This document shows positions 1 through 64,000 of a DNA stretch of 64,000 bases, piece by piece. The stretch spans positions 4,352,001 to 4,416,000 of the forward strand of contig OY776510.1 in the NCBI GenBank assembly GCA_963675665.1. The letters run 5' to 3'. Numbering within the stretch: position 1 is the first letter of the stretch; every line of letters starts with the position of its first letter. Both the position numbers and the translations under genes were made by a program. Source of the DNA: Spirochaetia bacterium. GTDB lineage: Bacteria; Spirochaetota; Spirochaetia; UBA9216. The notes below the pieces were generated by a model. It made no database searches. It worked only from the letters and a program-made list of their open reading frames with translations, and was not told the DNA's origin.

Positions 1-178
1 AGTCGGGAAGACTCAGATCGAGGATCACAACATCAGTGTTTTCAGGATTAAACGATTCCGTAAAATCACCTGCACACGAATAGCTTCCTGTCAGCTCAAT
101 ATCTTTCTGATCTGAAATCAGCCTTGCAATACCTTCACGAATAAGCTGATGGTCATCAATTATTACAACTTTTATCAT
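1..178 (-). CDS. Response regulator, N-terminal receiver (NarL-like, truncated by the window edge)
   Basis: Reverse strand from the ATG at 178 reads MIKVVIIDDHQLIREGIARLISDQKDIE...DVVILDLSLPD. The ATG overlaps the stop of the upstream kinase (ATGA). Confidence 0.85.
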   Translation of the reverse strand, partial: MIKVVIIDDHQLIREGIARLISDQKDIELTGSYSCAGDFTESFNPENTDVVILDLSLPD

Positions 179-1404
179 CACTCATAATATGGAAGACTGA
201 AAATTATTTCAGTTCCGTTCCCCGGATTACTGATGATTTCAAAATCACCTTCACAGAATAATACTCTTTCCTGCATATTCATGATACCGAAAGAGATCCC
301 TGATGACGAACCGTTTGTATCAAAACCGCATCCGTTATCTTTAATTGAAAAATTAAGAATATTTCCATTTTTCTCTATACTAATTTTAACATTATCGGCT
401 TTGGAATATTTGGCAATATTATTAAGAGCTTCCTGAAAAACCCTGAATACTGCAACATTTCTGTCTGCACCCAAATTCAGGTCTTTAACCTTGATATCTT
501 TGGATATAGAAATTTTAGTATTCTTCTCACACTGTTTAGCAAGCCAAATAACTGCTTCATCCAGATTATATGTATCAAGGATAACAGGCCTGAGATCAAG
601 CGTCAGCTTTCTTGTTTTTTCCACTACAGAATCAAGCTGCCACCTGATTTCATTTTTCAGCGACTCTGTTTTTTCATTTACCGGAGTATCATTAGAAATG
701 GAATCTTCCAAAAGCGTCAGCATCATTTCGAGAGCTGTTAACTCCTGCCCAAGATCATCATGGATTTCACGAGCTATGTATGCATTCTGTTCCTCCCTGG
801 ATTTCTGCAGATGATGAGAAAGCTTTCTTAACTGTTTATGCGATTCTACCAAATCTGTTTGTATTTTTTTATTAATATCTATTTCAGCCCTGAGTTTTTT
901 TGTAGTCTTGTTAAAATCATTCAGAATAACAAGATTGGCAATTCTCTGTTTTTCATTTTTATCCAATATATCCTGCAGCTCTGAAGTTTTTAATTTTAAA
1001 ATAGTTTCAGCCTCTTTAATTGAAGTAATATCAGTATGTGTTCCGATAATCCTGTGTATATTTTCTTCAGCACCCTTTAAAATCTTTCCCCTGATCAGGA
1101 TATTGATCCAATAACCGTTTTTATGTTCTACCTTTATATCAAACTCAAAAGAAGTTTTTAATTCTTCAAGTGCATGCTTCTGCATATTCATATATTTAAT
1201 TTTACTTTCATCATCCATTTTTTTAATAAATTCATCACTGTCATCAGGAAACTCAGTCTCAAGATATCCCAGCATTGTCTTGCAACCAAAAGAATAATAA
1301 ATCTTGCCGGTTTCAATAATCAATTCAAAAAAACCGATACCTGATGTCTCTTCAACAAGTTTAAGAAGTTCGTACTCTTTAATATTACAATCAGCATCTG
1401 TCAT
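178..1404 (-). CDS. PAS-domain sensor histidine kinase (HisKA_3/UhpB-NarX type)
   Basis: N-terminal PAS/PAC; H-box IAREIHDDLGQ; N-box FQEALNNIAKYS; G-boxes IKDNGCGFD and GNGT. Confidence 0.92.
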   Translation of the reverse strand: MTDADCNIKEYELLKLVEETSGIGFFELIIETGKIYYSFGCKTMLGYLETEFPDDSDEFIKKMDDESKIKYMNMQKHALEELKTSFEFDIKVEHKNGYWINILIRGKILKGAEENIHRIIGTHTDITSIKEAETILKLKTSELQDILDKNEKQRIANLVILNDFNKTTKKLRAEIDINKKIQTDLVESHKQLRKLSHHLQKSREEQNAYIAREIHDDLGQELTALEMMLTLLEDSISNDTPVNEKTESLKNEIRWQLDSVVEKTRKLTLDLRPVILDTYNLDEAVIWLAKQCEKNTKISISKDIKVKDLNLGADRNVAVFRVFQEALNNIAKYSKADNVKISIEKNGNILNFSIKDNGCGFDTNGSSSGISFGIMNMQERVLFCEGDFEIISNPGNGTEIIFSLPYYE

Positions 1405-1415
1405 TTTATTCCCGC

Positions 1416-3860
1416 TTATATGATCTCATATTTTGGAGGTTTGTCCATTTCAACAAGAAATTTATTCACCTCCTTTCTTAAATCATTTATAAGTAATTCC
1501 CTGTTAACCGAAGCCTCGTTAAAAATCTCCAACTCTCTCAATGTCTTTCTCATTCTATTTTCAACTTTTTCCTGGTAAACAATTTTTCCTATAATTTCGG
1601 CAGTTATCTTGAGACGTTTTTTTGACTGTTCAATAATAAACGGAGGTCTTGATTTATAAGTGACAGCTGCATCCATTAACCTGTTTTCAGAAACGTTGAA
1701 CAATTCCGAGATTTTTTCAATTTCAGCTTTACTTTCCGGCGGGTTTCCGTAGCCGATATTTATTGCACCGATTATTTCATCCCCGGCAAAAATGGGTTCC
1801 GCATACAGACGAATCCCGCCTGTGCATGTTGTATCAGTGCTTCTGCCGCTCTTTATGGCAGTTAAAGCCGAATCGTTCCAGCAACATTCATGGCATAACC
1901 ATTTTCCGCTGCGAAGCGCTTCTGTATTATCATCCGTGTGACACAATTTTCTGGAAGATTCATCCAGCAGAAGGCACCATTGTGAATAAGAAACACTATA
2001 CGCACTTTTTCCGTCCTTCTCAAAAACCTGAAGCGATGTATCAATAAGCTCCATAATATCATTAGCTAAAAGCTCCAGCATCTTCTTCCCTACACAACAT
2101 AGAATGCTTCCGTCTTTATTCAACTCTGTAATATCTCCGTAATAGGGCCGGCTCTTATTGCCGATTAACTTCTGTTTGTCTGATTTCTCCAGCAGCCATT
2201 CGAATTCCCTCATTTTTAATTCATTCTCTTTCCGTTCGAAGATCGGCCTTGTAGAACCCTGAAACCCTGAGGGCAATCCCATATCATTCAGAATCAATTT
2301 GCCCGAGATCTCAACTGGTACTTCACTTCCGTCTTTATGAAGCATCACAGCTTCAAATGTCGTTGACTTAAAGTTTTTATAGGTTTTTACTGCCTTTGCT
2401 GTTTCAGCAGTCATTTTTATAAATTCTTTTTTTGTTGCATGCTGAAAGAGGAACGTTCCTGTCCATTCTTCCGGCGTATATCCGAAAATTTCGGATATTG
2501 AAGGACTAACATATATGAATTTAAGTTCTAAATCCATCTGCCAGATTATATCTATTGAATTCTCGGCAATTAAACGAAATTTCTCCCTGCTTTCATTCAA
2601 CTCGGAACGATCAATTCCCAAAATAATCGCACCGATTATTTCGTCATTAATGTTTTTAAGAGGATAAAGACTCATTGCCAGATCTATCATTTTATTTTTT
2701 GGGTTTTCAACAATTCTGTTAAAATGAAGAACCTCGCCGGAAAGACACTTGTCAATTTGAGGTTTAAAGAAACTATTATATACGTCCTGTTCAATCACGT
2801 CGGAAACTTTGAGATGAAGAAAATCTGAAACATCCCTTTTATGATATGAAGCATAAAATTTATTGACTGCCAGATATCTATAATCCTTTGAAATAATAGC
2901 GACAGGCTCCGGGATTTTAATTAAAGATTCTCTAAATGAATTTTCCATATTTTCAGTATTGATTCGATGTATTGCCCTGCCTATACTCTTTGCCAAATCA
3001 ATTAGAATTCTTTCCATATCTTTAATGCTTACCAATGAATCATTCACACTTACTACGATTTTACCGTAATGTTCATCACGAAAGCCGATTGTTGAACAAA
3101 AAATACCAACTTCAGAATTATTTTTAACAAAAAAACATTTTTCGCTGCTTTTAACCTTTTCGTTTAAAATAAATCCCGGTTTTCGGCTTTCCGAACCATT
3201 AAAACATGATAAAAACCTGCAGTTATTAAAATCTTCATTCGAAAAATTACGACTTTCACCTTCTACAGCACAGAATCTTCTTTCCATACCTTCCGGGATT
3301 TTTAATATTATTATGGCGCTGTAGAAAACAGCATTTGCAGTAAGGCTGCAGACTAGTTTAGCCGGTAACTTCTCATATTCCAGGGAACCTGCCAGAATAC
3401 TGTTAATCTCATTCTTTGTCTGCAGAATACTGTTTAATTCCAGAAGTCTGTCATTTGCAGCTTTTCTTTCTTTTTCGCTGACAGACAGTTTAATATAGAT
3501 TTCAAAATTAAATTTAAAAGCTTCTTCATCAATAGATTTGCTGATATAACCGTCGGCGCCTGCAACTTTGCCCCTGTTTCTGTCCTCAAGCAAAAAGGAC
3601 TTTCCGGAATACAGCACAACAAGAACATCTGAAAACTCAGGAACAGCTTTAATTTCGCCGCATATGTCAAATCCGTTTTCATTATTCAACAGGATGTCAA
3701 GAATAATAATATCAGGTTTAACATTTGCCAGCAGAGCAAAACATTCGGCCCTTGAAGAGGCTTTATATACTTCATGGTCAAGCGATCTAATCATTCGTTC
3801 AAGCAACATCAGTGTTAATCTATCATCATCAACAACAAGAAACTTAATAGAGTTGTTCAT
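1416..3860 (-). CDS. Multi-sensor protein: receiver, GAF-like, 2x PAS and PocR-like domains, no output domain
   Basis: Receiver motifs LVVDDD, IILDI and YISK; PAS motifs (IYVSPSI..IFGYTPEEW); Cys-rich PocR-like region (WC...CHECCW...TCTGGIRLYAEPI). Confidence 0.8.
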   Translation of the reverse strand: MNNSIKFLVVDDDRLTLMLLERMIRSLDHEVYKASSRAECFALLANVKPDIIILDILLNNENGFDICGEIKAVPEFSDVLVVLYSGKSFLLEDRNRGKVAGADGYISKSIDEEAFKFNFEIYIKLSVSEKERKAANDRLLELNSILQTKNEINSILAGSLEYEKLPAKLVCSLTANAVFYSAIIILKIPEGMERRFCAVEGESRNFSNEDFNNCRFLSCFNGSESRKPGFILNEKVKSSEKCFFVKNNSEVGIFCSTIGFRDEHYGKIVVSVNDSLVSIKDMERILIDLAKSIGRAIHRINTENMENSFRESLIKIPEPVAIISKDYRYLAVNKFYASYHKRDVSDFLHLKVSDVIEQDVYNSFFKPQIDKCLSGEVLHFNRIVENPKNKMIDLAMSLYPLKNINDEIIGAIILGIDRSELNESREKFRLIAENSIDIIWQMDLELKFIYVSPSISEIFGYTPEEWTGTFLFQHATKKEFIKMTAETAKAVKTYKNFKSTTFEAVMLHKDGSEVPVEISGKLILNDMGLPSGFQGSTRPIFERKENELKMREFEWLLEKSDKQKLIGNKSRPYYGDITELNKDGSILCCVGKKMLELLANDIMELIDTSLQVFEKDGKSAYSVSYSQWCLLLDESSRKLCHTDDNTEALRSGKWLCHECCWNDSALTAIKSGRSTDTTCTGGIRLYAEPIFAGDEIIGAINIGYGNPPESKAEIEKISELFNVSENRLMDAAVTYKSRPPFIIEQSKKRLKITAEIIGKIVYQEKVENRMRKTLRELEIFNEASVNRELLINDLRKEVNKFLVEMDKPPKYEII

Positions 3861-3939
3861 ATTTTAATTATCAGAAATGGCAATGTAATAATCAAGTTTT
3901 TACATTATTTTCTCAATAGTAAAGCGATTATTACATAGT

Positions 3940-5055
3940 TCAGGGCCGGGGTAATTCCGATAAAAGTTTGGTTTGATTCTCCCGGTTGAATTTAAGTTCG
4001 TAATGGAATTTCAGTTTCCGGTAGTAATCAAGCTCGATAAAATCGGTAGGTTTAATTTGTCCGTCCTCTTTCTCAAAATAATTAAGTTCGGAATATTCCA
4101 GTAATTTATACAGAAACTGCGAACAAAACAGGATGTTGGGTTTGACGGAAAGTTTTAAGACCAATCCAAGCATGTTATAGGCGTTTCCAGTCCTGTTTAT
4201 ATCGGCAACTTTTTCAATTAACAGGCGTTTCTGTTCCCTGGGAACTGCCAGCCTGTAAACAATTATAGAGGCATCGTCATTCTTGTTAAACCATTCAATC
4301 ATTTCGGGATTTAATCCAGGGGGATAAAGATTTTCACCGCCGTTGTAACTGATAATGGTTTCAAGATTTGAATCAAACGAGACGGAAACATGGTTATAAA
4401 TCTTTTTCGTAAATAACGATATTATCTTGCTGGCGGAGCTTCCCGTATTTGATAGTACAATATAAATATTTTCATCATTAATAGTATCATAGGCTTTTTC
4501 AAAATATTCAGGAGTCAAAGAGTTTTTATTTATATATCTGAATGAACTATGCCGGGGCAAGTCTTTCATTATCGAAATAATATCATCATAAGTGACTGTT
4601 TCCTTGATCTTCTTTAGATTGCTGATACTGTCTGCAATTGCTTTTCCGTATAAAAACGAATCAGAATAACTGATTGTATCTTTGTCAATAACTGAAGGGA
4701 CATCATAGGAATCATATTTGGTAACAACTACAACCTGTTCTATAATAAAGGGAATAAAAACCAGCACTGCGCCGATAATTTTGCTGAACATCAGGCTGGC
4801 GCCTGTATTTCCCGGTTCAAATATTATCAAAACATTAAAAACCAGTTCAATAACCATTATCCCGGCAAAAATGATAATGAGATAAATTTTGCTTTTTCGA
4901 CTTCCGCCCCGTAATAAGTTTTTAAAAACAATGAAAACAAAAGCAAATATATAAACAAGATTAAATAATATAAAATTGCTGAAAAAAATCAGTACAAACC
5001 CAATAAAAACAGCAGCTAACGGGTACAGTATGTTTTTCATTATTCTAAACTTCAT
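3940..5055 (-). CDS. Membrane protein with C-terminal permuted papain-like (NlpC/P60-type) domain
   Basis: About 4 hydrophobic N-terminal helices; His motif YNHVSVSFD precedes Cys motif FCSQF. Start placed at the ATG at 5055, after AAGGGA. Confidence 0.6.
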   Translation of the reverse strand: MKFRIMKNILYPLAAVFIGFVLIFFSNFILFNLVYIFAFVFIVFKNLLRGGSRKSKIYLIIIFAGIMVIELVFNVLIIFEPGNTGASLMFSKIIGAVLVFIPFIIEQVVVVTKYDSYDVPSVIDKDTISYSDSFLYGKAIADSISNLKKIKETVTYDDIISIMKDLPRHSSFRYINKNSLTPEYFEKAYDTINDENIYIVLSNTGSSASKIISLFTKKIYNHVSVSFDSNLETIISYNGGENLYPPGLNPEMIEWFNKNDDASIIVYRLAVPREQKRLLIEKVADINRTGNAYNMLGLVLKLSVKPNILFCSQFLYKLLEYSELNYFEKEDGQIKPTDFIELDYYRKLKFHYELKFNRENQTKLLSELPRP

Positions 5056-5222
5056 TTTATTCCCTTGATTAATTCTGAACAACACAACCGGTTGATTATA
5101 TGCAACTCACATTACATATCCGATACTCTTTAAAGATTCTACTATCACTTATGACAACTTTCAATATTTTTCCATAGAATCATGATTGACAATATACTGA
5201 CATGTATTTCACCGCCAGTTTT

Positions 5223-5999
5223 CTATCTGCTGCCCATTGATATAATTTCATTCCGGGCCGACTCCTGTAAAATATTTATTTCAGGTTCTCCGTAATAATA
5301 CAGCTTTCCTTTCCCCGACAGCCCCGCCTCAAGATGATCAACAACCCACAAAACCGCGTCTCCTGAAGAACCCAGTTTTACCGACGATGAACAAGCTTTA
5401 AAACTTTCCCCGAAAAAACTTCCTGATGAAGAAACCTTCAGATTCAGATGTCCTGTTTCTCCGGATATGCAAAAATTGCCTGAACTTCTCATATTTACAT
5501 CCATTGTTGAAGAAATTCCGTCCGCAATAAATAAATCTCCCGAAGAATCTATCAGTATTTCAATATCGCCTGCATGAAGAGTACCGATTCTGATACTTCC
5601 CGATGAGGTTGTTTTAATTACCAACTTCTCTGCATTCAGAGATTCCGCTTCAATTGCTCCGGAACTGCTTGTTTCCAGAAAGTATATATCTTTTACATAT
5701 AGAGTAATAACCGGCTCGGCTGTCCTGCGTGTAAAAATGCCGCGATAACCAATATGAAGTGTTTTTCTTTTTACGAAGGATGTTACTCGTCTGACAATCC
5801 CCGGCGGGGCATCTATAGTCATATACTCTTTATTACCTTGCACCAGAATCAGCTTTCCAGCTGTTTCGAATGATACATTATTGAATCCGCTTACATCACG
5901 TTCGCTTTTTTCCCGGGAACCTGAAGCCTGAACTGATACGGTAACAAAAAAAAACAGGCAGAATATTATTATACAGAGCGCTGCAGACGGTAATTTCAT
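5223..5999 (-). CDS. Secreted GIN/DUF2807-type beta-helix protein
   Basis: Signal peptide; repeated S-S-S-G-x-I/L/F units; C-terminal SGKGKLYYYGEP. Confidence 0.8.
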   Translation of the reverse strand: MKLPSAALCIIIFCLFFFVTVSVQASGSREKSERDVSGFNNVSFETAGKLILVQGNKEYMTIDAPPGIVRRVTSFVKRKTLHIGYRGIFTRRTAEPVITLYVKDIYFLETSSSGAIEAESLNAEKLVIKTTSSGSIRIGTLHAGDIEILIDSSGDLFIADGISSTMDVNMRSSGNFCISGETGHLNLKVSSSGSFFGESFKACSSSVKLGSSGDAVLWVVDHLEAGLSGKGKLYYYGEPEINILQESARNEIISMGSR

Positions 6000-6107
6000 T
6001 TTTTCAATTCCTTTATTTCAATTCCTGATACTCGAAATCTTCAATATTTATTTTTAATTTGGATTATAGCAGATAGTATCACTTGAAAAATTAACATAAG
6101 TTTATTT

Positions 6108-6743
6108 TCAGTTCTTTTTTAATCCTCTCCTGATCCGGCTTAAAGTGACTGGACTTATACCCAGGAATGAAGCGATATGATATTGTCGGATGCGTTTTTC
6201 AATATCAGGGTATCTTTCAAGCAGATTTCTGTATCGCGTTTCTGCATTTTCAGACAGCAATTCTTTTTCCCTTTTTTCCTTTTCATTATAAATTTCCTCC
6301 ATATACTTTGTGTTTATAATCTGCCAGCAGATATTACCCTGTAACATTTTCTTATAGTCATTCAAGGAGATATATAATAAAACCGCTTCCTCCATTGCCT
6401 GAATGCTGAACCATGAACGCTGATTCTCAAGCGATGAATTAAACGCCGACAGGAACCGGCCTTCTTCCCGAAAAGCAAGGGTTTTATCCTCGGCCGATTC
6501 TGAAATGAAAAAAACCCGGAAAATTCCTGAAGCAATAAAGGCAACCTTATCCGGAATATCGCCTGCCTTTAAAAAAAAATCATTTTTACCAAGATACATC
6601 AATTTATGTAAGCCTAAAACTTTTTCCCATTCTTCGGATGGAACATCGGTAAAATTGCTTACAACCGAATTAAAACGTTCATACCAGATTTTTTTGCCAT
6701 TTTGCATAGAAAACATATTATATAATTTTTTTTTACGGAGCAA
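6108..6743 (-). CDS. Crp/Fnr family transcriptional regulator
   Basis: cNMP-binding fold; C-terminal HTH QYHIASFLGISPVTLSRIR. Confidence 0.9.
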   Translation of the reverse strand: MLRKKKLYNMFSMQNGKKIWYERFNSVVSNFTDVPSEEWEKVLGLHKLMYLGKNDFFLKAGDIPDKVAFIASGIFRVFFISESAEDKTLAFREEGRFLSAFNSSLENQRSWFSIQAMEEAVLLYISLNDYKKMLQGNICWQIINTKYMEEIYNEKEKREKELLSENAETRYRNLLERYPDIEKRIRQYHIASFLGISPVTLSRIRRGLKKN

Positions 6744-6893
6744 TATAAATAACCTTCCATTCCACGCTGTGCACGTGACCGGTTTATTTTTAGTTTTGGG
6801 GATATTTAAAAACTGCAGTTTTTAGATATCTTCCTTGAATGTAATGCAATGAATAATCGAAATTAATGTAATTATCCATTATATAACACAGTA

Positions 6894-7907
6894 CTAATTC
6901 AGTTTTTTTACAGAGCCCCTGATGATTAATTTTACAGGCAAACAGATTCCCTGTGGAATCGAATGGGACTCTTTATTATTGATTTTTTCAAGTAAAAGCG
7001 AAGCTCCGATTTTACCCATCTCATTTGTGGCCCGGCTGATTACCGTTACTTTAGGATTTGAGAATTTAGCCAGCTCATTATCGTCAAACCCGACAAGAGA
7101 TATATCTTTACCCAGTTCTATGTCTAAGTTATGTATGGCTTTTAATATGCCGCGGCAAATATTTTCATTGGCGGCAAAAATAGCAGTTGGCGGATCCTCC
7201 ATATTTAGAAGGTCTTTTGTGTTGTTATATCCGTCAGATTCAGTCCAGTCGCAAATGCGTATATATTTATCGTCCGGTTTTATATCATATTCTCTCATAG
7301 CCTGGTCAAATCCCCAATACCGCTCCTGACCTACATTCAGTTCTTTAGGGCCGGTAATAATTGCAATTTTTTTATGTCCCATTTTTATCATATGCTCAAC
7401 AGCAATATAAGATCCCCGGAAATTATCAACTGAGACAGAATCAAAGGAATAATCATTATTAAAACGATCAACGAAAACAATTGGTTTTGAATAATCAGTG
7501 TAGAATGACAGATCCGGAGTAGATGGAATAACTATGGCGCCGTCTACAGACCTGCCCATTGTTCCATTAATAAAAGCATGTTCTTCCAGGCTGCTTCCGT
7601 TGCTCGAAAAAACCATGGTAAAAAATCCCTGGCTTTTAGCAATTTCTTCAATACCCTGGACAACACTTAGAAAGAACGGTGTATTCAAATCCGGAACAAG
7701 TGCAACAATCACCTTTGACTGCTTTTTCACTATGGATACCGCAGCATAATTTGGCACGTAGTTCATTTTTTTTACGGCATCAAGAACTTTTTTTCTTGTC
7801 TCATCGCTTACCCTGTCTCTTCCGTTCATAACCCGTGAAACAGTCGATACAGAGAGATTAAGCATTCTGGCAACATCTGTTATGGTCGGCGCTTTTTTCA
7901 TTTCCAC
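6894..7907 (-). CDS. LacI family transcriptional regulator
   Basis: HTH TITDVARMLNLSVSTVSRVMN; YVPN hinge; sugar-binding domain with GFDD. Confidence 0.95.
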   Translation of the reverse strand: MEMKKAPTITDVARMLNLSVSTVSRVMNGRDRVSDETRKKVLDAVKKMNYVPNYAAVSIVKKQSKVIVALVPDLNTPFFLSVVQGIEEIAKSQGFFTMVFSSNGSSLEEHAFINGTMGRSVDGAIVIPSTPDLSFYTDYSKPIVFVDRFNNDYSFDSVSVDNFRGSYIAVEHMIKMGHKKIAIITGPKELNVGQERYWGFDQAMREYDIKPDDKYIRICDWTESDGYNNTKDLLNMEDPPTAIFAANENICRGILKAIHNLDIELGKDISLVGFDDNELAKFSNPKVTVISRATNEMGKIGASLLLEKINNKESHSIPQGICLPVKLIIRGSVKKLN

Positions 7908-7929
7908 TCTTGTTTTATCAGATGATCAA

Positions 7930-7958
7930 ATTATATAAATATTGATACCCAATGTCAA
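7930..7958 (-). promoter_or_regulatory. Sigma70 promoter of the lacI-family gene
   Basis: Reverse strand reads TTGACA-N17-TATAAT, a perfect consensus. Confidence 0.8.
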
Positions 7959-7974
7959 GTGGAAACGTTTTTAT
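7959..7974. promoter_or_regulatory. Secondary LacI-type operator
   Basis: GTGGAAACGTTTTTAT is an imperfect copy of the 8088-8103 palindrome and abuts the regulator's -35. Confidence 0.65.
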
Positions 7975-8052
7975 ACTAAAAACAGCAAAAAAAAGAAAAT
8001 ATTGGCAAATATTAGGCTAATAACAGGCTGTAAACAATAAAAATATTTGTTA

Positions 8053-8081
8053 TTGACAAATATCAGGGCCTACCCTATAAT
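8053..8081 (+). promoter_or_regulatory. Sigma70 promoter of the ABC/GH172 operon
   Basis: TTGACA (8053-8058), 17 nt spacer, TATAAT (8076-8081). Confidence 0.85.
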
Positions 8082-8087
8082 ATTCCA

Positions 8088-8103
8088 GTAAAAACGTTTT
8101 TAC
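8088..8103. promoter_or_regulatory. Primary LacI-type operator
   Basis: Perfect 16-bp palindrome GTAAAAACGTTTTTAC with a central CG, located at the predicted transcription start. Confidence 0.8.
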
Positions 8104-8192
8104 AAGATTCCTGTTTTACAATGGTTATATCTAAAATCACTGTAAATTTCAGACACAAAAGATTTCTATCAGGCCTTACAGAGGATTAAAAC

Positions 8193-9701
8193 ATGAAAAA
8201 GAATGATGAAGTTATTTTAAAAATTAACGGAATAAGCAAATCTTTCGGGCCGACAAAGGCGGTCGTTGATGCGAAAATCGATATCTTCAAGGGAGAAGTC
8301 AGGGGCCTGATTGGTGAAAACGGTTCCGGAAAATCGACTTTGTCAGCAATTATTGCGGGAGTTTTAAGGCCAGATAATGGTCAAATGTACTTTGATAACG
8401 AAGAATTCAGCCCGTTAAACGTTATTGAGGCCCGTAAAAAAGGTGTAAGCATCATTTCGCAGGAAGTTGGAACTATAAATGACCTGACTGTTGCCGAGAA
8501 TATCTTCCTCGGCAAGGAAGATCATTTCTCAACATCAGGCCATGTTCATGTAAAAAAAATGATTGCGGCTTCAAGAGAGATTTTAATAAAAATCGGAGCT
8601 CCGCATATTGCTCCGGAAGAATCTATTAATAATGTATCGTTCGAAAACAGGAAACTTATTGAGGTTGCAATGGCGATGTACAACAATCCCCGTTTGCTGA
8701 TTCTTGATGAAACCGTTACCGCACTAACGCATAAAGGACGAGAAATAATATATAAATTGATAGAAGAGCTAAAAAAAGACGGAAACACAGTCATTTTCAT
8801 TTCACATGATCTTTCCGAGCTTGAAACGGTAAGCGACAGAATTACGGTGCTGCGCGACGGGGAAGTTGTCAGAACCCTGTCCAGGGAAGAGATCAATGTG
8901 GACCTTATGAGACAGCTTATGATTGGGCGTGACCTGGAAGGACATTACTACAGGGCCGATAATGAACCCACATATGAAAAAGAAGTTGTTTTAGATATTA
9001 AAAACATTTCACTGGGACAAAAACTGCTGAATGTTTCACTTGAACTACATAAAGGGGAAATCCTGGGAATAGGAGGACTTACAGACTGCGGAATGCATGA
9101 ATTCGGGAAGATCATGTTCGGAGCGGAGAAAGCGGATTCCGGTACCGTTAAGATAATGCCTCAAGGCAGAGAAATAAAAAAAGCAAGCCACGCAGTTAAA
9201 TATAAAATTGGATATTTACCCAAGAACAGAGAACATGAAGCAATGATGACAGCGGCAAGCGTCAAGGAGAATATTGTTTTGATGTCTCTTGACAAACTTA
9301 AAAAATTCTCACTGATAACAAGAAAAAGCGAAAAACATCTTGCGGAAAAAATGGCCGACATCCTGAACATAAAGATGACTTCAGTAAACCAGCAGTGTTC
9401 GAATTTAAGCGGAGGGAATAAACAGAAAGTAATAATTGCCAAATGGCTGGCAAACGATTCCCGTATATTGATTATGGACTGTCCGACAAGAGGTATAGAT
9501 GTCGGAGTCAAGGCGGCCATTTATCAATTGATGTCCGATTTCAAAAAGGCCGGAAAATCCATAATCATGATTTCAGAAGAGCTGCCCGAGCTTCTTGGCA
9601 TGGCTGACAGGATCATGGTTCTCAAGAACGGCGAAGTGTCGGGAAACTTTTCAAGATCGCCCGACTGGGATGAATCCATGATTATACAGAAAATAATATA
9701 A
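8193..9701 (+). CDS. Sugar ABC transporter ATP-binding protein (CUT2, RbsA/MglA-like)
   Basis: Walker A GENGSGKST; second domain LSGGNKQKV and PTRGIDVG. Confidence 0.95.
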   Translation: MKKNDEVILKINGISKSFGPTKAVVDAKIDIFKGEVRGLIGENGSGKSTLSAIIAGVLRPDNGQMYFDNEEFSPLNVIEARKKGVSIISQEVGTINDLTVAENIFLGKEDHFSTSGHVHVKKMIAASREILIKIGAPHIAPEESINNVSFENRKLIEVAMAMYNNPRLLILDETVTALTHKGREIIYKLIEELKKDGNTVIFISHDLSELETVSDRITVLRDGEVVRTLSREEINVDLMRQLMIGRDLEGHYYRADNEPTYEKEVVLDIKNISLGQKLLNVSLELHKGEILGIGGLTDCGMHEFGKIMFGAEKADSGTVKIMPQGREIKKASHAVKYKIGYLPKNREHEAMMTAASVKENIVLMSLDKLKKFSLITRKSEKHLAEKMADILNIKMTSVNQQCSNLSGGNKQKVIIAKWLANDSRILIMDCPTRGIDVGVKAAIYQLMSDFKKAGKSIIMISEELPELLGMADRIMVLKNGEVSGNFSRSPDWDESMIIQKII

Positions 9702-9709
9702 GGCGGAGG

Positions 9710-10681
9710 ATGAGACTTGTGAAACTGAATAACCTTAAAAATATGACGAGATTATCTTCATCAGGAAGAAAATCTTTTATCCATAAACTTATACCCTTTA
9801 TAGGATTAGTACTTATTGTAATATTCTTTTCAATTCTTACGGAAGGAAGAACGCTAAGTTTCAGAAATTTAAAACTGATTCTCCTGCAGTCGGTAATCAT
9901 GATGATTGCAGGAATAGGACTCACCTTCACGATATCCCACGGAAGCCTGGATTTTTCACTCGGCGGGGTTATGATTTTAAGCGGCGCCCTGGGAGTACGC
10001 GCAGGTGAGATTTCCCCAGGATTTACTCTGCCCACCTGCATAATAATAGGCCTTACATGCAGTCTTATTGTCGTTGGGCTGCACCTGCTGTTAAAAGTTC
10101 CGGTATTTTTATCGGGAATATCAATGATGTTTTTAACCCAGGGTATTACCGGCACTCTGGCCGCACAAAGACCGCTGGCATGTCATTATTCACTGATGAC
10201 ATTTGACGAACCCATTGTTTATTACGGAACCTTGATTGTGATATTTTTCATTACATATATAATTTTTGAATTCACCAAGGTGGGTAAATATAACAAGGCA
10301 ATTGGTTCAAACCATATCGCTGCCGCTACAAGCGGAATAAAAGTAAATAAATACAAAGTTCTTGCGTTTGTTATATCGGGAATTCTGATCGGCATATGCG
10401 GCTTTCTGAGCCTTCTCCGTTCGGGAGGTGTTTCGTCATCCTCCTCCGGACTGGGTTTTGAGGTATTGATTTCGCTGGTTCTCGGAGGTGTATCAATTAC
10501 CGGAGGAGCCGGCACCAGACTCAGAGCGACAATAACAGGATGTTTGATTCTGACCATACTTTCAAACGGACTCGGTTTTTTAAGTGTGGAACCCGCTTAT
10601 ATAGGCAGTATAAAAGGTGTCATATTCCTTGCTGCAATAGCTTTAACATATGAAAGAAAAGCGGGTGAAATAGTTTTGTAA
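9710..10681 (+). CDS. Sugar ABC transporter permease
   Basis: Polytopic membrane protein with GSLDFSLG and AIGSN..AA..SGI motifs. Confidence 0.92.
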   Translation: MRLVKLNNLKNMTRLSSSGRKSFIHKLIPFIGLVLIVIFFSILTEGRTLSFRNLKLILLQSVIMMIAGIGLTFTISHGSLDFSLGGVMILSGALGVRAGEISPGFTLPTCIIIGLTCSLIVVGLHLLLKVPVFLSGISMMFLTQGITGTLAAQRPLACHYSLMTFDEPIVYYGTLIVIFFITYIIFEFTKVGKYNKAIGSNHIAAATSGIKVNKYKVLAFVISGILIGICGFLSLLRSGGVSSSSSGLGFEVLISLVLGGVSITGGAGTRLRATITGCLILTILSNGLGFLSVEPAYIGSIKGVIFLAAIALTYERKAGEIVL

Positions 10682-10733
10682 AACGTATGTTTCGTATGCG
10701 GAATATATGATTTATATACACAGGAGGAGAGAA

Positions 10734-11912
10734 ATGAAAAAAACAAAAAGGATTATCATTGCATTTGCAGCAGTCATTCTGTTGATTGGCCTGCTGGCAG
10801 GATGCATGGATAACAAGGATTCGAAAAACACAGCCGCATCATCAACCGGTGAAGCAAAGACAGTACAGTCTTCGGATCCTCCGGTCAAAAAAATTGCGGT
10901 AATCATAATGGAAACCGATGATTCCGTGATGTCGTCTGTCAAGCGTCTTCTTGATTCAGCGGCCGATGTGCTGAATGTAGAGATCACCTGGAAAACAGGC
11001 GATACCGACGGTGAAACACAGGTCAAAGCGGTAGAAAACGCTGTGGCGGCCGGTATGGACGGCATAATGATTTGGCCGCTTTCAACAGCTGTTATTCCGA
11101 AGATTCATAAAATATGCGATGACGCTGAAATCCCGATTGTGCAGTTTTTCAGGGGAATAGCTGATAAAGAATATGCAGCCCGCGCTGTAAACGAGCCTTT
11201 TTATCTTGGATATACTACCGAAGACGAAGCTCTGGCCGCGCAACTGCTTATTAAACAGCTGGCCGCAAACGGCAGCAGGAATGTATGTATTATAACAATG
11301 TTTCCCGGAGATGCCACATGTGACATCAGAAAAGCGAATTTTCTTTCAACAATGGAAGAAGAAGGCATGACCCTTCTTTCCGAATCGGTTATAACTTCAG
11401 TAGATAAAATCGATACACAAGTTATGGAAATAACAAACAATTTCCTGAGCACCTATCCTGAAATGGACGGCCTTGTGCTCTCTATCGGCAATATCGGTGT
11501 TATCGAAGCCGCCAGAAGCGTAGTCGAGAGCAGAGAAAGCGATATAAAAATAGTATCTTTCGATCATCCCGACAAAAATATCGTGGAAATGTGTGAAGGC
11601 AATTTTGTCGGTTTTGCATCAGGAGCTTACCCCGATCCGCTGTATTCGTTTATAGTAATGTATAACTTTCTGCACGGAACGCCGCTGTCGGACAAGCCCG
11701 TTGAACTTCTTACAAATTACCTTATAGTTAAAAATGCCGCTGACGCAGCAGGGTTTACCAAGTATATAAATTCTGAAACCCTTGTTTTTTCACAGGATGA
11801 AATTAAAATGATGACAAAATTCTATAACCCTGATTTCACCCTTGCTGAGTTAAAAAGGATTATAAACGATTACTCTCTCAAAGATATCGCGGCCAGAGTG
11901 AATACCAAATAG
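10734..11912 (+). CDS. Sugar ABC substrate-binding lipoprotein
   Basis: SD AGGAGG before the ATG at 10734; lipobox LLAGC; periplasmic binding protein type I features. Confidence 0.88.
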   Translation: MKKTKRIIIAFAAVILLIGLLAGCMDNKDSKNTAASSTGEAKTVQSSDPPVKKIAVIIMETDDSVMSSVKRLLDSAADVLNVEITWKTGDTDGETQVKAVENAVAAGMDGIMIWPLSTAVIPKIHKICDDAEIPIVQFFRGIADKEYAARAVNEPFYLGYTTEDEALAAQLLIKQLAANGSRNVCIITMFPGDATCDIRKANFLSTMEEEGMTLLSESVITSVDKIDTQVMEITNNFLSTYPEMDGLVLSIGNIGVIEAARSVVESRESDIKIVSFDHPDKNIVEMCEGNFVGFASGAYPDPLYSFIVMYNFLHGTPLSDKPVELLTNYLIVKNAADAAGFTKYINSETLVFSQDEIKMMTKFYNPDFTLAELKRIINDYSLKDIAARVNTK

Positions 11913-11931
11913 TATAGGCATTAAAAGATAC

Positions 11932-11957
11932 ATAGGGGACGCAAATCCGTCCCCTAT
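11932..11957 (+). other. Intercistronic stem-loop after the binding-protein gene
   Basis: ATAGGGGACG-N6-CGTCCCCTAT, with no U-tract on the coding strand. Confidence 0.6.
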
Positions 11958-11985
11958 AAAAATAATAACCGGCAAAGGTGATAAA

Positions 11986-12963
11986 ATGAACAAAGTACTT
12001 AGAGGCGCCAAAAAGATTCTGATTGCTATATCGATTCCGTGCATCCTTTTCATTCTGATTATGATAATTGTGCCTGAAAGAATTGGATTTCATGTACTGC
12101 CCAGTCTATTGCAGCAGGCTATCATTCCTGCAATACTTGCTCTCGGCGTCTGTTTCGAGATAAAGGTGGGCGTTTGGGATTTTTCCATAGGCGCAAACGT
12201 TATGGTGGCCGGAATAATCGGCGGAAATCTGTCCATGATGTTCGGGCTTGGTATTCCCGGGATGATTATAATATGCACGCTCACCGGGCTGATAATCGGC
12301 ACGCTTACCGGAGCGGTTTATACAGTATTAAAAGTTCCTTCGTTAATCGTATCAATTGGTATGATGCTGGTTCTTGAGAGTATAAGCGCTATCATTTTCA
12401 ACGGTCAGGGCGCCAACATGTCGAAGGAATTCCTGGCGGTGGGTGAATTCCCCATTAACCTGATTGTGGGCATAGCGGCATTTGTAATTGCCTATTATTT
12501 TTATAACGTCAGGAAATTCGGATACCAGCTTCGGGCTACGGGAAACGGGATAGCCGAGGCAAAGCTTAACGGAATAAATGTACATGTTGTCAGGCTGCTT
12601 GCATTCTCCACAGCCGGACTTCTGGCTGGCATCTATTCATTTATGACATTGGGAAGTTCAGGCGTTGTAAGAATTGTAACAAACATGGGCAGCATGGGAG
12701 TGGTTTTCGGCGCCATTATGTGCGTATTGATTGCTTTCGCTATCGAAAAATCCGTTAATCTTATTGTCGGAATCGTTATAGGCAGTATTACTGTTCAGAT
12801 AATCAAAATCGGAATACTGACCATAGGATTGCCGAGCGCTTTTCAACAGGTAATCATCGTAATACTGTTGCTGATATTCCTGGCAATTAATACAAAGGTT
12901 GATGATTTTAAAGGCATGATGAGAAGGTTTAAACGAAAACAGGAATTAAGCAGGCAGGCGTGA
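11986..12963 (+). CDS. Sugar ABC transporter permease (second)
   Basis: Polytopic membrane protein with GVWDFSIG and ATGNG..EAKLNGIN motifs. Confidence 0.92.
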   Translation: MNKVLRGAKKILIAISIPCILFILIMIIVPERIGFHVLPSLLQQAIIPAILALGVCFEIKVGVWDFSIGANVMVAGIIGGNLSMMFGLGIPGMIIICTLTGLIIGTLTGAVYTVLKVPSLIVSIGMMLVLESISAIIFNGQGANMSKEFLAVGEFPINLIVGIAAFVIAYYFYNVRKFGYQLRATGNGIAEAKLNGINVHVVRLLAFSTAGLLAGIYSFMTLGSSGVVRIVTNMGSMGVVFGAIMCVLIAFAIEKSVNLIVGIVIGSITVQIIKIGILTIGLPSAFQQVIIVILLLIFLAINTKVDDFKGMMRRFKRKQELSRQA

Positions 12964-13014
12964 AATCAAAATCCTGAATTTTTATTGATGCTTTAATACA
13001 TAAGGAAATAGATT

Positions 13015-14127
13015 ATGAGTTTTTTGGGAACCTCAATGAGGGATATATACCGGGAAAGAAAAGGCCGCAGAATGCGGGAATCAAGTTACGACAGATCCGG
13101 AGGCAACGCGGACTTTTATCTGATAAAACCTGTGTCCAAAGCTACTGTCTTCGATGCGGCTTCAACGGGATGCATTACGCATATCTGGGTTACAATCGGA
13201 GTGCCGGGCGGGAATCCCGTATGGGGAGCTTTTATGATGGAGCGAAAGGTTGTCATAAGAATGTTCTGGGACAATGAAACATCTCCCTCGGTTGAAGCCC
13301 CGATAGGCGACTTTTTTGGAATGGGTCACGGTATTTCCAGAAACTTTGTCTCGGCTCCGCTGACCATGTGCCCTCAGGATGGAAAAGGTTACAACTGCTA
13401 TTTCCCGATGCCATATCAAAAAGGGGCAAGAATAGAAATAGAAAATGAATCGGAAAACTCTTTAATGTTCTATTTCTATATTGATTATGAACAATATGAA
13501 GAGCCCGTCGACAGCGACCTGCGTTTTCATGCCAGATGGAAAAGAGAAATAACAAAGGGTATTGATGACAAGACAATGTCGGGAGTACAGTACCAGATGG
13601 GCGGCCGGAATCTGGATGGAGCAGCAAACTATGTAATTATGGAAGCCGAAGGTAAAGGGCATTATGTCGGATGCAATATGAATATCCACAACCTCCGTTA
13701 TACAAACCAGTTTAACTGGCCCGGAGAAGGAGACGACATGATATTCATCGACGGAGAACCCTGGCCTCCAAGACTTCATGGTACCGGAACGGAAGATTAC
13801 TTTAACACTGCTTATTGTCCCCAGCAGGAATTCAATACGCCTTACAGCGGCATAATTCTTCCGGGCGGACCGAACTGGAGCGGGAAAATTACATATTACA
13901 GGTACCACATCCAGGATCCGATAATGTTCGATAAATCAATAAAGGTGACAATTGAACATGGACATAACAATCACAGGTCAGATGACTATTCATCAACAGC
14001 CTATTGGTATCAGACCGAACCTCACATGAAATATGAACCAATAATACCGGCAGACAAAAGGTTGCCGCTTGACGATATAGTATTCGACTCTAACGAATTA
14101 GCCGATGTTTTGGGTTTGAAGGAATAA
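13015..14127 (+). CDS. Glycoside hydrolase family 172 (DUF2961), cytoplasmic
   Basis: SSYDRSGGNAD, PIGDFFG, GEGDDMIFIDGE, GTGTEDYFN, IEHGH and AYWYQ motifs; no signal peptide. Confidence 0.9.
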   Translation: MSFLGTSMRDIYRERKGRRMRESSYDRSGGNADFYLIKPVSKATVFDAASTGCITHIWVTIGVPGGNPVWGAFMMERKVVIRMFWDNETSPSVEAPIGDFFGMGHGISRNFVSAPLTMCPQDGKGYNCYFPMPYQKGARIEIENESENSLMFYFYIDYEQYEEPVDSDLRFHARWKREITKGIDDKTMSGVQYQMGGRNLDGAANYVIMEAEGKGHYVGCNMNIHNLRYTNQFNWPGEGDDMIFIDGEPWPPRLHGTGTEDYFNTAYCPQQEFNTPYSGIILPGGPNWSGKITYYRYHIQDPIMFDKSIKVTIEHGHNNHRSDDYSSTAYWYQTEPHMKYEPIIPADKRLPLDDIVFDSNELADVLGLKE

Positions 14128-14154
14128 ACGCTCATTTAATGATTAAAATAAATC

Positions 14155-14535
14155 TTAATGGCCCCGCTTCCTGCGCTTCTTTTTCTGCCGGTTCAGCTGA
14201 TATCGTTCATCAGCTCTGATTCTGTGTGTTTCGGATTTCTGCTTTTTTAATAATTTCATCTGTTGTTCAAGTGCAGCCTTGTAAACAGCCTGCGATTTAT
14301 TCCCCATTCTTTTCTCTTCTTTCGGAGAATACTGCCGTTTCAGTCTGAAATCATGAGAACCTTTCAGGAACCGCAGGTTATCATAATCCGTTAAATAAAA
14401 CCGGAGCAATTCGGCATTTCCCGGTTCGGGTCCGAATACATATCTTGCCGTCATTATTGAATCTGAGGAAATTTTTTCTACAAGCGCAATCCAGAACTGT
14501 CCGTCATACATGACAGTTGTTTTTACCGTTTCCAT
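14155..14535 (-). CDS. yjdF: YjdF family protein (DUF2992)
   Basis: TVMYDGQFWIALVE, YVFGPEP and a basic C-terminus KKKRRKRGH; preceded by a yjdF-like RNA. Confidence 0.88.
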   Translation of the reverse strand: METVKTTVMYDGQFWIALVEKISSDSIMTARYVFGPEPGNAELLRFYLTDYDNLRFLKGSHDFRLKRQYSPKEEKRMGNKSQAVYKAALEQQMKLLKKQKSETHRIRADERYQLNRQKKKRRKRGH

Positions 14536-14561
14536 ATAAGCCTCCGAACGTAACTATACGG

Positions 14562-14670
14562 AGGCAAAAACGGACATCTGGCGTGATGGATACTGAATCT
14601 ATAAGTCCGGGTTTTTCCCGAAACCTTCGATCGCCCGGACTACCTGCGGGGCCGTGTTTTTTCTTTGCCT
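14562..14670 (-). ncRNA. yjdF-type (azaaromatic) riboswitch aptamer
   Basis: Reverse strand: AGGCAAAGA-AAAAACACG...GGUAGUCCGG...UCAGUAUCC...GAUGUCCG-UUUUUGCCU. It has a closing P1 and the recalled conserved blocks of the yjdF motif, and lies directly upstream of yjdF. Confidence 0.82.
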
Positions 14671-14692
14671 GAAATTAGAGTTATATAAAATA

Positions 14693-14716
14693 TGAATAAA
14701 AACCGGTTTTTATTCA
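14693..14716. other. Perfect 24-bp palindrome downstream of the AOR stop
   Basis: TGAATAAAAACCGGTTTTTATTCA. Confidence 0.5.
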
Positions 14717-14731
14717 AGGGGCCACGGTCTT

Positions 14732-16567
14732 CTACGCAACGACTTCTTCAAGCCCAAGTTCTTTAATCTTGTCCGCAGAAACAAGTCCGTTTTCATTCCA
14801 GCCGCGGAATCTGTAGTAATCCTCAAGCATCGTACCGAAAGGCGGCAGCTCATTGGTTCCGCCGCCGCGGCGGTGAGTCAGTATTCTTTCAGGCAGGGTA
14901 TCATCCTTGCGCGAAAGTCCGATCCGCTGGTTGTAAAGGCGTTTCAGATTGAAAATACGTTCGCCTGTTTTAAGAAATTCTTCAACGGTCATACTCCACC
15001 CGGTAGAGGCATTCATATAATCAAGTGTGTGCTGAACCATCAGGCCGCCGTAACGGGCGAATTTGCATATGCAGAGGGAATCAAACAGGCACGACCAGTC
15101 CTGCATGCGCGCAACTATTGCCGCTTTCTTTGGTGAAAATCGGCCTTCCGACGCTTCTACACCCAGGTTTTCTACGTACGCTTCTTCATAATCCTGGGTA
15201 AAAGACAGATGACATGCTCCCCGGTTTGAAGTGGCGTATGCAAGCGCAAGAGAGAAATTCGCCCTCGGATCATGAGCCGGTAATTCAAGGCCTTTAACCT
15301 GCTGTGTGAAGGCTTCAGCTTCAGGACCTATCTTTTGTGAAAAACTGCGTGCGCCGTCGGCCATCATCTCACCGAGTTTTCCCTCGCGCCTGCACATCTT
15401 CTCAAGCGCCTGCAGAGCCGCCGCGCCGTTTCCGAAACAAAGTTCAATTCCATCCGTGTCGTCAAGCGTAAGAAGTCCCTTTTCAAACGATTCCATCGCA
15501 ACGGCAAGCGTGTTGCCTGCAGATATGGTATCTATACCGTAACGGTTGCATATTTCATTCTCTTTCAGAATAACATCATAATCATCTATAAGAAGGTTCG
15601 AACCCATAAGCCCCACGGTTTCGTATTCAGGCGCGGCAATCTGTTCGCCGTCGTAGGGCCCGCCCTTTGCCGTTCCCGTCTTTCCGCATGCTATCGGGCA
15701 TTTTCCACAGGCATAATTTCCGAGATTATGGGTTTTGATTGTCGTATAACCTTTAATCCTCTCTGCGCCTTCCGGCCAGTTTCCCTGATACCAGTTTTTT
15801 ATAGGCAGGTTTCCTACCTCTTCAAAGAAATCCAGGGCACATGTAGTTCCGGCTTCATGCATACCGGCAGCGTCCTCTTTCATTGATTTGTTAAGCGACT
15901 TGTTTATCTGCTTGACCCGGTCAGCATCCGCTATTTCGGGAACGGTATTCCCGGCTACAACAACAGCCTTCAGGTTTTTCGAACCCATTACCGCTCCGAG
16001 CCCGCAGCGTCCGGCCGCCCTGCCGTGTGCGCCGTCGGCGATTATTGCGGCCACCTTTATCAGGTTCTCCCCGGAGGGCCCGATACATGCAACCTCGCAG
16101 CCCTTTCCTTCGGCGACCTTCAGTTCGCGCTGGGTCATGAATGTATCTTTGCCCCAGTAAGTTCCGGCCGGTTTGATTGAGACTTCTTCGTCGCTGACTT
16201 TCAGGTAAACGGGGGCATCAGCCTTTCCGCGCACAATGATTGCATCATAACCGGTTTTCTTGAACCGGCTTCCCCATTTCCCGCCGCAGGAAGCCTCGCC
16301 GTAAATTCCGGATTGGGGCGATTTACCGACAATTTCAAAACGATCCGAATTAAACCCTGCAGTGGCCGATACTGGTCCGGTTGCCCAGATCATCACATTG
16401 TCCGGCCCCAGCGGATCGGTATCCGGACCGGTAAGATCATAAAGCATTTTAGCCCCGAATCCGCTGCCGCCTATCCAGGTCCTGGCAAATTCTTCAGTAA
16501 TATCAACTGTATCTACAGTTCCTTTCGTCAGGTCAATATCCAGATACTTTCCATGATAACCCTTCAT
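14732..16567 (-). CDS. Aldehyde:ferredoxin oxidoreductase family protein (W/Mo-pterin)
   Basis: GRCGLGAVMGSKNLKA, CGKCPIAC, PEYET, DTIS and RGACH motifs. Confidence 0.93.
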   Translation of the reverse strand: MKGYHGKYLDIDLTKGTVDTVDITEEFARTWIGGSGFGAKMLYDLTGPDTDPLGPDNVMIWATGPVSATAGFNSDRFEIVGKSPQSGIYGEASCGGKWGSRFKKTGYDAIIVRGKADAPVYLKVSDEEVSIKPAGTYWGKDTFMTQRELKVAEGKGCEVACIGPSGENLIKVAAIIADGAHGRAAGRCGLGAVMGSKNLKAVVVAGNTVPEIADADRVKQINKSLNKSMKEDAAGMHEAGTTCALDFFEEVGNLPIKNWYQGNWPEGAERIKGYTTIKTHNLGNYACGKCPIACGKTGTAKGGPYDGEQIAAPEYETVGLMGSNLLIDDYDVILKENEICNRYGIDTISAGNTLAVAMESFEKGLLTLDDTDGIELCFGNGAAALQALEKMCRREGKLGEMMADGARSFSQKIGPEAEAFTQQVKGLELPAHDPRANFSLALAYATSNRGACHLSFTQDYEEAYVENLGVEASEGRFSPKKAAIVARMQDWSCLFDSLCICKFARYGGLMVQHTLDYMNASTGWSMTVEEFLKTGERIFNLKRLYNQRIGLSRKDDTLPERILTHRRGGGTNELPPFGTMLEDYYRFRGWNENGLVSADKIKELGLEEVVA

Positions 16568-16580
16568 ATCTTTCTATCCC

Positions 16581-17510
16581 CTATTTTAAGTTTGCAGCCA
16601 GTTCGGCAATAGCTTCGGCGGTGAAACCGAACCGCTCCTTAAGATACGGAAGCGCTCCGACCTCTCCGAATTCTTCCTTTATACCGTGCGTTACAACTTT
16701 TACCGGATAATTAGCCGCAAGAAATGTTGCTACTGCCGACCCCATCCCTGTTGCCGCCTGGTGATTTTCGCAGGTCAGAATCGCTCCCGTTTTTTTCGCA
16801 TATTCAAGGACAAGATCTTCATCAATCGGTTTAACTGTGTGCATGTCGATTACAGCAGCATTAATTCCCTTTTCAGCGAGAAGCCCGGCCGCCTTCAGGG
16901 CCTCCGGAACAAGTATAAAACCCGTTGCTATAATGGTCAGATCGGTTCCGTCGCGCAGGACCTTGCCCTTTCCGAGTTCAAATGTCTCGCCGTCGTTGTA
17001 AATCCGGTTTGAATCCTTTCGGTGCAGACGAAGATATGTACAATTAGGCGATGCGGCAGCCTGCATGACAAGCGCCTTAAGCGAAATAATGTCAGAAGGT
17101 TCATAGATGATCAGATTCGGCGTATTTCTCATAATACCGAAATCTTCAAAGGTCATATGGGTTCCGCCGTTATACTGGCAGCTTATTCCGGGGTCGGTTC
17201 CGGTCAGGTTAACATTCAATCCGGAATAATTGGATGATATAAAGAACTGATCATAAATACGTCTTGACGCAAAACAGGCAAAGGTATTTGCAAAAGGAAT
17301 CTTCCCCATTGAGGAAAGCCCGGAAGCAATTCCTATCATATTGGCCTCGGCCACTCCTGTATTAATTGACTGTTCAGGAAATTCCCTGAAAAAGGCAGTC
17401 AGGCCGTCTGCTCCCATGAGATCCGCATCAAGGGCAACAATATCCCGGTTTTCTCTCGCAAGCTCCATCAGTGTTTCACAGTATACATCACGCATATCCT
17501 TGTCAGGCAT
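16581..17510 (-). CDS. Transketolase, C-terminal subunit (split TK)
   Basis: ALDADL, GVAEANM, GGTHM and DMHTVKPID motifs. Confidence 0.93.
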   Translation of the reverse strand: MPDKDMRDVYCETLMELARENRDIVALDADLMGADGLTAFFREFPEQSINTGVAEANMIGIASGLSSMGKIPFANTFACFASRRIYDQFFISSNYSGLNVNLTGTDPGISCQYNGGTHMTFEDFGIMRNTPNLIIYEPSDIISLKALVMQAAASPNCTYLRLHRKDSNRIYNDGETFELGKGKVLRDGTDLTIIATGFILVPEALKAAGLLAEKGINAAVIDMHTVKPIDEDLVLEYAKKTGAILTCENHQAATGMGSAVATFLAANYPVKVVTHGIKEEFGEVGALPYLKERFGFTAEAIAELAANLK

Positions 17511-18345
17511 AAGTCTTCTCCTTTTCCGTTAAAGCTGCAATAGCGGAGTCCCTGTCATCAGGGCTGAATGCCATGTTGTGACTCGCAAGTTTTTCTTCTG
17601 CAAAGGCAGCGCCCTTGCCCTTGATTGTATCCAGAATAATCATCGAAGGTCGTCCGGCAGCTTTTTGGGCCCGTCCGACTGCATCAACTATCAAATCTGT
17701 TCTGTGACCGTCCACTCTCTGAACATGCCAGTTGAATGCGGACCATTTTGCGCCCAGATCATCAAGATTCATTATATCTCTTGTATACCCGTCGATATTC
17801 ATCTTGTTGTAATCGGTAAATGCTATCAGGTTATCAAGACCGTAGTGGGATGCGGCCATAGCTGCTTCCCATATCTGGCCTTCATCACTTTCACCGTCTC
17901 CGATAATTGCGTAAACGTAATTATTGAATTTATTCATTCTGCAACCCAGGGCTATCCCGATAGCTGCGGAAAGCCCCTGGCCCAGGGAACCGGTGCTCAT
18001 GTCTATTCCCGGCGTCCGTTTTCTGTCGCAATGACTGGGCAGATTGGTCCCGCCCTGGTTTAATGTTGCAAGCCATTCAACCGGGAAAAAACCCTTATCG
18101 GCCAGAACAGCGTAAAGAGCAGGACCGGCATGTCCCTTTGAAAGTACAAGCCTGTCGCGATCTTCCTTTCCCGGGTTTTCCGGATCCACATTCATGCATT
18201 CATAGTACAATGCAGTAAGCACCTCAACTATCGACAATGAACCGCCTATATGGCCGATGCCGATATCTCCGATGGCCTTGATAATCATCTTCCTTATCTT
18301 CAGGGCTTTCAGTTCCATTTCCCCTGATCCTTTTTTCAGACTCAT
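17503..18345 (-). CDS. Transketolase, N-terminal TPP-binding subunit (split TK)
   Basis: GHIGGSLS, LSKGHAGP, TGSLGQG and GDGESDEGQIWE motifs. Confidence 0.95.
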   Translation of the reverse strand: MSLKKGSGEMELKALKIRKMIIKAIGDIGIGHIGGSLSIVEVLTALYYECMNVDPENPGKEDRDRLVLSKGHAGPALYAVLADKGFFPVEWLATLNQGGTNLPSHCDRKRTPGIDMSTGSLGQGLSAAIGIALGCRMNKFNNYVYAIIGDGESDEGQIWEAAMAASHYGLDNLIAFTDYNKMNIDGYTRDIMNLDDLGAKWSAFNWHVQRVDGHRTDLIVDAVGRAQKAAGRPSMIILDTIKGKGAAFAEEKLASHNMAFSPDDRDSAIAALTEKEKTYA

Positions 18346-18501
18346 AAAATTCTCCTCAACCGGATAAATTCCCGGAGTATTTTTAACAAGCTGCCGAAAT
18401 GTTAAGTAACGTGATTCCGTTATGCATAACTCATCCGGAAGTTTATTAAAGACCTCCTGAAATATCTGTCCGAAAAATATAATTCATGATATATTTTAAA
18501 T

Positions 18502-18622
18502 GGAGCCCGTTCCCGGGTCTAATCCGGTTTGCCGGGCTCCGTACAACATCGGCTGTTTCCCCGCCGCCTTTCGGCGACGTTCCGTATGGAGTAACTCCAT
18601 CAGGAGTGTTTGGGGAAACAGC
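18502..18622 (-). other. Structured intercistronic RNA (branched stem plus a second hairpin)
   Basis: An 11-bp stem (18552-18562/18612-18622) encloses two hairpins, one with a GAAA tetraloop. A second stem pairs 18502-18509 with 18533-18540. Confidence 0.55.
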
Positions 18623-18628
18623 TTTTTT

Positions 18629-19582
18629 TTAAAAAGCTGGTTTCTGTCCGGCTACATTGTCTTTTGTTATCTTTCTTGATGCCGGAATAACCTCAGGATC
18701 AACCTTTTCGCCGTTGAGAATCTTCATTGCAAGTTCAAATCCCTGGGTTCCGCATGGTTCATATGTCCAGGTTGCGGACATTTCACCGGCTGCAATCGCG
18801 TCAAGTTCTTCCTGCTGACCGTCAAGACCAATTATAATTACTTCATCAAGTCTGCCTGCATCTTTTACAGCCTGAACGGCACCGAGGGCCATTTCGCCGT
18901 TTGCAGCAAAAATAACATCAAGAGTTCCTGCAGGATTTGCCTGAAGGACATTCTGCATTACAGAAACAGCCTGTGGTCTTCTGTAATCAGCCGGCTGCTG
19001 TGCAACAACCTTTATGCCGCTCTGTTTGTCAATTACTTCATGAAAACCGCCTACTCTGTTAACAGAGGTTTCATCACCGGGAATACCTTCAATTACTACA
19101 ACATTTCCCTTTACAGAACCGTATTTTCCTTTCAGATGATCTACAACATAGTCTCCAATTTCAGTACCGATAAGGTAATTGTCCATTGAGACCATTGTAA
19201 TCGCATCGGTGCCGTGGATAGGTTTTCCTACAAACATGAAGGGAATACCCTTTTCATGAACTTTATTCAGTTCCTGCTTCAGGCCCTCTGCCTTTGCTGC
19301 CTGAACAAGAAGAATATCGATGCCCTTTGTGAGCATATCTTCAATACCTGCAACCTGCTTTACAACAGAGCCCTGTCCGTCGGTGGCAATAACCTTTACA
19401 TTCGGATAAGCTTCAGCTGCATCGAGAATCTGATCTCTCTGGGTTATCATGAACGGATGGTCCAGACTTTCCTGTGAAAGTCCGATTACGATCATGTCAT
19501 CTCCGCCTTCCTGCTGTCCTCCAGCAAAAGCCATTCCCGTAATACTGATTAACAACAGCATTACTACCAGAATTTTCTTCAT
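18629..19582 (-). CDS. Sugar ABC substrate-binding protein (RbsB-like)
   Basis: SD AAGGAGG; signal peptide ending AFAGGQQE; FAANGEMALGA and GLDG motifs. Confidence 0.92.
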   Translation of the reverse strand: MKKILVVMLLLISITGMAFAGGQQEGGDDMIVIGLSQESLDHPFMITQRDQILDAAEAYPNVKVIATDGQGSVVKQVAGIEDMLTKGIDILLVQAAKAEGLKQELNKVHEKGIPFMFVGKPIHGTDAITMVSMDNYLIGTEIGDYVVDHLKGKYGSVKGNVVVIEGIPGDETSVNRVGGFHEVIDKQSGIKVVAQQPADYRRPQAVSVMQNVLQANPAGTLDVIFAANGEMALGAVQAVKDAGRLDEVIIIGLDGQQEELDAIAAGEMSATWTYEPCGTQGFELAMKILNGEKVDPEVIPASRKITKDNVAGQKPAF

Positions 19583-19756
19583 CCAATTCCTCCTTGAAAA
19601 GAAAAACAAAAGCCGACAGCTTAAGTTCTCCTCTTTGAAGTTTTATATCAGCTACGCTGACAAAACTTCTTTAAAATCTATGGTGATCAATTAAAGAATA
19701 CGAGATCCTTTAATTGCCAATGCACAATTGCTCCTATCAGCCTGAATAAATACAGT

Positions 19757-20713
19757 TTATTTCTTTCTGTTGGACTGCATGCTCTGAGCCAGAACAGCAA
19801 TGATGATGATTGCCCCCTTTACAATTTTCTGGGTGTATCCCGGGACATTGATCAGGTTAAGAAAGTTATTAAGAATTCCTATTATTATTACGCCTATTAC
19901 GGTACCGACAACTCCGCCCCGTCCCCCGGCAAGAGAGGTCCCTCCGACAGCTACCGACGCAATTGCATCAAGTTCCATTCCGGATCCGAGATTGGCCTCG
20001 CCGACATTAAGATGATTAGCCATGATAATGCCTGCAAAGCCTGAAAGACCGGAACTGATTACATAGGCCGCCATCTTTACCCTGTCTACCCTGATTCCGG
20101 AAAGCCGGCTGCCTTCCTCGTTTCCGCCTACAGCGTAAATATAGCGGCCGAGTCTTGTCCGGTTTAATACTATGCTTGCTGCAACTGCCGTAATTGCAAA
20201 CAGAATCGTCTGAACGGGGATGGTATCAAACAGTTTGCCCTGGCCAATGAAAGAAAGTCCTTCCGGCGTACCGATAATCGGGTGGCCGTGAGAATAAGTC
20301 AGCCCTATTCCGACAACAGCGGTCATCATACCGAGCGTTGCGATAAATGCCTGGAGTTTCCCTTTTGTAACAAGTATTCCCGTTACCAGGCCGAAAATCA
20401 TGCTCAACGCCATAGCCAGAAGAAAAGCGGGAAGAGCGCCGTAGTCCTTGAACCCGGCGACAATCAGGGTTGAAAAAGCCAGTACCGAACCAACCGAAAG
20501 GTCTATTCCGCCCGTAATAATAACAAAAGTCATGCCGATGCTGATTATGCCTATTTCCGAAACCTGTCTTGTTATATTTAAAAGGTTTTCAGCTTTTAAA
20601 AAATACGGCGATACAATTGCACAAACTATAAATAAAATCACCAGAACAGCAAGCATTCCGTAGTTTTCCACGAAATGAACCCTGTTAAATTTCCCTGTTT
20701 TAATATCCGACAT
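19757..20713 (-). CDS. Sugar ABC transporter permease (RbsC-like)
   Basis: GGIDLSVG, YAVGGNEEGSRLSGI and ELDAIASVAVGG motifs; the ATG overlaps the ATPase stop. Confidence 0.94.
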   Translation of the reverse strand: MSDIKTGKFNRVHFVENYGMLAVLVILFIVCAIVSPYFLKAENLLNITRQVSEIGIISIGMTFVIITGGIDLSVGSVLAFSTLIVAGFKDYGALPAFLLAMALSMIFGLVTGILVTKGKLQAFIATLGMMTAVVGIGLTYSHGHPIIGTPEGLSFIGQGKLFDTIPVQTILFAITAVAASIVLNRTRLGRYIYAVGGNEEGSRLSGIRVDRVKMAAYVISSGLSGFAGIIMANHLNVGEANLGSGMELDAIASVAVGGTSLAGGRGGVVGTVIGVIIIGILNNFLNLINVPGYTQKIVKGAIIIIAVLAQSMQSNRKK

Positions 20714-22212
20714 TACGCCACCTCCCCTGTTGCACACTTCATAATTTTCTCCTCCGTAGCTTCGTCCGCCGTAAACTCTCCCGTAATACGGCCTGAGTGC
20801 ATTACCAGAATACGATCGCTTACCCCTATAATTTCCGGAAGCTCCGAAGAAATCATAATTATTACCTTGCCCTGATCGGCCAGTTTTCTCATCAGATTGT
20901 AAATTTCAGCCTTCGCCCCTACATCTATTCCCCTTGTAGGTTCATCCAGAATGATAACATTGCAGTCTTTGGCCAGCCATTTGGCAAGAACCACTTTCTG
21001 CTGATTTCCGCCTGATAATCCGCTGACCGGCAGATCGATGCCTGCGGAAGCAATTTTCAGAATTTTGATATACCTGTCGGCTATTTCTTTTTCCTTTTTG
21101 GGCTGAATCAGTCCGCCTTTTAAAATCGTATCAAGCACAGCCAGAGAAATATTCTTTTTTACAGACATACCCAGGATAAGCCCCTGCTGTTTACGATCTT
21201 CAGTTGCAAAACCGATACTCTTCTGAATGGCCTTCAGCGGTTCGGTAATCCTGACTTCCTTACCGTAAAGGGAAATCCGGCCGCTGTCAAAGCGGTCCGC
21301 ACCGAATACCGCGCGGGCAAGCTCAGTACGCCCGGCGCCTACCAGTCCCGAAATTCCGAGAATCTCTCCTGCATACGCCTCGAACGAAACATCTTTCAGA
21401 ACACCTTCACGCTTGATATTTCTTACGTCAAGAACCTTCGCTCCCCGTTTTGCGCTTGCGCGGGAGGGATAATACTCACCGAGGGTTCTGCCGACCATCA
21501 TTTTTATCATCCGGTCCTTATCAAGGCTGGCTACATCTTCCGTTCCAACGGTTTTTCCGTCCTTAAGAATTGTAACCCTGTCGCACACCTCAAAAATTTC
21601 TTCAAGTCTGTGCGAAATATATATTATTGTTTTTCCGTTTGCCCTGAGCTTTCGGATTGTTCCAAAAAGAAAATCTATTTCATGATCGGTAAGCGTTGCT
21701 GTCGGTTCATCCATAACAATCAGCTCGGCATTCATGGACAGGGCCTTTGCTATCTCCACCATCTGCTGCTGTGCGACACTCAGGTTTTTCACTTTTTGAC
21801 TGACATCTATATTGAGGCCCAATCCGTTCAGAAGTTTCCGGGCTTCATTCTTCATCGTTTTATAATCAATAAATTTACCGCTTACAAGCGGTTCACGACC
21901 AAGAAAAATATTCTCAACAACACTCATATAAGGAATTAGATTGAACTCCTGATAAATTATTCCGATACCGGCCTTCTGGGCGGCTATCGGATCCGGATGA
22001 TTGAATAATTGTCCCTTAAACCATATTTCACCGGAATTCGGCTGATGCGCTGCACTGAGAACTTTCATTAGTGTTGATTTTCCGGCCCCGTTTTCACCGA
22101 GCAATGCATGAACTTCACCCTGGAAACAGGAAAAAGTTACATTATCCAGAGCTTTTACACCCGGAAACGATTTTTCTATATTTTTCATCTGCAATATGAT
22201 TTGATCACTCAT
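20713..22212 (-). CDS. Sugar ABC transporter ATP-binding protein (RbsA-like)
   Basis: GENGAGKST, LSGGNQQKV and DEPTRGIDVGAK motifs. Confidence 0.95.
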   Translation of the reverse strand: MSDQIILQMKNIEKSFPGVKALDNVTFSCFQGEVHALLGENGAGKSTLMKVLSAAHQPNSGEIWFKGQLFNHPDPIAAQKAGIGIIYQEFNLIPYMSVVENIFLGREPLVSGKFIDYKTMKNEARKLLNGLGLNIDVSQKVKNLSVAQQQMVEIAKALSMNAELIVMDEPTATLTDHEIDFLFGTIRKLRANGKTIIYISHRLEEIFEVCDRVTILKDGKTVGTEDVASLDKDRMIKMMVGRTLGEYYPSRASAKRGAKVLDVRNIKREGVLKDVSFEAYAGEILGISGLVGAGRTELARAVFGADRFDSGRISLYGKEVRITEPLKAIQKSIGFATEDRKQQGLILGMSVKKNISLAVLDTILKGGLIQPKKEKEIADRYIKILKIASAGIDLPVSGLSGGNQQKVVLAKWLAKDCNVIILDEPTRGIDVGAKAEIYNLMRKLADQGKVIIMISSELPEIIGVSDRILVMHSGRITGEFTADEATEEKIMKCATGEVA

Positions 22213-22239
22213 TTGTAGTTTCTCTCCGGTTAACTATAC

Positions 22240-22256
22240 TGCAATAAACATGCCAG
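22240..22256 (-). promoter_or_regulatory. Sigma54 (-24/-12) promoter
   Basis: Reverse strand CTGGCATGTTTATTGCA matches TGGCAY-N5-TTGCW and ends 28 nt upstream of the ATPase start. Confidence 0.8.
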
Positions 22257-22385
22257 TTTAATTTATCAAAAGGATCACTGATTTAGACACACTCTAATTT
22301 CTTACACATTAACTATTTAGCATGTTTAATGAATAAACTGCAGTACTAAATCTATTAACCTTTGTTTACTCTCGTTTATTTTTTC

Positions 22386-22410
22386 TACACATCCCGCTGC
22401 AGATTGTGTA
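22386..22410. promoter_or_regulatory. Candidate enhancer (UAS) inverted repeat for a sigma54 activator
   Basis: TACACA-N13-TGTGTA, about 130-155 bp upstream of the -24 box, across an AT-rich spacer. Confidence 0.4.
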
Positions 22411-22486
22411 AAATTTAACCACAGAGATTTTTTCTGAAAATATTCCAGGACAACAGTAGACAAATTTCCGCTTTTTCTATTAATAT

Positions 22487-23374
22487 ATGACTGTCATGGA
22501 TGTTAGAACATATTTGGCGCGGATAGGAATCAATGAAATTCCCGAGGCAACTCTGGAAAATCTTAAACTGCTGCAAAGCAGACATCTTCTGACTGTACCG
22601 TTTGAAAACCTTAATATACATATGTATAATAAACTCTCTTCGGATCCCGACGAGCTTTTCGAAAAGATCGTTCTTCAGCGCCGCGGCGGCGTCTGCTACG
22701 AATTAAATTATCTGTATATGCTCCTGCTTGACGAACTGGGATACAGGACATCATTTTACGGCGGACGGGCCGGCGAGAACGGCACTTTTTTCGATCACAG
22801 TTTTCCGATAGTGGAAATAGACGGAATTCGCTATATAACCGATGTCGGATTCGGAGACAACTTTCTCTATCCCCTTGAGTTTAAACCCGATGTCCCCCAG
22901 CTGGATCCGAAAGGCATCTTTACAATAGAATATGAAGGCGGCGGATACTACACGGTATACAAGGAACTTGAAGACAAACGCTTTACCGAGTACACCTTCA
23001 CCCTTAATAAAAGAAAACTAAGTGATTTTAACGATAGAAAAATCTTCTATACGACAAATCCCGAATCTCATTTTTTCAGAAACCTAATAGTCTCAATTGA
23101 ACTCGAAAACGGCCGCATTTCCCTGAAACAATCCAAGATTCTTTTTACCGAAGGAAACGAACGGCGCTGGATCAAGGTTGAGTCGTTTTATCATTATGTC
23201 TATTTACTGTTCGAATATTTCGGAATAGTACTTACTCCGCAGGAGCGCAGAAAACTGAAAAACTCAAAATTCTGGAATAAACGCTATAACAGGAAAAAAA
23301 CCCGCGCGCTATTAATGGCAAGTTCAATTCAGCAGAATTTTTACAACCGTTTCGGGACCTTCCTGGGCGGATAA
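22487..23374 (+). CDS. Arylamine N-acetyltransferase family protein
   Basis: VPFENL; catalytic triad motifs RRGGVCYELN (Cys), FDHS (His) and DVGFG (Asp). Confidence 0.92.
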   Translation: MTVMDVRTYLARIGINEIPEATLENLKLLQSRHLLTVPFENLNIHMYNKLSSDPDELFEKIVLQRRGGVCYELNYLYMLLLDELGYRTSFYGGRAGENGTFFDHSFPIVEIDGIRYITDVGFGDNFLYPLEFKPDVPQLDPKGIFTIEYEGGGYYTVYKELEDKRFTEYTFTLNKRKLSDFNDRKIFYTTNPESHFFRNLIVSIELENGRISLKQSKILFTEGNERRWIKVESFYHYVYLLFEYFGIVLTPQERRKLKNSKFWNKRYNRKKTRALLMASSIQQNFYNRFGTFLGG

Positions 23375-23398
23375 AAAATCTGAACACTCCAGGCTGTT

Positions 23399-24160
23399 TT
23401 AACCATTTACCCAGTCAACAACCTTTTCAGTCACAGGATCGCATTCCGGTCCTTCAAAAAAAACATGCGGGCTGTTTTTCAGTATCAATTTTTCCGCCAG
23501 GTAATCTTTTACGCCGGCTTCTATTATCTCTCCCGCCGACAGGGGGACCGTACTGTCCTTTTCCGACAGCATGATATATACAGGACAATTGATATCTTTC
23601 AGCTTTCGCCGGGCCATTCTCATTATCTTTATAAATCCCGCAAGCTGCGCCGTATAATGCCTGCTCCAGTACTCACGTTCCATGAAAATCCTGTCTTCAT
23701 CTATAACCTCTGCCCGGGGACGGTCGCGCTTTATGTATGGAATAAGAAATCTCAATACCGGTGTAAAATATACCAGTTTCTGTTTTACAGCTATTGCCGG
23801 GGCAAGGAGGATGATCTTTTCCGGTTGAAACTCGGCCGCCGCCAGAATCGCAAGCAGGCTTCCCATTGATAACCCTACTATTGTTACAGATTCGAACCTG
23901 CTCTGAAGATTCAGATACTCATTCCTAAGATGGTCCAGCCATAATTTCCAGTTGCTATTTTGAAAATCCTTACGGTTTGTCGCATGCCCGGGCAGACGCG
24001 GAACTGCAACAGTATATCCTTCCGCATGCAACCTGCGGGCCACTTTATAGACTTCAGCCGGATAACCGTTATAACCGTGCTGTACCAGTACGGCCCTGCC
24101 GTTTGTACCTTCAAGGTATAACGGAAGAGCCGACTTTAAAACTTTAATATTGCTTTTCAT
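23399..24160 (-). CDS. Carboxylesterase / alpha-beta hydrolase
   Basis: HGYNG oxyanion motif, RLPGH, GLSMG nucleophile, D..VP and SPH. Confidence 0.9.
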   Translation of the reverse strand: MKSNIKVLKSALPLYLEGTNGRAVLVQHGYNGYPAEVYKVARRLHAEGYTVAVPRLPGHATNRKDFQNSNWKLWLDHLRNEYLNLQSRFESVTIVGLSMGSLLAILAAAEFQPEKIILLAPAIAVKQKLVYFTPVLRFLIPYIKRDRPRAEVIDEDRIFMEREYWSRHYTAQLAGFIKIMRMARRKLKDINCPVYIMLSEKDSTVPLSAGEIIEAGVKDYLAEKLILKNSPHVFFEGPECDPVTEKVVDWVNG

Positions 24161-24289
24161 TCTACAGTCCTGACTTTTATTTTCATCAAATCCGCTGGTC
24201 TTGTCAATTTCTCCGGAGAAAACTTGCGATCCGGCGAATGATTTCTTACAATAATATCAAAACTATTAATTAATTCAGAGGAAAATTTA

Positions 24290-26074
24290 ATGAAAGTTTC
24301 AATTAAAAGCAGTTTGATAATATCGTTTGTGCTGATTATTTTTATTATTATTTTTCTTTCAATAACAAGTATACAAGCCAACCTTGATTCAGGAAAAATG
24401 ATAAGCGAAGTTAATGAGGAAGTTTTGCCTCATACCCTTGATTACCTTGAACTTGAGAAAAATGTCATGCAGATTCAGCAGCATCTTACCACAATATCCG
24501 CATCACGGGCGGCTTTCGGCCTTGATGAGGGTTTCATTGGAGCAGCTGCAGCTTTTGAAAGAGCAGAAGAAATTTTCGCAAGACTTATTGATGAACACCG
24601 GAATGAACCCGAAATTCTGGAGGCTTTGACAACACTTCAGGTGAAGTTTAAAGATTTTTATTCACTTGGCAGAGAAACTGCAAAGATCTATATTGCGGAA
24701 GGTTCTGAAAAAGGCAATCTGATGATGGAAAAATTCAACCCCGCAGCCGAGGGCCTCAGCAGGGAATTGTCTGAAATGGTTGAGACGCACAGGGCTGAGT
24801 TAAGCAGCAGCTTCAGAACGATTGGCAATACAAACTCAAGGCTGATTTATCTTTCTATTATTTCCGGAATAGTTGCGGTACTTGTCGGAATAATACTTTC
24901 AATTGTCTCGGTTAAAAGAATCTCAAGCGGAGTCAATTTGATTTATAAATTCTCAAAACTTCTTGCTGAAGGAAATCTGGCTGAACGCATAGACATCAAA
25001 CGAAAAGACGAGTTTGGAACGCTGGCAGAAAATTTCAACCAGAGTATCGAAAAGTTAAATGAACTAGTGAGCAACATGAACGTTTCAGCCGATCAGAATT
25101 TCAGCGTTTGCAGCAATCTGTCGTCATCAAGCGATTCTGTTTCCGGTGCAGCAGAGGTTATGGAGTCAAGCATTTCGAGCATGAATGCCCAACTGGAAAA
25201 TCAGGACAATGAAATAGCCGAGGCTGTTACGGCTGTCAACGAAATTTCGGCAAATATAGCTTCGCTTACCAGGCAAATAGAAAACCAGTCCAAAGCAGTA
25301 ACCTCATCCTCCGCTTCTGTCGAGGAGATGGGAGCATCGATAAATAATATTGCCAAACTGAGCCGCGACAGGAATCACAAGATAGAGGAACTTATAAGTA
25401 CTATAGTTCAAACCAGGAGCAATGCGGAAAAGACTGAATCAATAATTTCCGAAGTTCACAGCCTGACTGAAAGCATGCAGGAAATAACCGGAGTTATTAA
25501 TAACATCTCTTCACAGACCAATCTCCTTGCAATGAATGCCGCAATAGAGGCGGCACATGCTGGTGAAGCCGGGCGGGGATTCGCAGTAGTAGCAGAAGAA
25601 ATCCGTAAACTTGCAGAAGACACGGGAGCCAATGCAGACCAGATATCCAATACGCTGAACAAGATTACCGCAATCGTTCAGCAAGCCCTGAACGCATCAG
25701 TTGAGAACCGTGAATCTTTCAACAGGGTTGAGTCTGAAGTCAGCGGATTTACAGAAACCTTTCAGGAGATCAATTCGACCATGTCGGAACTGTCTGAAGG
25801 TACTGCGGATGTGATAGGCTCAGTTTCAGCGCTGTCGGATATAACCAGCGAGATTAAGATTGCATCAAGTGAAATTAATGCGGGAACCGAAAATATTAAC
25901 AGCGCAATGGGTAATATAAAGCAGCTGTCCGATTCCGTCCTGCAGGAGATAAGAGAAATAGGTACAGGAGTAGAAAATATTACAGACTCGATTGAGAACC
26001 TTCATGCTATATCCGTCGAATCAAGGAATGCAAACGAGCTGGTCAGAAAAAGTATTTCACTGTTCAGAATATAA
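24290..26074 (+). CDS. Methyl-accepting chemotaxis protein (2 TM, HAMP)
   Basis: [35 protein letters not shown]; HAMP motif KDEFGTLA. Confidence 0.95.
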
Positions 26075-26092
26075 AACTGCTAGTAATTGTGC

Positions 26093-27256
26093 TTATCTCC
26101 AAGGTACAGGCCTCAGCTCATAAGCTCCGATATCCGGGCGCATATCTCTCAATACCCCGCGTTGATCTGTTTCAGGACCTGTTCCGGAAATTACTGCATT
26201 TCTGAGCGGCGAAAACCATTTTATCCTCACAACCGGAAGTTTTCCGGGATAATACACAGGCTTCCGGATTCGGGGATTCCCTTCCGCTGCACCGGGAAGG
26301 CTTCCGTCGGCAACAAAGTTATCCGCCTGCTGCTCAATAAAACCTTCTCCGTAAAACCCGTGGGCCTTTATATTTACAAAATCGCCGTAACTGTTGCCGG
26401 TTATCAGGCTACGAAAAATGGAAAGCCTGCCCATATTGCATAGACCGCTTCCGCGCTGGATGGATTTATTGAACGCCAGCGTTACATGGTTCAGCAGAAG
26501 GTCTCCCTTGTTGCAGATGCCCCCTCCGCGTTTTCTGCACTTGTTCTCGATTATTGTTGTATTAATGATCTCGGCGCGGCTTTCGCATGCAACAAAAATA
26601 CCTCCGCCCCGGCTGATTGATGAGTTACCGTAGATTGCCGAATTTTCAATATACAGATCAGCCCCGTTTTCGGTTTTTATTCCCCCGCCGCTGCCTACGC
26701 ATCCTGTACCCGAGTTTCTTACTGCCGGCGGGGCCGGGAAAATATCATTACTGAAAACAGCGCAATTGTACAATTCGGTACGGCCGCGGGTAAAGATTCC
26801 TGCACCGTAAACCGCATCATTCATGGCAACCGCACAGTCATACATGATTAGCCGGCCTTCGTTATCAATACCGCCGCCGCGGTAAGGCACTTCGGAAGGT
26901 CTGCCGTAACGGATAGTCAGACCGCGCAGCTCCAGTGAGCCGCCCTTTTTTACAGTGAAAACCCTGTCTGAAGCCTCGCCTCTTGAACCGGAAGCCTGAA
27001 TCACTGAAACCCCGCGGCTTTCCCCGATTATTGAAACATCACCTTCGATAACTACCCCGGCTTCCGTATGAACATTATCTGAAAGCCTGATGACAAGTTG
27101 CCCTGCTTCCCCGGCATGAGCATCAAGCGCAGACTGCAGGGTAATAAACATCCCGGACCTTCCTACAGTAACAACGCCATTCCCCGGCAAAGCAGATACC
27201 GCGCTGCAGGAGAATATTAAAAAAACGGACAGGACAACTGTTTTCATTTTTTTCAT
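26093..27256 (-). CDS. Secreted right-handed beta-helix protein with choice-of-anchor Q-like C-terminus
   Basis: Signal peptide; repeated GGGI/GAGI..N units; C-terminal TDQRG..R...PDIGAYE. Confidence 0.75.
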   Translation of the reverse strand: MKKMKTVVLSVFLIFSCSAVSALPGNGVVTVGRSGMFITLQSALDAHAGEAGQLVIRLSDNVHTEAGVVIEGDVSIIGESRGVSVIQASGSRGEASDRVFTVKKGGSLELRGLTIRYGRPSEVPYRGGGIDNEGRLIMYDCAVAMNDAVYGAGIFTRGRTELYNCAVFSNDIFPAPPAVRNSGTGCVGSGGGIKTENGADLYIENSAIYGNSSISRGGGIFVACESRAEIINTTIIENKCRKRGGGICNKGDLLLNHVTLAFNKSIQRGSGLCNMGRLSIFRSLITGNSYGDFVNIKAHGFYGEGFIEQQADNFVADGSLPGAAEGNPRIRKPVYYPGKLPVVRIKWFSPLRNAVISGTGPETDQRGVLRDMRPDIGAYELRPVPWR

Positions 27257-27273
27257 TCCATATATAATAACCT

Positions 27274-28206
27274 ATGAACAGAATAAAATCAGCAGCAATA
27301 ATCGGCGCAGGGGCCCTCGGCCTCCTTTACGCTGAACAAATGAAATCCTGTCTCGGAAGAAACTGTTTTTTTCTTGCCGGAGGCGACAGATATAATCGTA
27401 TCAAAGACGGCAAGTTTAGAATAAACAACCGCTCAGAACAATTTTCAGTCGAATCCGCAGAAACGTTTCGCAATGGCAAGCGCACAAAACCTGAATTAAT
27501 CCTTGTTGCAGTAAAAAATCACCACCTTACCGATATTATCCCCCTGCTGGAATCAGCCGTTACCAACGACTCTATAATTATCCCGGTACTTAACGGAATA
27601 GACAGCGAAAATATTATCGAACGGCATTTCCCACGGGCACAGGTAATCCGAACTGTAGCAGTCGGCATGGACGCAGTAAAGGAAGGAAGAAAACTGGATT
27701 ATACTGTTTCGGGAAAGCTTCTTATTGGAATGAAGGACAATGACAAATCAAATCCCCACCTGCTCAGGCTTTCAGAGTTTCTCGATTCATGCGGAATGGC
27801 ATATGAAATTCCGGACGACATCGAGCGCTCTATGTGGTGGAAATGGATGATAAATATCGGAGTCAACCAGGCGTCCGCCGTGACCGGAGCCAACTACGGC
27901 GTTTTTCATAACGATAATACCGCCCAATCACTGATGAACGCCGCCATGCAGGAAACAATAAATGTCGCCAAAGCAGCCGGAGTCGACCTTCGTGATGAAG
28001 ATATTCCGAACTGGTATCCGATACTAAACAGCCTGGGAGCCGCCAATAAAACATCGATGCTGCAGGACATCGAAGCCGGCCGGAAAACCGAGGTTGAAGC
28101 ATTCAGCGGGAAACTGATTGAACTCAGCGAAGAACTGGACATCGATGTCCCGGTTAACCGCACTTTATTTCAGATCATTAAAACAAAGGAACTGGTTTAC
28201 AGTTAA
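27274..28206 (+). CDS. panE: 2-dehydropantoate 2-reductase
   Basis: GAGALG, LVAVK, NGID, WWKWMINIGVN and SMLQDIEAGRKTEVE motifs. Confidence 0.88.
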   Translation: MNRIKSAAIIGAGALGLLYAEQMKSCLGRNCFFLAGGDRYNRIKDGKFRINNRSEQFSVESAETFRNGKRTKPELILVAVKNHHLTDIIPLLESAVTNDSIIIPVLNGIDSENIIERHFPRAQVIRTVAVGMDAVKEGRKLDYTVSGKLLIGMKDNDKSNPHLLRLSEFLDSCGMAYEIPDDIERSMWWKWMINIGVNQASAVTGANYGVFHNDNTAQSLMNAAMQETINVAKAAGVDLRDEDIPNWYPILNSLGAANKTSMLQDIEAGRKTEVEAFSGKLIELSEELDIDVPVNRTLFQIIKTKELVYS

Positions 28207-28302
28207 AGAATGAGCTGCTTTCTAAACTGCGGTAGTTTCGAAAGAGCCTTAATAAATATTTTTTTTGTATTATCATACATAATAAGTTAAAATAAACATG
28301 TT

Positions 28303-29736
28303 ATGAAAAGAAATACCGATTTTGCCATGACAAAAATTATCGGCACTATCGGACCGGCTGTTGATACTCCGGAGATGATGTCAAAAATGATTCTTGCCGG
28401 TCTTGATGTTGTCCGTTTGAATTTCAGTCATGGAAGCCATGATCAGCATGCTGAAAATATACGCATTATCAAGGAAGGCGCCAGAATAGCCGACAGCCCG
28501 GTAGCAATTCTTGCCGACCTTTGCGGGCCCAAGATTCGTTTGGGCTTGATTAAACAGGAATTCAATATCAATTCGGGAGAGACAATAGTAATTTCGACCG
28601 ATCCTGAGAGTTACAGCGGAAATCACAAAATGATCCCTGCCGAATACGAACCTCTGGCGGGCGACGTTAAACCTGGCGACAGGATACTTATTGACGACGG
28701 TCTGCTTCAGCTCACGGTTATCGAGAGTTCGGGCCAAAATGTTGTCTGTGAGGTGATCGACGGAGGAACCGTAAAATCACGAAAGGGAATGAACCTTCCG
28801 AATGTTGAAATCAGCGAACCGGCAATAACTGCCAAAGACAGAAAAGATCTCGATTTTATATTGGCAAATGATATTGATTTAATAGCCCTGTCGTTTGTAA
28901 GAAACCACAACGATATCCGCGAACTCCGCTGGCTTATGAAGGAGCGTAACAGGATGCTGCCTGTCATCGCAAAGATAGAAAAGCCCGAAGCAATTCGTGA
29001 TCTGGACGCAATTATAAATGAAACCGATATGATAATGGTGGCCCGGGGCGACCTCGGGGTGGAACTGCCGCCGCAGGAGGTTCCGACGCTTCAGAAGCAG
29101 ATTATCCGTAAATGCATATCGGCAAATAAACCGGTCATTACCGCTACACAGATGCTCGAGTCAATGATACAAAACCCCCGCCCCACCCGGGCCGAAGCAA
29201 GCGACGTGGCCAATGCTGTCTATGACGGTACCGACGCAGTCATGCTGAGCGGAGAAACATCCGTCGGACTGCATCCGCTTGCGGCAGTTAGAATAATGGA
29301 ACAGATTGTACGTTCTTCCGAACATCACGCTATGTCTGATGAATTCGTGAAAATAAGACGAAGCAGCGAAAAACTGACCAATGAAGAAAATATCTGCAGA
29401 TCGGCCTGCATCATGGCCCAGGAAGCAGGCGCAAAAGCTATTATTGCAATCACGCGATCCGGCAAAACAGCAAGACTGCTGTCGAAGTATCGTTCCGATG
29501 TACCGATACTGGCCTTTTCTCAAAGCGAACGGACAATACGCGAACTTAATATAGTATGGGGAGTACAGGGAGAAATTCTCGACGAAGTCGGAGATACCGA
29601 TGAAACGCTTAAACGGACAAAACTGGCGGCGATTGAACGGGGATACCTCCGTCCTGGAGACAAGGTTGTTTATACAACCGGCATTCCGTTGTTGAAAAGC
29701 AAAGCTGCAAACATGGTCAAGATAGATACTGTCTGA
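28303..29736 (+). CDS. pyk: Pyruvate kinase
   Basis: TKIIGTIGPA, RLNFSHG, IAKIE, MVARGDLGVE, ATQMLESM and DAVMLSGET motifs. Confidence 0.98.
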   Translation: MKRNTDFAMTKIIGTIGPAVDTPEMMSKMILAGLDVVRLNFSHGSHDQHAENIRIIKEGARIADSPVAILADLCGPKIRLGLIKQEFNINSGETIVISTDPESYSGNHKMIPAEYEPLAGDVKPGDRILIDDGLLQLTVIESSGQNVVCEVIDGGTVKSRKGMNLPNVEISEPAITAKDRKDLDFILANDIDLIALSFVRNHNDIRELRWLMKERNRMLPVIAKIEKPEAIRDLDAIINETDMIMVARGDLGVELPPQEVPTLQKQIIRKCISANKPVITATQMLESMIQNPRPTRAEASDVANAVYDGTDAVMLSGETSVGLHPLAAVRIMEQIVRSSEHHAMSDEFVKIRRSSEKLTNEENICRSACIMAQEAGAKAIIAITRSGKTARLLSKYRSDVPILAFSQSERTIRELNIVWGVQGEILDEVGDTDETLKRTKLAAIERGYLRPGDKVVYTTGIPLLKSKAANMVKIDTV

Positions 29737-29825
29737 TACTTTTATAGTAAAACTCAATGAATTGTTGAGTCTGATCCCGTTGTTCAAAGCGGGATAGTGT
29801 TTCTACAAATAATAACATTTTTCTC

Positions 29826-29893
29826 TTGACCCTGAAACTATTGTATTGTAGTCTGAATAACCGACTAATCGGTCTATATAGCGACCGGTCAGT
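29826..29893 (+). promoter_or_regulatory. Sigma70 promoter plus tandem TetR-type operators of the liv-paaK operon
   Basis: TTGACC-N17-TAGTCT (29826-29854); ACCGA-N4-TCGGT (29860-29873); imperfect AGCGA-N4-TCAGT (29880-29893). Confidence 0.6.
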
Positions 29894-29912
29894 CGTATTT
29901 CGGAGGAGAAAA

Positions 29913-31061
29913 ATGAAGAAATTTTCAGTATTGAGCCTTATCCTGATATTGACCGTATCCGCTCTTTTCGCAGGCGGAAATCAGGAAGCGGAAACAGTAA
30001 AAATCGGCGCCCTGTTTGCCGTAACAGGCGGCGCATCATTTCTGGGAGCGCCTGAGGCAAGAACAGCCGAGATGGTTGTAGAAAACATAAATGCCGCAGG
30101 AGGCGTAGACGGCAAAATGTTTGAGCTCATTATCAAGGATACTGCGGGTAATCCTGAAAAAGCAATATCATTTGCCAAACAGCTTATTGAAGAAGATCGG
30201 GTAACAGCCATTATCGGCCCCAGCACCAGCGGAGAAACTATGCAGATTAAGGATTTATGCGAATCGTATAAAACACCGCTGCTGTCATGTGCCGCTGCCG
30301 AAGCAATTGTTGATCCTGTAGCATCCTACGTTTTTAAAACTCCGCAGAAAGACAGCTACGTAGCAAAATGGATTTTTGAAACTATGAATAATATGGGCAT
30401 CAACCGAGTGGGAATTGTCGGAGCCAATACCGGTTTCGGAAACGCCGGCCTGGGCCAGCTTGAGAAATACGCGCCTGAATTCGGAATCGAAATAGTTGCA
30501 AAGGAAACTTACGACAGCGCCGCAACGGACCTTACAGCAGTTCTTACAAAAATTAAGGCCAAAAACGTTGAAGCCGTTGTCAACTGGTCAATTGTTCCGG
30601 CCCAGTCAATCGTACCGAAAAACATGAAACAACTCGGTATGGGGGTTCCGCTTTTTCAAAGCCACGGCTTTGGAAACATCAAATACGCCGAAGCGGCAGG
30701 AGCAGCGGCAGAAGGAATTATCTTCCCCGCCGGCCAGCTTCTTGTTGCTGAAAAGCTCCCGGCTGATCATCCCCAGAAAAAAGCGGTGACAGCTTATAAA
30801 TCTGAATACGAAGGTAAATTCAACGAACCGGTTTCCGGTTTCGGCGGATATTCCTATGACGCAGTAATGCTTATAGCCAAAGCAATCGAAATTGCCGGAA
30901 GCGCCGACCGTGCCGCTGTACGGGATGCGCTCGAATCAATTACGGGATTTGCAGGTGCCAGCGGAGTATTCAACATGTCTCCTGAAGATCATAACGGGCT
31001 CGATATGAGTTCAATAGAAATACTGACCGTTAAAAACGGACAGTTCGATCTTTATAAATAA
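29913..31061 (+). CDS. Liv-type (HAAT) ABC substrate-binding protein
   Basis: SD GGAGG; signal peptide LFAGGNQE; KIGALFAVTG and IIGPSTSG motifs. Confidence 0.92.
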   Translation: MKKFSVLSLILILTVSALFAGGNQEAETVKIGALFAVTGGASFLGAPEARTAEMVVENINAAGGVDGKMFELIIKDTAGNPEKAISFAKQLIEEDRVTAIIGPSTSGETMQIKDLCESYKTPLLSCAAAEAIVDPVASYVFKTPQKDSYVAKWIFETMNNMGINRVGIVGANTGFGNAGLGQLEKYAPEFGIEIVAKETYDSAATDLTAVLTKIKAKNVEAVVNWSIVPAQSIVPKNMKQLGMGVPLFQSHGFGNIKYAEAAGAAAEGIIFPAGQLLVAEKLPADHPQKKAVTAYKSEYEGKFNEPVSGFGGYSYDAVMLIAKAIEIAGSADRAAVRDALESITGFAGASGVFNMSPEDHNGLDMSSIEILTVKNGQFDLYK

Positions 31062-31078
31062 ACTGCTGTATCAGAACC

Positions 31079-31966
31079 GTGTTCGAACAGATTTTACAGT
31101 ATATTTTTTCAGGTATAACCGTCGGCAGCATCTACGCATTCGTTGCGATAGGATATAACATCATCTATAACACTACCGGCATTATAAATTTCGCCCAGGG
31201 CGAATTTGTAATGCTCGGAGGGATGATTGCATATACTTTTTCGGGCTTTATGCCCCTGCTGCCGGCGATTGCCTGCGCGGTTCTGATAACGGCGGCAGTC
31301 GGGGGGATCATTGAAAATGTGTTCATCCGGCGAATGAGAAAGGCATCTGTTATAGGAATGATCGTCATCACAATCGGGCTGTCAATCCTTATCCGTGAAT
31401 TTTCGCTCTACATCTGGGACGAACAGATACGGGCCCTGGCTTTTTTCACCGGCAGCGAAATATCGTCGGTTAAAATCTTCGGAGCAAGAATATCTCCCCA
31501 GGTATTATGGGTACTCGGAACAACACTTGTTTTGACAATATGTTTGTATATCTTTCTGAAATTCACGCTTACAGGTCAGGCCATGCGGGCCTGCTCAGAA
31601 AATCCGAAGGCCGCCCTGCTTTGCGGAATCCGTACCGACAGAATGATAAGCCTGTCGTTTATGATTTCGGCGGGCATAGGCGCTCTCGGCGGAACTGTAG
31701 TCTCTCCGTTGACCCAGACCCATTATGCAATGGGTACGGATCTTGCAGTAAAAGGTTTTACTGTTGCAATCCTGGGAGGATTGGGAAACCCGCTTTCTGC
31801 GGTTGCCGCAGGCCTTTTGCTTGGACTGATTGAATCTTTCAGTATCAGCATACTTCCCATGGCATATAAAGATGTTATCTCAATTATAATTCTTTTGATC
31901 ATACTTGTTGCAAGGCCTTCCGGGCTGTTCGGCTCCAGCGCTGCAGCAGCATTGAAGGATTACTGA
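31079..31966 (+). CDS. livH: Liv-type ABC permease
   Basis: GSIYAFVAIG, INFAQGE and ILGGLGN motifs. Confidence 0.88.
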   Translation: MFEQILQYIFSGITVGSIYAFVAIGYNIIYNTTGIINFAQGEFVMLGGMIAYTFSGFMPLLPAIACAVLITAAVGGIIENVFIRRMRKASVIGMIVITIGLSILIREFSLYIWDEQIRALAFFTGSEISSVKIFGARISPQVLWVLGTTLVLTICLYIFLKFTLTGQAMRACSENPKAALLCGIRTDRMISLSFMISAGIGALGGTVVSPLTQTHYAMGTDLAVKGFTVAILGGLGNPLSAVAAGLLLGLIESFSISILPMAYKDVISIIILLIILVARPSGLFGSSAAAALKDY

Positions 31967-33072
31967 TGCAGGAGCACTCCATTCTTAAACATTTCGGTAA
32001 AAGAATTTCGGTTTTAATTCTTGCAGCAGCAATAATTATAATTCAGCTGCTGACTTTTATCACTGATACATCCTATCTTCTGACACAGCTGACTATGTCG
32101 GCGTGGTATGTTCTTGCGGCTGTAGGACTGTGCATGGTAATGGGTTACGCGGGACAAATCTCTCTGGGACAGGCAGGTTTTTTCGCTATCGGCGGATATA
32201 CAACAGCCGTCCTTTCAACAATAGACTTTACCGGAAAAACATTGTCAGGCGCCGGGGCGCTTCTCAAGAGCCTGCATCTGCTGATTACAAAAGAAACACT
32301 TTATGGAGATACCGTAACCTACCTCAATCCCTGGATTGCGCTTGCCGCAACCGTGATAATTGCCGCTGCCGCTGCGCTCATACTCGGCATCCCGGTGCTT
32401 AAGCTGAAAGGACATTACCTGGCAATGGCCACAATGGGCTTCGGAATAATCATCCACCGTATAGTACTCGGTACCGGGGCATTCGGAGAGGCTGACGGCA
32501 TATCAAATGTTCCGCCTTTCCGGCTGCTTCCGTTTTTTGAAGTATGCGGCGACTTTTCAACACGGGTCGGAAACTACTATTTTGCCTGGGTGATTGTTAT
32601 TGCAGCCATGCTGCTTCTGATTAATCTGGTTAATTCACGCACGGGCCGGGCACTGCGTGCCCTTCACGGAAGCGAAGATGCAGCCGAAGCCATGGGTGTG
32701 GACACAACCCGCAGCAAGGTAATCGTATTCATGATCGGCGCCGTATTCGCTGCAGTTGCAGGTTTTTTTATGACCCATTATAACGGCGGTATCGGACCGT
32801 CCGAAGCAGGCGTTGTAAAATCGGTACGCTACCTGTCTATTGTCGCAGTGGGCGGAATGGCAAACATCTGGGGCACTCTTATTATGGGAATGCTGCTGAA
32901 CTTTCTGTCGCTCAGAGGCGTTTTCGGCCATTTTGACGATGCCGTTTTTGGAATTATTCTTGTTCTTATTATGATGTTCATGCCGGACGGGTTTATAAGG
33001 AAAGCCGTCTGGTACAGCATTAAGGAATTCGTTACCCGAAAGTTTCTTCGAAAAGGGAGATCCGTCCGATGA
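31966..33072 (+). CDS. livM: Liv-type ABC permease
   Basis: GYAGQISLGQAGFFAIGGY and LKLKGHYLAMAT motifs. Confidence 0.88.
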   Translation: MQEHSILKHFGKRISVLILAAAIIIIQLLTFITDTSYLLTQLTMSAWYVLAAVGLCMVMGYAGQISLGQAGFFAIGGYTTAVLSTIDFTGKTLSGAGALLKSLHLLITKETLYGDTVTYLNPWIALAATVIIAAAAALILGIPVLKLKGHYLAMATMGFGIIIHRIVLGTGAFGEADGISNVPPFRLLPFFEVCGDFSTRVGNYYFAWVIVIAAMLLLINLVNSRTGRALRALHGSEDAAEAMGVDTTRSKVIVFMIGAVFAAVAGFFMTHYNGGIGPSEAGVVKSVRYLSIVAVGGMANIWGTLIMGMLLNFLSLRGVFGHFDDAVFGIILVLIMMFMPDGFIRKAVWYSIKEFVTRKFLRKGRSVR

Positions 33073-33836
33073 AACCAGTTATGAGCATAAACGGACTCGA
33101 TAAACGTTTCGGGGGGCTGCATGCAGTTAACTCTGTATCTTTCGATGTCAAACCGGGAACAATCAAGTCGGTAATCGGTCCGAACGGGGCCGGAAAAACT
33201 ACCCTTTTTAACATGATAGCCGGGTTCTTTCCGCCCAGTTGCGGCAGTGTACATTTTAACGGCAAACTTATAACCGGTATGAGACCTTACATGATTGCGC
33301 GCCAGGGTCTGCTTCGTACTTTTCAGAACCTTAAAGTCTGCGGAAACCTTAGCGTACTCGACAATGTTCTGATTGGCTTTCATACAAAAGGAAAAGCCGG
33401 CTTTACAGCCGGCATGCTTTCAACCCGCAAAAGCAGGACTGAAGAAAAACAGGCCCTTGAAACTGTACTGCCCCTGCTGGAATGGCTCGGGATAGCCGAA
33501 AAAAGAGAAACACCGGTAAACAGTCTTTCTTTCGGTGAACAGCGTTCTGTTGAACTTGCACGTGCTCTTGCCTCAGATCCTGCGATGCTTCTTCTTGATG
33601 AACCTGCAGCCGGGCTGAATATGCATGAAACCGAACAGCTTTCACGCAATATCAGCGAGCTTCGAACTCAGGGGCGTACAATTCTGCTCGTAGAACACGA
33701 TATGAGTCTTGTCATGGATATCTCGGACGAAATAGTCGTTCTCAATTTCGGCGAAAAAATAGCCGAAGGTAAACCATCCGATATTCAGAATAACGAAGAA
33801 GTGATCAGGATATACCTCGGGGGCAATGATGCTTAA
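33069..33836 (+). CDS. livG: Liv-type ABC ATP-binding protein
   Basis: FGGLHAV, GPNGAGKTT, LLDEPAAG and C-terminal YLG. Confidence 0.9.
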   Translation: MKPVMSINGLDKRFGGLHAVNSVSFDVKPGTIKSVIGPNGAGKTTLFNMIAGFFPPSCGSVHFNGKLITGMRPYMIARQGLLRTFQNLKVCGNLSVLDNVLIGFHTKGKAGFTAGMLSTRKSRTEEKQALETVLPLLEWLGIAEKRETPVNSLSFGEQRSVELARALASDPAMLLLDEPAAGLNMHETEQLSRNISELRTQGRTILLVEHDMSLVMDISDEIVVLNFGEKIAEGKPSDIQNNEEVIRIYLGGNDA

Positions 33837-34563
33837 GATAAGAAATCTTGAATCGGGATATGACAAACTGAAAGTCCTTAAGGGCGTAAGCCTGCATGTA
33901 AACGCCGGCGAGATAGTTACCATTATCGGAGCAAACGGAGCAGGAAAATCAACCCTGTTGAACACAATTGCCTCGATAGTCGCCCCGATTTCCGGTGAGA
34001 TAATACTTAAAGACAAAAATGTTGAAAATAAACAAGCCGATTTTATGGTTAAAAACGGGTGCGTACTTGTTCCTGAAGGAAGGCAGCTATACCCTGCAAT
34101 GACTGTAAAAGAAAACCTTATCCTGGGCGCATACACAATCTGCTCAGGCCGGAATCGAAAGGTTGCGGAAGACCACCTGGAAGAAATCTATTCGATGTTT
34201 CCTGTTCTCGGCGATCGGAAAAATCAGCTTGCAGGAACACTTTCGGGAGGAGAACAGCAGATGGCCGCAATAGGACGCGCGCTTATGTCGGGCCCTGAAC
34301 TTTTAATGATGGACGAACCGTCAATGGGCCTTGCACCCATAATAGTGCGCAATATCTTTAAAACAGTGGATAAACTCCGGTCTCAGGGAAAGACTATTCT
34401 TATAGTGGAACAAAATGCAAGGGCAGTGCTGGAAATTGCAGACCGGGGATATGTTATGGAAACGGGAACGCTTGTAATTGAAGGAAAAGCTGAAGAGCTG
34501 CTTGATAACAACGACGTCAAGAGGGCCTATCTTGGGCGGGATTATAAAGAGTTTACGGATTAA
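33826..34563 (+). CDS. livF: Liv-type ABC ATP-binding protein
   Basis: GANGAGKST, VPEGR, LSGGEQQM and DEPSMGLAP motifs. Confidence 0.9.
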   Translation: MMLKIRNLESGYDKLKVLKGVSLHVNAGEIVTIIGANGAGKSTLLNTIASIVAPISGEIILKDKNVENKQADFMVKNGCVLVPEGRQLYPAMTVKENLILGAYTICSGRNRKVAEDHLEEIYSMFPVLGDRKNQLAGTLSGGEQQMAAIGRALMSGPELLMMDEPSMGLAPIIVRNIFKTVDKLRSQGKTILIVEQNARAVLEIADRGYVMETGTLVIEGKAEELLDNNDVKRAYLGRDYKEFTD

Positions 34564-34577
34564 ACCAGGAGGAAAAT

Positions 34578-35888
34578 GTGATTTATTCAAGAGAATATGA
34601 AACAATGCTCAGAGAAGATCTTGAACAGCTTCAATTTGAGCGTTTACAGATGACATTAAACCAGGTTTACCGGAATGTCTCTTTTTTTAAAAATTTATTT
34701 GATGAAAAACAAATCGAGACAACCGATCTTAAATCTCTAAAAGATCTTGCCAACCTGCCGCTGATGAGCAAAGATGATCTGCGGCAAAGTTATCCGTATG
34801 AAGCTTTTGCTGTTCCGCTTCGTGATATAGTCAGAATCCACTCCACTTCCGGGACATCCGGAACTCCGATCGTTGTGGGATACACCAAAAACGATTTGAA
34901 TATCTGGTCATCTCTGGTTGCCAGGGTTCTTACCTCTGTAGGAATAGACAGCCATTCGCTTGTACAGATTGCGTTTGATTATTCGCAATCCACGGGTGGC
35001 CTCGGGTTTCATTACGGTGCCGAGAAGCTGGGCGCTTCCGTAATTCCGGCCTCCGGAGAAGAAGTGCTCAAGCAGATCAGAATAATGAAGGATTACCGCT
35101 CATCAGCGCTTATATCGACGCCGGGCTACGCTCTTCATATAGCATCAACCCTTGAAGAACTGGGTATGGATCCCCAGGAGCTGAATCTATCTATCGGGTT
35201 GTTCGGAGCCGAGCCCTGGAGCGAAAAAGTAAGAGCAGAAATTGAGACAAGGCTCAAGATTAAGGCATATGATAATTACGGGCTCAGCGAGATTATCGGT
35301 CCGGGGGTTGCTTACGAATGTGAACACCGCTGCGGCATGCATGTCAATGAAGATCATTTCATCGTCGAGGTTATTGATCCCGAAACGCTTCAGGTTCTTC
35401 CCGAAGGTGAAGAAGGTGAGCTTGTTTTTACAACGATAACAAAGCAGGCTTTTCCGCTTATCCGGTACCGGACAGGCGATATTTCCAGGATTATTTCCGC
35501 ACAGTGCGAATGCGGCAGAACCTTCAGACGCATGGAACGTGTCTCCGGCAGAATTGACGACATGATTATCATCGACGGCAATAATATTTTTCCGTCAATG
35601 ATCGAATCTCTTCTTTTTGAAATTGAAGGCGTGGAGCCCCATTTTCAGATTGTTCTAACCCGCAATATGGGCCTGACAGCAATTGAACTTAAAGTGGAAG
35701 TCACCCCTGATTTCTTTTCTTTCGATGAAATAAAAAAAGCGGAAAATTTCAGAAAAAAAATTAATAATCAGCTGTCGACAAGGCTCGGAGTCCATGCGAA
35801 AATAACACTCGTTGAACCTAAAAGTATTGAACGTACCAGAGGCGGTAAAATAAACCGTGTCATTGATATGAGAGAGGGCGGGTTTTGA
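34578..35888 (+). CDS. paaK: Phenylacetate-CoA ligase family protein
   Basis: RIHSTSGTSGTP, GAEPWSE, YGLSEIIGPGV and IRYRTGD motifs. Confidence 0.88.
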   Translation: MIYSREYETMLREDLEQLQFERLQMTLNQVYRNVSFFKNLFDEKQIETTDLKSLKDLANLPLMSKDDLRQSYPYEAFAVPLRDIVRIHSTSGTSGTPIVVGYTKNDLNIWSSLVARVLTSVGIDSHSLVQIAFDYSQSTGGLGFHYGAEKLGASVIPASGEEVLKQIRIMKDYRSSALISTPGYALHIASTLEELGMDPQELNLSIGLFGAEPWSEKVRAEIETRLKIKAYDNYGLSEIIGPGVAYECEHRCGMHVNEDHFIVEVIDPETLQVLPEGEEGELVFTTITKQAFPLIRYRTGDISRIISAQCECGRTFRRMERVSGRIDDMIIIDGNNIFPSMIESLLFEIEGVEPHFQIVLTRNMGLTAIELKVEVTPDFFSFDEIKKAENFRKKINNQLSTRLGVHAKITLVEPKSIERTRGGKINRVIDMREGGF

Positions 35889-36502
35889 AATCGACATTCG
35901 ACAATCTTTCTGAAAATAAAAAACAGAGAGTTATTGACGCATGCATAAAGGAATTCGGCGAATTCGGTTACGCTGCAAGCTCGATGGACGGAATAATCAA
36001 AAGAGCGGGCATATCCAAGGGCGGCCTGTACGGTTATGTTTCATCAAAACGTGAATTGTTTCTTTACATTGTTGATTATGCGTATTCCGGGTTATATAAA
36101 TATCTTAAAGACCAGATAGATGCGGACAAGGAAGCTCTTCAGCCCGATTTGCTTGAAAGGTTGAAATATGTATCTGAAAATGCAATAGACTTTTATATAG
36201 ACCACACCGAATTTATTTATCTTATCGTACGAACCTCCAATATTCCCGATGAAAGTCTCGCAAAAGAGATCAAAAATATTTTTAATAAAAACTTCATCGG
36301 ATTATTCGGCGATACCGACGATACAAAACTCTGCTACCCAAAGCAGCAAGTTCTTGAACTGGCTATGTGGCTGCTCCAGAAAACACGTCTCGATTTCCTC
36401 AGTGAAATTAAACTGGAAAAGGATCCATCCGTTATCAAGCGGGATTATATGCTCAACTGGGATTTCTACCTGGGAATCATGCGATCCGGAATCTACACTT
36501 AA
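35885..36502 (+). CDS. TetR/AcrR family regulator
   Basis: HTH IIKRAGISKGGLYGYVSSKRELF. Confidence 0.9.
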   Translation: MKSTFDNLSENKKQRVIDACIKEFGEFGYAASSMDGIIKRAGISKGGLYGYVSSKRELFLYIVDYAYSGLYKYLKDQIDADKEALQPDLLERLKYVSENAIDFYIDHTEFIYLIVRTSNIPDESLAKEIKNIFNKNFIGLFGDTDDTKLCYPKQQVLELAMWLLQKTRLDFLSEIKLEKDPSVIKRDYMLNWDFYLGIMRSGIYT

Positions 36503-36517
36503 ACTGTTCCATCCTTA

Positions 36518-37798
36518 TCATTTGAATTTATCCGCCTCGGTAATAATCATCGGGGATTCCTTCAAACGCAGAACCAGGACCAGTGCCGCAACCGCCAGAA
36601 CAGCAAATACAGTCATAAAACCGTTCAGCCATGCATTATCATGAACACTCATCCCGGCCACAAACAGCAAACCCGATATCTGGCCGGCAAAAAGAAGAAT
36701 TCCCTGTGATGTAGATTCGGGGGCCGGAAAACTGACTTCAGCGGCATACTGAAAACCAATCGGGCCTGCGCTCATTACAAAAAATCCCAGGATAAATGAC
36801 GCGGCAAGCGCTATGCCGTAAACCTGAGAGGCATCGGACGATAACATATCGGCAAAAGACAAACCCAAAACCCCCGGAAGCATTCCGGCCATACACAGCA
36901 CCAGGAAAAACTTCCGCTTCCTGAATTTATCCGACAGAATCGGAAGCACCAGAGCGCCAAGTACACCGCCGCCGAGCATAAGGACCCCAATCAGGCCGTC
37001 CGAATCCTCAACCCCGAGAGACGCCGATATCGAATCGACCATGGAACTTACTGCATTGAAGATTCCGAGACCTATGAAAAACAGAATTATGGTCAGAACC
37101 ATGTCTTTCTGCTTAATAATATGCCTGAGTCCGTCAAAAAACATCTTATGCTGCAGTTCCTCGTTCGAAGGCGGCGTCGGCGGTTTTTCGCGGATAAGGA
37201 CCAGTGCCAGAACGGCGCCGGCTGCGCTGATTATACCGTAGATTAAAAGCATCCGATCAATTCCGGTTCCGTATCCCGGTTCGCCCGGCGAAGAAACAAC
37301 CAGCAGCGGAGTCACAGCCATTACAATAATAATTCCGATATATTGGGCCAGGGCAGACAGGCCGGCGGCAGTCCCGCGTTCGCGCAGCGGAAACCAGCGG
37401 ACGGTAACCGCCGTAACAGCATTAAGAATAAACGGCTGCGCTACTGCAAGACCAGCCTGGGCGGCCAAAACAATCCTGAAATCAGCGCCGCCTATACCTT
37501 TCATCAGGCTGAATACTGCAGTCAGCACCGATCCGATGCCAAGACCGGTTCGTATACCGTAGGTATCGATAATATATGACGCCGGAATACAGACTACAAG
37601 AAAAACAAGCATATAAAGCATCGAAAGAAAATCAATGTTGATTATCGAATCCGGGTTAAACTGCCCTTCATAAAACACCTCGGCAGCCCTGGCTACGGGA
37701 GCATGGGTCAGCCATTGAACTTCTATGAGCACCGTTACCAGCATAAAAGCGGCAAGAACTACCCAGCGGTAGGGATAAACTCTGTAACCTTCTTCCAT
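36518..37798 (-). CDS. MFS transporter (FLVCR/SLC49-like N-terminus)
   Basis: YRVYPYRWVVL start, WFPLRERGTA and about 12 TM helices. Confidence 0.9.
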   Translation of the reverse strand: MEEGYRVYPYRWVVLAAFMLVTVLIEVQWLTHAPVARAAEVFYEGQFNPDSIINIDFLSMLYMLVFLVVCIPASYIIDTYGIRTGLGIGSVLTAVFSLMKGIGGADFRIVLAAQAGLAVAQPFILNAVTAVTVRWFPLRERGTAAGLSALAQYIGIIIVMAVTPLLVVSSPGEPGYGTGIDRMLLIYGIISAAGAVLALVLIREKPPTPPSNEELQHKMFFDGLRHIIKQKDMVLTIILFFIGLGIFNAVSSMVDSISASLGVEDSDGLIGVLMLGGGVLGALVLPILSDKFRKRKFFLVLCMAGMLPGVLGLSFADMLSSDASQVYGIALAASFILGFFVMSAGPIGFQYAAEVSFPAPESTSQGILLFAGQISGLLFVAGMSVHDNAWLNGFMTVFAVLAVAALVLVLRLKESPMIITEADKFK

Positions 37799-37809
37799 CC
37801 TGTTCTCCT

Positions 37810-39438
37810 TCAGCCGTTAAGCTCAGTAAAGAATTTCCTGTTTGCGTTATAAAGATTTTTGAATACCCGGTAATTACGTTCATAAACAACGGAGTACTTT
37901 TCATCCGGATGATAAACCCGCTCTATCTCAATAAGGGATTGAATATCATCAAATCCGCCCGTATTGCCAAGGCCTACGGCTGCAACGGCAGCTGCGCCCA
38001 ACGCACCGGAGTTTTGAGGTTCTTTGGGAACTTCTATCGTTCTGCCGAGGATATCAGCCAGAATCTGCGCATTTGTTTCCGACTGTGCGCCTCCGCCGAC
38101 AAAACGTATGGTCTCATTGCACGCAAACCTTGATTCAATGCTTTCCAGCATCCACCGGAGATTGAAACCGAGACCCTCTACTACCGCGCGGATAAGTTTT
38201 CTCTTGCCGGTGTTAAGGCCGATATTAAAAAACATCCCGCGGGCGTACGGATCCTCAAACGGCGAACGGCTTCCGTGAAGCCATGGTGTAAACAGCAAAC
38301 CTCCGCAGCCCGGTTCTGTTTCTGATACCACCTCGGAAAGCATCTTGAAAAGAGATTCATGCACCGATTCCTGATCATCAGCAGTCCGGGTCTCTTTTAA
38401 ATACAAACCTATTTCATCAAGAGCAAGATGCCGTGCAACCCAATCCATACACTTCCCTGCTGTCTCCTGTTCACAAAAATAATGATATTTTTCGGGAACC
38501 GCGCAGGTGATGGAGGCGATCATGTGTTTCAAATCAAGTCTGCGGCTTTCGGTGACTGCTGAAACCCAGCCGGAGGTTCCCATATAGATATGTATGTCGC
38601 GGTTATTAACGGCGCCTGCACCTATTCCGATAAGCGAAGCGTCTCCCCCGCCGCCGAAAACGGGGATATTTGCGGGAAGACCAAGTTCTGAAGCGGCCCG
38701 GGGAAGCAGTTCTCCGGCGCAATCAGTCGAATCAATTATTTCGGGGAGATGGCAGTGGTCCATACCGTACAGCCTGCATAATTCCCTGCTCCAGCAGCCC
38801 CTGCCGGGCCTGTTGTCATACATAAAAGTAGCCCCGGCGCTGTCGCGGGTCATAACCGCCCTTCCGGTCAGCTGCATTATCAGGTATTCTTTCACATCAA
38901 GATATTTATAAACCTTTCTGAAAATCTCGGGTTCATTTTCCCTGACCCAGTGATATTTCCAGAGCGGGTCCTTAACGCTGGTAGGAGCTATCCCGGTGAT
39001 GTGAATGGATCTGATTAATTTGAATAACGGCAGCCCGGCAACCTTTAACCCGGGTAACGGTAAACGCTTAAAACGGCTGCCGGCATTATTCCTCTGGGCT
39101 CCGGCCCTTCCGTCCAGATAGCTCATCGCCGGCCTGAGCGCTTTTCCGGATTCATCAACCAGCACAAGCCCCTGCATCTGGGAGCAGAACGAGATTCCCG
39201 CAACATTTTCAGCATTTATATCGCCATTACAGAATATTTTGCGGGTGGTCGAGACCATTGCATCATACCACTGCTGCGGGTCCTGTTCGGCAGCACCGCC
39301 TTCAGAGATTTGCAGATCATATTCTTCCGAGGAGCTTGCTTCAAGTTTCAGCTTGTTCCCCAGACTGTAGACACACGTTTTTAACGATGTTGTTCCTATA
39401 TCATATGCAAGAAGCAGCTTCGTTTTTTTTGCCGTCAT
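37810..39438 (-). CDS. FGGY family carbohydrate kinase (xylulokinase-like)
   Basis: AYDIGTTSLK, GGGDA, MGTSGW, PWLHGSRSP and VGGGAQS motifs. Confidence 0.92.
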   Translation of the reverse strand: MTAKKTKLLLAYDIGTTSLKTCVYSLGNKLKLEASSSEEYDLQISEGGAAEQDPQQWYDAMVSTTRKIFCNGDINAENVAGISFCSQMQGLVLVDESGKALRPAMSYLDGRAGAQRNNAGSRFKRLPLPGLKVAGLPLFKLIRSIHITGIAPTSVKDPLWKYHWVRENEPEIFRKVYKYLDVKEYLIMQLTGRAVMTRDSAGATFMYDNRPGRGCWSRELCRLYGMDHCHLPEIIDSTDCAGELLPRAASELGLPANIPVFGGGGDASLIGIGAGAVNNRDIHIYMGTSGWVSAVTESRRLDLKHMIASITCAVPEKYHYFCEQETAGKCMDWVARHLALDEIGLYLKETRTADDQESVHESLFKMLSEVVSETEPGCGGLLFTPWLHGSRSPFEDPYARGMFFNIGLNTGKRKLIRAVVEGLGFNLRWMLESIESRFACNETIRFVGGGAQSETNAQILADILGRTIEVPKEPQNSGALGAAAVAAVGLGNTGGFDDIQSLIEIERVYHPDEKYSVVYERNYRVFKNLYNANRKFFTELNG

Positions 39439-40103
39439 CTGCTCAGCTTCTCATCAATTCGGATCCTGGAATATTTGCGCAGATACACCTGATGCATCAA
39501 CGCAGCCTCAAATCTATTAATTTTTTTTGCCCCGCCGAGGAATTCCGCCTCTATAAATGCCTTACAGCCTTTTTCAAGGACCTCACAGCATACAAAAACT
39601 TCTTCAATATCCCGGCCCACACAGATAGCGCCATGATTTGCCATAAGGGCAGCGTTTCTGCCCCGTAAAGCCTTTAACGTTGTTTTTACAATCTTTTTTG
39701 TCCCCGGCAGGGCATAATCAGCACATCTGACGGTAGGTCCGATAATTTGCGCAAGATCATCCAGGACGGGAGGGACCTCCCTGCGGGCGGCTGCGACTAC
39801 CGAAGCATTGGTACTGTGTGTATGCACAACAGCATTTATTTCCCTGCGCGACTGATAAACAGCAGCGTGCAGATTTTTTTCGCTTGACGGTTTTTTCCCG
39901 TCCCAGGTGCCGTCAATAATATTTACGATAGTAATGTCGTCGCAAGTCAGGCTGATATATTCACCTCCGGACGGAGTTATAGCCATATAGTTATCATCAA
40001 TTCTTACGCTGATATTACCCCAGGTACCGGCAGTCAGTCCTGCATCGACAAGCCTCAGTCCCGCGTCCCTGACCTTTTTTCTGGCTTCATCCCTGGTCAT
40101 CAC
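39435..40103 (-). CDS. Class II aldolase/epimerase (FucA/AraD family)
   Basis: GTWGNISVR, ITPSG, PSSE, VVHTHS and ANHG motifs. Confidence 0.92.
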   Translation of the reverse strand: MMTRDEARKKVRDAGLRLVDAGLTAGTWGNISVRIDDNYMAITPSGGEYISLTCDDITIVNIIDGTWDGKKPSSEKNLHAAVYQSRREINAVVHTHSTNASVVAAARREVPPVLDDLAQIIGPTVRCADYALPGTKKIVKTTLKALRGRNAALMANHGAICVGRDIEEVFVCCEVLEKGCKAFIEAEFLGGAKKINRFEAALMHQVYLRKYSRIRIDEKLSR

Positions 40104-40120
40104 CTTCTCCCTGATCTTTT

Positions 40121-41584
40121 CTATTGTACCTTAACTTTTGAAAATACCCTGTCGAAGCCTGCAAGCGCATCATCGATTATTTCATCAGTATCAGCAGCAC
40201 TTGTATAAAGCCTGCTACCGGCAAGAGTAATTATACCTTCAGCAGTATATGCCGCGCCGAAACTTTCCATTGCCTCTTTACGGGCATGCGCCTGGCGGAT
40301 TGTATCCTTAATCTTCCAGAACCTCTTGATATCGATATCAAGCAGCATTGCAGCTCCTGTTTCCAGATGACAGATTGCCCCCTGATTAAAAGCTACATAA
40401 GGCAGCCGGTATTTGCTGATGATATTCTTAAGCCCTGCCGTCAACCGGTCGGCGGCCTTTCCCGCTTTCACGCATGCATCAGTTTTTTCCATTTCACACA
40501 AAGTAAAATATCCTGCCGCCGCCGACAGCGGGTTGGCAGCCATTGTACCGCCGATAAGTGCTTTTTTGACTTTTGATCCCGCTTCAATTCCGGCGGCAAG
40601 ATATTTCATATATTCCCGCCTTCCACCAAGCCCGCCTGCAGACGGATACCCGCCTGCCACAACCTTTCCAAAAACCGTCAGATCAGGTTTGACATCAAAA
40701 TATCCCTGGGCACCGGCAAGACCTATTCTGAAGGCAGTTACTACCTCGTCGAAAATCAACAGCGCACCGTACTTGTCGCACAGCCGGCGGACTTCACTGT
40801 TAAACCCCGGAGATAAAGGCCGTGTGCCGCTTTCGGGACCAACGGGTTCTATAATTACAGCAGCCGTACCGCCGCGCAGCCGGTTCCGTTTCAGGATTCG
40901 TTCAAGGCTGACGGTATCATCAGGATAAAACTCACGGGTATATCTGAACATTTGCCGCGGAACGCCGTGAGCTTCCAGATGCATGGTCCCCGGCAACCGG
41001 ATACCGTAGGCAAGCTGATCGCTCCACCCGTGGTATGCGCCTCCCATTTTGACAATATTCTTCTTTTTTGTTGCAAGCCGGGCTACCCGTATTGCAGCCA
41101 TACATGATTCGGTACCGCTGCCGAGCATTCTGAAAAAATCAACAGAAGGTATCAGCTTTGTAATCTTTTCAGCCAGTTTGAATTCATATTCATGGAAAAG
41201 CCCGGTACATGGCCCGGTTTCATTCAGCAGCTTGATGACCTGCGTTCTGACCTCAGGAGGATTACTTCCAAGAACTGTCGGACCGCCCGCCTGCAGGAAA
41301 TCAATATACCTGTTTCCGTCCACATCCCAAAGATACGCTCCTTCGGCTTTTTCAACAGCAAGCGGAAACGGGTAATTGAAAGCGAGGTTGTGCTGAACTC
41401 CGCCGGGAATTATCTGTCTGGCTTTATCTGTCATAGCCTTCGAGCGAGAACATTTCTGTTCAAAATATTCCAGGACTTTTTCCATTTTATCTTCGGGTAT
41501 TGCAAGCAGGGTTCCCGACACAAGCTCTTTCAGCTGCTTTGTAACCTCAGCAGCATCAGGGTAACTTGAAATTGAATAGCTCAT
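40121..41584 (-). CDS. Class III PLP aminotransferase, HemL/GSA-aminomutase-like
   Basis: SGTES, YHGW, FDEVVTAFR, PLP-lysine FGKVVAGGYP and GTMAANP motifs. Confidence 0.88.
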   Translation of the reverse strand: MSYSISSYPDAAEVTKQLKELVSGTLLAIPEDKMEKVLEYFEQKCSRSKAMTDKARQIIPGGVQHNLAFNYPFPLAVEKAEGAYLWDVDGNRYIDFLQAGGPTVLGSNPPEVRTQVIKLLNETGPCTGLFHEYEFKLAEKITKLIPSVDFFRMLGSGTESCMAAIRVARLATKKKNIVKMGGAYHGWSDQLAYGIRLPGTMHLEAHGVPRQMFRYTREFYPDDTVSLERILKRNRLRGGTAAVIIEPVGPESGTRPLSPGFNSEVRRLCDKYGALLIFDEVVTAFRIGLAGAQGYFDVKPDLTVFGKVVAGGYPSAGGLGGRREYMKYLAAGIEAGSKVKKALIGGTMAANPLSAAAGYFTLCEMEKTDACVKAGKAADRLTAGLKNIISKYRLPYVAFNQGAICHLETGAAMLLDIDIKRFWKIKDTIRQAHARKEAMESFGAAYTAEGIITLAGSRLYTSAADTDEIIDDALAGFDRVFSKVKVQ

Positions 41585-41607
41585 GGGTTCCTCATATCTA
41601 AAAAAAT

Positions 41608-41633
41608 AAAAAGTGAGTACATACTCACTTTTT
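41608..41633. promoter_or_regulatory. TetR-type operator
   Basis: AAAAAGTGAGTA-CA-TACTCACTTTTT has perfect 12-bp arms and sits immediately downstream of the -10. Confidence 0.8.
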
Positions 41634-41634
41634 C

Positions 41635-41662
41635 AGTATACCACAGATAACAGATATGTCAA
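41635..41662 (-). promoter_or_regulatory. Sigma70 promoter of the aminotransferase operon
   Basis: Reverse strand TTGACA-N16-TATACT with extended TGn. Confidence 0.75.
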
Positions 41663-41689
41663 TTTAAAACCTCAGAACACCATAAATTA

Positions 41690-42334
41690 TCATGCCTGAA
41701 GAGCCCGGCGAATAAAAGCCATTGTAGTCCGCAGAACCCGCTCATCATCATCAAGGATATCCGGCGAGACGTAAACCTTCATTCTTTCCCGGTAAAACTC
41801 TGATGCGTATGAAAACTGCAACGACATAAAAAGATTGTCGATACAAAATGCAGCCATGTGATCATCAACATCAGCAGCGATTTCTCCATTCTCACGCGCC
41901 GTTCTGATTAGTTTTGAATAATACTCGGCTGATAGAGTTTCCATCTCATAAGAAAGTTTGGCTGCAAGTTCCCGGTTACCCTGTGTTGTTACCTCGTTAT
42001 ACAGATGAATCGTGTCCGGGTTATTACGTGAATGCTGCTGTATAACCTTTATTATCTGCTCAACTTTGTCAAAAAAACCGCCTTCAATTCTGTCTATATT
42101 CTCAAGCGATGCTTTCAGCGTTTTCACTGGCAGAGAACATATCATTAAAAACAGATTTTCCTTTGTTCCGAAATATTTATATAATGCGCCGACACTCACA
42201 CCGCATTTTTCAGCAATAATATTTATATTAGCCGCCCTGTATCCGAGCGACGCAAACTCTCCTGATGCTATGTTCAGTATTCTTTCCTGCTTTTCCCGTG
42301 AAAGCCGTTCAAACAGCGGTTTACAATATTTCAT
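41690..42334 (-). CDS. TetR/AcrR family regulator
   Basis: HTH IAEKCGVSVGALYKYFGTKENLF. Confidence 0.92.
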   Translation of the reverse strand: MKYCKPLFERLSREKQERILNIASGEFASLGYRAANINIIAEKCGVSVGALYKYFGTKENLFLMICSLPVKTLKASLENIDRIEGGFFDKVEQIIKVIQQHSRNNPDTIHLYNEVTTQGNRELAAKLSYEMETLSAEYYSKLIRTARENGEIAADVDDHMAAFCIDNLFMSLQFSYASEFYRERMKVYVSPDILDDDERVLRTTMAFIRRALQA

Positions 42335-42446
42335 ATGGGAAATAATAACATAAACAAATAAAAACTGTCACCAATATAATAAATTGATTGAAAAATCCAA
42401 CAATTGTGTTACATTGTAATCAACAATCCAAAACAAAGGTGTAAAA

Positions 42447-44522
42447 ATGCTTTCTCCCGTAATCAAAATAATTGAAGAAAAATGCAACAATTGTCATATG
42501 TGTATCTCAGTCTGTCCAGTAAAATTCTGCATTGACGGTTCAGGAGATAAAGTACGTGTAAACCATGATCTCTGTATCGGCTGTGCCAGCTGCATTGACG
42601 TATGCTCGCAGAATGCCCGTGAAAAAATTGATGATACATATGAAGCGTTTACTGCAATTAGAAAACGAGAGAAAGTTGTTGCTGTTGCTGCACCGGCATT
42701 TATCAGCAGCTTCGATGAAATGCACCGTAATGTGATAGGCTGGTTGAAAGAAAAAGGTGTTGATGCAGTATTTGATGTCAGCTTCGGAGCCGAACTTACA
42801 GTTAAAAGTTATCTTGAATTTATCAAAAAAAATAACCCGAGAATGGTTATCGCCCAACCCTGCCCTACAATCGTCAGTTACATTGAAATATATAAGCCCG
42901 AACTTCTTCCAATGCTTGCTCCGGCCGACAGTCCGATGCTTCATACTGTCAAAATGATAAAAACCTTTTATCCGGAATATAGAAATCACAAAGTAATAGT
43001 TATCTCACCATGTATTTCCAAGCGCAGGGAATTTGATGCCACAGGATACGCTGATTTTAATGTAACAATTGCCGAACTTACAAAAGTTCTTAAGAAAGAG
43101 AACGTCAACCTCGCATCGATCCGACCCCGGGATTTTGATAATCCTTCCCCGGAAAGGGCCGCTCTTTTTTCTTCACCAGGGGGACTGATGAAAACAGTTC
43201 TAAGAGAGAAACCGGAACTTGAAGACAGGATCAGGAAAATTGAAGGCCCTTCGGAAATTTATGATTACCTGGAAAATTTACCGAAATCACTCAAAAAAGG
43301 AACTAACCCGCTTATTGTCGATTGTCTTAACTGTTCAAAAGGCTGCAACGGCGGCCCGGGTACTTTAAACAGGGACACACCGATTGATGATCTTGAACAT
43401 ATTATAAGATCCAGAACTGACGAGTTGAAAAAAAAGTATAAATCAGGGCTGACAGGAAAAACCCTGACAGGTAAAATTGACGCTCTTCTTAAAAAGTACT
43501 GGAAGGAGGGTCTTTATAACCGAAGCTACAGTAACAAATCCGGCAATCTGAAAATCTCTATTCCTGATCAAAAACAACTCGGAATAATCTATAATGATCT
43601 GTTAAAAGAAAAAGAAGAAGATTTCCTGAACTGTGCCGCATGCGGTTACAATTCATGTGAAAAAATGGCTATTGCCATTTTTAATAATCTGAATAAAGCT
43701 GAAAATTGTCACCATTACAAAAACAGAATAATTCAAATTGATAAAGAGAAAATAAATTCGATAAACATTCAGCTTAAAAACAAAATTAACCACTGTGAAA
43801 ACCTTATTTCCGACATCTCAAATTCATTGACAATGGTAAACTCAAATATGGATGATCAGAGCAGTTCTCTCGGAACGTCCTCCACATCGGTTGAACAAAT
43901 GCTTAATTCTTTCAATTCCATCTCCGAAAACTTCTCTTCACAAAGTATAAGACTTGAAGAACTTATAACTAAAGCGCAAAACGGAGAACGGGAAATGAAA
44001 ATCAACTCTGAAGCAATCAGGAAAATTACTGATGATATCGGAAGTATTGGTAAAATGATTGTAATGATAGACGATATATCCCAGAGAACCAATCTTCTTT
44101 CAATGAATGCCGCAATTGAGGCCGCCCATGCAGGCAACACCGGCCGCGGATTTGCTGTGGTTGCATCAGAAATTAAAAAGCTGGCCCATAATACAGCTGA
44201 AAAAGCAAAAGAGGCTGAAACTTCTCTTAAAAAAATAATTAAAGAGACAAACACAACCGGCAGCAGTTATGAAAATACTTCTGAACTGATAATCGATATC
44301 ATCTCAAATATTCTTGAACTTACAAATGCAATGAGCAACCTGCTGGAGGATGTCAATCAGCTGACCATAGGCAGCTCGGAGATCATGAATTCGATTACAA
44401 CCCTTAAAACTGATAACCAGAAGGTTGTTGACTCCACATCTAAAATCGGAGGACACATCAATCAGCTTCACGGGAACATGTCGGAGCTGGTTGCCATTGC
44501 TGCCGGGCATGCGGATGACTGA
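42447..44522 (+). CDS. Soluble chemoreceptor: 2x[4Fe-4S], [FeFe]-hydrogenase-like domain, FeS domain and MCP signalling domain
   Basis: [12 protein letters not shown] and [11 protein letters not shown]; [14 protein letters not shown] and [12 protein letters not shown]; CAACGYNSC; [16 protein letters not shown]; no TM helices. Confidence 0.88.
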
Positions 44523-44530
44523 GAATTTGT

Positions 44531-45466
44531 TTAATAACCGGGGATTATATTTTTAGAACTGCTTTTTTCTCTTTGAAGCGCCAGTTTTAAATTCCCTTTT
44601 GCATTATTCATTATCTCTTTTGCTTCCTCCGCATCTACTTTTAATTTCCACATAATCAAAGCAAGGGCGGCATTATTGTCAGTTTTCTCAAGATATTCGG
44701 ATGCTTCCCGTTCCGTAATGCCGGTAGCGCTGATTAATGCTTTCTTTACCCGTTCAACCAATTTCGCATTGGAAATTTCCACGCAAATCATCAGGTTTTT
44801 ATAAACACGACCCAACTTGATCATTACCCCCATTGAAATCATATTTATAACCATTTTCTGTGCTGTTCCGGCTTTATAAACTGTTGCGCCGGCTAAAACC
44901 TCAGGCCCAACGATAACACATATGGTTTTATCGACAATCATGCTTAAAACTGATTCTTTATTGTTAACCAAAGCAATAGTCAAACAACCTGTTTTTTTAG
45001 CGTATTTAACACCGGACACAACATATGGAGTACTTCCGGATGATGATATACCGACAACAGCATCACGCGACGTCAGATTTAACTTTTTCAATTCCTTAAT
45101 AATCTCTTCGGTATCATCTTCAACTCCGGTTATTACACGATAAACGGCTTCAGGTCCGCCGGCCAGAACTCCCTGAACCATATCGTATGGAACGTTAAAA
45201 TACGGAGCTACCTCTGAAGCATCTACAACACCCAGGCGTCCGCTTGTTCCGCCACCGATATAAATCAACCTTCCGCCTTCATCAAACTTGTCAGTTATAC
45301 TGTCTATGGCAACAGCAATATTCTCAAGTTCATTCCCGATTGCTGCCGGTATTTTATAATCTTCCTTGTTTATCATCCTGACAATATCAATTGTTTTTGA
45401 ACTATCAATATCTTCAGTTTCAGGATTAATCGACTCGCTTAAATACTGTTCTATTTCAAAACTCAT
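44531..45466 (-). CDS. murQ: MurQ-family (SIS) sugar-phosphate etherase, divergent
   Basis: GGRLIYIGGGTSGRLGVVDASE, GVEDD, SGSTPYV, GPEVLAG, KAGTAQKMV and GRVYKNLM motifs. The symbol denotes the family only. Confidence 0.8.
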   Translation of the reverse strand: MSFEIEQYLSESINPETEDIDSSKTIDIVRMINKEDYKIPAAIGNELENIAVAIDSITDKFDEGGRLIYIGGGTSGRLGVVDASEVAPYFNVPYDMVQGVLAGGPEAVYRVITGVEDDTEEIIKELKKLNLTSRDAVVGISSSGSTPYVVSGVKYAKKTGCLTIALVNNKESVLSMIVDKTICVIVGPEVLAGATVYKAGTAQKMVINMISMGVMIKLGRVYKNLMICVEISNAKLVERVKKALISATGITEREASEYLEKTDNNAALALIMWKLKVDAEEAKEIMNNAKGNLKLALQREKSSSKNIIPGY

Positions 45467-45999
45467 ATTAATTCCTGCAAAGCTGATAACGGGAGGGCTC
45501 TATCCTTCAGCTCTTTAATAATCAACCCTGTTACCCATGAGGCAGCTGTTCCTACAACATCAGTACACTTGCTTTCATGTGCTCCATTGTTATTAAACTG
45601 CTCTTTTTCTTCGGGATTTAAAAGATTGTATGTTCTGCCGAATATTCTCTTATGTATATCTTTACAAATTACAGTATTGTATTTTTCAATAAATTTTTCA
45701 TGAAGCGATACAGCCATTCTGAATGCACACCTTTTTTCAAATTCATCATCATCAAAATAGTCCCTTCTCCTGCCGAAGAGCATGCTCATCAATATAATAC
45801 CACCTGAATAACCGCCGCATATACCGTCACATAAAAGACCGCAGCCTGCACCTAATCCGCAAGCAGATTTGAACACCAGATCATTTCTGATATTCAAGGT
45901 GTCCTGAACTGCAGCTACAGTGCACTGTGCACATCCTCTGAATTCTTTTTCATATTTGTACCCCAGAGTATATGCCTGCTCAATCAACTTATTCATCAT
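45463..45999 (-). CDS. C_GCAxxG_C_C family putative redox protein
   Basis: GCAQC, GLGAG, ICGGYSG, VICKDI and KC motifs. Confidence 0.85.
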   Translation of the reverse strand: MMNKLIEQAYTLGYKYEKEFRGCAQCTVAAVQDTLNIRNDLVFKSACGLGAGCGLLCDGICGGYSGGIILMSMLFGRRRDYFDDDEFEKRCAFRMAVSLHEKFIEKYNTVICKDIHKRIFGRTYNLLNPEEKEQFNNNGAHESKCTDVVGTAASWVTGLIIKELKDRALPLSALQELI

Positions 46000-46012
46000 C
46001 CCTGCTCCGCAA

Positions 46013-47050
46013 TTAAAATTTTAAAACGGTCCTGTAATTATCAGTTCCCATCGACTCCTTAAAAGCTTCTTCTATCTCATCAAAAGGGAATATCTTACTA
46101 ACCAGCGGAGAAGGATCAATAATTCCTTCTGAAAGCATATTTATCGCAATCTGAAAATCATGTGAATTTGAATTTGCCGAACCGGTTATGTTGACCATTT
46201 TTTTATGCAACCAGTTCGGATCAATCTGAATCGGTTCTTTTGGATATATTGAACTGTAGAATGATACAGTGCCAAGCGGCGCTGCCATTTCGATTGATTG
46301 CTTCGCAACCTCAAGTAAAGCGGTTGCATCAATTACCGCATCAGCACCTCTGCCGTCAGTCAAGTCCTTAATTTTCTCTACAGGGTTATCATTTCCCGGA
46401 TCAATCACAAAATCAGCACCCAAAGCTTCTGCAAAATCCCTTCTTCTTTTATCCGGTTCACTCACAACGACCCTCAGACCCTTTTTTTGAAGTATAAGAA
46501 GATGCAGGATGCCCATGGTTCCGGCCCCTATTATCAATACATTTTCCGCTTTTTCGAGATTTATTTTCTCTATACTGTGTATTACGCAAGATAAAGGCTC
46601 AGTAAATGCTCCGATTGCATCATCAATGTGATTCGAAGCTTTGAACAGATTCCCCGGAGAAACAGCAAGGTATTCGCTGAATCCTCCTGTTCCCGCATAA
46701 GGCAATCCGCCGACCTTTTTATTATAATTATGATTTGAACAAATTCCATGCTCTCCGATCCTGCAGTAATGACAATTACCGCACATTGATAATAGACCGA
46801 TAGCGACTTTATCCCCTATCCGCCATTCTTTCCCATCGATATTGCTTCCGATTTGTTCTATTACGCCGAACATCTCATGACCGCCGACAAACGGGAATTC
46901 AACTTTATTGATACCGCTGAATGCACGCTGATCCCAGGTACAAATCGCACAGGCTTTTAATTTAATTAATATCTCATTACCCCGGGGGACAGGCCTCTTC
47001 AGAGATACAATTTCTATTTTATTTATATCCGATAGCAATGCAACTTTCAT
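46013..47050 (-). CDS. Zn-dependent (MDR) polyol/sugar dehydrogenase
   Basis: ICTWD, GHE, CGNCHYC...C and GAGTMG motifs. Confidence 0.92.
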   Translation of the reverse strand: MKVALLSDINKIEIVSLKRPVPRGNEILIKLKACAICTWDQRAFSGINKVEFPFVGGHEMFGVIEQIGSNIDGKEWRIGDKVAIGLLSMCGNCHYCRIGEHGICSNHNYNKKVGGLPYAGTGGFSEYLAVSPGNLFKASNHIDDAIGAFTEPLSCVIHSIEKINLEKAENVLIIGAGTMGILHLLILQKKGLRVVVSEPDKRRRDFAEALGADFVIDPGNDNPVEKIKDLTDGRGADAVIDATALLEVAKQSIEMAAPLGTVSFYSSIYPKEPIQIDPNWLHKKMVNITGSANSNSHDFQIAINMLSEGIIDPSPLVSKIFPFDEIEEAFKESMGTDNYRTVLKF

Positions 47051-47053
47051 TTT

Positions 47054-47842
47054 TTATATAATCTTTAAAGCTGATTCAACGCTATAGTCTTCATGTATTA
47101 TCTTTGAAATGGCCAAACACAGAGTTTCAATTGATTCGTGCCGCCAGATATTTCTGCCGATTGTAACACCTGCAGCTCCGGCATCCATGGCATTTTTCAC
47201 CATTGTTAACAATTCTTTATCTTCTCTTGAACTGCCGCCGCCGAGTACCAATACCGGTTTATAACAGTTTTCAATAACTTCTTTGAACGATTCGGCATCA
47301 CCGGCAAAGGGAGATTTTATAAAATCAGCACCATATTCAGCACCAAGCCGGTTTGCAAAAGAAATATTCTCAAGTGTTTTCAAATCATCATTAATAAAGC
47401 CTCCGGGTACCATTTCGGCACCAAAAACAAGCCCCCACTTCTTGCAGTCCGATGCAAGTCTCGATAGATTTTCGATCATTCTATCTTCGCGTTGGAGTCC
47501 AGGGAACCCCATACACATAACACCGTCTGCTCCAACTTTAACGGCATCTTCAACAGAAAAAGTTAATGTCACATCATCCATTATTTTCCCGCCTGGATGC
47601 AATATACCTGTTCCGCCGTCAAGTCGCAGAATAAGCCCGGCGTTGCCTATTTCTTTCTGAAAATTCCCGGCAACCCCGAATGTTGTGAGGATAGCATCAA
47701 CACCACCCTTTATTGATTTCCGAATAACCTCTGCGGGATTTTTCAAACCGCAATCAGACACTTCCATCAGCATCGCATGGTCCATTGCCAGCACAAAAGC
47801 CCTGTTGTCTTCCTTAAAAATATTGTTCCATCTTCGTTTCAT
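47054..47842 (-). CDS. Class I DhnA/LsrF-type aldolase
   Basis: LAMDH, Schiff-base Lys in GADFIKS, LGG and GRNIW motifs. Confidence 0.88.
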   Translation of the reverse strand: MKRRWNNIFKEDNRAFVLAMDHAMLMEVSDCGLKNPAEVIRKSIKGGVDAILTTFGVAGNFQKEIGNAGLILRLDGGTGILHPGGKIMDDVTLTFSVEDAVKVGADGVMCMGFPGLQREDRMIENLSRLASDCKKWGLVFGAEMVPGGFINDDLKTLENISFANRLGAEYGADFIKSPFAGDAESFKEVIENCYKPVLVLGGGSSREDKELLTMVKNAMDAGAAGVTIGRNIWRHESIETLCLAISKIIHEDYSVESALKII

Positions 47843-47875
47843 TATTAACCTCGGAATCTTTCCAATTGCAAAATA

Positions 47876-47919
47876 ATACTCCGGTTAAAAACAGACTACG
47901 TGATAATTAACCGGAGTAT
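47876..47919 (-). other. Intercistronic stem-loop after the binding-protein gene
   Basis: ATACTCCGGTTAA-N18-TTAACCGGAGTAT, 13-bp arms. Confidence 0.6.
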
Positions 47920-47930
47920 CTCATTAATGT

Positions 47931-49001
47931 TTATTCAAATATCGACTCGGGATCCGCTCCCTTGGGGGGAACGTTTGTTTCATCAATCCATTTATGAGGA
48001 ACATAAATTACCCGACTTTCAGGAACTACAGAAGCAACAGCCTTACCCTGCACTACAATATCATCGATAAGATCAGCTGTTCTGGTTGCCCAACCGCCAA
48101 AGTTTTGAGCTACAACACCACCAAACGGTTCACCGTTTCTAATCATATCGTACGCCTGAGAGGTTCCGTCAATTGTCATTGTAAACATATCATCTTTTGT
48201 ATAACCGGCATCGGAAGCTGCTTTTGCAACACTCCAGCCTATTCCGTCCCATGTTCCGAATACTGCGTCAATATCGTTGCCGTATTTAGTCAGCCATGCT
48301 GCCATAACATCATAGGAACCGGTCTCCCAGTTTGCAACAGTTACGGCTTCTGTATCCAGAATCTTTATTCCGGGATTATCTTCACTTTCAAATACAGCTC
48401 TGGCGGTATCTGCCCTGTATCTGTGAACATAAAGTGTAGGCATGTCAATTATACAGACATTTCCCTGTCCATGAAGCTTGTTTACTATCTGAGAGGCTAC
48501 TTCAGCTCCCATTGCCCAGCAGTTACTTGTAACATTAACAACAACAGCACCATCATCATCAATGCCGGTATCTATACAGAAAACCGGTATCCCTTCTGAT
48601 TTTGCTGCGTCAAGACCTTCCTGAATCGGTGTTATCTCTGCACAGGTAATTACGATTACATCAACTTTCTGTCCGACATAATTCATAACGCCTTCACTTA
48701 CTTTTACGATATCACCGGCAGCATCGGTCATATAAACCTTCCAGCCTTTTTCCTTTGCTTCTTTTTCAAATGCAGCGAACGCCCTCGAATTGGAATCAGC
48801 GGCTAAAGTCATTGTTACATAGCCGATATTCAGTTCTTTTGTTAATCTATCTGCGGTATTTGCGGTATCACTCGCTTCAGCCGATTTAACTTCGGGTTCT
48901 GCCGCTGCAGCCTCTTCCTTTGCACATCCGGCAAAAGCAAAAATTGCGATTGTTGCTACCAAAATCAGCAACACAAATTTACCCGTTATTTTTCTCTCCA
49001 T
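47931..49001 (-). CDS. Sugar ABC substrate-binding lipoprotein
   Basis: SD AAGGAG before the ATG at 49001; lipobox FAGC; type I binding fold. Confidence 0.88.
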   Translation of the reverse strand: MERKITGKFVLLILVATIAIFAFAGCAKEEAAAAEPEVKSAEASDTANTADRLTKELNIGYVTMTLAADSNSRAFAAFEKEAKEKGWKVYMTDAAGDIVKVSEGVMNYVGQKVDVIVITCAEITPIQEGLDAAKSEGIPVFCIDTGIDDDGAVVVNVTSNCWAMGAEVASQIVNKLHGQGNVCIIDMPTLYVHRYRADTARAVFESEDNPGIKILDTEAVTVANWETGSYDVMAAWLTKYGNDIDAVFGTWDGIGWSVAKAASDAGYTKDDMFTMTIDGTSQAYDMIRNGEPFGGVVAQNFGGWATRTADLIDDIVVQGKAVASVVPESRVIYVPHKWIDETNVPPKGADPESIFE

Positions 49002-49108
49002 TTTTTTCTCCTTCAAAAACTTTTCTTAGAAAAGACACTAATCACTAATTTTTAATACATCTTCTTCTTCCGATAACTGCCTCCTTTTATCTTTTTTACC
49101 GCCGTCGG

Positions 49109-50107
49109 CTACAATAAGGGAGGTCCGCCAATTTTCTTTTTGCCCGCCCCTGTTATACTTGCTATTGCAACGATAATGACAACACCGTGAACAATATATT
49201 TAAAATAAAATGGTACATTCAGCATTATCAGCCCGTTTTCAATAACCGCAATAAGTAATGTTGCAACAACAGTACCTGCAATATTTACACTTCCCGGCCT
49301 TAGAAAAACTGTGCCTAAAAAAACAACCGGAATAACGGACATAAGATAGCCTTCTCCGGCATCAGGAGGAGCAGAAGTTAGTTTTGAAGAAAGAATAATA
49401 GCAGCTACTGCCGAACCAAAACTACTTGCAGTAATTCCCAGCACCCTGTATAAATTTACATTTATTCCTGAAAATCTCGCAGCCTCAGCATTACCGCCTA
49501 CCGAATAGAGATACCTTCCTGCTTTTGTGTGCTCAGTGATTATAAATGTAATAACAGCAAAGACAATAAATATTAGTGCACAAATCGGAAGAGAATTAAA
49601 ACAGATATTATGCCTGCCAATAATCGTAAGAACTTCAGGAAAATCACCATAAACTGTTTTCCCTCGTGTTATCCAGTAGATTATTCCTTTCGCTATAGTC
49701 ATGGTGGACAAAGTTGCTATGAATGCATGAATACCTATCTTAACGATCAAAAAACTGTTAAAAAGTCCCCAGATAATCCCAATTGTCAGGGCTAAAACAA
49801 AAACCGGTAAAATATGCCAACCATTAATAATTAAAACCATATTTATTACATTTAATAATCCGGCAAGAGTAGCAAAAGACAAATCAAAATCTCCGACCAT
49901 TAATGCAAATGTAACGCCCAGAGCCATTACACCAATTATACTTGCCTGACGTAAAATATTTGTAATATTCTGTAATGTAAAAAATCTGTTTGCGCTTATT
50001 GCAAAGATTATTATGAGGATCACTAATCCAAACAACAAACCCCATTTCCTCAGCATCTTTGAGAAATTTATATTTTTAGTTTTGCTCAACACCTGGTCAT
50101 TTGCCAT
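49109..50107 (-). CDS. Sugar ABC transporter permease
   Basis: GDFDLS and YSVGGNAEAARFSGIN motifs. Confidence 0.92.
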   Translation of the reverse strand: MANDQVLSKTKNINFSKMLRKWGLLFGLVILIIIFAISANRFFTLQNITNILRQASIIGVMALGVTFALMVGDFDLSFATLAGLLNVINMVLIINGWHILPVFVLALTIGIIWGLFNSFLIVKIGIHAFIATLSTMTIAKGIIYWITRGKTVYGDFPEVLTIIGRHNICFNSLPICALIFIVFAVITFIITEHTKAGRYLYSVGGNAEAARFSGINVNLYRVLGITASSFGSAVAAIILSSKLTSAPPDAGEGYLMSVIPVVFLGTVFLRPGSVNIAGTVVATLLIAVIENGLIMLNVPFYFKYIVHGVVIIVAIASITGAGKKKIGGPPLL

Positions 50108-50121
50108 ACAGCCTCCTGCTT

Positions 50122-51612
50122 CTAAAGAACATTCTCCAATATATTTTTTTGATTGATATCATTTCCGATTAATTCAGAACTGACTGCATTTTCCCTCATT
50201 GTATAAATCCTGTCCGCCATACCTATGATCTCAAGGATATCTGAAGAAACCAAAAGAACAGCTTTACCCTGTCCGACTAATTCTCGCAAAATTAAATAGA
50301 CCTCTCTTTTAGTGCCTACATCAACGCCTACCGTAGGATCATCAAGAATCAACAGATCACAATTTTTTAAAAGCCATTTGGCAATTACTACTTTTTGTTG
50401 ATTGCCTCCACTTAAAGAATGTATTGCCTGATTTATATTTGAATAAACAATATTAAAATCTGTTAAACCTTTTTCAACAATATTTCTTTCTTTCAATTTG
50501 TTTATTATAAAACCGGGAAGCATATCTGAAAGATGAGAGACCATTATATTTTCCCGAAGAGAGAAATCTGAAAAAAGACCTTTTGTGTCCCGGTCTTCCG
50601 GCACGAGATAAACATTGTTTCTTATCAGATCAGCTGTCTTTATCTTTTTTATTAATTGATTATTTAGATACATTTCACCGCCGGAAATCTCTCTGATTCC
50701 AAAAATTGATTCAACCAGCTCGGTCATACCTGCACCGCTTAATCCATACAGACCGACAATCTCTCCGGCATTAACCTTCAAATTAATATCTCTGATCTCT
50801 TCCGATTGAAAGTGTTTTAATTCCAGTACACAATCACCTTTTTCCCCTTCTTTCGGAGGATAGAATTCAGAAAGATTTCTGTTAATAATCATAAAAATTA
50901 TCTTGTCTTTATCAAAATCATCTTTATCAACCGTTCCGACTTTCCTGCCGTTTCGTAAAACGACAATCCTTGTACAAAGCTCAAAAACTTCCTCCATTCT
51001 GTGTGATATGAAAATTACACTTAGGTTTTTATCACTATTTAGAGTCTTGATAATTTTCATTAGTTGTTCACTTTCATCTTTGGTCAGACTTGCAGTAGGT
51101 TCATCCAGAATCAGGACATCAGGCTCAAAAGAGAGGACTTTTAATATTTCAGTGATTTCTCTTTGTCCTGCGGACATTTCAGAAACCTTCAGGTTTAAAT
51201 CAAAATTCAGGTTAACAGGATATTTTTTTAATAATTCTTCAGCCTTTTTATTCAATAAGGCGTCATTGACAAAACATTTTACTGTGAATTCTTTCCCTAA
51301 AAAAATATTTTCCGCAGCAGTCAGTTCCGGAACAAGATTAGGACGCTGATGGACAAGACCGACACCATTAATCATTGCCTGATAAGGATTATCCCAATTT
51401 ACTTCTTTATTTCTGTATATTATATGCCCCGTATCCTTTTGATGTTCACCAACAAGAACTTTTAATAACGTTGATTTACCTGCCCCGTTTTCTCCAACGA
51501 TTCCGAGAATATCTCCTTCAATTAATTCAATAGAAATTTCGTTTAATGCATGTACGCCCTCAAAGAATTTATGTATTCCTTCACCTTTTAAAATTACATC
51601 ACCGTTTTTCAC
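50122..51612 (-). CDS. Sugar ABC transporter ATP-binding protein
   Basis: GENGAGKST, LSGGNQQKV and DDPTVGVDVG motifs. Confidence 0.94.
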   Translation of the reverse strand: MKNGDVILKGEGIHKFFEGVHALNEISIELIEGDILGIVGENGAGKSTLLKVLVGEHQKDTGHIIYRNKEVNWDNPYQAMINGVGLVHQRPNLVPELTAAENIFLGKEFTVKCFVNDALLNKKAEELLKKYPVNLNFDLNLKVSEMSAGQREITEILKVLSFEPDVLILDEPTASLTKDESEQLMKIIKTLNSDKNLSVIFISHRMEEVFELCTRIVVLRNGRKVGTVDKDDFDKDKIIFMIINRNLSEFYPPKEGEKGDCVLELKHFQSEEIRDINLKVNAGEIVGLYGLSGAGMTELVESIFGIREISGGEMYLNNQLIKKIKTADLIRNNVYLVPEDRDTKGLFSDFSLRENIMVSHLSDMLPGFIINKLKERNIVEKGLTDFNIVYSNINQAIHSLSGGNQQKVVIAKWLLKNCDLLILDDPTVGVDVGTKREVYLILRELVGQGKAVLLVSSDILEIIGMADRIYTMRENAVSSELIGNDINQKNILENVL

Positions 51613-51629
51613 ACTGCTCCTCCGTTTTA

Positions 51630-52376
51630 TTAATCCATTAATACTCCGCCGTTTACATCGAGGATTTCTCCGGTAACATAGCTTGACTCATCTGAAGAGA
51701 GAAAAAGTATTGCATTCGCCAGTTCTTCAGGCCTTGCCGGTCTTCCCATGGGAATCCCTTTAATTGCATTATCTATCTTTTCCTGAGGAAGACTTCGGAA
51801 CATATTTGTATCGCAAAAAGCCGGAATCACAGCATTGACATTAATACCCATTGGAGCCGAATATTTAGCCAGACATTTTGTAATTGAAAGAACTCCCGCT
51901 TTCGATGCCGCATAATTAATACCTGAAGTGACACCTCCCCTTTTTGCAGCCAGAGATGAAACATTGACAATTTTTCCATATCCGTTCTTTATCATCGTTT
52001 CCAGTACCGCTTTACACAGGAAGAAAGTTCCCTTCAAATTAATATCCATAACGACATCCCATTCTTCTTCAGTCATTTCAAAAATGGGAACAGTCGAGAA
52101 TCTTCCGGCATTATTAACCAGAACATCTATTCTTCCGAATTCCGTAATTATTTTTTCAGTGAAATTTTCAATTTCCTGTAAATCAGAAAGATCAAGCTTA
52201 ACCGAAAAACCTTTTTGCCCCAGATCATTAATTTTATAAACAGTTTCATTTAAACCGTTAATATCAATATCTGCAGCGATGACGGTTCCCCCATGAGAAG
52301 CCAGTTTTATTGCGGTAGCTTTTCCTATTCCGGTAGCTGCTCCTGTAACAACACAAATCTTATTCTTTAGTCGCAT
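51630..52376 (-). CDS. SDR family oxidoreductase
   Basis: TGAATGIG, NNAG and YAASK motifs. Confidence 0.93.
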   Translation of the reverse strand: MRLKNKICVVTGAATGIGKATAIKLASHGGTVIAADIDINGLNETVYKINDLGQKGFSVKLDLSDLQEIENFTEKIITEFGRIDVLVNNAGRFSTVPIFEMTEEEWDVVMDINLKGTFFLCKAVLETMIKNGYGKIVNVSSLAAKRGGVTSGINYAASKAGVLSITKCLAKYSAPMGINVNAVIPAFCDTNMFRSLPQEKIDNAIKGIPMGRPARPEELANAILFLSSDESSYVTGEILDVNGGVLMD

Positions 52377-52378
52377 AA

Positions 52379-53929
52379 TTACCCTCTTGGCGATGCATTC
52401 ATTTCGCTCCTAATAGTCAGTTCTTTTGATACATCTTTAAGTTTTTCATATGTCTTCACATACTGATCAATATAAAAACAATATTCATCAGTATTATTAA
52501 GATTCGGTTCTATTATTTTTCTTACTCTTACCATTGATTCGGCGGCTTCATTTATTGTTTTGTAAATGCCGGCAGCTTTAGTCGCAAGAATAGCACTTCC
52601 AAGAGAAACAGCCTGACTTTCTTCCGGAACCGATATCGGTTTTCCGGTTACATCAGAATGAATTTGAAGCCAAAGATCACTGTTTGCAACTCCTCCGCAT
52701 ACAACCAGTTCATTTACGGATATACCCTGCTTTTCCATCCTCGACAGAATTACCGCAGTACCGTATGTTACGCCTTCCATAATTGCCCTGTAGATGTGCG
52801 CCGGCGTATGACTCAAAGTCAACCCCCGGATAACACCTCTTGATTGCGGGTCAACCCATGGCGTTCTGTTTCCCTGCCAGTGTTCAAGAACCAGAAGGCC
52901 TTCCGATCCAAGCGGAATTTTCTCCGCCAGTTCATTCATTTCAGAATAGGTTCCACTGCCGGTTTCCACAGTTTTTTTGGAATTAAGAAAATTATCCTTA
53001 TACCATTTCAGAACTGACCCTGTAGAAACCTGCCCTGCTTCAGCAACCTGAAATCCTTCCAGCACAGCATCGGGAAAAGTTCCGTTTATTCCCGGTGCAT
53101 GAAATTCCTTGTCGACAAGGCTGATAAGTAAATGTGAAGATCCGGTAATTAAAGCCATCTTTCCAGGAATCAAAGCATTAACACCAACAACTCCGATATA
53201 TGCATCCGCTCCTCCTGCAGCAACCGGAATCCCTTTTTTTAGACCAGTTTTTTCAGCAATCTTTCCAGTTAATACACCCGCGGTATCGCCAGGACGCACA
53301 ATCCTTTTAGGTATTTTATCCAGAAAATCTGCAAGCCCCAGTTTGCCGTACAGATCTTCAGGAAATCCGTCGCCCTTTGAATTATAAAACCATCTGACTG
53401 TGATTGAATTCAGGTTAAGTGTCAGTTCCCCTGTGAGCATATAAGTAAGCCAGTCGGTTTGATCAAGAAAATATTTTGTTTTATTATATACCTCGGGCCT
53501 GTTCCTCTTTAGCCAGAGAACCTTGCATGGAAACCACTCCGGCGAAACCTTCCCATATCCGACAACCTTAAGCGACGCATCATCAACATTCGAGATTTCT
53601 TCGGCTTCATGAACTGCCCGCAAATCCATCCACATAATTGCATTTTCAACAGGATTTAAATCTTCACCCAGCATGACAACAGTTGGCGATGTTGCATCAA
53701 CACCAATTGCGGAAATATCAGCAGGATTCACACAGCTGCTTGAAATTGAAGCTCTAACAGCTTCTACCAGAGAGTTCTCCCATTGATGAACAGATTGCTC
53801 CGCCCAGCCGGAACGCGGGTATTGTGTTTTATTCTCGCTGACGCCGAACCCGAGGGTACAACCATTTTCATCAAAAACGGCAGACCTGATGCTTTCAGTT
53901 CCGATATCAATGCCTATCACATAACTCAT
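52379..53929 (-). CDS. FGGY family carbohydrate kinase (ribulokinase-like)
   Basis: GIDIGTES, MWMDLRA, GGADA, WQGNRTP and CGG motifs. Confidence 0.92.
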   Translation of the reverse strand: MSYVIGIDIGTESIRSAVFDENGCTLGFGVSENKTQYPRSGWAEQSVHQWENSLVEAVRASISSSCVNPADISAIGVDATSPTVVMLGEDLNPVENAIMWMDLRAVHEAEEISNVDDASLKVVGYGKVSPEWFPCKVLWLKRNRPEVYNKTKYFLDQTDWLTYMLTGELTLNLNSITVRWFYNSKGDGFPEDLYGKLGLADFLDKIPKRIVRPGDTAGVLTGKIAEKTGLKKGIPVAAGGADAYIGVVGVNALIPGKMALITGSSHLLISLVDKEFHAPGINGTFPDAVLEGFQVAEAGQVSTGSVLKWYKDNFLNSKKTVETGSGTYSEMNELAEKIPLGSEGLLVLEHWQGNRTPWVDPQSRGVIRGLTLSHTPAHIYRAIMEGVTYGTAVILSRMEKQGISVNELVVCGGVANSDLWLQIHSDVTGKPISVPEESQAVSLGSAILATKAAGIYKTINEAAESMVRVRKIIEPNLNNTDEYCFYIDQYVKTYEKLKDVSKELTIRSEMNASPRG

Positions 53930-53939
53930 AATATTCCCA

Positions 53940-54932
53940 TCATAAATTTTTGATTAAACTCAGAATTCTCATGGCTGCATCTTCATCAGTCACGAGCGAG
54001 TTTATAAATCCGCCCCGCAAAGCGCCCAGGATTACTTCCGCTTTATGAGCTCCGCCGGCGACACATAATCTTTTTGGAATTTTCTTTATGGTCCCTGCGT
54101 CTATTCCTATAAATCTGTTATTGATTTCCGCATCAAAAATATTTCCGTTGATATCTATCTGTTTTCCGCATACATCGCCGACAGCTCCGTTAAACAATAA
54201 TTCCTTTGACTCTTTTTCAGTTAAATAACCGGCCTTGTGATAAGCACTGCTTTCAAAATGGTTAGTTCCAAGGCCAAGCAAAGCAATATCAATGTGTTCA
54301 GCTTTCTGTAAAACCTTTGAAATACCCGGCTCCTTCAGCAACATATCTCTTAGTTGTGCATTCTTGACAATAAGCGGAGCCTGCAAAACAGTTAACTCCG
54401 CATTCATCTTGTCAGCAATTGTGCGTGCCAGTTCATAGCCGTCTGTATTTAAGTTAAGATCTCCAGAACCGCCTACAATCTGCACAACTTCCAGACCTAC
54501 ATGATTATTGGATGAAAACTGGGTTACCGTATGAGAAAGAGTGCTCCCGCGTGCAATTCCTATAACCGAATTGTCCTTGATCATGGAATTAAGAAGGTTG
54601 GCAGCAACCTTACCAATCTGTATTTTTGTCAGCTCCTCATTCATTTCAGACGGAACGACAATTACATTTTCCACATTGAATTTAGTCTTTATCTCTTCCT
54701 GAAACATAATGCCGAGTGAAGAGGTATCATTAATTCTGATTTCAACAATCTTTAAATCACGACAGGCTTTTAAAATTTTTGAGATGTTGGAACGTGATAA
54801 TCCTACTTTTTCCGAAATCTCCTGTTGAGAAAGTTCATCTATAAAATACATCTTGGCAACTTTTATATAAAAGTCACGCTTTGTATAATCCAGATCTCCA
54901 ATATTCACATTTTCCCCTTTTGATAAACTCAT
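53940..54932 (-). CDS. SorC/LsrR/DeoR-type sugar-binding transcriptional regulator
   Basis: VAKMYF..LSQQEISEKVGLSRSNISK HTH; GAVGDVCG; LVTDE. Confidence 0.92.
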   Translation of the reverse strand: MSLSKGENVNIGDLDYTKRDFYIKVAKMYFIDELSQQEISEKVGLSRSNISKILKACRDLKIVEIRINDTSSLGIMFQEEIKTKFNVENVIVVPSEMNEELTKIQIGKVAANLLNSMIKDNSVIGIARGSTLSHTVTQFSSNNHVGLEVVQIVGGSGDLNLNTDGYELARTIADKMNAELTVLQAPLIVKNAQLRDMLLKEPGISKVLQKAEHIDIALLGLGTNHFESSAYHKAGYLTEKESKELLFNGAVGDVCGKQIDINGNIFDAEINNRFIGIDAGTIKKIPKRLCVAGGAHKAEVILGALRGGFINSLVTDEDAAMRILSLIKNL

Positions 54933-54956
54933 GGTAACATAACCTCCTTAATATGT

Positions 54957-54994
54957 CAAATGTTCCTTTTGTATTTTTTTTGGAACATTTGTTC
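54957..54994. promoter_or_regulatory. Candidate SorC-type operator
   Basis: CAAATGTTCC-N15-GGAACATTTG inverted repeat, plus the palindrome GAACA-TT-TGTTC (54983-54994). Confidence 0.6.
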
Positions 54995-55178
54995 TTTAAA
55001 CACACTTTTTATTGTTTCAAGCATACATACCTCACCTATGTATTATAACGAGTATTTGTGATCAGTTTGGAATTAAATTGATTTATTTAAAAAAAGATCT
55101 TTATTCCTGTTTTAATCAGAAGGAGTTGCTATGAATCTGTATAAACCTAACTTAATCTTGTAAATTTAAATCACAGGT

Positions 55179-57656
55179 TCAACCCTGCACAAGCTTATCC
55201 TCTGAGATCCCAAGTAAAGAAGATGTGAGCCACAACCTTCCAAAGGGCTCAAGAACAATTTTAACAGTGCCGTCTTCTTCCGGAACATTTTTTCCGCTGA
55301 AATTATCAAATGTCATCCCTTCACAATTAAAAGATACTGAAACATTATCTTCGGAAAGGTTTACAGCTGTCAGGCTTTGAGCTTCTCCGCAGTGGTTCTT
55401 AATCAACACAACCGGAGGGTCGCCGACATCGTCGGTCGTGCCGGATAATTTAATCAGCTCGGCTTCATTGCCGCGATAATTAAGTGCCGGATCCGAATCA
55501 ACAAGTGCTATAAGGTTATTAATTCCTTTTGCAATTCCTGCTTCAAAACTGTTTTTATATTTTAGATTCGGAAGAAGCTCATCAAGATCCGTTTTTGTGC
55601 GTTTTATATTCCGCAACTCTCCCGTAACCTTTACCCTTTTATGATCGTTAGGTAATGCAAGCAAATCGTTAAAATAGATAGTTTTTACATTTCTGCCCAT
55701 TGCAGCAAACGACAGGGTCTCAAAAGCCAGGAACCGGGCTATCTCCAGTTCCTTGTTATCCATAACCGGAAGTGAATCACGGGTTGTAATACATAACTCA
55801 TACGGCTCACGTCCTTCAAGAAGCCTTGTAAAGAAAAAATCCGCGGCATCTGTAACTGTACCGGCAAATTCTTCAGAGAGGTTTAAAATATCATTAATTG
55901 ATTTTATTTCATTTTTAAGAAGAAGCGAAGCACCATTTCCTTTTGCAGGCTTAAACAGCTTTTTCGCCGCAGATCGGAAATCAGTTCCGGTCTCATGACA
56001 GAAACGTTCAAACTCCTCCTGCATACATTCCCTTGCAGTAATCGATTTGTACTTTACGTGTCCCCCGTTATCCGTAACAGCCTTGGTTAATACCATACGC
56101 TCTTCAAAAGTGAGAAGATCCAGACTGCCGCGTACTGACTTTCCGTCATGACTTTCAGACAGAGAGAACCTGATGCTGTTATGCGGAATATCATATTCTG
56201 CAATTTTCTTGAATATCCGGCCGATTATTTCAGGCTTTTTTGAATGAAATACCGCAGGTAAAAGACTTGCAAGATGAAAATCATGCATCATCGGAGGTGC
56301 ATTCTCACCTGTCGACATCTGGTTAAGAATAGTCGTCAGGCTGTCGTTTACCTCGAGGTTCGGTATAATCCGGGGACTGATGCATTCCATGGAAAGGTAG
56401 ATGATCTTCATGAGCAAGTCCAGCTCAGGCAGCCCGAAACATGAAGTACCCCATTTTTTAAACGCGTAATTGACCGCATCAAGCCTGAGCATATTCAGAT
56501 CTTTTGTGAGATACCATACAAGGTCTCCGGCAAGGGCCTTCAATCCCTCAAATGTTGCCGTATTAACATCAACCTGAACATGGCTGAAGGTTGTCAAGGC
56601 CCTGATTTCTTCTCCGAAAAGCCGGGCATTTGTTTCACGGAATAACGAACCGGCTGCTTCAGCCTGTTTTTTATTGAAACCGCAGCGAATAAACAGGTCT
56701 TCTTCTGTTTTAATTTCAGGAATGAAAATGTATGGAGTATGCTGGACTTCCTGTGTTCTTGAAAGAGTAAAGATGCTTTCGGCACTAACGTTCCGAAGTT
56801 TCAACCATTCAATAAATTCCGGTATATATTGATATTCCTCTTCCAGGAGCATCTGATCATTTTGGATTCGGTTGAACAGCCACAAAATATTGATTAAGGG
56901 TCTTTCCGTTTGTACTCCCCTCATCTTCCTGATTAGTTTTATCATAACATCCGTACGACCGTTATGGGAAAGGCTTCTGTACGGGACCTCTTTTGGAAGC
57001 CTTCTAAAGATTGAAAACAGGGGAAACGGTCGGGGTCTGAAAACCTTATCAAAACTGCCTGCAGCCTTCAGACTTTCGTATTCTTCCATTGAAAAAATAT
57101 AGAATTTTCGTCCGGCTTCATCATGACCTTCAAGATACGACTGGAAAACAGGATTTTCAATATCAACATGCCCCAGAACAAGATCATTCATGGAAAAATA
57201 TCTATGCATTATATCGGCAAACAGGCTGTTTGAGCCAAATGCACTATGTATATTATCCCGCTCAACCTGAGAGAAATAACCATCGTTAAATCGATCTTCA
57301 ACAATCGTACATGCCGGTAGAATATGAAGACCTCCGACTGCAGGAAACCATTGTTTTAAAAAATAATCGAGCGTTTCAAGGCTTTTTTCACCCTTTCTGC
57401 TGATACTGTCTGCATATGCAATTACAGTAACTTTCTGTTCAACCCTTGATAGCGGATCGGATGGATCATATGCAAGATCCATTTTCTTAATTTCTTCGGA
57501 TTTTTCATTCCAGCTTTTTTTAAGTAAGTCGATCCAGAAAACACTTATTCTACTGCCAAGTTCACCATACTCATTATCAGGATAGGCGCTGTGAAACAGC
57601 CGTTCTATCTCGGAAAGTTTGCCCGCGTCAAGCGGGTTCCATTTTTTGGTAATCAT
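55179..57656 (-). CDS. GH13 subfamily-18-like glycoside phosphorylase with large insertions
   Basis: IAYADSI, LHILP, TTFS..QVDVN, LRLDAV (nucleophile), GTSCFGLPE, LEV (acid/base), SHDG and PYEL motifs. Confidence 0.75.
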   Translation of the reverse strand: MITKKWNPLDAGKLSEIERLFHSAYPDNEYGELGSRISVFWIDLLKKSWNEKSEEIKKMDLAYDPSDPLSRVEQKVTVIAYADSISRKGEKSLETLDYFLKQWFPAVGGLHILPACTIVEDRFNDGYFSQVERDNIHSAFGSNSLFADIMHRYFSMNDLVLGHVDIENPVFQSYLEGHDEAGRKFYIFSMEEYESLKAAGSFDKVFRPRPFPLFSIFRRLPKEVPYRSLSHNGRTDVMIKLIRKMRGVQTERPLINILWLFNRIQNDQMLLEEEYQYIPEFIEWLKLRNVSAESIFTLSRTQEVQHTPYIFIPEIKTEEDLFIRCGFNKKQAEAAGSLFRETNARLFGEEIRALTTFSHVQVDVNTATFEGLKALAGDLVWYLTKDLNMLRLDAVNYAFKKWGTSCFGLPELDLLMKIIYLSMECISPRIIPNLEVNDSLTTILNQMSTGENAPPMMHDFHLASLLPAVFHSKKPEIIGRIFKKIAEYDIPHNSIRFSLSESHDGKSVRGSLDLLTFEERMVLTKAVTDNGGHVKYKSITARECMQEEFERFCHETGTDFRSAAKKLFKPAKGNGASLLLKNEIKSINDILNLSEEFAGTVTDAADFFFTRLLEGREPYELCITTRDSLPVMDNKELEIARFLAFETLSFAAMGRNVKTIYFNDLLALPNDHKRVKVTGELRNIKRTKTDLDELLPNLKYKNSFEAGIAKGINNLIALVDSDPALNYRGNEAELIKLSGTTDDVGDPPVVLIKNHCGEAQSLTAVNLSEDNVSVSFNCEGMTFDNFSGKNVPEEDGTVKIVLEPFGRLWLTSSLLGISEDKLVQG

Positions 57657-57776
57657 AATTAATATTGTAAGAAGTCAACTGTCAGGTGTCAAATAATAAA
57701 TTAAAAAACCGGAGAGACATGTATTATAAGAAATAACAAAAACAGTTCCTGTTAAAGATTAATTTCCTTATATAAA

Positions 57777-58820
57777 TCAATCTATTGCACCAAATACATT
57801 TTTCATTATGTAAAGCATAATAAAGCAAATGAGCGCGGAAATTATCGGTGTAGCAATCCACCCGACAACAATCCGGCCAATGGCACTGAATCTGATATTT
57901 CGACCGCCCCGGGCAAGACCAATGCCTATTACTGCTCCAACTACAGCCTGCGAACTTGAAACAGGCACAAGAGGGATCGGCGGTAAATGAATTGAAATCA
58001 GAAAATCGCGCAGGCTTGATGAAGCAAAAATAAAAAGGACAAGCGAACTGGCCAGAACGACTATAAAGGCAGTTACCGGCGAGAGCTGATAAATCCCTGA
58101 ACCTACTGTTTTCATCACTTTTGCCGAATATGTAAAAACACCCAGTGAAATTGCTATTGCACCGAGAAAAAACAGTTGCTGGGCTTTTGTCAGATAAAAT
58201 AATCCGAATACATCCAAATTACTGAACGGGACAGATTCAACAAATACTCCCATAACATTGGCTATATTATTTGCACCAAGACTGTATGAACCGAAAGCGC
58301 CTGCAATAATTAAGCCCCAACGGGTATATACATCCCGTCGGTAGATGTGTATTGAGGTTCTTTCCAGAAATCCCTTTACAATAAAATATAGAACAACTGA
58401 AAAAATACAGGATAAAACCGGGCATAAAACCCAGGTCATTGCAATCTTCTGTATTACCGCAGGATCCGTAGAATTCCCTGTAAAAAAGTTCCATCCGATA
58501 ATACCGCCGACAATTGCCTGCGAAGTTGAAACCGGAAGCCCGGCCTTTGTCATAATAAAGACCGAAACAGCGGCAGACAATGCAACGGTGAAAGCGCCGC
58601 CCAGACTGCTTATTATACCCAGTTTACCAAGAGTGTGACTAGCTCCGGCACCGCTGGAAACAGCGCCGATGACCACAAAAATGCTGCAAATAATTGCCGC
58701 AGTTTTAAATCGAATCATCTTTGAGCCGACGGCCGTTCCGAAAACATTTGCAGCATCATTTGCGCCTAAAGACCAACCGAGAAACAATCCGCTTGATAAA
58801 TAAAAAAGTATCGTTGCCAA
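57777..58820 (-). CDS. PiT family inorganic phosphate transporter
   Basis: GANDAANVFG, PVSTSQ, GANNIAN and PVSSSQ motifs. Confidence 0.93.
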   Translation of the reverse strand: MATILFYLSSGLFLGWSLGANDAANVFGTAVGSKMIRFKTAAIICSIFVVIGAVSSGAGASHTLGKLGIISSLGGAFTVALSAAVSVFIMTKAGLPVSTSQAIVGGIIGWNFFTGNSTDPAVIQKIAMTWVLCPVLSCIFSVVLYFIVKGFLERTSIHIYRRDVYTRWGLIIAGAFGSYSLGANNIANVMGVFVESVPFSNLDVFGLFYLTKAQQLFFLGAIAISLGVFTYSAKVMKTVGSGIYQLSPVTAFIVVLASSLVLFIFASSSLRDFLISIHLPPIPLVPVSSSQAVVGAVIGIGLARGGRNIRFSAIGRIVVGWIATPIISALICFIMLYIMKNVFGAID

Positions 58821-58829
58821 CTGCCGTTC

Positions 58830-59474
58830 CTATATAATTCTTTTAACAGTCGAAATTGAAAGACTTTCACATACACTTTCCGCATAATCGGAAATATCTG
58901 CTGTCTGTTCAATAAAATATCTTAGCTGCAATTTTACGGAAAGATCGTTTATCAATCCTCCGTTAAATATTTTTCTTTTTATTGATTCCTCATAATCATC
59001 TATCTGGCTTTCATAAAACTTTACTTCCTGAATATATGACGATGTTTTTTCAGTATTGGTAAAATATGCCGATATTGCCTGAACCAGCTTTTCAATACAG
59101 CGGCAGCTCAATTCAGCTACCTTCAACATGTCGGGAATAACTACCTCGGGAAAATCAGGTCTTTCAATATCGTATTCAAGTATAACCTTTTCAATACTGT
59201 CGGCTACATCATCAAGAGACTCAAGTAATCTGAAAACATCCCCCCTCGATTCGGGTATCAGCATATCTGTGTAAAGACTTAACTCAATTTCCTTTCGGAT
59301 ATGATCAACTTCCGTTTCAAGTTTATCACTTACCTTAACGTGATGTCTGAACCTGTCCATATCTCCGTCAAAATATGCAACAGCAGCTTCTTTTAGGACC
59401 AATCCCATTTCAAGAATATTATTAAGAATTTTTTTTGTTTCATTTTCAAGCTTTTTGGTTTTCTGCATAAACAT
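58830..59474 (-). CDS. DUF47 / PhoU-like PiT accessory protein
   Basis: LETEVD, PESRGDV...LDDVAD and ADISDYAE motifs; adjacent to pit. Confidence 0.88.
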   Translation of the reverse strand: MFMQKTKKLENETKKILNNILEMGLVLKEAAVAYFDGDMDRFRHHVKVSDKLETEVDHIRKEIELSLYTDMLIPESRGDVFRLLESLDDVADSIEKVILEYDIERPDFPEVVIPDMLKVAELSCRCIEKLVQAISAYFTNTEKTSSYIQEVKFYESQIDDYEESIKRKIFNGGLINDLSVKLQLRYFIEQTADISDYAESVCESLSISTVKRII

Positions 59475-59522
59475 GACTTAATCCCCTTTCTTGTATTATA
59501 TATCAATAATTTAGGTAGCGGT

Positions 59523-60326
59523 TTAAATTAATATATTATGCTTTTCAATTCTGTTATGCCTGTTGAACATCATTTTAATTAAAAATATTTTTTTATACTC
59601 AATTTTTCTTGCCCCTGTTTTGCAATTTTTCACACATGCAAAACATCGTATGCATTTCCCTGAATCCATACTCAGATCATCATTTATTGCATTTACAGGG
59701 CATTTTTCTATGCATAACCGGCAATTATTACATAATTGTGAGTTTATACGGGGTTCTTTTGTAAAATGCCCGGCACTATTCTCCGGTAGGATTTTTGCCA
59801 TCAAAGGAAGTTTCCCGGGCACCTGTTCAAATGGTACAGACGGGGTTTCAGACGCTGCCCTGGATAAAAACATTTCACCAAGTTTAACCGCATCTTCCAA
59901 ATCCTGCTTATTCGGCCGGCCTTGTGCCAGAGGAATCCTTTCCGTTGAGAAGGAATGTTCAGCAATCAGAGCACCAAGCGAAATTACCTTAAGCCCTTTC
60001 TCAACCATATTAAGATACATCTGTTTAAGACTTAACCCAAACCCGATTTTTCCGTACACGGCAAAGGCCAGAACCGGCTGTCCGCTGAAATCCAACTTGT
60101 TTAATGATTCTATAAAAATATCAGGGGCGTATTCCTCGTATACAGGAAATCCGATAATAACAATATCGCTGTCAATTTTTTCATACAGAGTTTCCCTGCT
60201 GTCAGGTGCGGTAAAATTAATCTCATTTACTGATTTCAGGTTCATCGCCTCTGATACAGTACGGGCATATTTTTTTGTTGAACCTGTCGGGGAAAAATAA
60301 ATAACGGTTCCGGTATCAACTTTCAA
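59523..60326 (-). CDS. EFR1-type flavodoxin-ferredoxin fusion
   Basis: YFSPTGST; C-terminal CNNCRLCIEKCP and CIRCFACVKNC. Confidence 0.88.
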   Translation of the reverse strand: MKVDTGTVIYFSPTGSTKKYARTVSEAMNLKSVNEINFTAPDSRETLYEKIDSDIVIIGFPVYEEYAPDIFIESLNKLDFSGQPVLAFAVYGKIGFGLSLKQMYLNMVEKGLKVISLGALIAEHSFSTERIPLAQGRPNKQDLEDAVKLGEMFLSRAASETPSVPFEQVPGKLPLMAKILPENSAGHFTKEPRINSQLCNNCRLCIEKCPVNAINDDLSMDSGKCIRCFACVKNCKTGARKIEYKKIFLIKMMFNRHNRIEKHNILI

Positions 60327-60359
60327 GATTCTGTTCCTTTAATTTTCAAATCACCGAAT

Positions 60360-61409
60360 TTATTTCAATCTGACATAGGGAGTGTCTGTCTTATGTTCAG
60401 ATATTCTGCCGATAATGGCAGCTGATAAATAATATTTTTTAAGCCGGCCAAGTATGTCAGGCACAGCATCTTCCGGGACGCACATAAGCAGCCCCCCTGA
60501 GGTCTGTGCATCGGCAGCAATCATTTTCAGGTTGTAGTCAAGATCTGTGCCAAATTCAGCATAACTTTCAACATAGGACAGGTTCCGAAACGACGCTCCC
60601 GGGATACAACCGTAATCAATCAAATCATAAACCCCGGGCAGGACAGGAATACTTTGGCTGTCAATTTCAAGACAGACATTGCTTTCCCGAGCCAATTTCA
60701 TTCCGTGTCCGAGCAGAGAAAACCCGGTAATGTCGGTTGCACACCGCAGGTTATATTCCTGCATAAGTTCTGCAGCATAGCGATTCAGCTGTTTCATCGA
60801 ATCTATAGCTGCACGATAATCTTCATCATTTGCTTCGCCTATTCGTCTGCCTGCAGACAACACACCGGTACCGAGGGCTTTGGTAAGTATCAGGAACTCT
60901 CCCGGTTCAGCAGCCGCATTAGTAATTATCCGGTCGGGATGGACAAGGCCGGTTACGGCCAATCCGTATTTCGGCGGAAAATCGTCTATTGTATGTCCCC
61001 CGCCCAGAACGGCACCGGCTTCGATGCATTTTTCAGCTCCTCCCCTCAGCATTTCATGCAGTACTTCCATTGGAATCCTTTGGTCGGCCGGAAAAAGTAC
61101 AAGATTAAGCGCACTTACAGCCTTGCCGCCCATTGCATAGATATCGCTCAACGCATTAGCAGCCGCTATCTGTCCGAATTCATAAGCGTCCGAGCAGACG
61201 GGAGGGAAAAAATCAGTTGTTGATATAAGCGCTGTTTCCTCATTCAGCTTCCAGACCATTGCATCGTCATGTGTATCGTTTCCAACCAGGAGGTGTTCAT
61301 CTTCAAGGATTGGAATATCAGAAAGAAGTTTTTCCAGTTTATCTGCCGGAAGCTTGGCGGAACAACCGCCGTACTCAACCGTTGTCATAAGATCAAATTT
61401 TTCACTCAT
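60360..61409 (-). CDS. selD: Selenide, water dikinase (Cys form)
   Basis: GGCSAK, TTDFFPP, ANALSDIYAMGG, GGHT, TDITGF and DAQTSGGLL motifs. Confidence 0.95.
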   Translation of the reverse strand: MSEKFDLMTTVEYGGCSAKLPADKLEKLLSDIPILEDEHLLVGNDTHDDAMVWKLNEETALISTTDFFPPVCSDAYEFGQIAAANALSDIYAMGGKAVSALNLVLFPADQRIPMEVLHEMLRGGAEKCIEAGAVLGGGHTIDDFPPKYGLAVTGLVHPDRIITNAAAEPGEFLILTKALGTGVLSAGRRIGEANDEDYRAAIDSMKQLNRYAAELMQEYNLRCATDITGFSLLGHGMKLARESNVCLEIDSQSIPVLPGVYDLIDYGCIPGASFRNLSYVESYAEFGTDLDYNLKMIAADAQTSGGLLMCVPEDAVPDILGRLKKYYLSAAIIGRISEHKTDTPYVRLK

Positions 61410-61433
61410 TCAGACCTCTCCTCCTGCTTATTT

Positions 61434-61658
61434 TTATAGTATTACTTCCGTCCGATCAAAAATACTGGTCTTTATACCCGATTCGGCAATTATCATCTTA
61501 ACATGTAATTCATCTTTATCATTTATCTGAAGCGCCATTCCGCATAATGGCGATACCGATCGAGGCACAGGTATCACGGTACACTTAATTCCTGCATTGC
61601 GAACAGTTTTTTCAGCCGTAATCACCGACCGTGTTGATTCAAAAATAAAAACCTTCAA
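61434..61658 (-). CDS. DUF3343 family small protein
   Basis: FESTRSVITAEK and IPVPRSVSPLCGMAL motifs; selD context. Confidence 0.85.
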   Translation of the reverse strand: MKVFIFESTRSVITAEKTVRNAGIKCTVIPVPRSVSPLCGMALQINDKDELHVKMIIAESGIKTSIFDRTEVIL

Positions 61659-61672
61659 TTGCAGTTCCCTGA

Positions 61673-62827
61673 TTATATTTTGAATTTATCAACAGTGCCT
61701 TCAATAGCTTCAATCAGGCGATTAAAATCATCCATCGAATGGTAAACTGATGGTGCTATTCTGACGGTCCCTTCCGGAAATGTTCCTATCGTTTGATGAG
61801 CCAGGGGAGCACAATGAAGTCCTATTCTGGTTTCCATTCCAAAACCACTGTAAAGCACCATTCCGAAATCGGAAACGGTTACTGCATCATTGAGAACAGA
61901 CGTATCCATTGATATTGAAAAGACTTCTCCCTGTGATTTTCGATCTGCTGCTGAATGAACAAGGATACCTGAGACTGAAGAAACGGCATCAACTAATTTC
62001 AGAAAATCATCGCTGCTGTGTCGAGGTTCCGGTTTTTCACTGAGAGCACCATACAATCCGAAAATACCGGCTATGTTTGGGGTTCCTGCTTCAAAACGAT
62101 CCGGAAGAAATGCCGGAGTTTCCCAACTGTCTGATCGGCTGCCGGTTCCTCCGTTGATCAACGGTATAAGCACATCAGGGTTTTTCATATATAAACCGCC
62201 GGTACCTGTCGGCCCCAACAAACCTTTATGACCGGTAAAGGCTACATAATCCAGATCCCATTTTTCAGCTTCAACTTCAATATGACCTGCAGATTGGGAG
62301 GCATCAAGCAGAATTGGGATATTGCCTGAAGCCTTTTTAATTTCAGCGGCAGGCTGAATCAGTCCGGTAACATTGCTCTGATGGCAGAGGACGATAAGCC
62401 CGGCATTACCGAAATCCATCTTCTTGACACTTTCGACATCGACAAGCCCTCCCGCTAAAGCGGGAAGTTGTTTAATCCTTATACGACCGGTATCTTCAAG
62501 ATATTTCAGCGGCCGTGTAACCGCGTTATGTTCCATTGGGGAAATCCAGACATCCTTATCGTCGAGATTCAAACCCTTAATTACAGTATTTATAGCCTGT
62601 GTGGCATTTGAAGTAAAAACCAATCTGTCTGCATCACTTGCTCCAATTCTATCTGATAGTTTTTCACGACAGGTCTCAACTGTTCTTGATACATCAAGCG
62701 CTCTGTCATAAAAACTTCTTCCGTATGGACCTCCAACCTCATTAAGATAACGAAGGATTTCCCGTCCTACCGCTTTTGGTTTCGGAAAGGAGGTTGCTGC
62801 ATTATCGAAATAATTTAACAGTTCCAT
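61673..62827 (-). CDS. Class V aminotransferase, cysteine desulfurase/selenocysteine lyase family
   Basis: YFDNAATSFPKP, EHNAV, FTGHKGLLGP, EAGTPN and RIGLHCAP motifs. Start moved to the ATG at 62827 because the longer ORF overlaps yedF. Confidence 0.92.
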   Translation of the reverse strand: MELLNYFDNAATSFPKPKAVGREILRYLNEVGGPYGRSFYDRALDVSRTVETCREKLSDRIGASDADRLVFTSNATQAINTVIKGLNLDDKDVWISPMEHNAVTRPLKYLEDTGRIRIKQLPALAGGLVDVESVKKMDFGNAGLIVLCHQSNVTGLIQPAAEIKKASGNIPILLDASQSAGHIEVEAEKWDLDYVAFTGHKGLLGPTGTGGLYMKNPDVLIPLINGGTGSRSDSWETPAFLPDRFEAGTPNIAGIFGLYGALSEKPEPRHSSDDFLKLVDAVSSVSGILVHSAADRKSQGEVFSISMDTSVLNDAVTVSDFGMVLYSGFGMETRIGLHCAPLAHQTIGTFPEGTVRIAPSVYHSMDDFNRLIEAIEGTVDKFKI

Positions 62828-62846
62828 CTGTCCATCTGGTTTCCGG

Positions 62847-63473
62847 TTATGGAGAAATAATATGACGGGCTGTTGAAAGACATTCAAGAATATCATACAT
62901 ATTGGAAATCTTCCCGACTGCAATTTTATCTTTAATATTGAAGAAATCAGCACATGTTCCGCAAACAAGAACCCGGATTCCCTGTTTCTCAAGTTCTTTC
63001 AAAGCAGAAATGACAGGAGAATCAGCAAGAGCAAGTTTTACTCCGCTGTTGTAAAAAACCAGAGATCCCGGCAACGGGTCAGTTTCCTTAATTGTATTGC
63101 AAAATCCCTGGATAAGTATTTTACCAAGTTCCTCATCTCCGCTCCCCATTTTATCACATTTAAATGCAATTACATGTTGGAGCCCGACACTTGAATTGGA
63201 ATTTACTGTAACAGGAACTGTACAATAATTTTCTGCGGCAGTTGATACCGCCGGGTTGCCGTCTGAATTCAGGGAAATGTAATAAACACCATCCTCTTTT
63301 TTAGTTTCAAATGCTTTACCGTTGTCCGAAAGAAAGCTCTGCACGTTTTGAAACGCTGTTTCATTGTCCAAAAGCACCGTCAACTCACCGACAAACCCTT
63401 TAAGGGCTTTTTTTGTCATTATAATTGGTTTGGGGCACAACTCACCCCTGGCATCAACTATTTGTTTTTTCAT
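62847..63473 (-). CDS. yedF: Selenium metabolism protein YedF (TusA/SirA plus DsrE-like)
   Basis: VDARGELCPKPII; MGSGDEELGKILI, FYNSGV and CGTC motifs. Confidence 0.88.
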   Translation of the reverse strand: MKKQIVDARGELCPKPIIMTKKALKGFVGELTVLLDNETAFQNVQSFLSDNGKAFETKKEDGVYYISLNSDGNPAVSTAAENYCTVPVTVNSNSSVGLQHVIAFKCDKMGSGDEELGKILIQGFCNTIKETDPLPGSLVFYNSGVKLALADSPVISALKELEKQGIRVLVCGTCADFFNIKDKIAVGKISNMYDILECLSTARHIISP

Positions 63474-63777
63474 AATGACACGAGTATATCATTACACTAT
63501 TCCGCTGGCAATACGAAAAAAAGTCTTGTTATAAGTACTTTTCTCTCTTCATATTATATCATAGAAATTTCCAATACTATTAACTGACATTTTTATAATT
63601 TCAAATTTTTAAATGTCGATATTAATAAAATTCCAATAATTCCTAGTAAATTCAGATTGTTTACAAATAATAATATTTTAACAATATAAATGAATCTAAT
63701 TTTTCTTATCAGAAACGTTTCTAAAATAATACAAATGATTTGAGATAATAATACATTTCTTAAATTTTCCATTTTTC

Positions 63778-63975
63778 TTATTCTTCATATTTAAAAATAT
63801 CATCTATTCTCTTATCAAATAATTTTGCGACTTTGAATCCCATCTCTAATGAAGGAATATATCTATTTTTTTCTAAAGAAATTATAGTTTGCCGTGTTAC
63901 ACCTAATTTTTTTGCCAATTCCTCTTGTGTATAATGATTTATTACTCTTAATTCGTATATCTTATTTTTAATCAT
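63778..63975 (-). CDS. XRE family HTH regulator
   Basis: TQEELAKKLGVTRQTIISLEKNRYIPSL. Confidence 0.9.
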   Translation of the reverse strand: MIKNKIYELRVINHYTQEELAKKLGVTRQTIISLEKNRYIPSLEMGFKVAKLFDKRIDDIFKYEE

Positions 63976-64000
63976 ATTAATTATTTCTGTTAATCATAAA

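Follow-up and report, generated by a model that had tools for sequence, protein, structure and literature searches.

The window analysed here, a stretch of 64,000 nucleotides from a marine-type spirochaete, carries six co-directional minus-strand genes whose products probably act in a so far undescribed route that degrades a sugar or sugar alcohol in unphosphorylated form. With a probability of about one half, and as judged from sequence, this route would cleave a neutral ketose, probably derived from a polyol, without a kinase step and would couple oxidation of the released aldehyde to ferredoxin. Gene families were assigned using Pfam and NCBIfam, which were in agreement (Table 1). The six-gene content and the spacings described in the sequence-only reading were confirmed by the ORF coordinates and both model collections. 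The genes for the two transketolase (TK) subunits, TK-N and TK-C, overlap by 8 nt, 13 nt (16568-16580) separate TK-C from the aldehyde:ferredoxin oxidoreductase (AOR) gene, and a gap of 283 nt (18346-18628) lies between the binding-protein gene and TK-N. Because the ORF of the permease extends 25 nt into the ATPase gene, its start codon is uncertain; the binding protein probably starts nine codons into its ORF, at the ATG of MKKILVV. A yjdF riboswitch, together with its DUF2992 gene, marks the downstream end of the putative operon; FGGY kinases are encoded elsewhere in the window. The operon had been described as free of kinase, isomerase and aldolase genes, and none was detected by Pfam or NCBIfam between 14155 and 23374. 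No dehydrogenase is encoded inside the operon either, which counts against the preferred reading.

Table 1. Coordinates of the operon genes and associated elements in the window
Feature	Position	Strand	Evidence or remark
CUT2-type sugar ABC transporter ATPase	20713..22212	-	two ABC_tran domains; Pfam ABC_tran 190.8 bits
ABC permease, RbsC-like	19757..20737	-	BPD_transp_2
Periplasmic binding protein, RbsB-like, predicted not to bind ribose	18629..19609	-	Peripla_BP_4
Split transketolase, N-terminal (ThDP-binding) subunit	17503..18345	-	Transketolase_N 175.9 bits
Split transketolase, C-terminal subunit (pyrimidine-binding and C-terminal domain)	16581..17510	-	Transket_pyr and Transketolase_C
Tungstopterin aldehyde:ferredoxin oxidoreductase (AOR family)	14732..16567	-	AFOR_N 238.6, AFOR_C 401.8 bits
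Sigma-54 -24/-12 promoter element TGGCATGTTTATTGCA	22240..22255	-	about 28 nt before the ATPase ATG
Upstream inverted repeat TTTTACACA-N14-TGTGTAGAA	22383..22413	-	candidate UAS for an enhancer-binding protein
Conserved structured intercistronic element	18502..18636	-	directly after the binding-protein gene

By itself, the loose -24/-12 pattern does not stand out from chance: the window has 2 matches where 1.03 would be expected. Only 17 sites in the 5.15 Mb genome fit the strict form TGGCAY-N5-TTGCW, and all three related genomes (L014, L015 and L041) carry the element in the same position ahead of the ATPase gene, between flanks that have diverged. Together with an intact rpoN (462 aa, all three sigma-54 domains present) and 26 strong genomic matches to Sigma54_activat, this rarity and positional conservation make the element credible, and the earlier claim of a clean promoter ahead of the operon is thereby upheld. 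The upstream inverted repeat has one match in the window and none in 100 shuffles; it is conserved in L014 and L015 and almost fully in L041. The repeat TTTTACAC-N-TGTARAA has only two genomic copies, one before the operon and one before the sigma-54 promoter of a DJ-1/PfpI gene, which adjoins genes for an enhancer-binding protein (EBP), a candidate regulator, and a histidine kinase. The promoter of the ZnADH-GRE operon described below has a conserved upstream sequence unlike that common to the ABC and DJ-1 promoters, which counts against one regulator for all three.

The labels of genomic neighbours rest on a greedy longest-ORF caller and on tblastn with author-chosen probes, for which matches needed E <= 1e-6 and a query coverage of 50% or more. 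Synteny of all six genes, at 75-91% identity, extends to the genomes of three further species of the genus (L014/L044, L015/L040 and L041), and orthologues of the AOR are present in 4 of its 6 species genomes, the window's own counted. A second AOR-TKN-TKC-SDR cluster (own2; 79/73/66% identity) occurs in the same genome. A Clostridia MAG (L171) has the order ZnADH-GRE-AE-ATPase-permease-SBP-TKN-TKC-x-AOR-SDR, in which the binding protein is orthologous (60%) and the TK (51-55% identity, in a different clade of the 113-row tree described below) and the AOR are not; the AOR is only 41% identical, and this counts against the preferred reading. The linkage of ABC, TK and AOR genes proposed from the window is kept in four of the six species genomes of the genus and recurs outside it. 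Kinase genes were absent from the TK and AOR loci examined (window, own2, L015/L040, L041 and L171).

Beside the orthologous transporter, a Zn-ADH of the polyol/threonine-dehydrogenase family is encoded in all five loci outside the genus (L170-L174) and also in L015 and L041, a hint at a polyol substrate. In the genus relatives the operon is abutted by a partner block that encodes two Zn-ADHs, a glycyl radical enzyme (GRE) resembling glycerol dehydratase, DJ-1/PfpI, and a histidine kinase with a response-regulator EBP: in L015/L040 and L041 the genes after AOR are AE, GRE, ZnADH and ZnADH, which have a -24/-12 element of their own, and L015/L040 has the EBP gene after these. The best solved relative of the GRE is the B12-independent glycerol dehydratase (713 bits, versus 494 bits for isethionate sulfite-lyase). 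Orthologues of the block (72-87% identity) are found with DJ-1/PfpI and the histidine kinase at genome positions 4,313,936-4,320,912, that is, 46 kb from the operon, a distance that counts against the preferred reading. The composition of the block (two Zn-ADHs, GRE, DJ-1/PfpI and a two-component EBP) points to an imported polyol rather than a free ketose.

The transporter shares its CUT2 architecture with RbsABC and the ribose-binding proteins (2ioy, 2dri family). The top-scoring models are those for ribose, arabinose and xylose (AraG, RbsA and XylG for the ATPase), but every score is under the NCBIfam equivalog cut-off. The best solved relative of the binding protein is the Thermoanaerobacter ribose-binding protein (172 bits). 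At the ten positions that we take to be the ribose contacts of E. coli RBP, Asp89 and Arg90 among them, four residues are kept and six are changed (N13H, F16M, D89G, R90K, F164Y and Q235Y). In other phyla, genes for Zn-ADH, GRE and TK adjoin those of orthologues of the binding protein (48-66% identity).

The operon AOR, one of 16 paralogues in the genome, is matched over its full length to P. furiosus AOR (1aor, 405 bits) and is similar to the bacterial AORs 9g7j and 8c0z. Its CxxCxxxC and distal Cys cluster ligands and its EYE and CH residues, which presumably have the cluster-binding and catalytic roles of their P. furiosus counterparts, are aligned with those of 1aor. The enzyme consists of one catalytic subunit, and no genes for AorA/AorC-type partners adjoin its own. 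What sets it apart from these enzymes is its place in a sugar-transport/transketolase operon, and a literature search gave no paper on such a combination. The nearest non-orthologous AORs are likewise located in sugar or polyol clusters (the genome's own copy at 4.87 Mb, G002/G003, L042 and L043).

The genome also encodes a full-length Tkt of 657 aa and about ten split TKs, so the operon TK is not the housekeeping enzyme and the pair is specialised. The translated TK-N shows the GDG...N motif for ThDP. Fold and domain split are those of the split TK of Carboxydothermus hydrogenoformans (6yaj/6yak; 244 bits to 6yaj) and of human TK (4kxu), and both substrate-channel-entrance Arg residues and the cofactor Glu are kept. 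In the human enzyme we take Ser345, His416, Arg318 and Arg474 to bind phosphate and Asp424 to orient the acceptor; in an alignment to 4kxu both Arg residues are retained, whereas Ala, Asp and Asn stand where the canonical enzymes have Ser, His and Asp. Changes of the S345A/H416D/D424N type are shared by the broad 'DPG...NGGTHM' family of TKs, in which 8 of 80 loci are PTS-linked; since the substrates of these members would be phosphorylated, the changes are no proof of phosphate-independence. Of the 80 loci retrieved with the family alignment, only one has an AOR gene no more than 9 kb from the TK, so the pairing is rare in the TK family at large, a further point against the preferred reading.

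That the enzyme is instead a conventional TK acting on phosphorylated sugars is rather unlikely. An ordinary pentose or hexose would then be imported and phosphorylated by a kinase encoded elsewhere, and the AOR would only happen to lie nearby, uncoupled from the pathway and serving to detoxify aldehydes in general or to reduce acids. The identity of the best transporter models, the two retained Arg residues, the PTS-linked family members, the occurrence of AOR paralogues in many contexts and the FGGY kinases elsewhere in the window are in its favour, but it is opposed by the sub-threshold transporter scores, the altered ribose contacts (above all Asp89/Arg90 to Gly/Lys), the separate Tkt and the Ala, Asp and Asn substitutions. 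The 13-nt TK-C/AOR spacing is, moreover, kept in the genus, and the TK and AOR pair has been reassembled from non-orthologous parts in L171 and exists as a paralogous pair in the window genome. AptAB of D-apiose catabolism, likewise a split TK dedicated to catabolism beside an RbsB-like transporter, is an apulose-4-phosphate transketolase that receives its phosphorylated ketose from a kinase in the same cluster; compared by description only, the window operon differs in having no such kinase.

A tree of concatenated TK-N and TK-C sequences was generated using FastTree from 103 of 107 fetched loci and 8 paralogues of the genome itself; a later version had 113 rows. The window TK forms one clade with those of L014, L015, L041 and own2 (support 1.0), nested within a 25-member spirochaete clade (support 0.944); most members of the latter have an RpiB-type SqwI gene after the TK. 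The sister of the window clade, with weak support (0.555), is the group L075/L093/L101, the context of which (GH31, ROK, TK, RpiB, aldehyde DH, SucCD-like ligase and DASS carrier) is the oxidative sulfo-TK layout as outlined in sections of PMC12890257. The suggested kinship with sulfoquinovose transketolases is therefore borne out: the operon TK is placed by the tree within the sulfo-TK (SqwGH-type) clade, among TKs neighbouring SqwI, SqvD, SqwF/TauE or SqwD/KL-type genes. SqwGH accepts non-phosphorylated donors, according to part of PMC9594981, and from this relatedness and the lack of kinases we infer the same of the operon TK. In the TK-C subunits of the window subclade the distal site reads G-A-D/N-G-L/V/I in place of K/R-A-T/S-G-T. 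G33 combined with D/N35 and a hydrophobic position 37 is found in 15 proteins, all among the 17 matches of 65-100% identity, and K/R33, T/S35 and T37 in 87 of 115 tabulated relatives; with the basic residue and the Thr lost, a neutral tail is favoured over a sulfonated or phosphorylated one.

The same placement suggests a sulfo-TK variant, in which a sulfonated ketose (sulfofructose, sulfoerythrulose or a relative) would be imported and cleaved by the SqwGH-like TK, and the AOR would convert sulfoacetaldehyde directly to sulfoacetate, replacing SqwF (reductase) or SqwD and SqwKL (CoA-dependent oxidation). Besides the tree and its weakly supported oxidative sulfoacetate sister, SqwI-like genes in 29 and SqvD in 13 of the 80 family-scan loci speak for it, as do the loss of Asp and gain of His and Lys at the presumed ligand positions of the binding protein, which would suit an anion. 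Reviews report sulfo-TK in Spirochaetes, as stated in parts of PMC12890257. We nevertheless regard this variant as distinctly improbable. No DUF4867 was detected in the genome above the Pfam cut-off (best 25.6 versus 28.7 bits), tblastn of the genome gave no match for a GH31 sulfoquinovosidase, KduI-like isomerase, TauE, DASS carrier or CUT1 SQ-type binding protein, SqwI is absent from the operon, and an exporter gene was found in 0 of 4 genus loci. The residues at 33, 35 and 37 typical of TKs in sulfo-TK contexts are lost, and the GRE is closer to glycerol dehydratase than to isethionate sulfite-lyase. As described in portions of PMC12890257, PMC9594981 and PMC11659671, the sulfo-TK pathway proceeds through SqvD, SqwGH and SqwI and then SqwF/SqwE (Clostridium sp. 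MSTE9) or SqwD/SqwKL (Acholeplasma variant). The operon resembles it in its split ThDP transketolase of the same clade, the lack of a substrate kinase, the ABC importer, occurrence in an anaerobic spirochaete and a dedicated oxidoreductase, encoded beside the TK, for the leftover aldehyde. It differs in lacking, as does the genome by homology, the SQ isomerase (DUF4867), SqwI (RpiB-type), sulfoquinovosidase and sulfonate exporter, and in having a CUT2 (RbsB-like) rather than a CUT1 transporter, a tungsten AOR rather than Fe-ADH or aldehyde-DH plus CoA ligase, the altered distal site, and predicted sigma-54/EBP control rather than ROK-type regulators.

The element after the binding-protein gene consists of a long-range stem GCUGUUUCCCC/GGGGAAACAGC and then a hairpin GGAGCCCG...CGGGCUCC. 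It is alignable in four genomes, is unique in this genome, had no match in Rfam, and may be an attenuator or mRNA stabiliser; the 295-nt fold has z = -6.6, and 0 of 200 shuffles fold as well. Its terminal hairpin is GC-rich, is followed by a U-run in L014, and could terminate a good share of transcripts, which counts against the preferred reading. A hairpin behind a binding-protein gene, however, frequently serves to set the ratio of subunits, with transcription of the operon continuing beyond it. Two transcription units, with the sigma-54 promoter driving the transporter genes only as far as this hairpin, TK-N, TK-C and AOR regulated separately and their coupling only apparent, would fit this structured gap and its sigma-70-like hexamers (at chance frequency), but are very unlikely given the poor terminator tail AUUUAAAAU in the window genome, the lack of a minus-strand terminator in the gap by a simple scan, the distance of only about 25-40 nt from hairpin to TK-N start in L014 and L041, which leaves little space for a promoter, and the ABC-TK-AOR order kept in four genomes and repeated in L171.

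The interpretation offered in the sequence-only reading is partly supported. Under the preferred reading, kinase-free ketose cleavage with aldehyde oxidation, the sigma-54-dependent operon would import a neutral sugar alcohol or ketose, itself not phosphorylated, via the RbsB-like binding protein and its ABC transporter. A polyol would be oxidised to a 2-ketose by one of the two Zn-dependent polyol-type dehydrogenases of the presumably co-regulated partner block. The split TK, presumably descended from sulfofructose/sulfoerythrulose transketolases, would transfer C1-C2 of the free ketose to glyceraldehyde-3-phosphate, so that xylulose-5-phosphate would enter the pentose phosphate pathway and a short hydroxy-aldehyde (e.g. 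glycolaldehyde or glyceraldehyde) would be released. The tungsten AOR would oxidise this aldehyde, or one derived from it, to the acid with reduction of ferredoxin. Alternatively, in a reductive branch from the partner block, the second Zn-ADH would yield a diol or glycerol and the glycyl radical dehydratase a deoxy-aldehyde, with the AOR or an ADH taking the last step; DJ-1/PfpI may guard against reactive aldehydes. If true, this coupling of kinase-free ketose cleavage to oxidation by an AOR would be a new form of the sulfo-TK logic.

Six co-directional genes had been claimed for the operon by the sequence-only reading, and all six were confirmed on the minus strand in the positions proposed, with families assigned by Pfam and NCBIfam (see the table). 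The genes for TK-N and TK-C, the two chains of the transketolase (TK), overlap by 8 nt, the claimed spacing of 13 nt between TK-C and the aldehyde:ferredoxin oxidoreductase (AOR) gene was found, and a gap of 283 nt separates the binding-protein gene from TK-N. The reported lack of a kinase, isomerase or aldolase also held, as none was detected by Pfam or NCBIfam in or beside the six-gene block. The divergent gene upstream of the operon encodes an arylamine N-acetyltransferase. Downstream, a yjdF (azaaromatic) riboswitch at 14554-14673 on the minus strand (score 46.5 bits, gathering threshold 45, E = 1.2e-6) is followed directly by a DUF2992 (YjdF-family) gene (14155-14535, minus strand). A riboswitch directly upstream of a YjdF-family gene is the textbook arrangement, and this unit is the downstream boundary of the AOR operon. 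A search for an intrinsic terminator after AOR returned just a weak AT-rich hairpin (z = -0.61), which was not counted as evidence. Beyond this boundary, the region 6894-14127 contains a LacI regulator and a second CUT2 transporter (ATPase, two permeases and a 401-aa binding protein), with a DUF2961 protein, presumably of glycoside hydrolase family GH172 (difructose-anhydride/fructofuranosidase type), encoded last; this block and the AOR operon are convergent, and in relatives the two are not found side by side.

Features of the operon, its upstream region and the paralogous TK clusters of the same genome (window coordinates unless marked as genome)
Feature	Position	Strand	Details
AFOR_N + AFOR_C (AOR)	14732-16567	-	Pfam 238.6 + 401.8 bits; NCBIfam
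Transket_pyr + Transketolase_C (TK-C)	16581-17510	-	Pfam 99.4 + 98.7 bits, over cut-offs; NCBIfam
Transketolase_N (TK-N)	17503-18345	-	Pfam 175.9 bits, over cut-off; NCBIfam
Structured element, RNA-like	18502-18636	-	directly 3' of the binding-protein gene; conserved in four genomes
Peripla_BP_4 binding protein	18629-19609	-	Pfam + NCBIfam
BPD_transp_2 permease	19757-20737	-	Pfam + NCBIfam
Two-domain ABC ATPase	20713-22212	-	Pfam + NCBIfam
Sigma-54 -24/-12 element TGGCATGTTTATTGCA	22240-22255	-	~28 nt before the ATPase ATG
Candidate EBP-site inverted repeat TTTTACACA-N14-TGTGTAGAA	22383-22413		~130-170 nt upstream of the promoter
own2 (TK paralogue)	genome, 2.00 Mb		GntR, then AOR (79%)-TKN-TKC-SDR (GolD/DthD-like)
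own3 (TK paralogue; locus L071)	genome, 4,815,756-4,825,000	one strand	Zn-ADH, CUT2 transporter, GRE + activase, SqwGH-like TK, SDR
own4 (TK paralogue; locus L072)	genome, 4,845,000-4,860,400		glycerol dehydrogenase, Fe-ADH, Zn-ADH, SqwGH-like TK, ABM protein, CUT2 transporter

The TK is a ThDP-dependent split form, with Transketolase_N on one chain and Transket_pyr and Transketolase_C on the next. The translated TK-N contains GDGESDEG...DYN, in which GDG...N is taken to be the ThDP cofactor motif, and E55 of TK-C, presumably the activating Glu, is invariant in the family alignment. Because the genome encodes one full-length Tkt (657 aa) and approximately 10 split TK pairs, the pair in the window is regarded as a specialised copy. 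The 16 AOR-family genes, together with the split pairs, constitute an unusual expansion for a spirochaete genome of 5.15 Mb. In several cases a TK and an AOR are only a few kb apart, or one of them is that close to a sigma-54 activator, for example at ~1.058-1.064, 1.632-1.642 and 4.786-4.795 Mb. TK-C was aligned with human TK and with the canonical split TK of C. hydrogenoformans (6yaj). The channel Arg residues are kept (R7 and R164), and A34, D106 and N114 align with human Ser345, His416 and Asp424, positions at which 6yaj keeps S, H and D; the canonical pentose-phosphate set of Ser, His and Asp is thus absent from the window TK-C. Human S345 and H416 were assumed to bind phosphate and D424 to orient the acceptor, the roles of the two channel Arg being likewise assumed. 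The Ala/Asp/Asn pattern is common to the whole G(T/S)DPG...NGGTHM family, in contrast to the Ser, His and Asp retained by canonical split TKs.

A scan of species genomes with the family alignment turned up at least 591 relatives, of which the 80 best loci were taken further, their neighbours being labelled by tblastn with probes from Pfam-annotated loci. Among these best 80 of at least 591, the neighbours were RpiB-type SqwI-like proteins (29), DUF4867 (SqvD; 13), TauE (9), Fe-ADH (14), PTS EIIC (8) and AOR (1, locus L141). By Pfam, the loci L016-L018, L075, L080, L093 and L101 show both published layouts of the sulfo-TK pathway, the first with Fe-ADH, TauE and DUF4867 and the second with GH31, ROK, RpiB, aldehyde dehydrogenase, a SucCD-like ligase and a DASS carrier. 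Both layouts match the sulfo-TK descriptions in PMC12890257, PMC9594981 and PMC11659671. A tree of concatenated TK-N and TK-C was built with FastTree (LG+gamma) from 103 of the 107 fetched loci and eight paralogues of the window genome, four loci having been left out for want of a single full-length match for both chains; a second tree added the transporter-linked loci L171 and L172 to the first. The window TK, those of the genus relatives L014, L015 and L041, and own2 formed a clade with support 1.0. This subclade was nested in a larger clade of 25, mainly of spirochaetes (support 0.944), in which SqwI adjoins most of the other TKs; the sister of the subclade was the oxidative sulfo-TK group L075/L093/L101, with support of just 0.555. 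The clades were named from gene context (Pfam, tblastn), the tree holding no SqwGH or AptAB sequence of experimentally established function, and it is on these names that the proposed kinship with SqwGH-type TKs was borne out, the pair grouping with TKs whose genes lie in sulfo-TK clusters. In the database the relatives all carry the unspecific name 'transketolase family protein', and SqwH appears as a label for none of them.

Within this family the window subclade differs at residues 33-37 of TK-C, which flank the residue aligned with human Ser345. This distal-site motif, derived in the present analysis and not from the literature, is (K/R)-A-(T/S)-G-T in most TKs of sulfo-TK context and G-A-(D/N)-G-(L/V/I) in the AOR-linked clade; the window sequence, G-A-D-G-L, does not have the sulfo-TK form. 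Of the 120 best database relatives, 115 could be tabulated; the basic/Thr form was present in 87 of them and the form with G, D/N and a hydrophobic residue in 15, all 15 being among the 17 matches of 65-100% identity. Because a basic residue and two Thr are lost and Asp/Asn and an aliphatic residue are gained, the change would favour a donor with a neutral tail and speak against a sulfonate or phosphate tail. It appears rather unlikely that the enzyme is a conventional TK acting on sugar phosphates, with the AOR unrelated to it. The proposal that a sulfonated ketose is cleaved and that the AOR makes sulfoacetate is considered quite improbable, the changed distal site being among the points against it. 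Regarding sulfoquinovose itself, DUF4867 (its isomerase) gave no match over the cut-off genome-wide, no tblastn match was found in the genome to the GH31, KduI-like, TauE, DASS or CUT1 binding-protein genes of sulfo-TK loci, and neither SqwI, a sulfoacetaldehyde reductase or dehydrogenase nor a sulfonate exporter was found in the operon by Pfam and NCBIfam. On these negative results, the operon is probably not for sulfoquinovose.

The gap before TK-N contains a long-range stem, GCUGUUUCCCC/GGGGAAACAGC, around variable hairpins, followed by a hairpin, GGAGCCCG...CGGGCUCC. A 295-nt fold of this element gave z = -6.6, and an Rfam E-value scan of 14000-22600 returned no match for it. A REP-like dispersed repeat was considered and rejected, because the stem words pair only at the operon locus in the genome. 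After the hairpin there is a U-run in L014 and a tail, AUUUAAAAU, in the window genome. The element may be an attenuator, or a 3'-stabiliser, by which the proportion of binding protein to enzymes is adjusted. TK-N begins within ~25-40 nt of the hairpin in L014 and L041, so that a promoter of its own would have little space there. That the transporter and TK-AOR genes form two separate transcription units without coupling is considered very improbable.

The claimed sigma-54 promoter was upheld: the GG and GC elements and their spacing are present upstream of the first gene, the genome has rpoN and enhancer-binding proteins (EBPs), and the element occurs at the same place in 3/3 related genomes, with diverged flanks. 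A loose -24/-12 pattern was not rarer than expected by chance (2 matches in the window against 1.03 expected). The credibility of the promoter comes from this positional conservation, from the rarity of the strict form (TGGCAY-N5-TTGCW; only 17 occurrences in 5.15 Mb), from an intact rpoN (462 aa, all three sigma-54 domains) and from 26 strong EBP-type matches in the genome; no EBP gene was found within the window. The inverted repeat upstream of the promoter was contained in 0/100 window shuffles; it recurs intact in L014 and L015 and almost intact in L041. Just one further copy exists genome-wide, ~240 nt upstream of the TGGCATGATAATTGCG element before a DJ-1/PfpI gene that adjoins an NtrC-type EBP and histidine kinase (HK) pair. 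Since the repeat is shared only with the DJ-1 promoter, the case for this EBP/HK pair as the putative controller of the operon is good, though indirect. A single regulator for all three promoters was rejected because the Zn-ADH-GRE promoter (GRE, glycyl radical enzyme) has a different conserved upstream block, and the claim is accordingly limited to the repeat common to the ABC and DJ-1 promoters.

This EBP/HK pair belongs to a partner block located at genome 4,313,936-4,320,912, outside the window and 46 kb from the operon. Past AOR, the strand opposite the operon encodes in L015/L040 and L041 an activase, a GRE and two Zn-ADHs, a set that has a separate -24/-12 element and, in L015/L040, is followed by an EBP gene as well; the orthologues in the window genome are 72-87% identical. 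The order here is DJ-1/PfpI, HK, NtrC-type response-regulator EBP, TGGCACGTCGATTGCT, ZnADH, ZnADH, GRE and activase. The EBP gene spans genome 4,313,936-4,315,252. Among solved relatives the GRE scored 713 bits with B12-independent glycerol dehydratase, 666 with diol dehydratase and 494 with isethionate sulfite-lyase. Sulfoacetaldehyde as a released aldehyde feeding isethionate lyase was rejected, the genus GRE being nearer to glycerol/diol dehydratase. The best solved relatives of the Zn-ADHs were threonine, xylitol and butanediol dehydrogenases at 150-175 bits, which is not decisive for identity. The HK of the block has an N-terminal ABC-ATPase-like domain. Kinases combining such an N-terminus with HisKA/HATPase_c were observed at genome 4,312,121-4,313,950 (L186:3121-4950, minus strand), L073:924-2741 and L170:1980-3842; their N-termini best match the first half of sugar ABC ATPases (e.g. 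YtfR, LsrA), and each adjoins an NtrC-type EBP or an orthologous sugar transporter. Such a kinase could sense transport by docking on an ABC permease.

Relatives of the organism carry the labels Spirochaeta or Spirochaetales MAG. Six-gene synteny with 75-91% amino acid identity was found in three genus relatives, namely L014/L044 (contig ends inside AOR), L015/L040 and L041. AOR orthologues were surveyed in 11 species genomes of the family, the window's own included, and those of at least 77% identity were present in G007, G008 (cut by the contig end) and G009, giving four of the six genus genomes with that of the window. G006 (100% complete) had no AOR above 43% identity, and G010 (81% complete) gave no AOR match at E <= 1e-100. 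A sister-genus AOR, 53% identical, lies beside Fe-ADH and SDR without a TK. Tracing of the binding protein identified five orthologous transporters of 48-66% identity (L170-L174). In the Clostridia locus L171 the order is ZnADH-GRE-activase-ATPase-permease-SBP-TKN-TKC-(92 aa)-AOR-SDR; its TK falls in a Firmicute clade and its AOR is only 41% identical to that of the window, and this locus is an independent case of TK and AOR pairing. TK-TK-SDR-ZnADH-SDR adjoin the transporter in L172, GRE or its activase and Zn-ADH occur in L173 and L174, and an ABC-ATPase-fused histidine kinase, DJ-1/PfpI and Zn-ADH occur in L170. A Zn-ADH of the polyol/threonine-dehydrogenase family lies beside the transporter in all five. 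No sigma-54 or upstream-repeat motif was found in L170-L173, and regulation therefore differs outside the genus. The TK/AOR/binding-protein linkage was found in four of six genus genomes and in L171; in the TK family at large, the TK+AOR pairing is rare outside the genus (1/80 loci, L141, among the best 80 of at least 591 TK relatives). At L141:4732-12201, in a Christensenellaceae MAG, AOR, KduI-like, glyoxalase, SqwGH-family TK, GAPDH-like and PGK genes stand in a row, a TK/AOR neighbourhood unlike the others.

The three other TK pairs own2-own4 are 59-73% identical to the window pair. The own2 cluster is located behind a sugar-sensing HK/AraC-RR/binding-protein set. For the own3 GRE all NCBIfam equivalog cut-offs were missed and the solved relatives scored alike, giving no substrate call; own3 is a putative second uncharacterised TK pathway. 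The own4 cluster is preceded by a strict sigma-54 element at genome 4,860,363, its Fe-ADH is lactaldehyde/glycolaldehyde-reductase-like, and downstream are glycerol kinase, SDR and another Zn-ADH; it looks like a reductive counterpart of the window operon. From these three contexts, TKs of the window type appear to be set repeatedly among polyol-type dehydrogenases and aldehyde-handling enzymes in this genome.

By similarity the binding protein comes closest to ribose-binding proteins (2ioy, 172 bits), but it keeps just 4 of the 10 positions that we take to contact ribose, with N13H, F16M, D89G, R90K, F164Y and Q235Y changed. Scores for the transporter were below the NCBIfam equivalog cut-offs for RbsA (593 against 745), RbsC (270 against 398) and RbsB (145 against 337); unlike the RbsABC ribose transporter, it has neither equivalog-level scores nor the full set of conserved ribose contacts. 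In a full-length alignment of the AOR with that of P. furiosus (1aor; 405 bits), CxxCxxxC, the distal Cys, the Glu of EYE and the His of CH are all in place. The four Cys are presumed to be 4Fe-4S cluster ligands and the Glu and His to be catalytic. The protein belongs to the AOR family and is a predicted tungstopterin aldehyde:ferredoxin oxidoreductase. Its nearest non-orthologous relatives are also in sugar or polyol clusters (own2, a copy at 4.87 Mb, G002, G003, L042 and L043). The copy at 4.87 Mb (59% identical) adjoins a sigma-54-driven SDR/glyoxalase/sugar-isomerase-like operon and a second EBP with an ABC-fused HK; the contexts of L042 and L043 are a sugar ABC transporter with ADHs and a sugar ABC transporter with UxaE and Zn-ADH, respectively.

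Two further regions of the window were noted. A 691-aa protein encoded at 42447-44522 on the plus strand combines 4Fe-4S ferredoxin motifs, an Fe-only-hydrogenase large-subunit domain and a methyl-accepting chemotaxis domain, and may be a redox- or H2-sensing chemoreceptor. The minus-strand block at 37810-41584 (FGGY kinase, class II aldolase, class III aminotransferase, MFS carrier and TetR regulator) is a predicted cluster of amino-sugar or amino-polyol type.

The mechanism proposed for the operon and its partner block is a kinase-free cleavage of a neutral polyol-derived or free ketose, every step of which we infer, and its probability as a whole is put at about 0.5. A neutral polyol, or a free ketose, would be imported; a Zn-ADH would oxidise the polyol to a 2-ketose; the TK would move C1-C2 to glyceraldehyde-3-P, giving xylulose-5-P and a short hydroxy-aldehyde; and the AOR would oxidise this aldehyde to the acid and reduce ferredoxin. 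In an alternative branch, the second Zn-ADH would reduce the aldehyde to a diol or glycerol, which the GRE would dehydrate to an aldehyde passed to AOR or ADH. DJ-1/PfpI would limit aldehyde damage. The own4 cluster would fit the same scheme, its reductive branch regenerating the C3-phosphate acceptor.

In its proposed logic the operon resembles the sulfo-TK pathway, in which a TK cleaves the sugar without a kinase and a separate enzyme is devoted to the remaining aldehyde; it differs from that pathway in the AOR, the CUT2 transporter, the GRE/Zn-ADH partners, sigma-54 control and the changed TK distal site. To our knowledge, the sulfosugar sulfoquinovose is as yet the only sugar for which TK-based cleavage without a kinase is known. 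In the full-text literature outside subscription journals, no description was found of a pairing of TK with AOR, of sulfoacetaldehyde as an AOR substrate or of a TK route for neutral polyols. Tentatively, and at odds somewhat short of even, the genes may represent an anaerobic route, not described before, that acts on neutral polyols or free ketoses and in which a sulfosugar-derived TK has an altered distal site, the aldehyde is split between AOR and Zn-ADH/GRE, and one sigma-54 regulon stands under an HK with an ABC-ATPase-like domain, the route having been assembled independently in Spirochaetota and Clostridia.

The G-A-D/N-G-L/V/I motif offers a sequence marker and a mutagenesis target for TK donor specificity, with interest for biocatalysis. 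If the subclade works on neutral ketoses, the logic of the sulfo-TK pathway would also serve, in anoxic sediments and guts, for ordinary polyols and rare sugars. A defined physiological substrate would then be assigned to one bacterial tungsten AOR out of the many that lack one, and the genes would show how an aldehyde from C-C cleavage can supply hydrogen or reductive metabolism with low-potential electrons.

Follow-up and report, generated by a model that had tools for sequence, protein, structure and literature searches.

Described systems with such enzymes are the fucose and rhamnose pathways, in which an FGGY kinase and a class II aldolase act together with an isomerase, and the arabinose pathway, in which the kinase AraB is of the FGGY type and AraD shares the fold of the aldolase considered here. 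The locus studied here was proposed in a first-pass annotation to follow the fucose/rhamnose logic with a PLP enzyme in place of the isomerase, which is still the most economical chemistry; the annotation missed that the arabinose (AraB/AraD) logic fits the set of folds equally well. A literature search found no account of such a gene set and no published description of this pathway, in agreement with the earlier view that it is undescribed.

The window, a 64-kb stretch of Spirochaetia DNA, carries on its minus strand a TetR gene, a sigma-70-like promoter, a perfect 12+2+12 palindrome and a four-gene operon, as defined by ORF coordinates and Pfam (Table 1). The operon genes encode, in order, a HemL-like class-III PLP enzyme, a class II aldolase, an FGGY kinase and an FLVCR-like MFS transporter. 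Gaps of 17 nt and 11 nt separate the PLP enzyme from the aldolase and the kinase from the MFS, respectively, and the aldolase stop and kinase start overlap by 4 nt. All five ORFs lie where they were first placed, each with an unambiguous Pfam family, and ORFs and Pfam support the notion of an orphan unit of PLP enzyme, aldolase and kinase with a TetR/operator pair. No tetrapyrrole genes were found by Pfam and NCBIfam among the 13 ORFs scanned around the operon (31966–45999), where their reported absence holds. The gene set is recurrent in many unrelated bacteria.

Table 1. Features of the operon and its control region in the window.
Feature	Position	Strand	Evidence
TetR-family repressor gene, 214 aa	41690..42334	-	Pfam TetR_N 1.9e-11
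HemL-like class-III PLP enzyme, read as transaminase, 487 aa	40121..41584	-	Pfam Aminotran_3 7.8e-53
Class II (Zn) aldolase-fold enzyme, family-specific LDDLAQIIG loop, 222 aa	39435..40103	-	Pfam Aldolase_II 3.4e-47
FGGY-family kinase, 542 aa	37810..39438	-	Pfam FGGY_N 1.2e-42, FGGY_C 3e-30
FLVCR/SLC49-like MFS transporter, 426 aa	36518..37798	-	Pfam MFS_1 1.6e-31
Operon promoter, TTGACA-16-TATACT, extended -10 TG	41635..41662	-	11/12 consensus matches
Promoter-like site 5' of TetR gene, GTGACA-18-TATTAT	42342..42371	-	10/12 consensus, pattern match only
Operator, perfect 12+2+12 palindrome, begins 2 nt 3' of -10 box	41608..41633	.	sequence

A consensus scan of positions 36300–42500 gave 13 promoter-like sites, a number that is not enriched over shuffled sequence (8.8 ± 3.1), and ranked the operon promoter first. 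The perfect operator described earlier is found at exactly 41608–41633 and reads AAAAAGTGAGTA-TG-TACTCACTTTTT. Its 18-nt core has one match in the window at ≤3 mismatches, and at least one match was also seen in 11 of 100 shuffles; hence its weight comes from conservation in relatives and not from the window alone. The core GTGAGT...ACTCAC recurs 19–61 nt 5' of the transaminase start in Spirochaetales, Leptospira and Clostridia loci, with arms of 14–17 bp in Leptospira. TetR, which reaches no NCBIfam equivalog at its cut-off, would in the absence of ligand occupy the palindrome overlapping the transcription start. By score, the palindrome hairpin with its T-run is also terminator-like.

The locus is best explained as a catabolic operon under TetR repression, whose substrate would be an amino-alcohol bearing a 2-amino-1,3,4-triol head group. 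What was observed directly is which genes are present, their promoter and operator, the signatures of each family, how often the genes occur together, how some are fused, and that sphingosine-1-phosphate lyase loci are linked to them; from these we infer every catalytic step, the order of the steps and the substrate. The MFS would import the amino-alcohol, the FGGY kinase would phosphorylate the C1 hydroxyl beside the amine, and the HemL-like enzyme would transaminate the product, with a 2-oxo acid as acceptor of the C2 amine, to give a 2-keto-3,4-dihydroxy-1-phosphate, which is formally a ketose 1-phosphate. Cleavage between C3 and C4 by the Zn aldolase would then form dihydroxyacetone phosphate and an aldehyde. 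The most likely substrate appears to be a phytosphingosine-type sphingoid base, giving a long-chain aldehyde; a short-chain analogue could also serve. It counts against this reading that sphingosine and sphinganine have no hydroxyl at C4, which the retro-aldol step requires. The complete route with a phytosphingosine-type substrate is proposed tentatively, at somewhat less than an even chance. More generally, the repressor-controlled four-gene set probably feeds an amino-alcohol, perhaps a sphingolipid backbone, into central metabolism by a route for which no description was found.

HemL is closest to the PLP enzyme both among solved structures (230 bits) and among NCBIfam models, where GntE and PigE also match, yet the enzyme scores below every HemL cut-off (291 against 398 and 265 against 527). 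The best 120 of 7999 database matches are 66–100% identical to it, and the Lys used in catalysis (K265 in HemL) is invariant. As noted at first pass, the HemL-like core has an altered motif, with IPGGVQHNLAF present where E. coli HemL reads IPGGVNSPVRAF; an invariant QHNLA replaces the HemL carboxylate motif NSPVR. In addition, all 10 family members aligned keep an Arg aligned with E. coli GabT R398, whereas HemL has no equivalent. The sub-cut-off scores, the missing carboxylate motif and the GabT-type Arg rule out HemL itself and favour a transaminase over an aminomutase.

The best NCBIfam model for the kinase, XylB, scores 300 bits where the cut-off is 380, and the kinase falls in its own clade in the tree (17 rows, 100% support). 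The transaminase/aldolase pair occurs with kinases of three FGGY clades, which are not resolved as one group, and kinase-less Acutalibacteraceae loci have a 50–51% identical full-length kinase elsewhere in the genome (5/5). Two independent kinase-transaminase fusions were found, P0125 with the transaminase followed by a kinase of the 510-aa clade, and P0126 with a kinase of the window's clade followed by the transaminase. The kinase-first order proposed here is the order in which these fusions join consecutive steps, which the earlier annotation overlooked.

The best PDB match of the aldolase is 6btd (1.9e-33, 119 bits), followed by E. coli FucA and AraD at 99 and 64 bits, and FucA-type NCBIfam models reach 150.7 bits versus 128.4 for 4-epimerase/AraD-type models. 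The Zn His triad, Glu and phosphate motifs align with those of E. coli FucA, which suggests that the substrate must be a 1-phospho-2-keto-3-hydroxy compound. In support of a phytosphingosine-type substrate, C3 and C4 of the D-ribo compound are configured as in L-fuculose and 5-deoxy-D-ribulose, on which the nearest solved aldolases act. FucA Tyr113 is replaced, however, and the GTWGN motif and YLRK tail resemble E. coli AraD, although AraD has Asp where the retained Glu stands. The elements expected to face the aldehyde, the LDDxAQ loop and the MHxxYLxKYSK tail, have a polar or charged rather than hydrophobic character, which argues against a lipid substrate.

Only FLVCR1 and FLVCR2 were found as PDB relatives of the MFS at E ≤ 0.01 (5/5 matches, best 6.1e-33), as the FLVCR-like assignment had implied. 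In FLVCR1, residues W125, Q214, F348, Y349 and Q471 bind the amine and hydroxyl of ethanolamine/choline (PMC11168923). On our reading of the alignment, these correspond to W29, Q121, F247, N248 and Q373 of the bacterial MFS, which are invariant in 10 orthologues; thus, four of the five are shared. This match counts in favour of a predicted amino-alcohol importer. The likeness is to carriers of small soluble amino-alcohols, not of lipids, and this too speaks against a lipid substrate.

Among 80 related loci, the aldolase is present in 68 (directly 3' of the transaminase in 62), a kinase in 39, TetR relatives in 34 (tblastn) and the MFS in 15. Thirty-one loci combine transaminase, aldolase and kinase, but only 7 have all four non-regulatory genes, which weighs against the pathway as a whole. 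The co-conservation expected of the four genes is thus partly borne out. No association with amino-sugar genes was found in the 80 loci, and the label of an amino-sugar pathway is not supported. In one locus (L021) an aldehyde dehydrogenase is the last operon gene and in another (L023) the cassette is flanked by an aldehyde dehydrogenase and an Fe-alcohol dehydrogenase, which point to a free aldehyde as the product. Saprophytic Leptospira with the transaminase, kinase, MFS and TetR have no close cassette aldolase in 5/5 genomes, only 28–30% identical relatives; hence the aldolase is dispensable there.

In a survey of 63 sphingosine-1-phosphate lyase neighbourhoods, six loci, all from Bacteroidota (L031, L198, L199, L205, L208 and L212), have the transaminase and aldolase between an FGGY kinase and the lyase. 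The transaminase orthologues are 61–62% and the aldolases 46–48% identical to those of the window, a Zn-less paralogue lies with them between kinase and lyase, and the kinase belongs to another FGGY clade than the window's. The lyase matches the solved Symbiobacterium enzyme with 624 bits (E 1.6e-186). An FGGY kinase lies directly 5' of the lyase in 50 of the 63 loci; of the 13 without one, 8 are truncated on that side. This link was overlooked in the earlier annotation; its restriction to six Bacteroidota loci counts against the pathway. The window's genome gave no match to the L031 lyase query, a further point against the pathway. It gave none to neutral ceramidase either, but that search matched in no control genome and so carries no weight.

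The main rival, unlikely though not negligible, is a B12-independent ethanolamine route. Ethanolamine imported by the MFS would be converted by the FGGY kinase to phosphoethanolamine and by PLP transamination to glycolaldehyde phosphate, which the AraD/FucA-like Zn enzyme would join to dihydroxyacetone (phosphate) to give a pentulose phosphate. Where the pair adjoins the lyase, in six Bacteroidota loci, it would consume the phosphoethanolamine that this enzyme frees. Such a route explains both the occurrence of one pair with kinases of three clades and its placement between kinase and lyase in one operon, and is consistent with the binding residues shared with FLVCR1, which transports ethanolamine and choline. 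AraD handles glycolaldehyde phosphate in its mechanism, and the polar or basic aldehyde-side elements of the aldolase resemble AraD, as do the GTWGN motif and YLRK tail. A split transketolase adjoins the cassette in about 22–24 of the 80 loci and in L061, and ethanolamine is far commoner than any small 2-aminopolyol. However, the aldol reaction would have to run in the synthetic direction with a second substrate, a donor supplied by no operon gene. Because a carbanion beside a phosphate ester is prone to phosphate elimination, clean transamination of phosphoethanolamine would be unusual, and the literature search found no phosphoethanolamine transaminase. Known ethanolamine kinases do not belong to the FGGY family. 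EutB accompanies the cassette in 6/26 cassette genomes, including 4/4 Leptospira genomes tested, where a second ethanolamine route is less needed.

Arabinose-type logic, in which the transaminase would turn an aminopolyol into a ketose, the XylB-like kinase would phosphorylate its far end and an AraD-like 4-epimerase would give xylulose 5-phosphate with no C–C cleavage, is rather improbable. It agrees with the XylB match, the AraD-like motifs and the fused aldolases of L047 and L033, for which the L-ribulose-5-phosphate 4-epimerase subfamily is the best NCBIfam model. The preference of the window's aldolase for FucA-type models and structures, its Glu in place of the AraD Asp, and the dehydrogenases of L021 and L023 argue otherwise, and we know of no natural source of a 2-amino-pentitol.

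Similarly improbable, and placed just after it, is a kinase plus phospho-lyase system modelled on ethanolamine kinase with ETNPPL and on aminopropanol kinase with its phospho-lyase. Here the PLP enzyme would eliminate phosphate and ammonia from an O-phospho-amino-alcohol to give an aldehyde or ketone, with the aldolase in a side role. The fusions, the aldolase-less Leptospira sets, the dehydrogenases of L021 and L023 and an APH-type kinase adjoining the FGGY kinase in 4 loci would all fit, and the conserved Arg could bind phosphate rather than a 2-oxo acid. The phosphate-binding Zn aldolase, the most conserved partner, would nevertheless be left with no phosphorylated substrate, and known phospho-lyases are in the AGXT2-like, not the HemL-like, branch.

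A biosynthetic module, in which the aldolase would join dihydroxyacetone phosphate to an aldehyde and the PLP enzyme would aminate the ketose phosphate, yielding an aminopolyol phosphate that would go into a surface polymer or an exported product, is very improbable. HemL-like enzymes often aminate aldehydes in biosynthesis, as the GntE and PigE matches recall, and the split transketolase is accompanied by a second HemL-like transaminase beside the pair in about 22–24 Acutalibacteraceae/Oscillospiraceae loci, with a cytidylyltransferase, a flippase and glycosyltransferases also adjoining it in L047. This neighbourhood is limited to one lineage, however, and the polysaccharide genes lie on the opposite side of the pair and on the opposite strand, while in the window the pair comes with a kinase and an importer-like MFS, under a substrate-type repressor/operator.

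Of the two PLP reactions first proposed, transamination is retained, and a HemL-style aminomutase turning a 2-amino-aldose into a 1-amino-ketose with no 2-oxo acid is hardly credible despite the HemL-related structures and models, given the scores under every HemL cut-off, the GabT-type Arg in 10/10 sequences, the lack of amino-sugar genes across the 80 loci and the inability of a 1-amino-ketose to bear the C1 phosphate that the intact phosphate and Zn site of the aldolase would imply.

The cassette occupies the minus strand as a compact operon with a TetR-family regulator gene adjacent to it. The spacers within the operon are 17 nt and 11 nt long, and there is a 4-nt overlap between the stop of the aldolase gene and the start of the kinase gene. 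TetR and aminotransferase genes are 105 nt apart, and this gap contains TTGACA-16-TATACT, which matches 11 of 12 consensus positions and was the top promoter-like site in a consensus scan of positions 36300–42500. Two bases past its -10 box begins a perfect palindrome, AAAAAGTGAGTA-TG-TACTCACTTTTT, whose core occurs once in the window; at least one match was also obtained in 11 of 100 shuffled sequences. With the T-run that follows, ATTTTTTT, the palindrome is also terminator-like (11-pair stem including 3 G-C pairs), and the hairpin could have the additional role of halting read-through from the TetR gene. The genes, promoter, perfect operator and adjacent TetR described in the first-pass annotation were right on every point that ORF, Pfam and promoter scans could check.

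Coordinates of the cassette genes, of the sites in the TetR-aminotransferase gap and of the flanking genes in the window
Feature	Position	Strand	Assignment
TetR regulator gene	41690–42334	minus	TetR_N, N-terminal HTH (Pfam)
Class-III aminotransferase gene	40121–41584	minus	clear Pfam assignment
Class II aldolase gene	39435–40103	minus	clear Pfam assignment
FGGY kinase gene	37810–39438	minus	FGGY_N 146.6 bits and FGGY_C 105.9 bits (Pfam)
MFS transporter gene	36518–37798	minus	clear Pfam assignment
Promoter-like site	41662–41635		TTGACA-16-TATACT
Palindrome (candidate operator)	41608–41633		perfect
Terminator-like hairpin and T-run	41608–41643		
Upstream flanking gene	42447–44522	plus	691-aa protein
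Downstream flanking unit	31966–36502	plus	convergent on the MFS gene

Among 80 loci encoding relatives of the window's transaminase, many have a palindrome with the core GTGAGT...ACTCAC 19–61 nt ahead of the transaminase gene, including L002, L007, 13 Leptospira loci, L019, L023, L025, L028, L039 and L061. The 13 Leptospira palindromes have arms of 14–17 bp with TTGACA embedded, and a variant form, GTGAA-N6-TTCAC, is present in several loci from Clostridia. In the Leptospira loci, the TetR gene points away from the cassette, hence the palindrome would be an operator and not just a terminator of the TetR gene. The window thus has both a TetR-family gene and a promoter-overlapping palindrome, of which a related core precedes the transaminase gene in Spirochaetales, Leptospira and Clostridia loci, and the palindrome is a candidate operator.

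Both flanks are unrelated to the cassette. The 691-aa protein encoded upstream combines ferredoxin-like 4Fe-4S motifs, an [FeFe]-hydrogenase large-subunit domain and a methyl-accepting chemotaxis signalling domain, and looks like a hydrogenase-like sensor feeding chemotaxis. The downstream unit encodes a Liv-type ABC permease, two ATPases, a PaaK-like phenylacetate-CoA ligase (497 bits against a cut-off of 646) and a second TetR. GC content is 0.355–0.363 in the first 8 kb of the window, 0.44–0.49 at 14–42 kb and 0.36–0.44 beyond 42 kb (genome mean 0.433). The operon itself has 48.2% GC compared with 43.3% for the genome (sd 3.7% in 5-kb windows), a difference too mild to mark it as a genomic island.

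A database search with the transaminase gave 7999 matches. The best 120 of these, found in Spirochaetales MAGs, Leptospira, Sphaerochaeta, Clostridia, Bacteroidota and other groups, are 66–100% identical along their whole length, and are named just 'aminotransferase class III' or 'glutamate-1-semialdehyde aminomutase'. In a collection of species-representative genomes, 179 stretches had a transaminase relative, and the 80 loci were retained from them. Searches by tblastn, in which some misses are contig ends, found an aldolase relative in 68 of the 80 loci (directly downstream of the transaminase in 62), an FGGY kinase in 39, a TetR relative in 34 and an MFS gene in 15. The kinase is at least 45% identical to that of the window in 30 of the 39 kinase loci and about 30% identical in the other nine. 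Transaminase, aldolase and kinase genes occur together in 31/80 loci, the four non-regulatory genes in seven and the complete five-gene set in three (L001, L002 and L005). Co-conservation of the four genes, which the first-pass annotation took as a test of its proposal, is therefore partly supported. Clustering of all 963 ORFs agreed with these counts and revealed no further partner common across lineages.

Missing genes were sought elsewhere in the respective genomes. In five of five kinase-less Acutalibacteraceae loci, a full-length, 50–51% identical kinase is encoded elsewhere; within 1.5 kb of these unlinked kinases, neither a TetR gene nor an operator-like palindrome was found. Saprophytic Leptospira with the transaminase, kinase, MFS and TetR genes and no aldolase at the locus have just 28–30% identical aldolase-fold genes elsewhere (5/5), which indicates that the aldolase is not needed in every case.

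The closest solved relatives of the PLP enzyme are HemL structures (4e77, 230 bits), and the catalytic PLP-binding Lys (K265 of E. coli HemL) is kept in an invariant alignment column. The enzyme lies under every curated HemL cut-off (TIGR00713, 265.4 against 527.3 bits; PRK00062, 291.3 against 398) and has, relative to E. coli HemL, a 45-residue N-terminal extension and an insertion close to the C-terminus. The same alignment confirmed the non-HemL motif noticed at first reading: GGVNSPVRAF of HemL is replaced by GGVQHNLAFNYPFP, and GGVQHNLAF is invariant in the family members aligned. In HemL, the Ser and Arg of this motif hold the substrate carboxylate. When E. coli GabT was included, its R398 was matched by an Arg in all ten cassette enzymes aligned, whereas E. 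coli HemL lacks this Arg. In class-III transaminases, R398 grips the α-carboxylate of the 2-oxo or amino acid, and HemL has FEAGF at this position with Glu406 close by, which excludes such acids; PMC9309667 numbers the classes differently and gave no decision on these Glu and Arg residues. As the Arg might also hold a phosphate, it supports a transaminase but does not prove it. Judged from these alignments and scores, the PLP enzyme looks like a real transaminase and not HemL. Of the two activities suggested earlier in place of the isomerase, the transaminase is thus favoured, and the 2,1-aminomutase becomes one of the weaker readings, since the R398-type Arg of the cassette enzymes is not a feature of HemL. 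A search of the window's genome found no canonical HemL above the cut-off (best 371.8 bits at contig positions C1:1780833–1782107, against 527 bits), and this 5.15-Mb spirochaete may therefore be without one.

The aldolase keeps all three Zn-binding His residues, as its VVHTHS and ANHGA motifs line up with VVHNHA and QHHGL in E. coli FucA, where these residues are H92, H94 and H155. Glu73 and the phosphate motifs are also kept (GTWGNIS, ITPSG and KPSSE for GNxS, PSG and PSSE of FucA). Together, these residues suggest that the aldolase should bind a 1-phospho-2-keto-3-hydroxy compound as the Zn enediolate. FucA Tyr113, which reaches the active site of the neighbouring subunit, is replaced by an LDDLAQIIG loop, and the scores against curated models are below the cut-offs (PRK06833, 150.7 against 264; TIGR01086, 106.6 against 400).

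Aldolase-family ORFs were found in 61/80 loci, and a loop of the LDDLAQIIG type was detected in 38 of them by a motif pattern that missed variants ending in AG (e.g. the fused L033 protein of Sphaerochaeta). Six loci have the loop in the Zn-bearing chain, which is also where the window's aldolase has it. In ten it is encoded by an additional, Zn-less gene (Leptospira, L031, L036, L039 and L059), and 22, mostly from Clostridia, encode a fused 330–420-aa protein with the loop in its C-terminal half. The simplest reading of this distribution is that one active site would combine a Zn/phosphate module with a DD-loop module given in trans. The DD loop is polar, and so is the conserved MHxxYLxKYSK tail. 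Like the GTWGN motif, this tail resembles AraD, and the aldolase could on this account be an epimerase; FucA-type models and structures outscore AraD, making this a weaker reading.

The kinase scores 300.1 bits against XylB and does not reach the TIGR01312 cut-off of 380.25. In a quick tree, the window-type kinases form a clade of 17 rows (support 100) apart from E. coli XylB, and the window-type, 510-aa and lyase-linked kinases fall into three distinct clades that the tree does not order among themselves; rows L111 and L228 have aberrant branches and are probably wrongly called ORFs. The window's genome contains at least 15 further FGGY kinase genes. Two long proteins join kinase and transaminase, P0125 (998 aa) as a transaminase followed by a kinase of the 510-aa clade, and P0126 (962 aa) as a kinase of the window clade followed by a transaminase. 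Two independent fusions, one in each order and each with a kinase from a different clade, argue that the kinase and the transaminase act on consecutive intermediates.

The sole PDB relatives of the MFS protein are the ethanolamine/choline carriers FLVCR1 and FLVCR2. In the FLVCR1 structure (PMC11168923), the amine is bound by W125 and Y349 and the hydroxyl by Q214 and Q471, with F348 as part of the site lining. These residues align with W29, N248, Q121, Q373 and F247 of the window's protein; thus four of the five are kept, Y349 is replaced by Asn, and all five positions are invariant in 10 orthologues from four lineages. The binding residues point to an amino-alcohol as the probable cargo, and rather to a small soluble one.

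A single series of reactions, namely import, C1 phosphorylation, transamination and aldol cleavage, fits with the intact phosphate/Zn site of the aldolase, with the fusions of kinase and transaminase and with a carrier of the amino-alcohol type. A 2-amino-1,3,4-triol would be imported by the carrier and phosphorylated by the kinase at the C1 hydroxyl; the transaminase would then convert the C2 amine to a ketone, and the aldolase would split the C3–C4 bond to give DHAP and an aldehyde. We propose this catabolic route tentatively, as a real possibility that falls somewhat short of being probable. The head group of phytosphingosine is exactly such a 2-amino-1,3,4-triol, and its C3/C4 configuration is that of L-fuculose and 5-deoxy-D-ribulose. 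A long-chain version, in which bacteria of many phyla would degrade phytosphingosine-type sphingoid bases like deoxy-sugars to DHAP and a fatty aldehyde, is more doubtful. It would comprise a sugar-kinase-fold enzyme, a HemL-derived transaminase, a FucA-derived aldolase (often a Zn subunit with a Zn-less partner) and a lipid-sensing TetR with its operator, and would be a second route beside the pair of kinase and sphingosine-1-phosphate (S1P) lyase.

A connection to S1P lyase is seen in L031, where the cassette genes (kinase, transaminase, aldolase and its Zn-less paralogue) are followed by a gene for a 505-aa protein that matches two S1P lyases, the solved one of Symbiobacterium (624 bits, E 1.6e-186) and the human one (421 bits). 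In a survey of 63 lyase loci (L198–L259 and L031) from Bacteroidota, Chloroflexota, Myxococcota, Bdellovibrionota, Thermodesulfobacteriota and Spirochaetota, an FGGY kinase gene is directly upstream of the lyase gene in 50; of the remaining 13 loci, eight are cut off upstream and five are real misses. No other gene is widely shared among them. As S1P lyase requires a sphingoid base 1-phosphate, the adjoining kinase would most simply be a sphingoid-base kinase. In six of the 63 loci, all from Bacteroidota (L031, L198, L199, L205, L208 and L212), genes for a transaminase 61–62% identical and an aldolase 46–48% identical to those of the window, and for the Zn-less paralogue, lie between kinase and lyase genes. 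Since the lyase-linked and window-type kinases belong to separate clades, the link reaches the window via the transaminase and aldolase and not via the kinase. The window's kinase is not claimed as a sphingoid-base kinase, the three cassette-linked clades not being one resolved group. With the L031 lyase as query, no S1P lyase was found in the window's genome. The PF04734 ceramidase model also had no match there; it had none in 14 control genomes either, and that search is uninformative.

The main rival starts from ethanolamine. Phosphoethanolamine would be converted to glycolaldehyde phosphate, which would then undergo aldol addition. This scheme explains the FLVCR likeness and the polar aldehyde side of the aldolase better than does cleavage of a 2-amino-1,3,4-triol, and also the position of the transaminase and aldolase genes between kinase and lyase, because the lyase releases phosphoethanolamine. 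It needs unusual chemistry and a second substrate, and we regard it as unlikely. EutB was found in 6 of 26 cassette genomes and gave no usable anti-correlation with the cassette, and a literature search outside whose coverage most subscription journals lay found no published phosphoethanolamine transaminase. Phospho-lyase and biosynthetic readings are weaker.

Cleavage of a 2-amino-1,3,4-triol to DHAP would be closest to the catabolism of L-fucose and L-rhamnose (FucI-FucK-FucA and RhaA-RhaB-RhaD) and to 5-deoxyribose salvage (DrdK-DrdI-DrdA). Like the cassette, the fucose and rhamnose systems combine an FGGY kinase (the ketose kinases FucK and RhaB) with a class II Zn aldolase, which in those systems forms DHAP and an aldehyde from a ketose 1-phosphate, and the best solved relative of the window's aldolase is 6btd (119 bits), which we take to be the 5-deoxyribulose-1-phosphate aldolase DrdA. 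In contrast to all three systems, the cassette has no isomerase but a class-III PLP enzyme in its place, a TetR regulator and an FLVCR-like carrier, and its aldolase differs from FucA in the LDD loop at Tyr113 and in scoring below all FucA cut-offs. L-Arabinose catabolism (AraA-AraB-AraD) also relies on a kinase of the FGGY family and an enzyme of the class II aldolase fold, the latter sharing its GTWGN and YLRK motifs with the window's aldolase; however, the window's aldolase is nearer to the FucA type, with Glu for the Asp of AraD, and the isomerase is again absent from the cassette. With HemL, the PLP enzyme shares the fold and catalytic Lys, but it differs in QHNLA for NSPVR, the extra GabT R398-type Arg, both terminal additions and the lack of tetrapyrrole genes nearby.

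Eukaryotic long-chain-base degradation (LCB kinase followed by S1P lyase) and the bacterial FGGY kinase/S1P-lyase pair resemble the proposed route in C1 phosphorylation of a 2-amino-1,3-diol followed by a PLP-dependent cut of the chain. They cut at C2–C3 to give phosphoethanolamine, whereas the cassette would cut at C3–C4 after transamination to give DHAP; moreover, the window has no lyase and its kinase is from another FGGY clade. The animal route of FLVCR1, ethanolamine kinase and ethanolamine-phosphate phospho-lyase likewise has an FLVCR-type carrier, a kinase for the amine-adjacent hydroxyl and a class-III PLP enzyme acting on a phospho-amino-alcohol. The cassette differs from it in having a kinase of the FGGY fold instead of the choline/ethanolamine kinase fold, a HemL-like instead of an AGXT2-like PLP enzyme, and in addition a phosphate-binding aldolase. 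A precedent for the proposed transamination is class-III removal of the C2 amine from a sphingoid-like amino-polyol by FumI (PDB 6hbs), the aminotransferase that deaminates the aminopentol from hydrolysed fumonisin. FumI is distant from the PLP enzyme (89.6 bits), acts on an unphosphorylated 1-deoxy compound and is partnered by neither a kinase nor an aldolase.

Neither the folds of the enzymes nor the logic of a kinase followed by an aldolase is new; the novelty would lie in the PLP enzyme that replaces an isomerase, in the split aldolase and in the class of substrate. Literature searches with the same coverage found no published description of the cassette and none of an FGGY kinase paired with S1P lyase. 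If the proposal is right, it would reveal an undescribed use of amino-alcohols in gut Clostridia, Sphaerochaeta, free-living spirochaetes, saprophytic and intermediate Leptospira, Bacteroidota and Chloroflexota. Three large orphan groups would gain functions, namely the HemL paralogue, now annotated as 'glutamate-1-semialdehyde aminomutase', the split FucA-like aldolase and the FGGY kinases, now annotated as xylulokinase, and such annotations would be corrected. Bacterial disposal of sphingolipid backbones, or ethanolamine use without B12, could thus become testable, and the conserved TetR/operator pair would be a ready-made biosensor for the cassette's ligand.

Further neighbourhoods bear on the predicted intermediates. 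An aldehyde dehydrogenase gene is the last of the operon in L021, and aldehyde dehydrogenase and Fe-alcohol dehydrogenase genes flank the cassette in L023, which fits with release of a free aldehyde. Of 80 loci from Chloroflexota and Caldisericota (L099–L178), 72 have an FGGY kinase gene of the 510-aa type directly before one for an MtnW-like RuBisCO-like protein, as an orphan pair. Ten of these loci also encode the cassette transaminase, and two of the ten, L128 and L178, the aldolase as well. An enediolate formed from a phosphorylated 2-keto-3-hydroxy compound is stabilised by RuBisCO-like proteins as well as by class II aldolases, and their occurrence with cassette genes fits the proposed keto-phosphate intermediate. 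No RuBisCO-like protein was found in the window's genome.

In about 22–24 loci of Acutalibacteraceae/Oscillospiraceae, genes for a second HemL-like transaminase and a split transketolase adjoin the transaminase/aldolase pair. The divergent operon in L045–L080 (e.g. L047:2695–7685, minus strand) encodes a 261-aa protein, the second, HemL/GntE-like transaminase, the split transketolase and a 277-aa protein, and a split transketolase is also beside the cassette in L061. The 261-aa protein was rejected as evidence for a lipid substrate, its SCP2 match being weak (E 5e-4, 20.8 bits against a cut-off of 21.3) and a PDB relative lacking. In saprophytic Leptospira, a gene for an APH-family phosphotransferase (283 aa) adjoins the FGGY kinase gene in L006, L012, L015 and L017. 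L015 and L017 also have a glycerol-3-phosphate oxidase/dehydrogenase-like gene beside this pair, and in L012 a HAD_2 phosphatase gene lies between the MFS and TetR genes.

Follow-up and report, generated by a model that had tools for sequence, protein, structure and literature searches.

The window analysed here, 64,000 nucleotides of a spirochaete genome (G000), holds a set of ten co-directional ORFs on the minus strand that runs from a sorC-type regulator gene to a murQ-like gene (54932..44531; Table 1). ORF and domain matches bear out the order and families given in a first-pass annotation of the same DNA, which had also described the genes as lying mostly less than 15 nt apart; in transcription order the gaps are 10, 2, 17, 14, 92, 88, 3, 13, and −4 nt, so that six of nine fall below that value and those of 17, 92, and 88 nt do not. 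The ten-gene operon is real, and its genes all keep their order in the congener G005, where the SorC-type operator likewise precedes them.

Table 1. Positions in the window of the operon genes and of the predicted signals upstream of sorC
Feature	Positions	Strand	Family or match
sorC, SorC/DeoR-subfamily repressor, 330 aa	53940..54932	-	PF04198
FGGY carbohydrate kinase, 516 aa	52379..53929	-	PF00370 + PF02782
SDR dehydrogenase, 248 aa, YxxxK intact	51630..52376	-	
CUT2 monosaccharide ABC ATPase, 496 aa	50122..51612	-	
CUT2 ABC permease, single copy, 332 aa	49109..50107	-	
Sugar-binding protein, 356-361 aa	47931..49016	-	PF13407
DhnA-type class I aldolase, 262 aa	47054..47842	-	PF01791
Zn-dependent alcohol dehydrogenase, accessory, 345 aa	46013..47050	-	
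C_GCAxxG_C_C protein, 178 aa	45463..45999	-	PF09719, TIGR01909
Divergent MurQ-family protein, 311 aa	44531..45466	-	
Putative SorC operator, inverted repeat CAAATGTT-N19-AACATTTG	54957..54991	.	
Candidate sigma-70-like promoter TTGACA-17-TACCAT, extended -10	54931..54959	-	10/12 matches

Operon genes, regulation, and known counterparts

The downstream arm of the putative SorC operator overlaps the TTGACA −35 hexamer, and a SorC-type regulator together with an inverted repeat over a −35 hexamer was found in all four genomes with the regulator. The operator pattern precedes the sorC orthologues of G005, G152, and G052 with 0, 1, and 2 mismatches, respectively; its single perfect match in G000 arises by construction, the pattern having been derived from this genome, where allowing two mismatches gives 11 sites, 7 of them inside one repeated element. 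The putative operator resembles that of B. subtilis DeoR, which spans 39 bp and likewise overlaps its promoter (PMC11229326). Sigma-70-like sites are no commoner than in shuffled sequence (29 versus 31.3), which places the promoter scan alone at chance level; the TTGACA position is conserved in the four genomes compared. Since the candidate promoter overlaps the first ATG of sorC, this gene may start at the GTG of codon 9. A GAACA-N2-TGTTC palindrome begins upstream of sorC at 54994, the position where the first-pass annotation ends the operon.

Most products could be placed in families without a closer assignment. The repressor, with orthologues at 61%–77% identity in G052, G152, and G005, scores below the cut-offs for LsrR and B. 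subtilis DeoR. Ribulokinase and pentulose kinase are the models nearest to the FGGY kinase, for which all equivalog cut-offs were missed and the nearest solved structures are 3qdk and 3gg4. SDR orthologues occur at 73% in G005 and G152, and none was found in the fragmented assembly of G052. The sugar-binding protein is without a close characterised relative (best solved match at E 1e-18) and has orthologues above 70% in 3 of 400 other genomes of the class. In an alignment of the aldolase with MJ0400 and an archaeal FBP aldolase, a Lys that we take to be the Schiff-base residue is conserved, while Val stands at the position of the presumably catalytic Tyr; a search of the phylum returned only two relatives, both at 50%, and the one examined sits in a different context. 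The Zn-dehydrogenase has a 70% orthologue in G005 and is absent between the aldolase and C_GCAxxG_C_C genes of G152. The stop codon of the C_GCAxxG_C_C gene overlaps the start of the murQ-like gene, which it also adjoins on the upstream side in G005 and G052; sequence search yielded no solved relative of its product, and the matches of an Atlas search all fell in PF09719 clusters. No substrate emerged from solved-structure searches with the sugar-binding protein, the kinase, the SDR, and the Zn-dehydrogenase, and family search recognised no isomerase gene in the operon.

The echo of the lsr (AI-2) operon noted in the first-pass annotation is borne out by the architecture (SorC regulator, FGGY kinase, CUT2 ABC system, and DhnA-type aldolase) but not by the proteins, which fall far short of the cut-offs for LsrK (211 versus 528 bits), LsrF (129 versus 297), and LsrR (166 versus 486). 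Moreover, there is one permease where lsr has LsrC and LsrD, an LsrB model search at E 1e-10 returned nothing for the binding protein, LsrG had no match either, and the operon contains no further ORF. AI-2/Lsr membership was rejected given these LsrK, LsrF, and LsrR scores. Elsewhere, G000 carries a gene that by eye appears more LsrF-like. With rhamnose and fucose catabolism the operon shares an FGGY kinase, an aldolase, and aldehyde disposal, but its aldolase is of class I rather than II and an SDR replaces the aldose isomerase. An acetoin-dehydrogenase-like complex, proposed for lactaldehyde disposal in Caldicellulosiruptor, is also part of the operon version in G152 (PMC8579813). In the literature searched, we found no kinase-aldolase sugar pathway with a MurQ homologue.

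A MurQ-family protein with an altered pocket

The last gene of the operon encodes a whole-length homologue of MurQ (about 44% identity) with the SIS fold, which aligns to H. influenzae MurQ and to 4LZJ without gaps. It exceeds the cut-offs of TIGR00274 (333.8 bits versus 302), PRK05441 (349.8 versus 168), and PRK12570 (355.4 versus 255). A fold search returned 4LZJ as the top match and, after MurQ and GKRP, GlmS, GmhA, and arabinose-5-P isomerase, using a low-confidence model (pLDDT 65.5, with active-site loops below 50). As first annotated, both Glu positions are kept: E85 (DASE) and E116 (GVED) align with residues 89 and 120 of the H. influenzae protein, which we take to be catalytic, and K235 aligns with 239, presumably the ring-opening Lys. 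The changed motifs EVAPYF and GATVYK are also as described, although the loss of E113 and the A72G change had been overlooked and GATVYK occurs in just 8 of the 16 sequences of the clade to which the protein belongs. In full, the changes are A72G, C86V, T89Y, E113T, S194A, R196V, and D228C; four of them, T89Y, E113T, S194A, and R196V, alter near-invariant pocket positions of MurQ, in the P-T of ECPPT, at the first E of EGAED, and at the S and the R of GS(T/S)R(M/L)K. The protein departs from canonical MurQ at 5 of 37 near-invariant columns, compared with a maximum of 4 among 427 canonical MurQs, 346 of which depart at none.

Across the clade, whose subgroups are 51%–64% identical, E85, E116, and K235 are conserved in 16 of 16 sequences, and these three and R239 are invariant wherever the sequences cover them. 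T89 and E113 are absent from all 16 (the Glu of canonical xEGAED being replaced by T, P, or S) and R196 from 8, while canonical MurQs almost always retain T89 (426 of 427), E113 (425), S194 (425), and R196 (426). Eight sequences have GATVYK, and the other eight keep GSTRMK and add T74L; with S194 and R196 thus kept in half of the clade, and K198 kept, loss of the carboxylate site is not clade-wide. R196 would be a ligand of the lactyl group. Sequencing errors do not account for the changes, since the G005 protein and P0003 share Y89, A194, and V196, and a strain contig from a separate run, which covers the whole stretch, agrees, with no motif change among the amino-acid changes listed.

By our own count on the alignment, the lost residues correspond to R259, E150, and T352 of GKRP. 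The fructose-phosphate site of GKRP is listed as including R259, H351, and E348 (PMC4109836), and E150 lies within 5 Å in simulation (PMC10355436). By homology, therefore, the lost residues would lie in or beside the sugar pocket, and the comparison indicates that the pocket of the variant is remodelled with its catalytic residues kept.

The first-pass annotation had asked for a MurQ phylogeny. In a quick tree of 118 of 443 rows, which combined members of the clade and of the class with top hits and rows drawn at random, the variant falls in a small separate clade with SH-aLRT 100. It does not group with the canonical MurQs of the class, including those of its own family, and the placement of the clade close to clostridial-type MurQs has weak support (84) and is subject to bias from the choice of rows. 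Among 401 genomes of the class, the variant gene occurs in three (G000, G005, and G052). When genome and metagenome contigs were scanned for further variant loci, the outcome was either no hit or canonical MurQs only, and 70 plasmid records contained no variant. For eight of 13 clade clusters, drawn from both subclades, there is a link to the operon's aldolase or to its binding protein; the DNA was read directly for G000, G005, and G052, and the other five links are based on contigs of equal length. Counting against such a link, P0010 and P0011, on contigs of 14 and 68 kb, have no match to any listed aldolase. The gene order in G005 and these aldolase links bear out the earlier assignment of the murQ-like gene to a SorC-regulated sugar operon, with which it is co-conserved. 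It is accessory rather than core: G152 has this core together with acetoin-dehydrogenase-like E1/E2 genes and without a murQ match.

Between G000 and G005 the variant shows a dN of 0.167 and a near-saturated dS of about 2.2, hence a dN/dS of about 0.07, and its dN is comparable to those of the remaining nine operon genes, which span 0.08–0.21; like its neighbours, it appears on these rates to be under purifying selection. Accordingly, we rejected a pseudogene reading. It is very improbable that the gene is decaying or is carried along by chance, as its terminal position, patchy occurrence, and altered invariant residues might suggest: the frame is intact in all full-length members, 11 of the 14 changed codons listed for the strain contig are synonymous, the changes are shared and pocket-focused, and the aldolase link holds in both subclades. 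This reading is largely refuted.

Probable separation from MurNAc recycling

In G000, the pathway to which canonical MurQ belongs is missing. On its one contig (96.4% complete) we did not find nagA, anmK, murK, murP, mupG, amgK, or namZ, so that neither a supply (AnmK, MurK, or MurP) nor a sink (NagA) for MurNAc-6-P was detected; with murP-type genes standing for the PTS, the earlier remark that anmK, nagA, and PTS genes are missing holds both near the operon and genome-wide. The murQ-like gene is the sole murQ of G000, the separate canonical copy that the first-pass annotation asked about being absent. This is one half of what had been set against its own reading, the other being MurNAc-6-P etherase activity, and carries little weight, since no murQ match of any kind turned up in four of five congeners. 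A cell-wall-recycling partner lies at 114 of 160 canonical murQ loci taken from genome and metagenome contig scans and at none of the three variant loci; conversely, an FGGY, aldolase, SorC, C_GCAxxG_C_C, or binding-protein homologue lies at none of the 160.

Other observations lean towards ordinary MurQ function. MurQ models are the best match for all 13 A1 members, and this, like the equivalog pass, counts against a new activity as eliminase, as does nagA in G005 and G052, on contigs other than those of the variant, and in 4 of 11 genomes of the family, each with some murQ. The protein could still cleave the ether of MurNAc-6-P, or that of a closely similar muramic-acid compound, its substrate arriving through the ABC transporter and kinase of the operon or its gene merely sitting at the operon end; intact catalytic residues fit this, and nagB, which is present in G000, could handle glucosamine-6-P from a deacetylated substrate. 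We consider it improbable, with the loss of three residues that frog GKRP retains and that no more than two of 427 canonical MurQs lack, with nagA, anmK, murK, and murP not found in G000, and with the operon context and clade described above. A job other than MurNAc-6-P cleavage is very likely, and the variant probably acts on a different sugar phosphate. In this rare bacterial group, a copy of MurQ has been moved into an unrelated sugar-breakdown operon.

Proposed pathway and the role of the variant

The operon is best explained as an inducible catabolic pathway for one monosaccharide or polyol. Going by the families involved, the ABC system would import this compound, the SDR and FGGY kinase would convert it to a keto-sugar phosphate that frees the operator of the repressor, and the class I aldolase would cleave the keto-sugar phosphate, yielding a triose phosphate together with a short carbonyl fragment, the latter to be disposed of by the Zn-dehydrogenase or, in G152, by the acetoin-dehydrogenase-like complex. 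The MurQ variant would be an optional addition that retains MurQ chemistry, with E116 acting on a sugar phosphate in its open-chain form to take the proton beside the carbonyl, and E85 protonating the oxygen that departs from the next carbon. Its pocket would no longer accommodate the D-lactyl ether of MurNAc-6-P, and the enzyme would most likely strip a small neutral O-substituent, or water, so that a substituted sugar enters the core pathway. We give this reading, an accessory eliminase or etherase for a sugar phosphate without the lactyl group, a probability of slightly under two in five. The narrower version, oxygen-independent removal of a methyl or other small alkyl ether by beta-elimination, is unlikely, and an O-methyl substrate is a guess.

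Precedent for elimination at C3 by a MurQ-related SIS protein is given by NagS, a GlcNAc-6-P dehydratase that eliminates water from this non-MurNAc substrate; it forms a clade limited to Streptomycetaceae and separate from MurQ, so that going by the published description NagS stands outside the family, whereas the variant lies within it (PMC12680351).

The earlier proposal of a repurposed etherase or dehydratase thus stands as to the remodelled pocket and missing MurNAc pathway, and not as to an ether or O-methyl substrate, since isomerisation or epimerisation and, as GKRP illustrates, non-catalytic binding would fit the same data. Products of FGGY kinases are usually ketose or polyol phosphates, while MurQ requires an aldose 6-phosphate, which counts against an eliminase and suits a sugar-phosphate isomerase or epimerase better. 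In such an enzyme, a C2 hydroxyl would replace the N-acetyl group and E116 would generate an enediolate, reprotonated by E85 or E116, thereby supplying a second sugar or its epimer to the aldolase. Isomerisation is the usual role of SIS proteins, represented among the next fold matches; the operon has a kinase and an aldolase without a recognisable isomerase, and a related FGGY paralogue adjoins a ribulose-phosphate epimerase gene in G000 and G052. However, literature searches found no published isomerase of the MurQ clade, the core of G152 works without the variant and with no substitute isomerase on the assembled contigs, and both Glu are invariant, one of them being, we assume, the leaving-group acid. 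We therefore rate this alternative as possible but doubtful, behind the accessory eliminase or etherase.

Retention of E85, E116, and K235 is itself no proof of catalysis, because GKRP, which descends from MurQ and accommodates other sugar phosphates in this site, keeps them (human GKRP has all three equivalents), and the rat protein shows at most a trace of etherase activity. For E. coli MurQ, the reported kcat/Km is 3140 per M per s; frog GKRP, which retains P-T, E-x-x-E, and GSSRMK in our alignment, is a weak etherase. A non-catalytic sugar-phosphate sensor that modulates the kinase or aldolase would be a bacterial parallel to this re-use of the same site. It would fit a protein dispensable to the core, and the clade and human GKRP share GGGTSGR (hence G72) and ISN where canonical MurQs have GAGTSGR and mostly A/P-T/S-N. 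Yet GKRP is a eukaryotic fused double-MurQ of more than 600 aa (about 620), against a single unit of 311 aa here; its contact with glucokinase needs a binding loop inserted in the jawed-vertebrate ancestor, and the equivalents of R259 and E150, kept in its ligand site, are gone from the clade. With SorC already serving the operon as a sensor, this role is improbable too, somewhat more so than an ordinary muramic-acid etherase.

If the accessory eliminase or etherase reading holds, the MurQ annotation is wrong here and bacterial MurQ is not bound to a single substrate, in parallel to the route from MurQ to GKRP; literature searches found no bacterial MurQ in print with a role beyond cell-wall recycling. 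Were the alkyl-ether version true, anaerobes would gain access to O-alkylated sugars or polyols by a route that needs no cofactor, and bacterial MurQ a job outside that recycling. The clade is rare and mostly metagenomic, which limits the reach of the finding, and the binding protein, repressor, and kinase of the operon permit a direct ligand screen for the sugar pathway. The clade also amounts to a natural experiment on the residues that give MurQ its specificity, since its two subclades altered different pocket positions, one having Y89 with R196 lost and the other L74 and S89 with R196 kept.

Gene order and conservation of the operon

The ten genes run in the order SorC-type regulator, FGGY kinase, SDR, ABC ATPase, one permease, binding protein, DhnA-type aldolase, Zn-dehydrogenase, C_GCAxxG_C_C protein and MurQ*, a divergent MurQ-family protein, with intergenic gaps of 10, 2, 17, 14, 92, 88, 3, 13 and -4 nt, and we infer that they are co-transcribed. 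The host has a single-contig 5.15-Mb genome (completeness 96.4%), and its closest named proteins are from Spirochaetales.

Features of the operon, its surroundings and compared loci (G000:C1, host contig; L060, L219, L243 and L248, extracted loci)
Feature	Position	Strand	Basis or remark
Ten-ORF operon, SorC-type regulator first, MurQ homologue last	window 54932 to 44531	minus	ORF calls and family matches
MurQ* (311 aa)	window 44531..45466	minus	
Conserved promoter of sorC	window 54908-54959		overlaps longest-ORF ATG
FeFe-hydrogenase-like domain fused to MCP signalling domain	window 42447-44522	plus	convergent with murQ*, gap 8 nt; BtpA-family gene at its place in congener
TetR, class III aminotransferase, class II aldolase	window 39435-42334	minus	downstream of operon; syntenic in congener
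825-aa protein	window 55179-57656	minus	upstream of operon, also in congener; no Pfam hit, weak sucrose-phosphorylase match
C_GCAxxG_C_C genes beside FGGY, SorC or aldolase sugar operons	G000:C1 418575, 1904877; window 45463; L243:7271-7879		
nagB closing an ABC sugar cluster	G000:C1 2010708-2016099		82% to G008; nagA not found in host genome
FGGY paralogue (57-59%) beside ribulose-phosphate epimerase	L219 (G000:C1 about 1659400-1663500); L243 (G052)		in G052 followed by complete E1a-E1b-E2-E3 acetoin-dehydrogenase-like set, C_GCAxxG_C_C and BtpA-like genes nearby
Related aldolase and Zn-dehydrogenase pair (48% and 37%)	L248:8618-13167 (genome G347)		adjoins amino-acid permease, aldehyde dehydrogenase and glycine-reductase-like genes (by eye)
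Secundilactobacillus collinoides MurQ	L060:9929-10903		independent change to GATLMK (S194A, R196L); follows amidase-like and peptide-binding-like genes (by eye)

The operon is a conserved unit, and MurQ* is a real and co-conserved part of it. All ten genes occur in the same order in a congener (G005; 70–89% identity), followed by a BtpA-family gene, while in G052, from a different family, the operon was recovered in pieces (sorC-kinase; binding protein-aldolase; the 3' end of the C_GCAxxG_C_C gene, immediately followed by murQ*), with SDR and Zn-dehydrogenase not found in an assembly whose gaps may hide both. The gene order in the congener and the C_GCAxxG_C_C-murQ* adjacency in G052 uphold the operon membership proposed in the first-pass annotation. 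A further genome, G152, carries sorC-kinase plus E1a-E1b-SDR-ABC-aldolase-C_GCAxxG_C_C-E2; Zn-dehydrogenase is missing from this position, and nothing in the genome matches murQ (87% complete; the contig stops just past E2). Upstream of sorC, each of the four genomes has an inverted repeat overlying a TTGACA hexamer. Compared with the host copy, the repeat shows 0, 1 and 2 mismatches in the remaining three, and it resembles the Bacillus subtilis DeoR operator (PMC11229326). Since the conserved promoter overlaps the ATG of the longest ORF, the true sorC start may be a GTG eight codons further on.

Outside the readable genomes, linkage was deduced indirectly, from equal size of the longest contigs. 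On this basis, MurQ* is joined to the aldolase, often together with the binding protein, on six contigs (550,860, 24,708, 20,342, 11,146, 18,863 and 10,473 bp), of which the 18,863- and 10,473-bp ones represent the subclade keeping R196; including G000 and G052, the link holds in 8 of 13 clade clusters. Three further clusters lie on contigs <4 kb, and for the remaining two (14,479 and 68,247 bp) no partner appeared in the part of the listed aldolases that was looked up. By the same measure, contigs of 53,721, 36,536, 33,256, 10,859 and 9,371 bp carry aldolase and binding protein without a matching MurQ*, which together with G152 suggests that the core is conserved and MurQ* optional.

A small MurQ clade with an altered pocket

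MurQ* exceeds the TIGR00274 cut-off (333.8 vs 302 bits); nevertheless, its sequence places it in a small separate clade. Among 8000 candidates scored, 12 proteins reached 55–84% identity and the next ≤49%, and when 1.84 billion representatives were searched with a profile, a single clade match scored 536 bits and the next protein 352. In a quick tree (118 rows), all 12 rows of the clade fall on a single branch (SH-aLRT 100, stem 0.64), and the 28 canonical MurQs from this class lie elsewhere. Of 401 genomes of the class, 3 have the variant and 57 others another MurQ-type match; four of five congeners had no MurQ-type match.

Residues (MurQ* numbering) were compared between 16 clade and 427 canonical sequences. 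All 16 keep E85, E116, K204 and K235, of which E85, E116 and K235 are presumably the counterparts of catalytic and ring-opening residues in Haemophilus influenzae MurQ. Lost from all 16 are T89, E113, A72, C86 and D228 (canonical: 426, 425, 402, 376 and 369 of 427). Half of the clade, the query included, combines Y89 and A194 with V or A in place of R196 (R196 in 426/427 canonical); the other eight keep GSTRMK but carry S89 and L74. At 37 near-invariant columns the query departs at five, compared with none in 346 canonical sequences, one in 51, two in 20, three in 8 and four in 2.

The profile was mapped onto GKRP (numbering by our own count). Query positions 74, 75, 85, 116, 141, 193, 195, 196, 233, 235 and 239 fall on T109, S110, E348, E153, S179, G256, S258, R259, N512, K514 and R518, residues all placed in the fructose-phosphate site by PMC4109836; E113 corresponds to E150, named in a simulation study (PMC10355436), and T89 to T352, next to H351. 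From this mapping, the changes are predicted to sit in the pocket, whereas the acid-base pair is retained along with most of the contacts to the phosphate. T89, E113 and R196, the three residues lost by the query, are all kept in frog GKRP, reported to be a weak etherase (bioRxiv 10.64898/2026.05.08.723886).

Cell-wall-recycling context

The lack of anmK and nagA, originally noted for the operon, was also seen in searches of the whole host genome: AnmK and NagA models had no match there, although in G008, a member of the family, they detect both genes next to a canonical murQ, and tblastn with nagA, anmK, murK, murP, mupG, amgK and namZ proteins found none at E 1e-3. BadF-family matches above cut-off all lie within frames of about 1400–1500 aa; tblastn did find nagB and two GH3 genes. 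The check for a separate canonical murQ suggested in the first-pass annotation turned up none: MurQ* is the sole murQ homologue in G000, a point that counts towards that annotation's refuting condition. At least one recycling partner accompanies 114 of 160 canonical murQ loci (63/84 among loci ≥15 kb), and FGGY, aldolase, SorC, C_GCAxxG_C_C and binding-protein homologues accompany 0/160; another count agreed, with one permease match. Counting against this argument, G005 and G052 do have nagA, on contigs other than that of murQ*, where its neighbours include nagB as well as a ROK-type regulator (by eye) and a further FGGY kinase; moreover, within the family nagA was found in 4 of 11 genomes, every one of which also has some murQ.

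Proposed pathway and competing readings

None of the operon's catabolic enzymes exceeded an equivalog cut-off, and the operon is not Lsr, whose models fall short by wide margins. The core would import a substrate, oxidize and phosphorylate it, cleave the product by aldol cleavage and dispose of a small carbonyl fragment; this last step fits the swap of Zn-dehydrogenase for an acetoin-dehydrogenase-like complex, a type proposed for lactaldehyde in Caldicellulosiruptor (PMC8579813).

In an open-chain sugar phosphate, MurQ* most likely still abstracts the proton adjacent to a carbonyl. The reaction ranked first, tentatively (probability about 0.38), is elimination of water or of a neutral O-substituent; the main weakness of this reading is that FGGY kinases rarely yield aldose 6-phosphates. 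Isomerization or epimerization, ranked second and somewhat doubtful, matches a ketose-phosphate pathway. For elimination, NagS offers a precedent (PMC12680351). As NagS is described there, MurQ* is not a NagS.

MurQ* would work as a MurQ-fold acid-base enzyme but differs from the etherase family in two defining respects, pocket residues and pathway context, and is therefore not classed as a MurNAc-6-P etherase; it is a variant of a known family and probably mis-annotated. An ordinary or near-ordinary MurQ, to which its TIGR00274 score and the nagA co-occurrence would conform, is unlikely. A GKRP-like sensor is slightly less likely again, and MurQ* is not GKRP. Decay is very improbable: murQ* is under purifying selection (dN 0.167, dS about 2.2), and a strain contig from another run covers all 11.8 kb and differs at 80 positions; of the 14 murQ* codons among the changes listed, 11 are synonymous and none of the 14 alters a motif residue. 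The earlier proposal of a repurposed etherase or dehydratase is partly supported, by the changed pocket and the non-recycling context; for the reaction itself isomerase, ordinary MurQ and sensor each retain some weight.

Searches covering few subscription papers found no published description of MurQ with FGGY and aldolase, and no such system in literature on MurQ structure, MurQ paralogues, etherases with O-methyl sugars, FGGY with acetoin dehydrogenase, or C_GCAxxG_C_C. In the host genome, three of the five C_GCAxxG_C_C copies neighbour sugar operons with FGGY, SorC or aldolase genes, one adjoining an LsrF-like gene, and this recurrence hints that the protein may assist in sugar catabolism.
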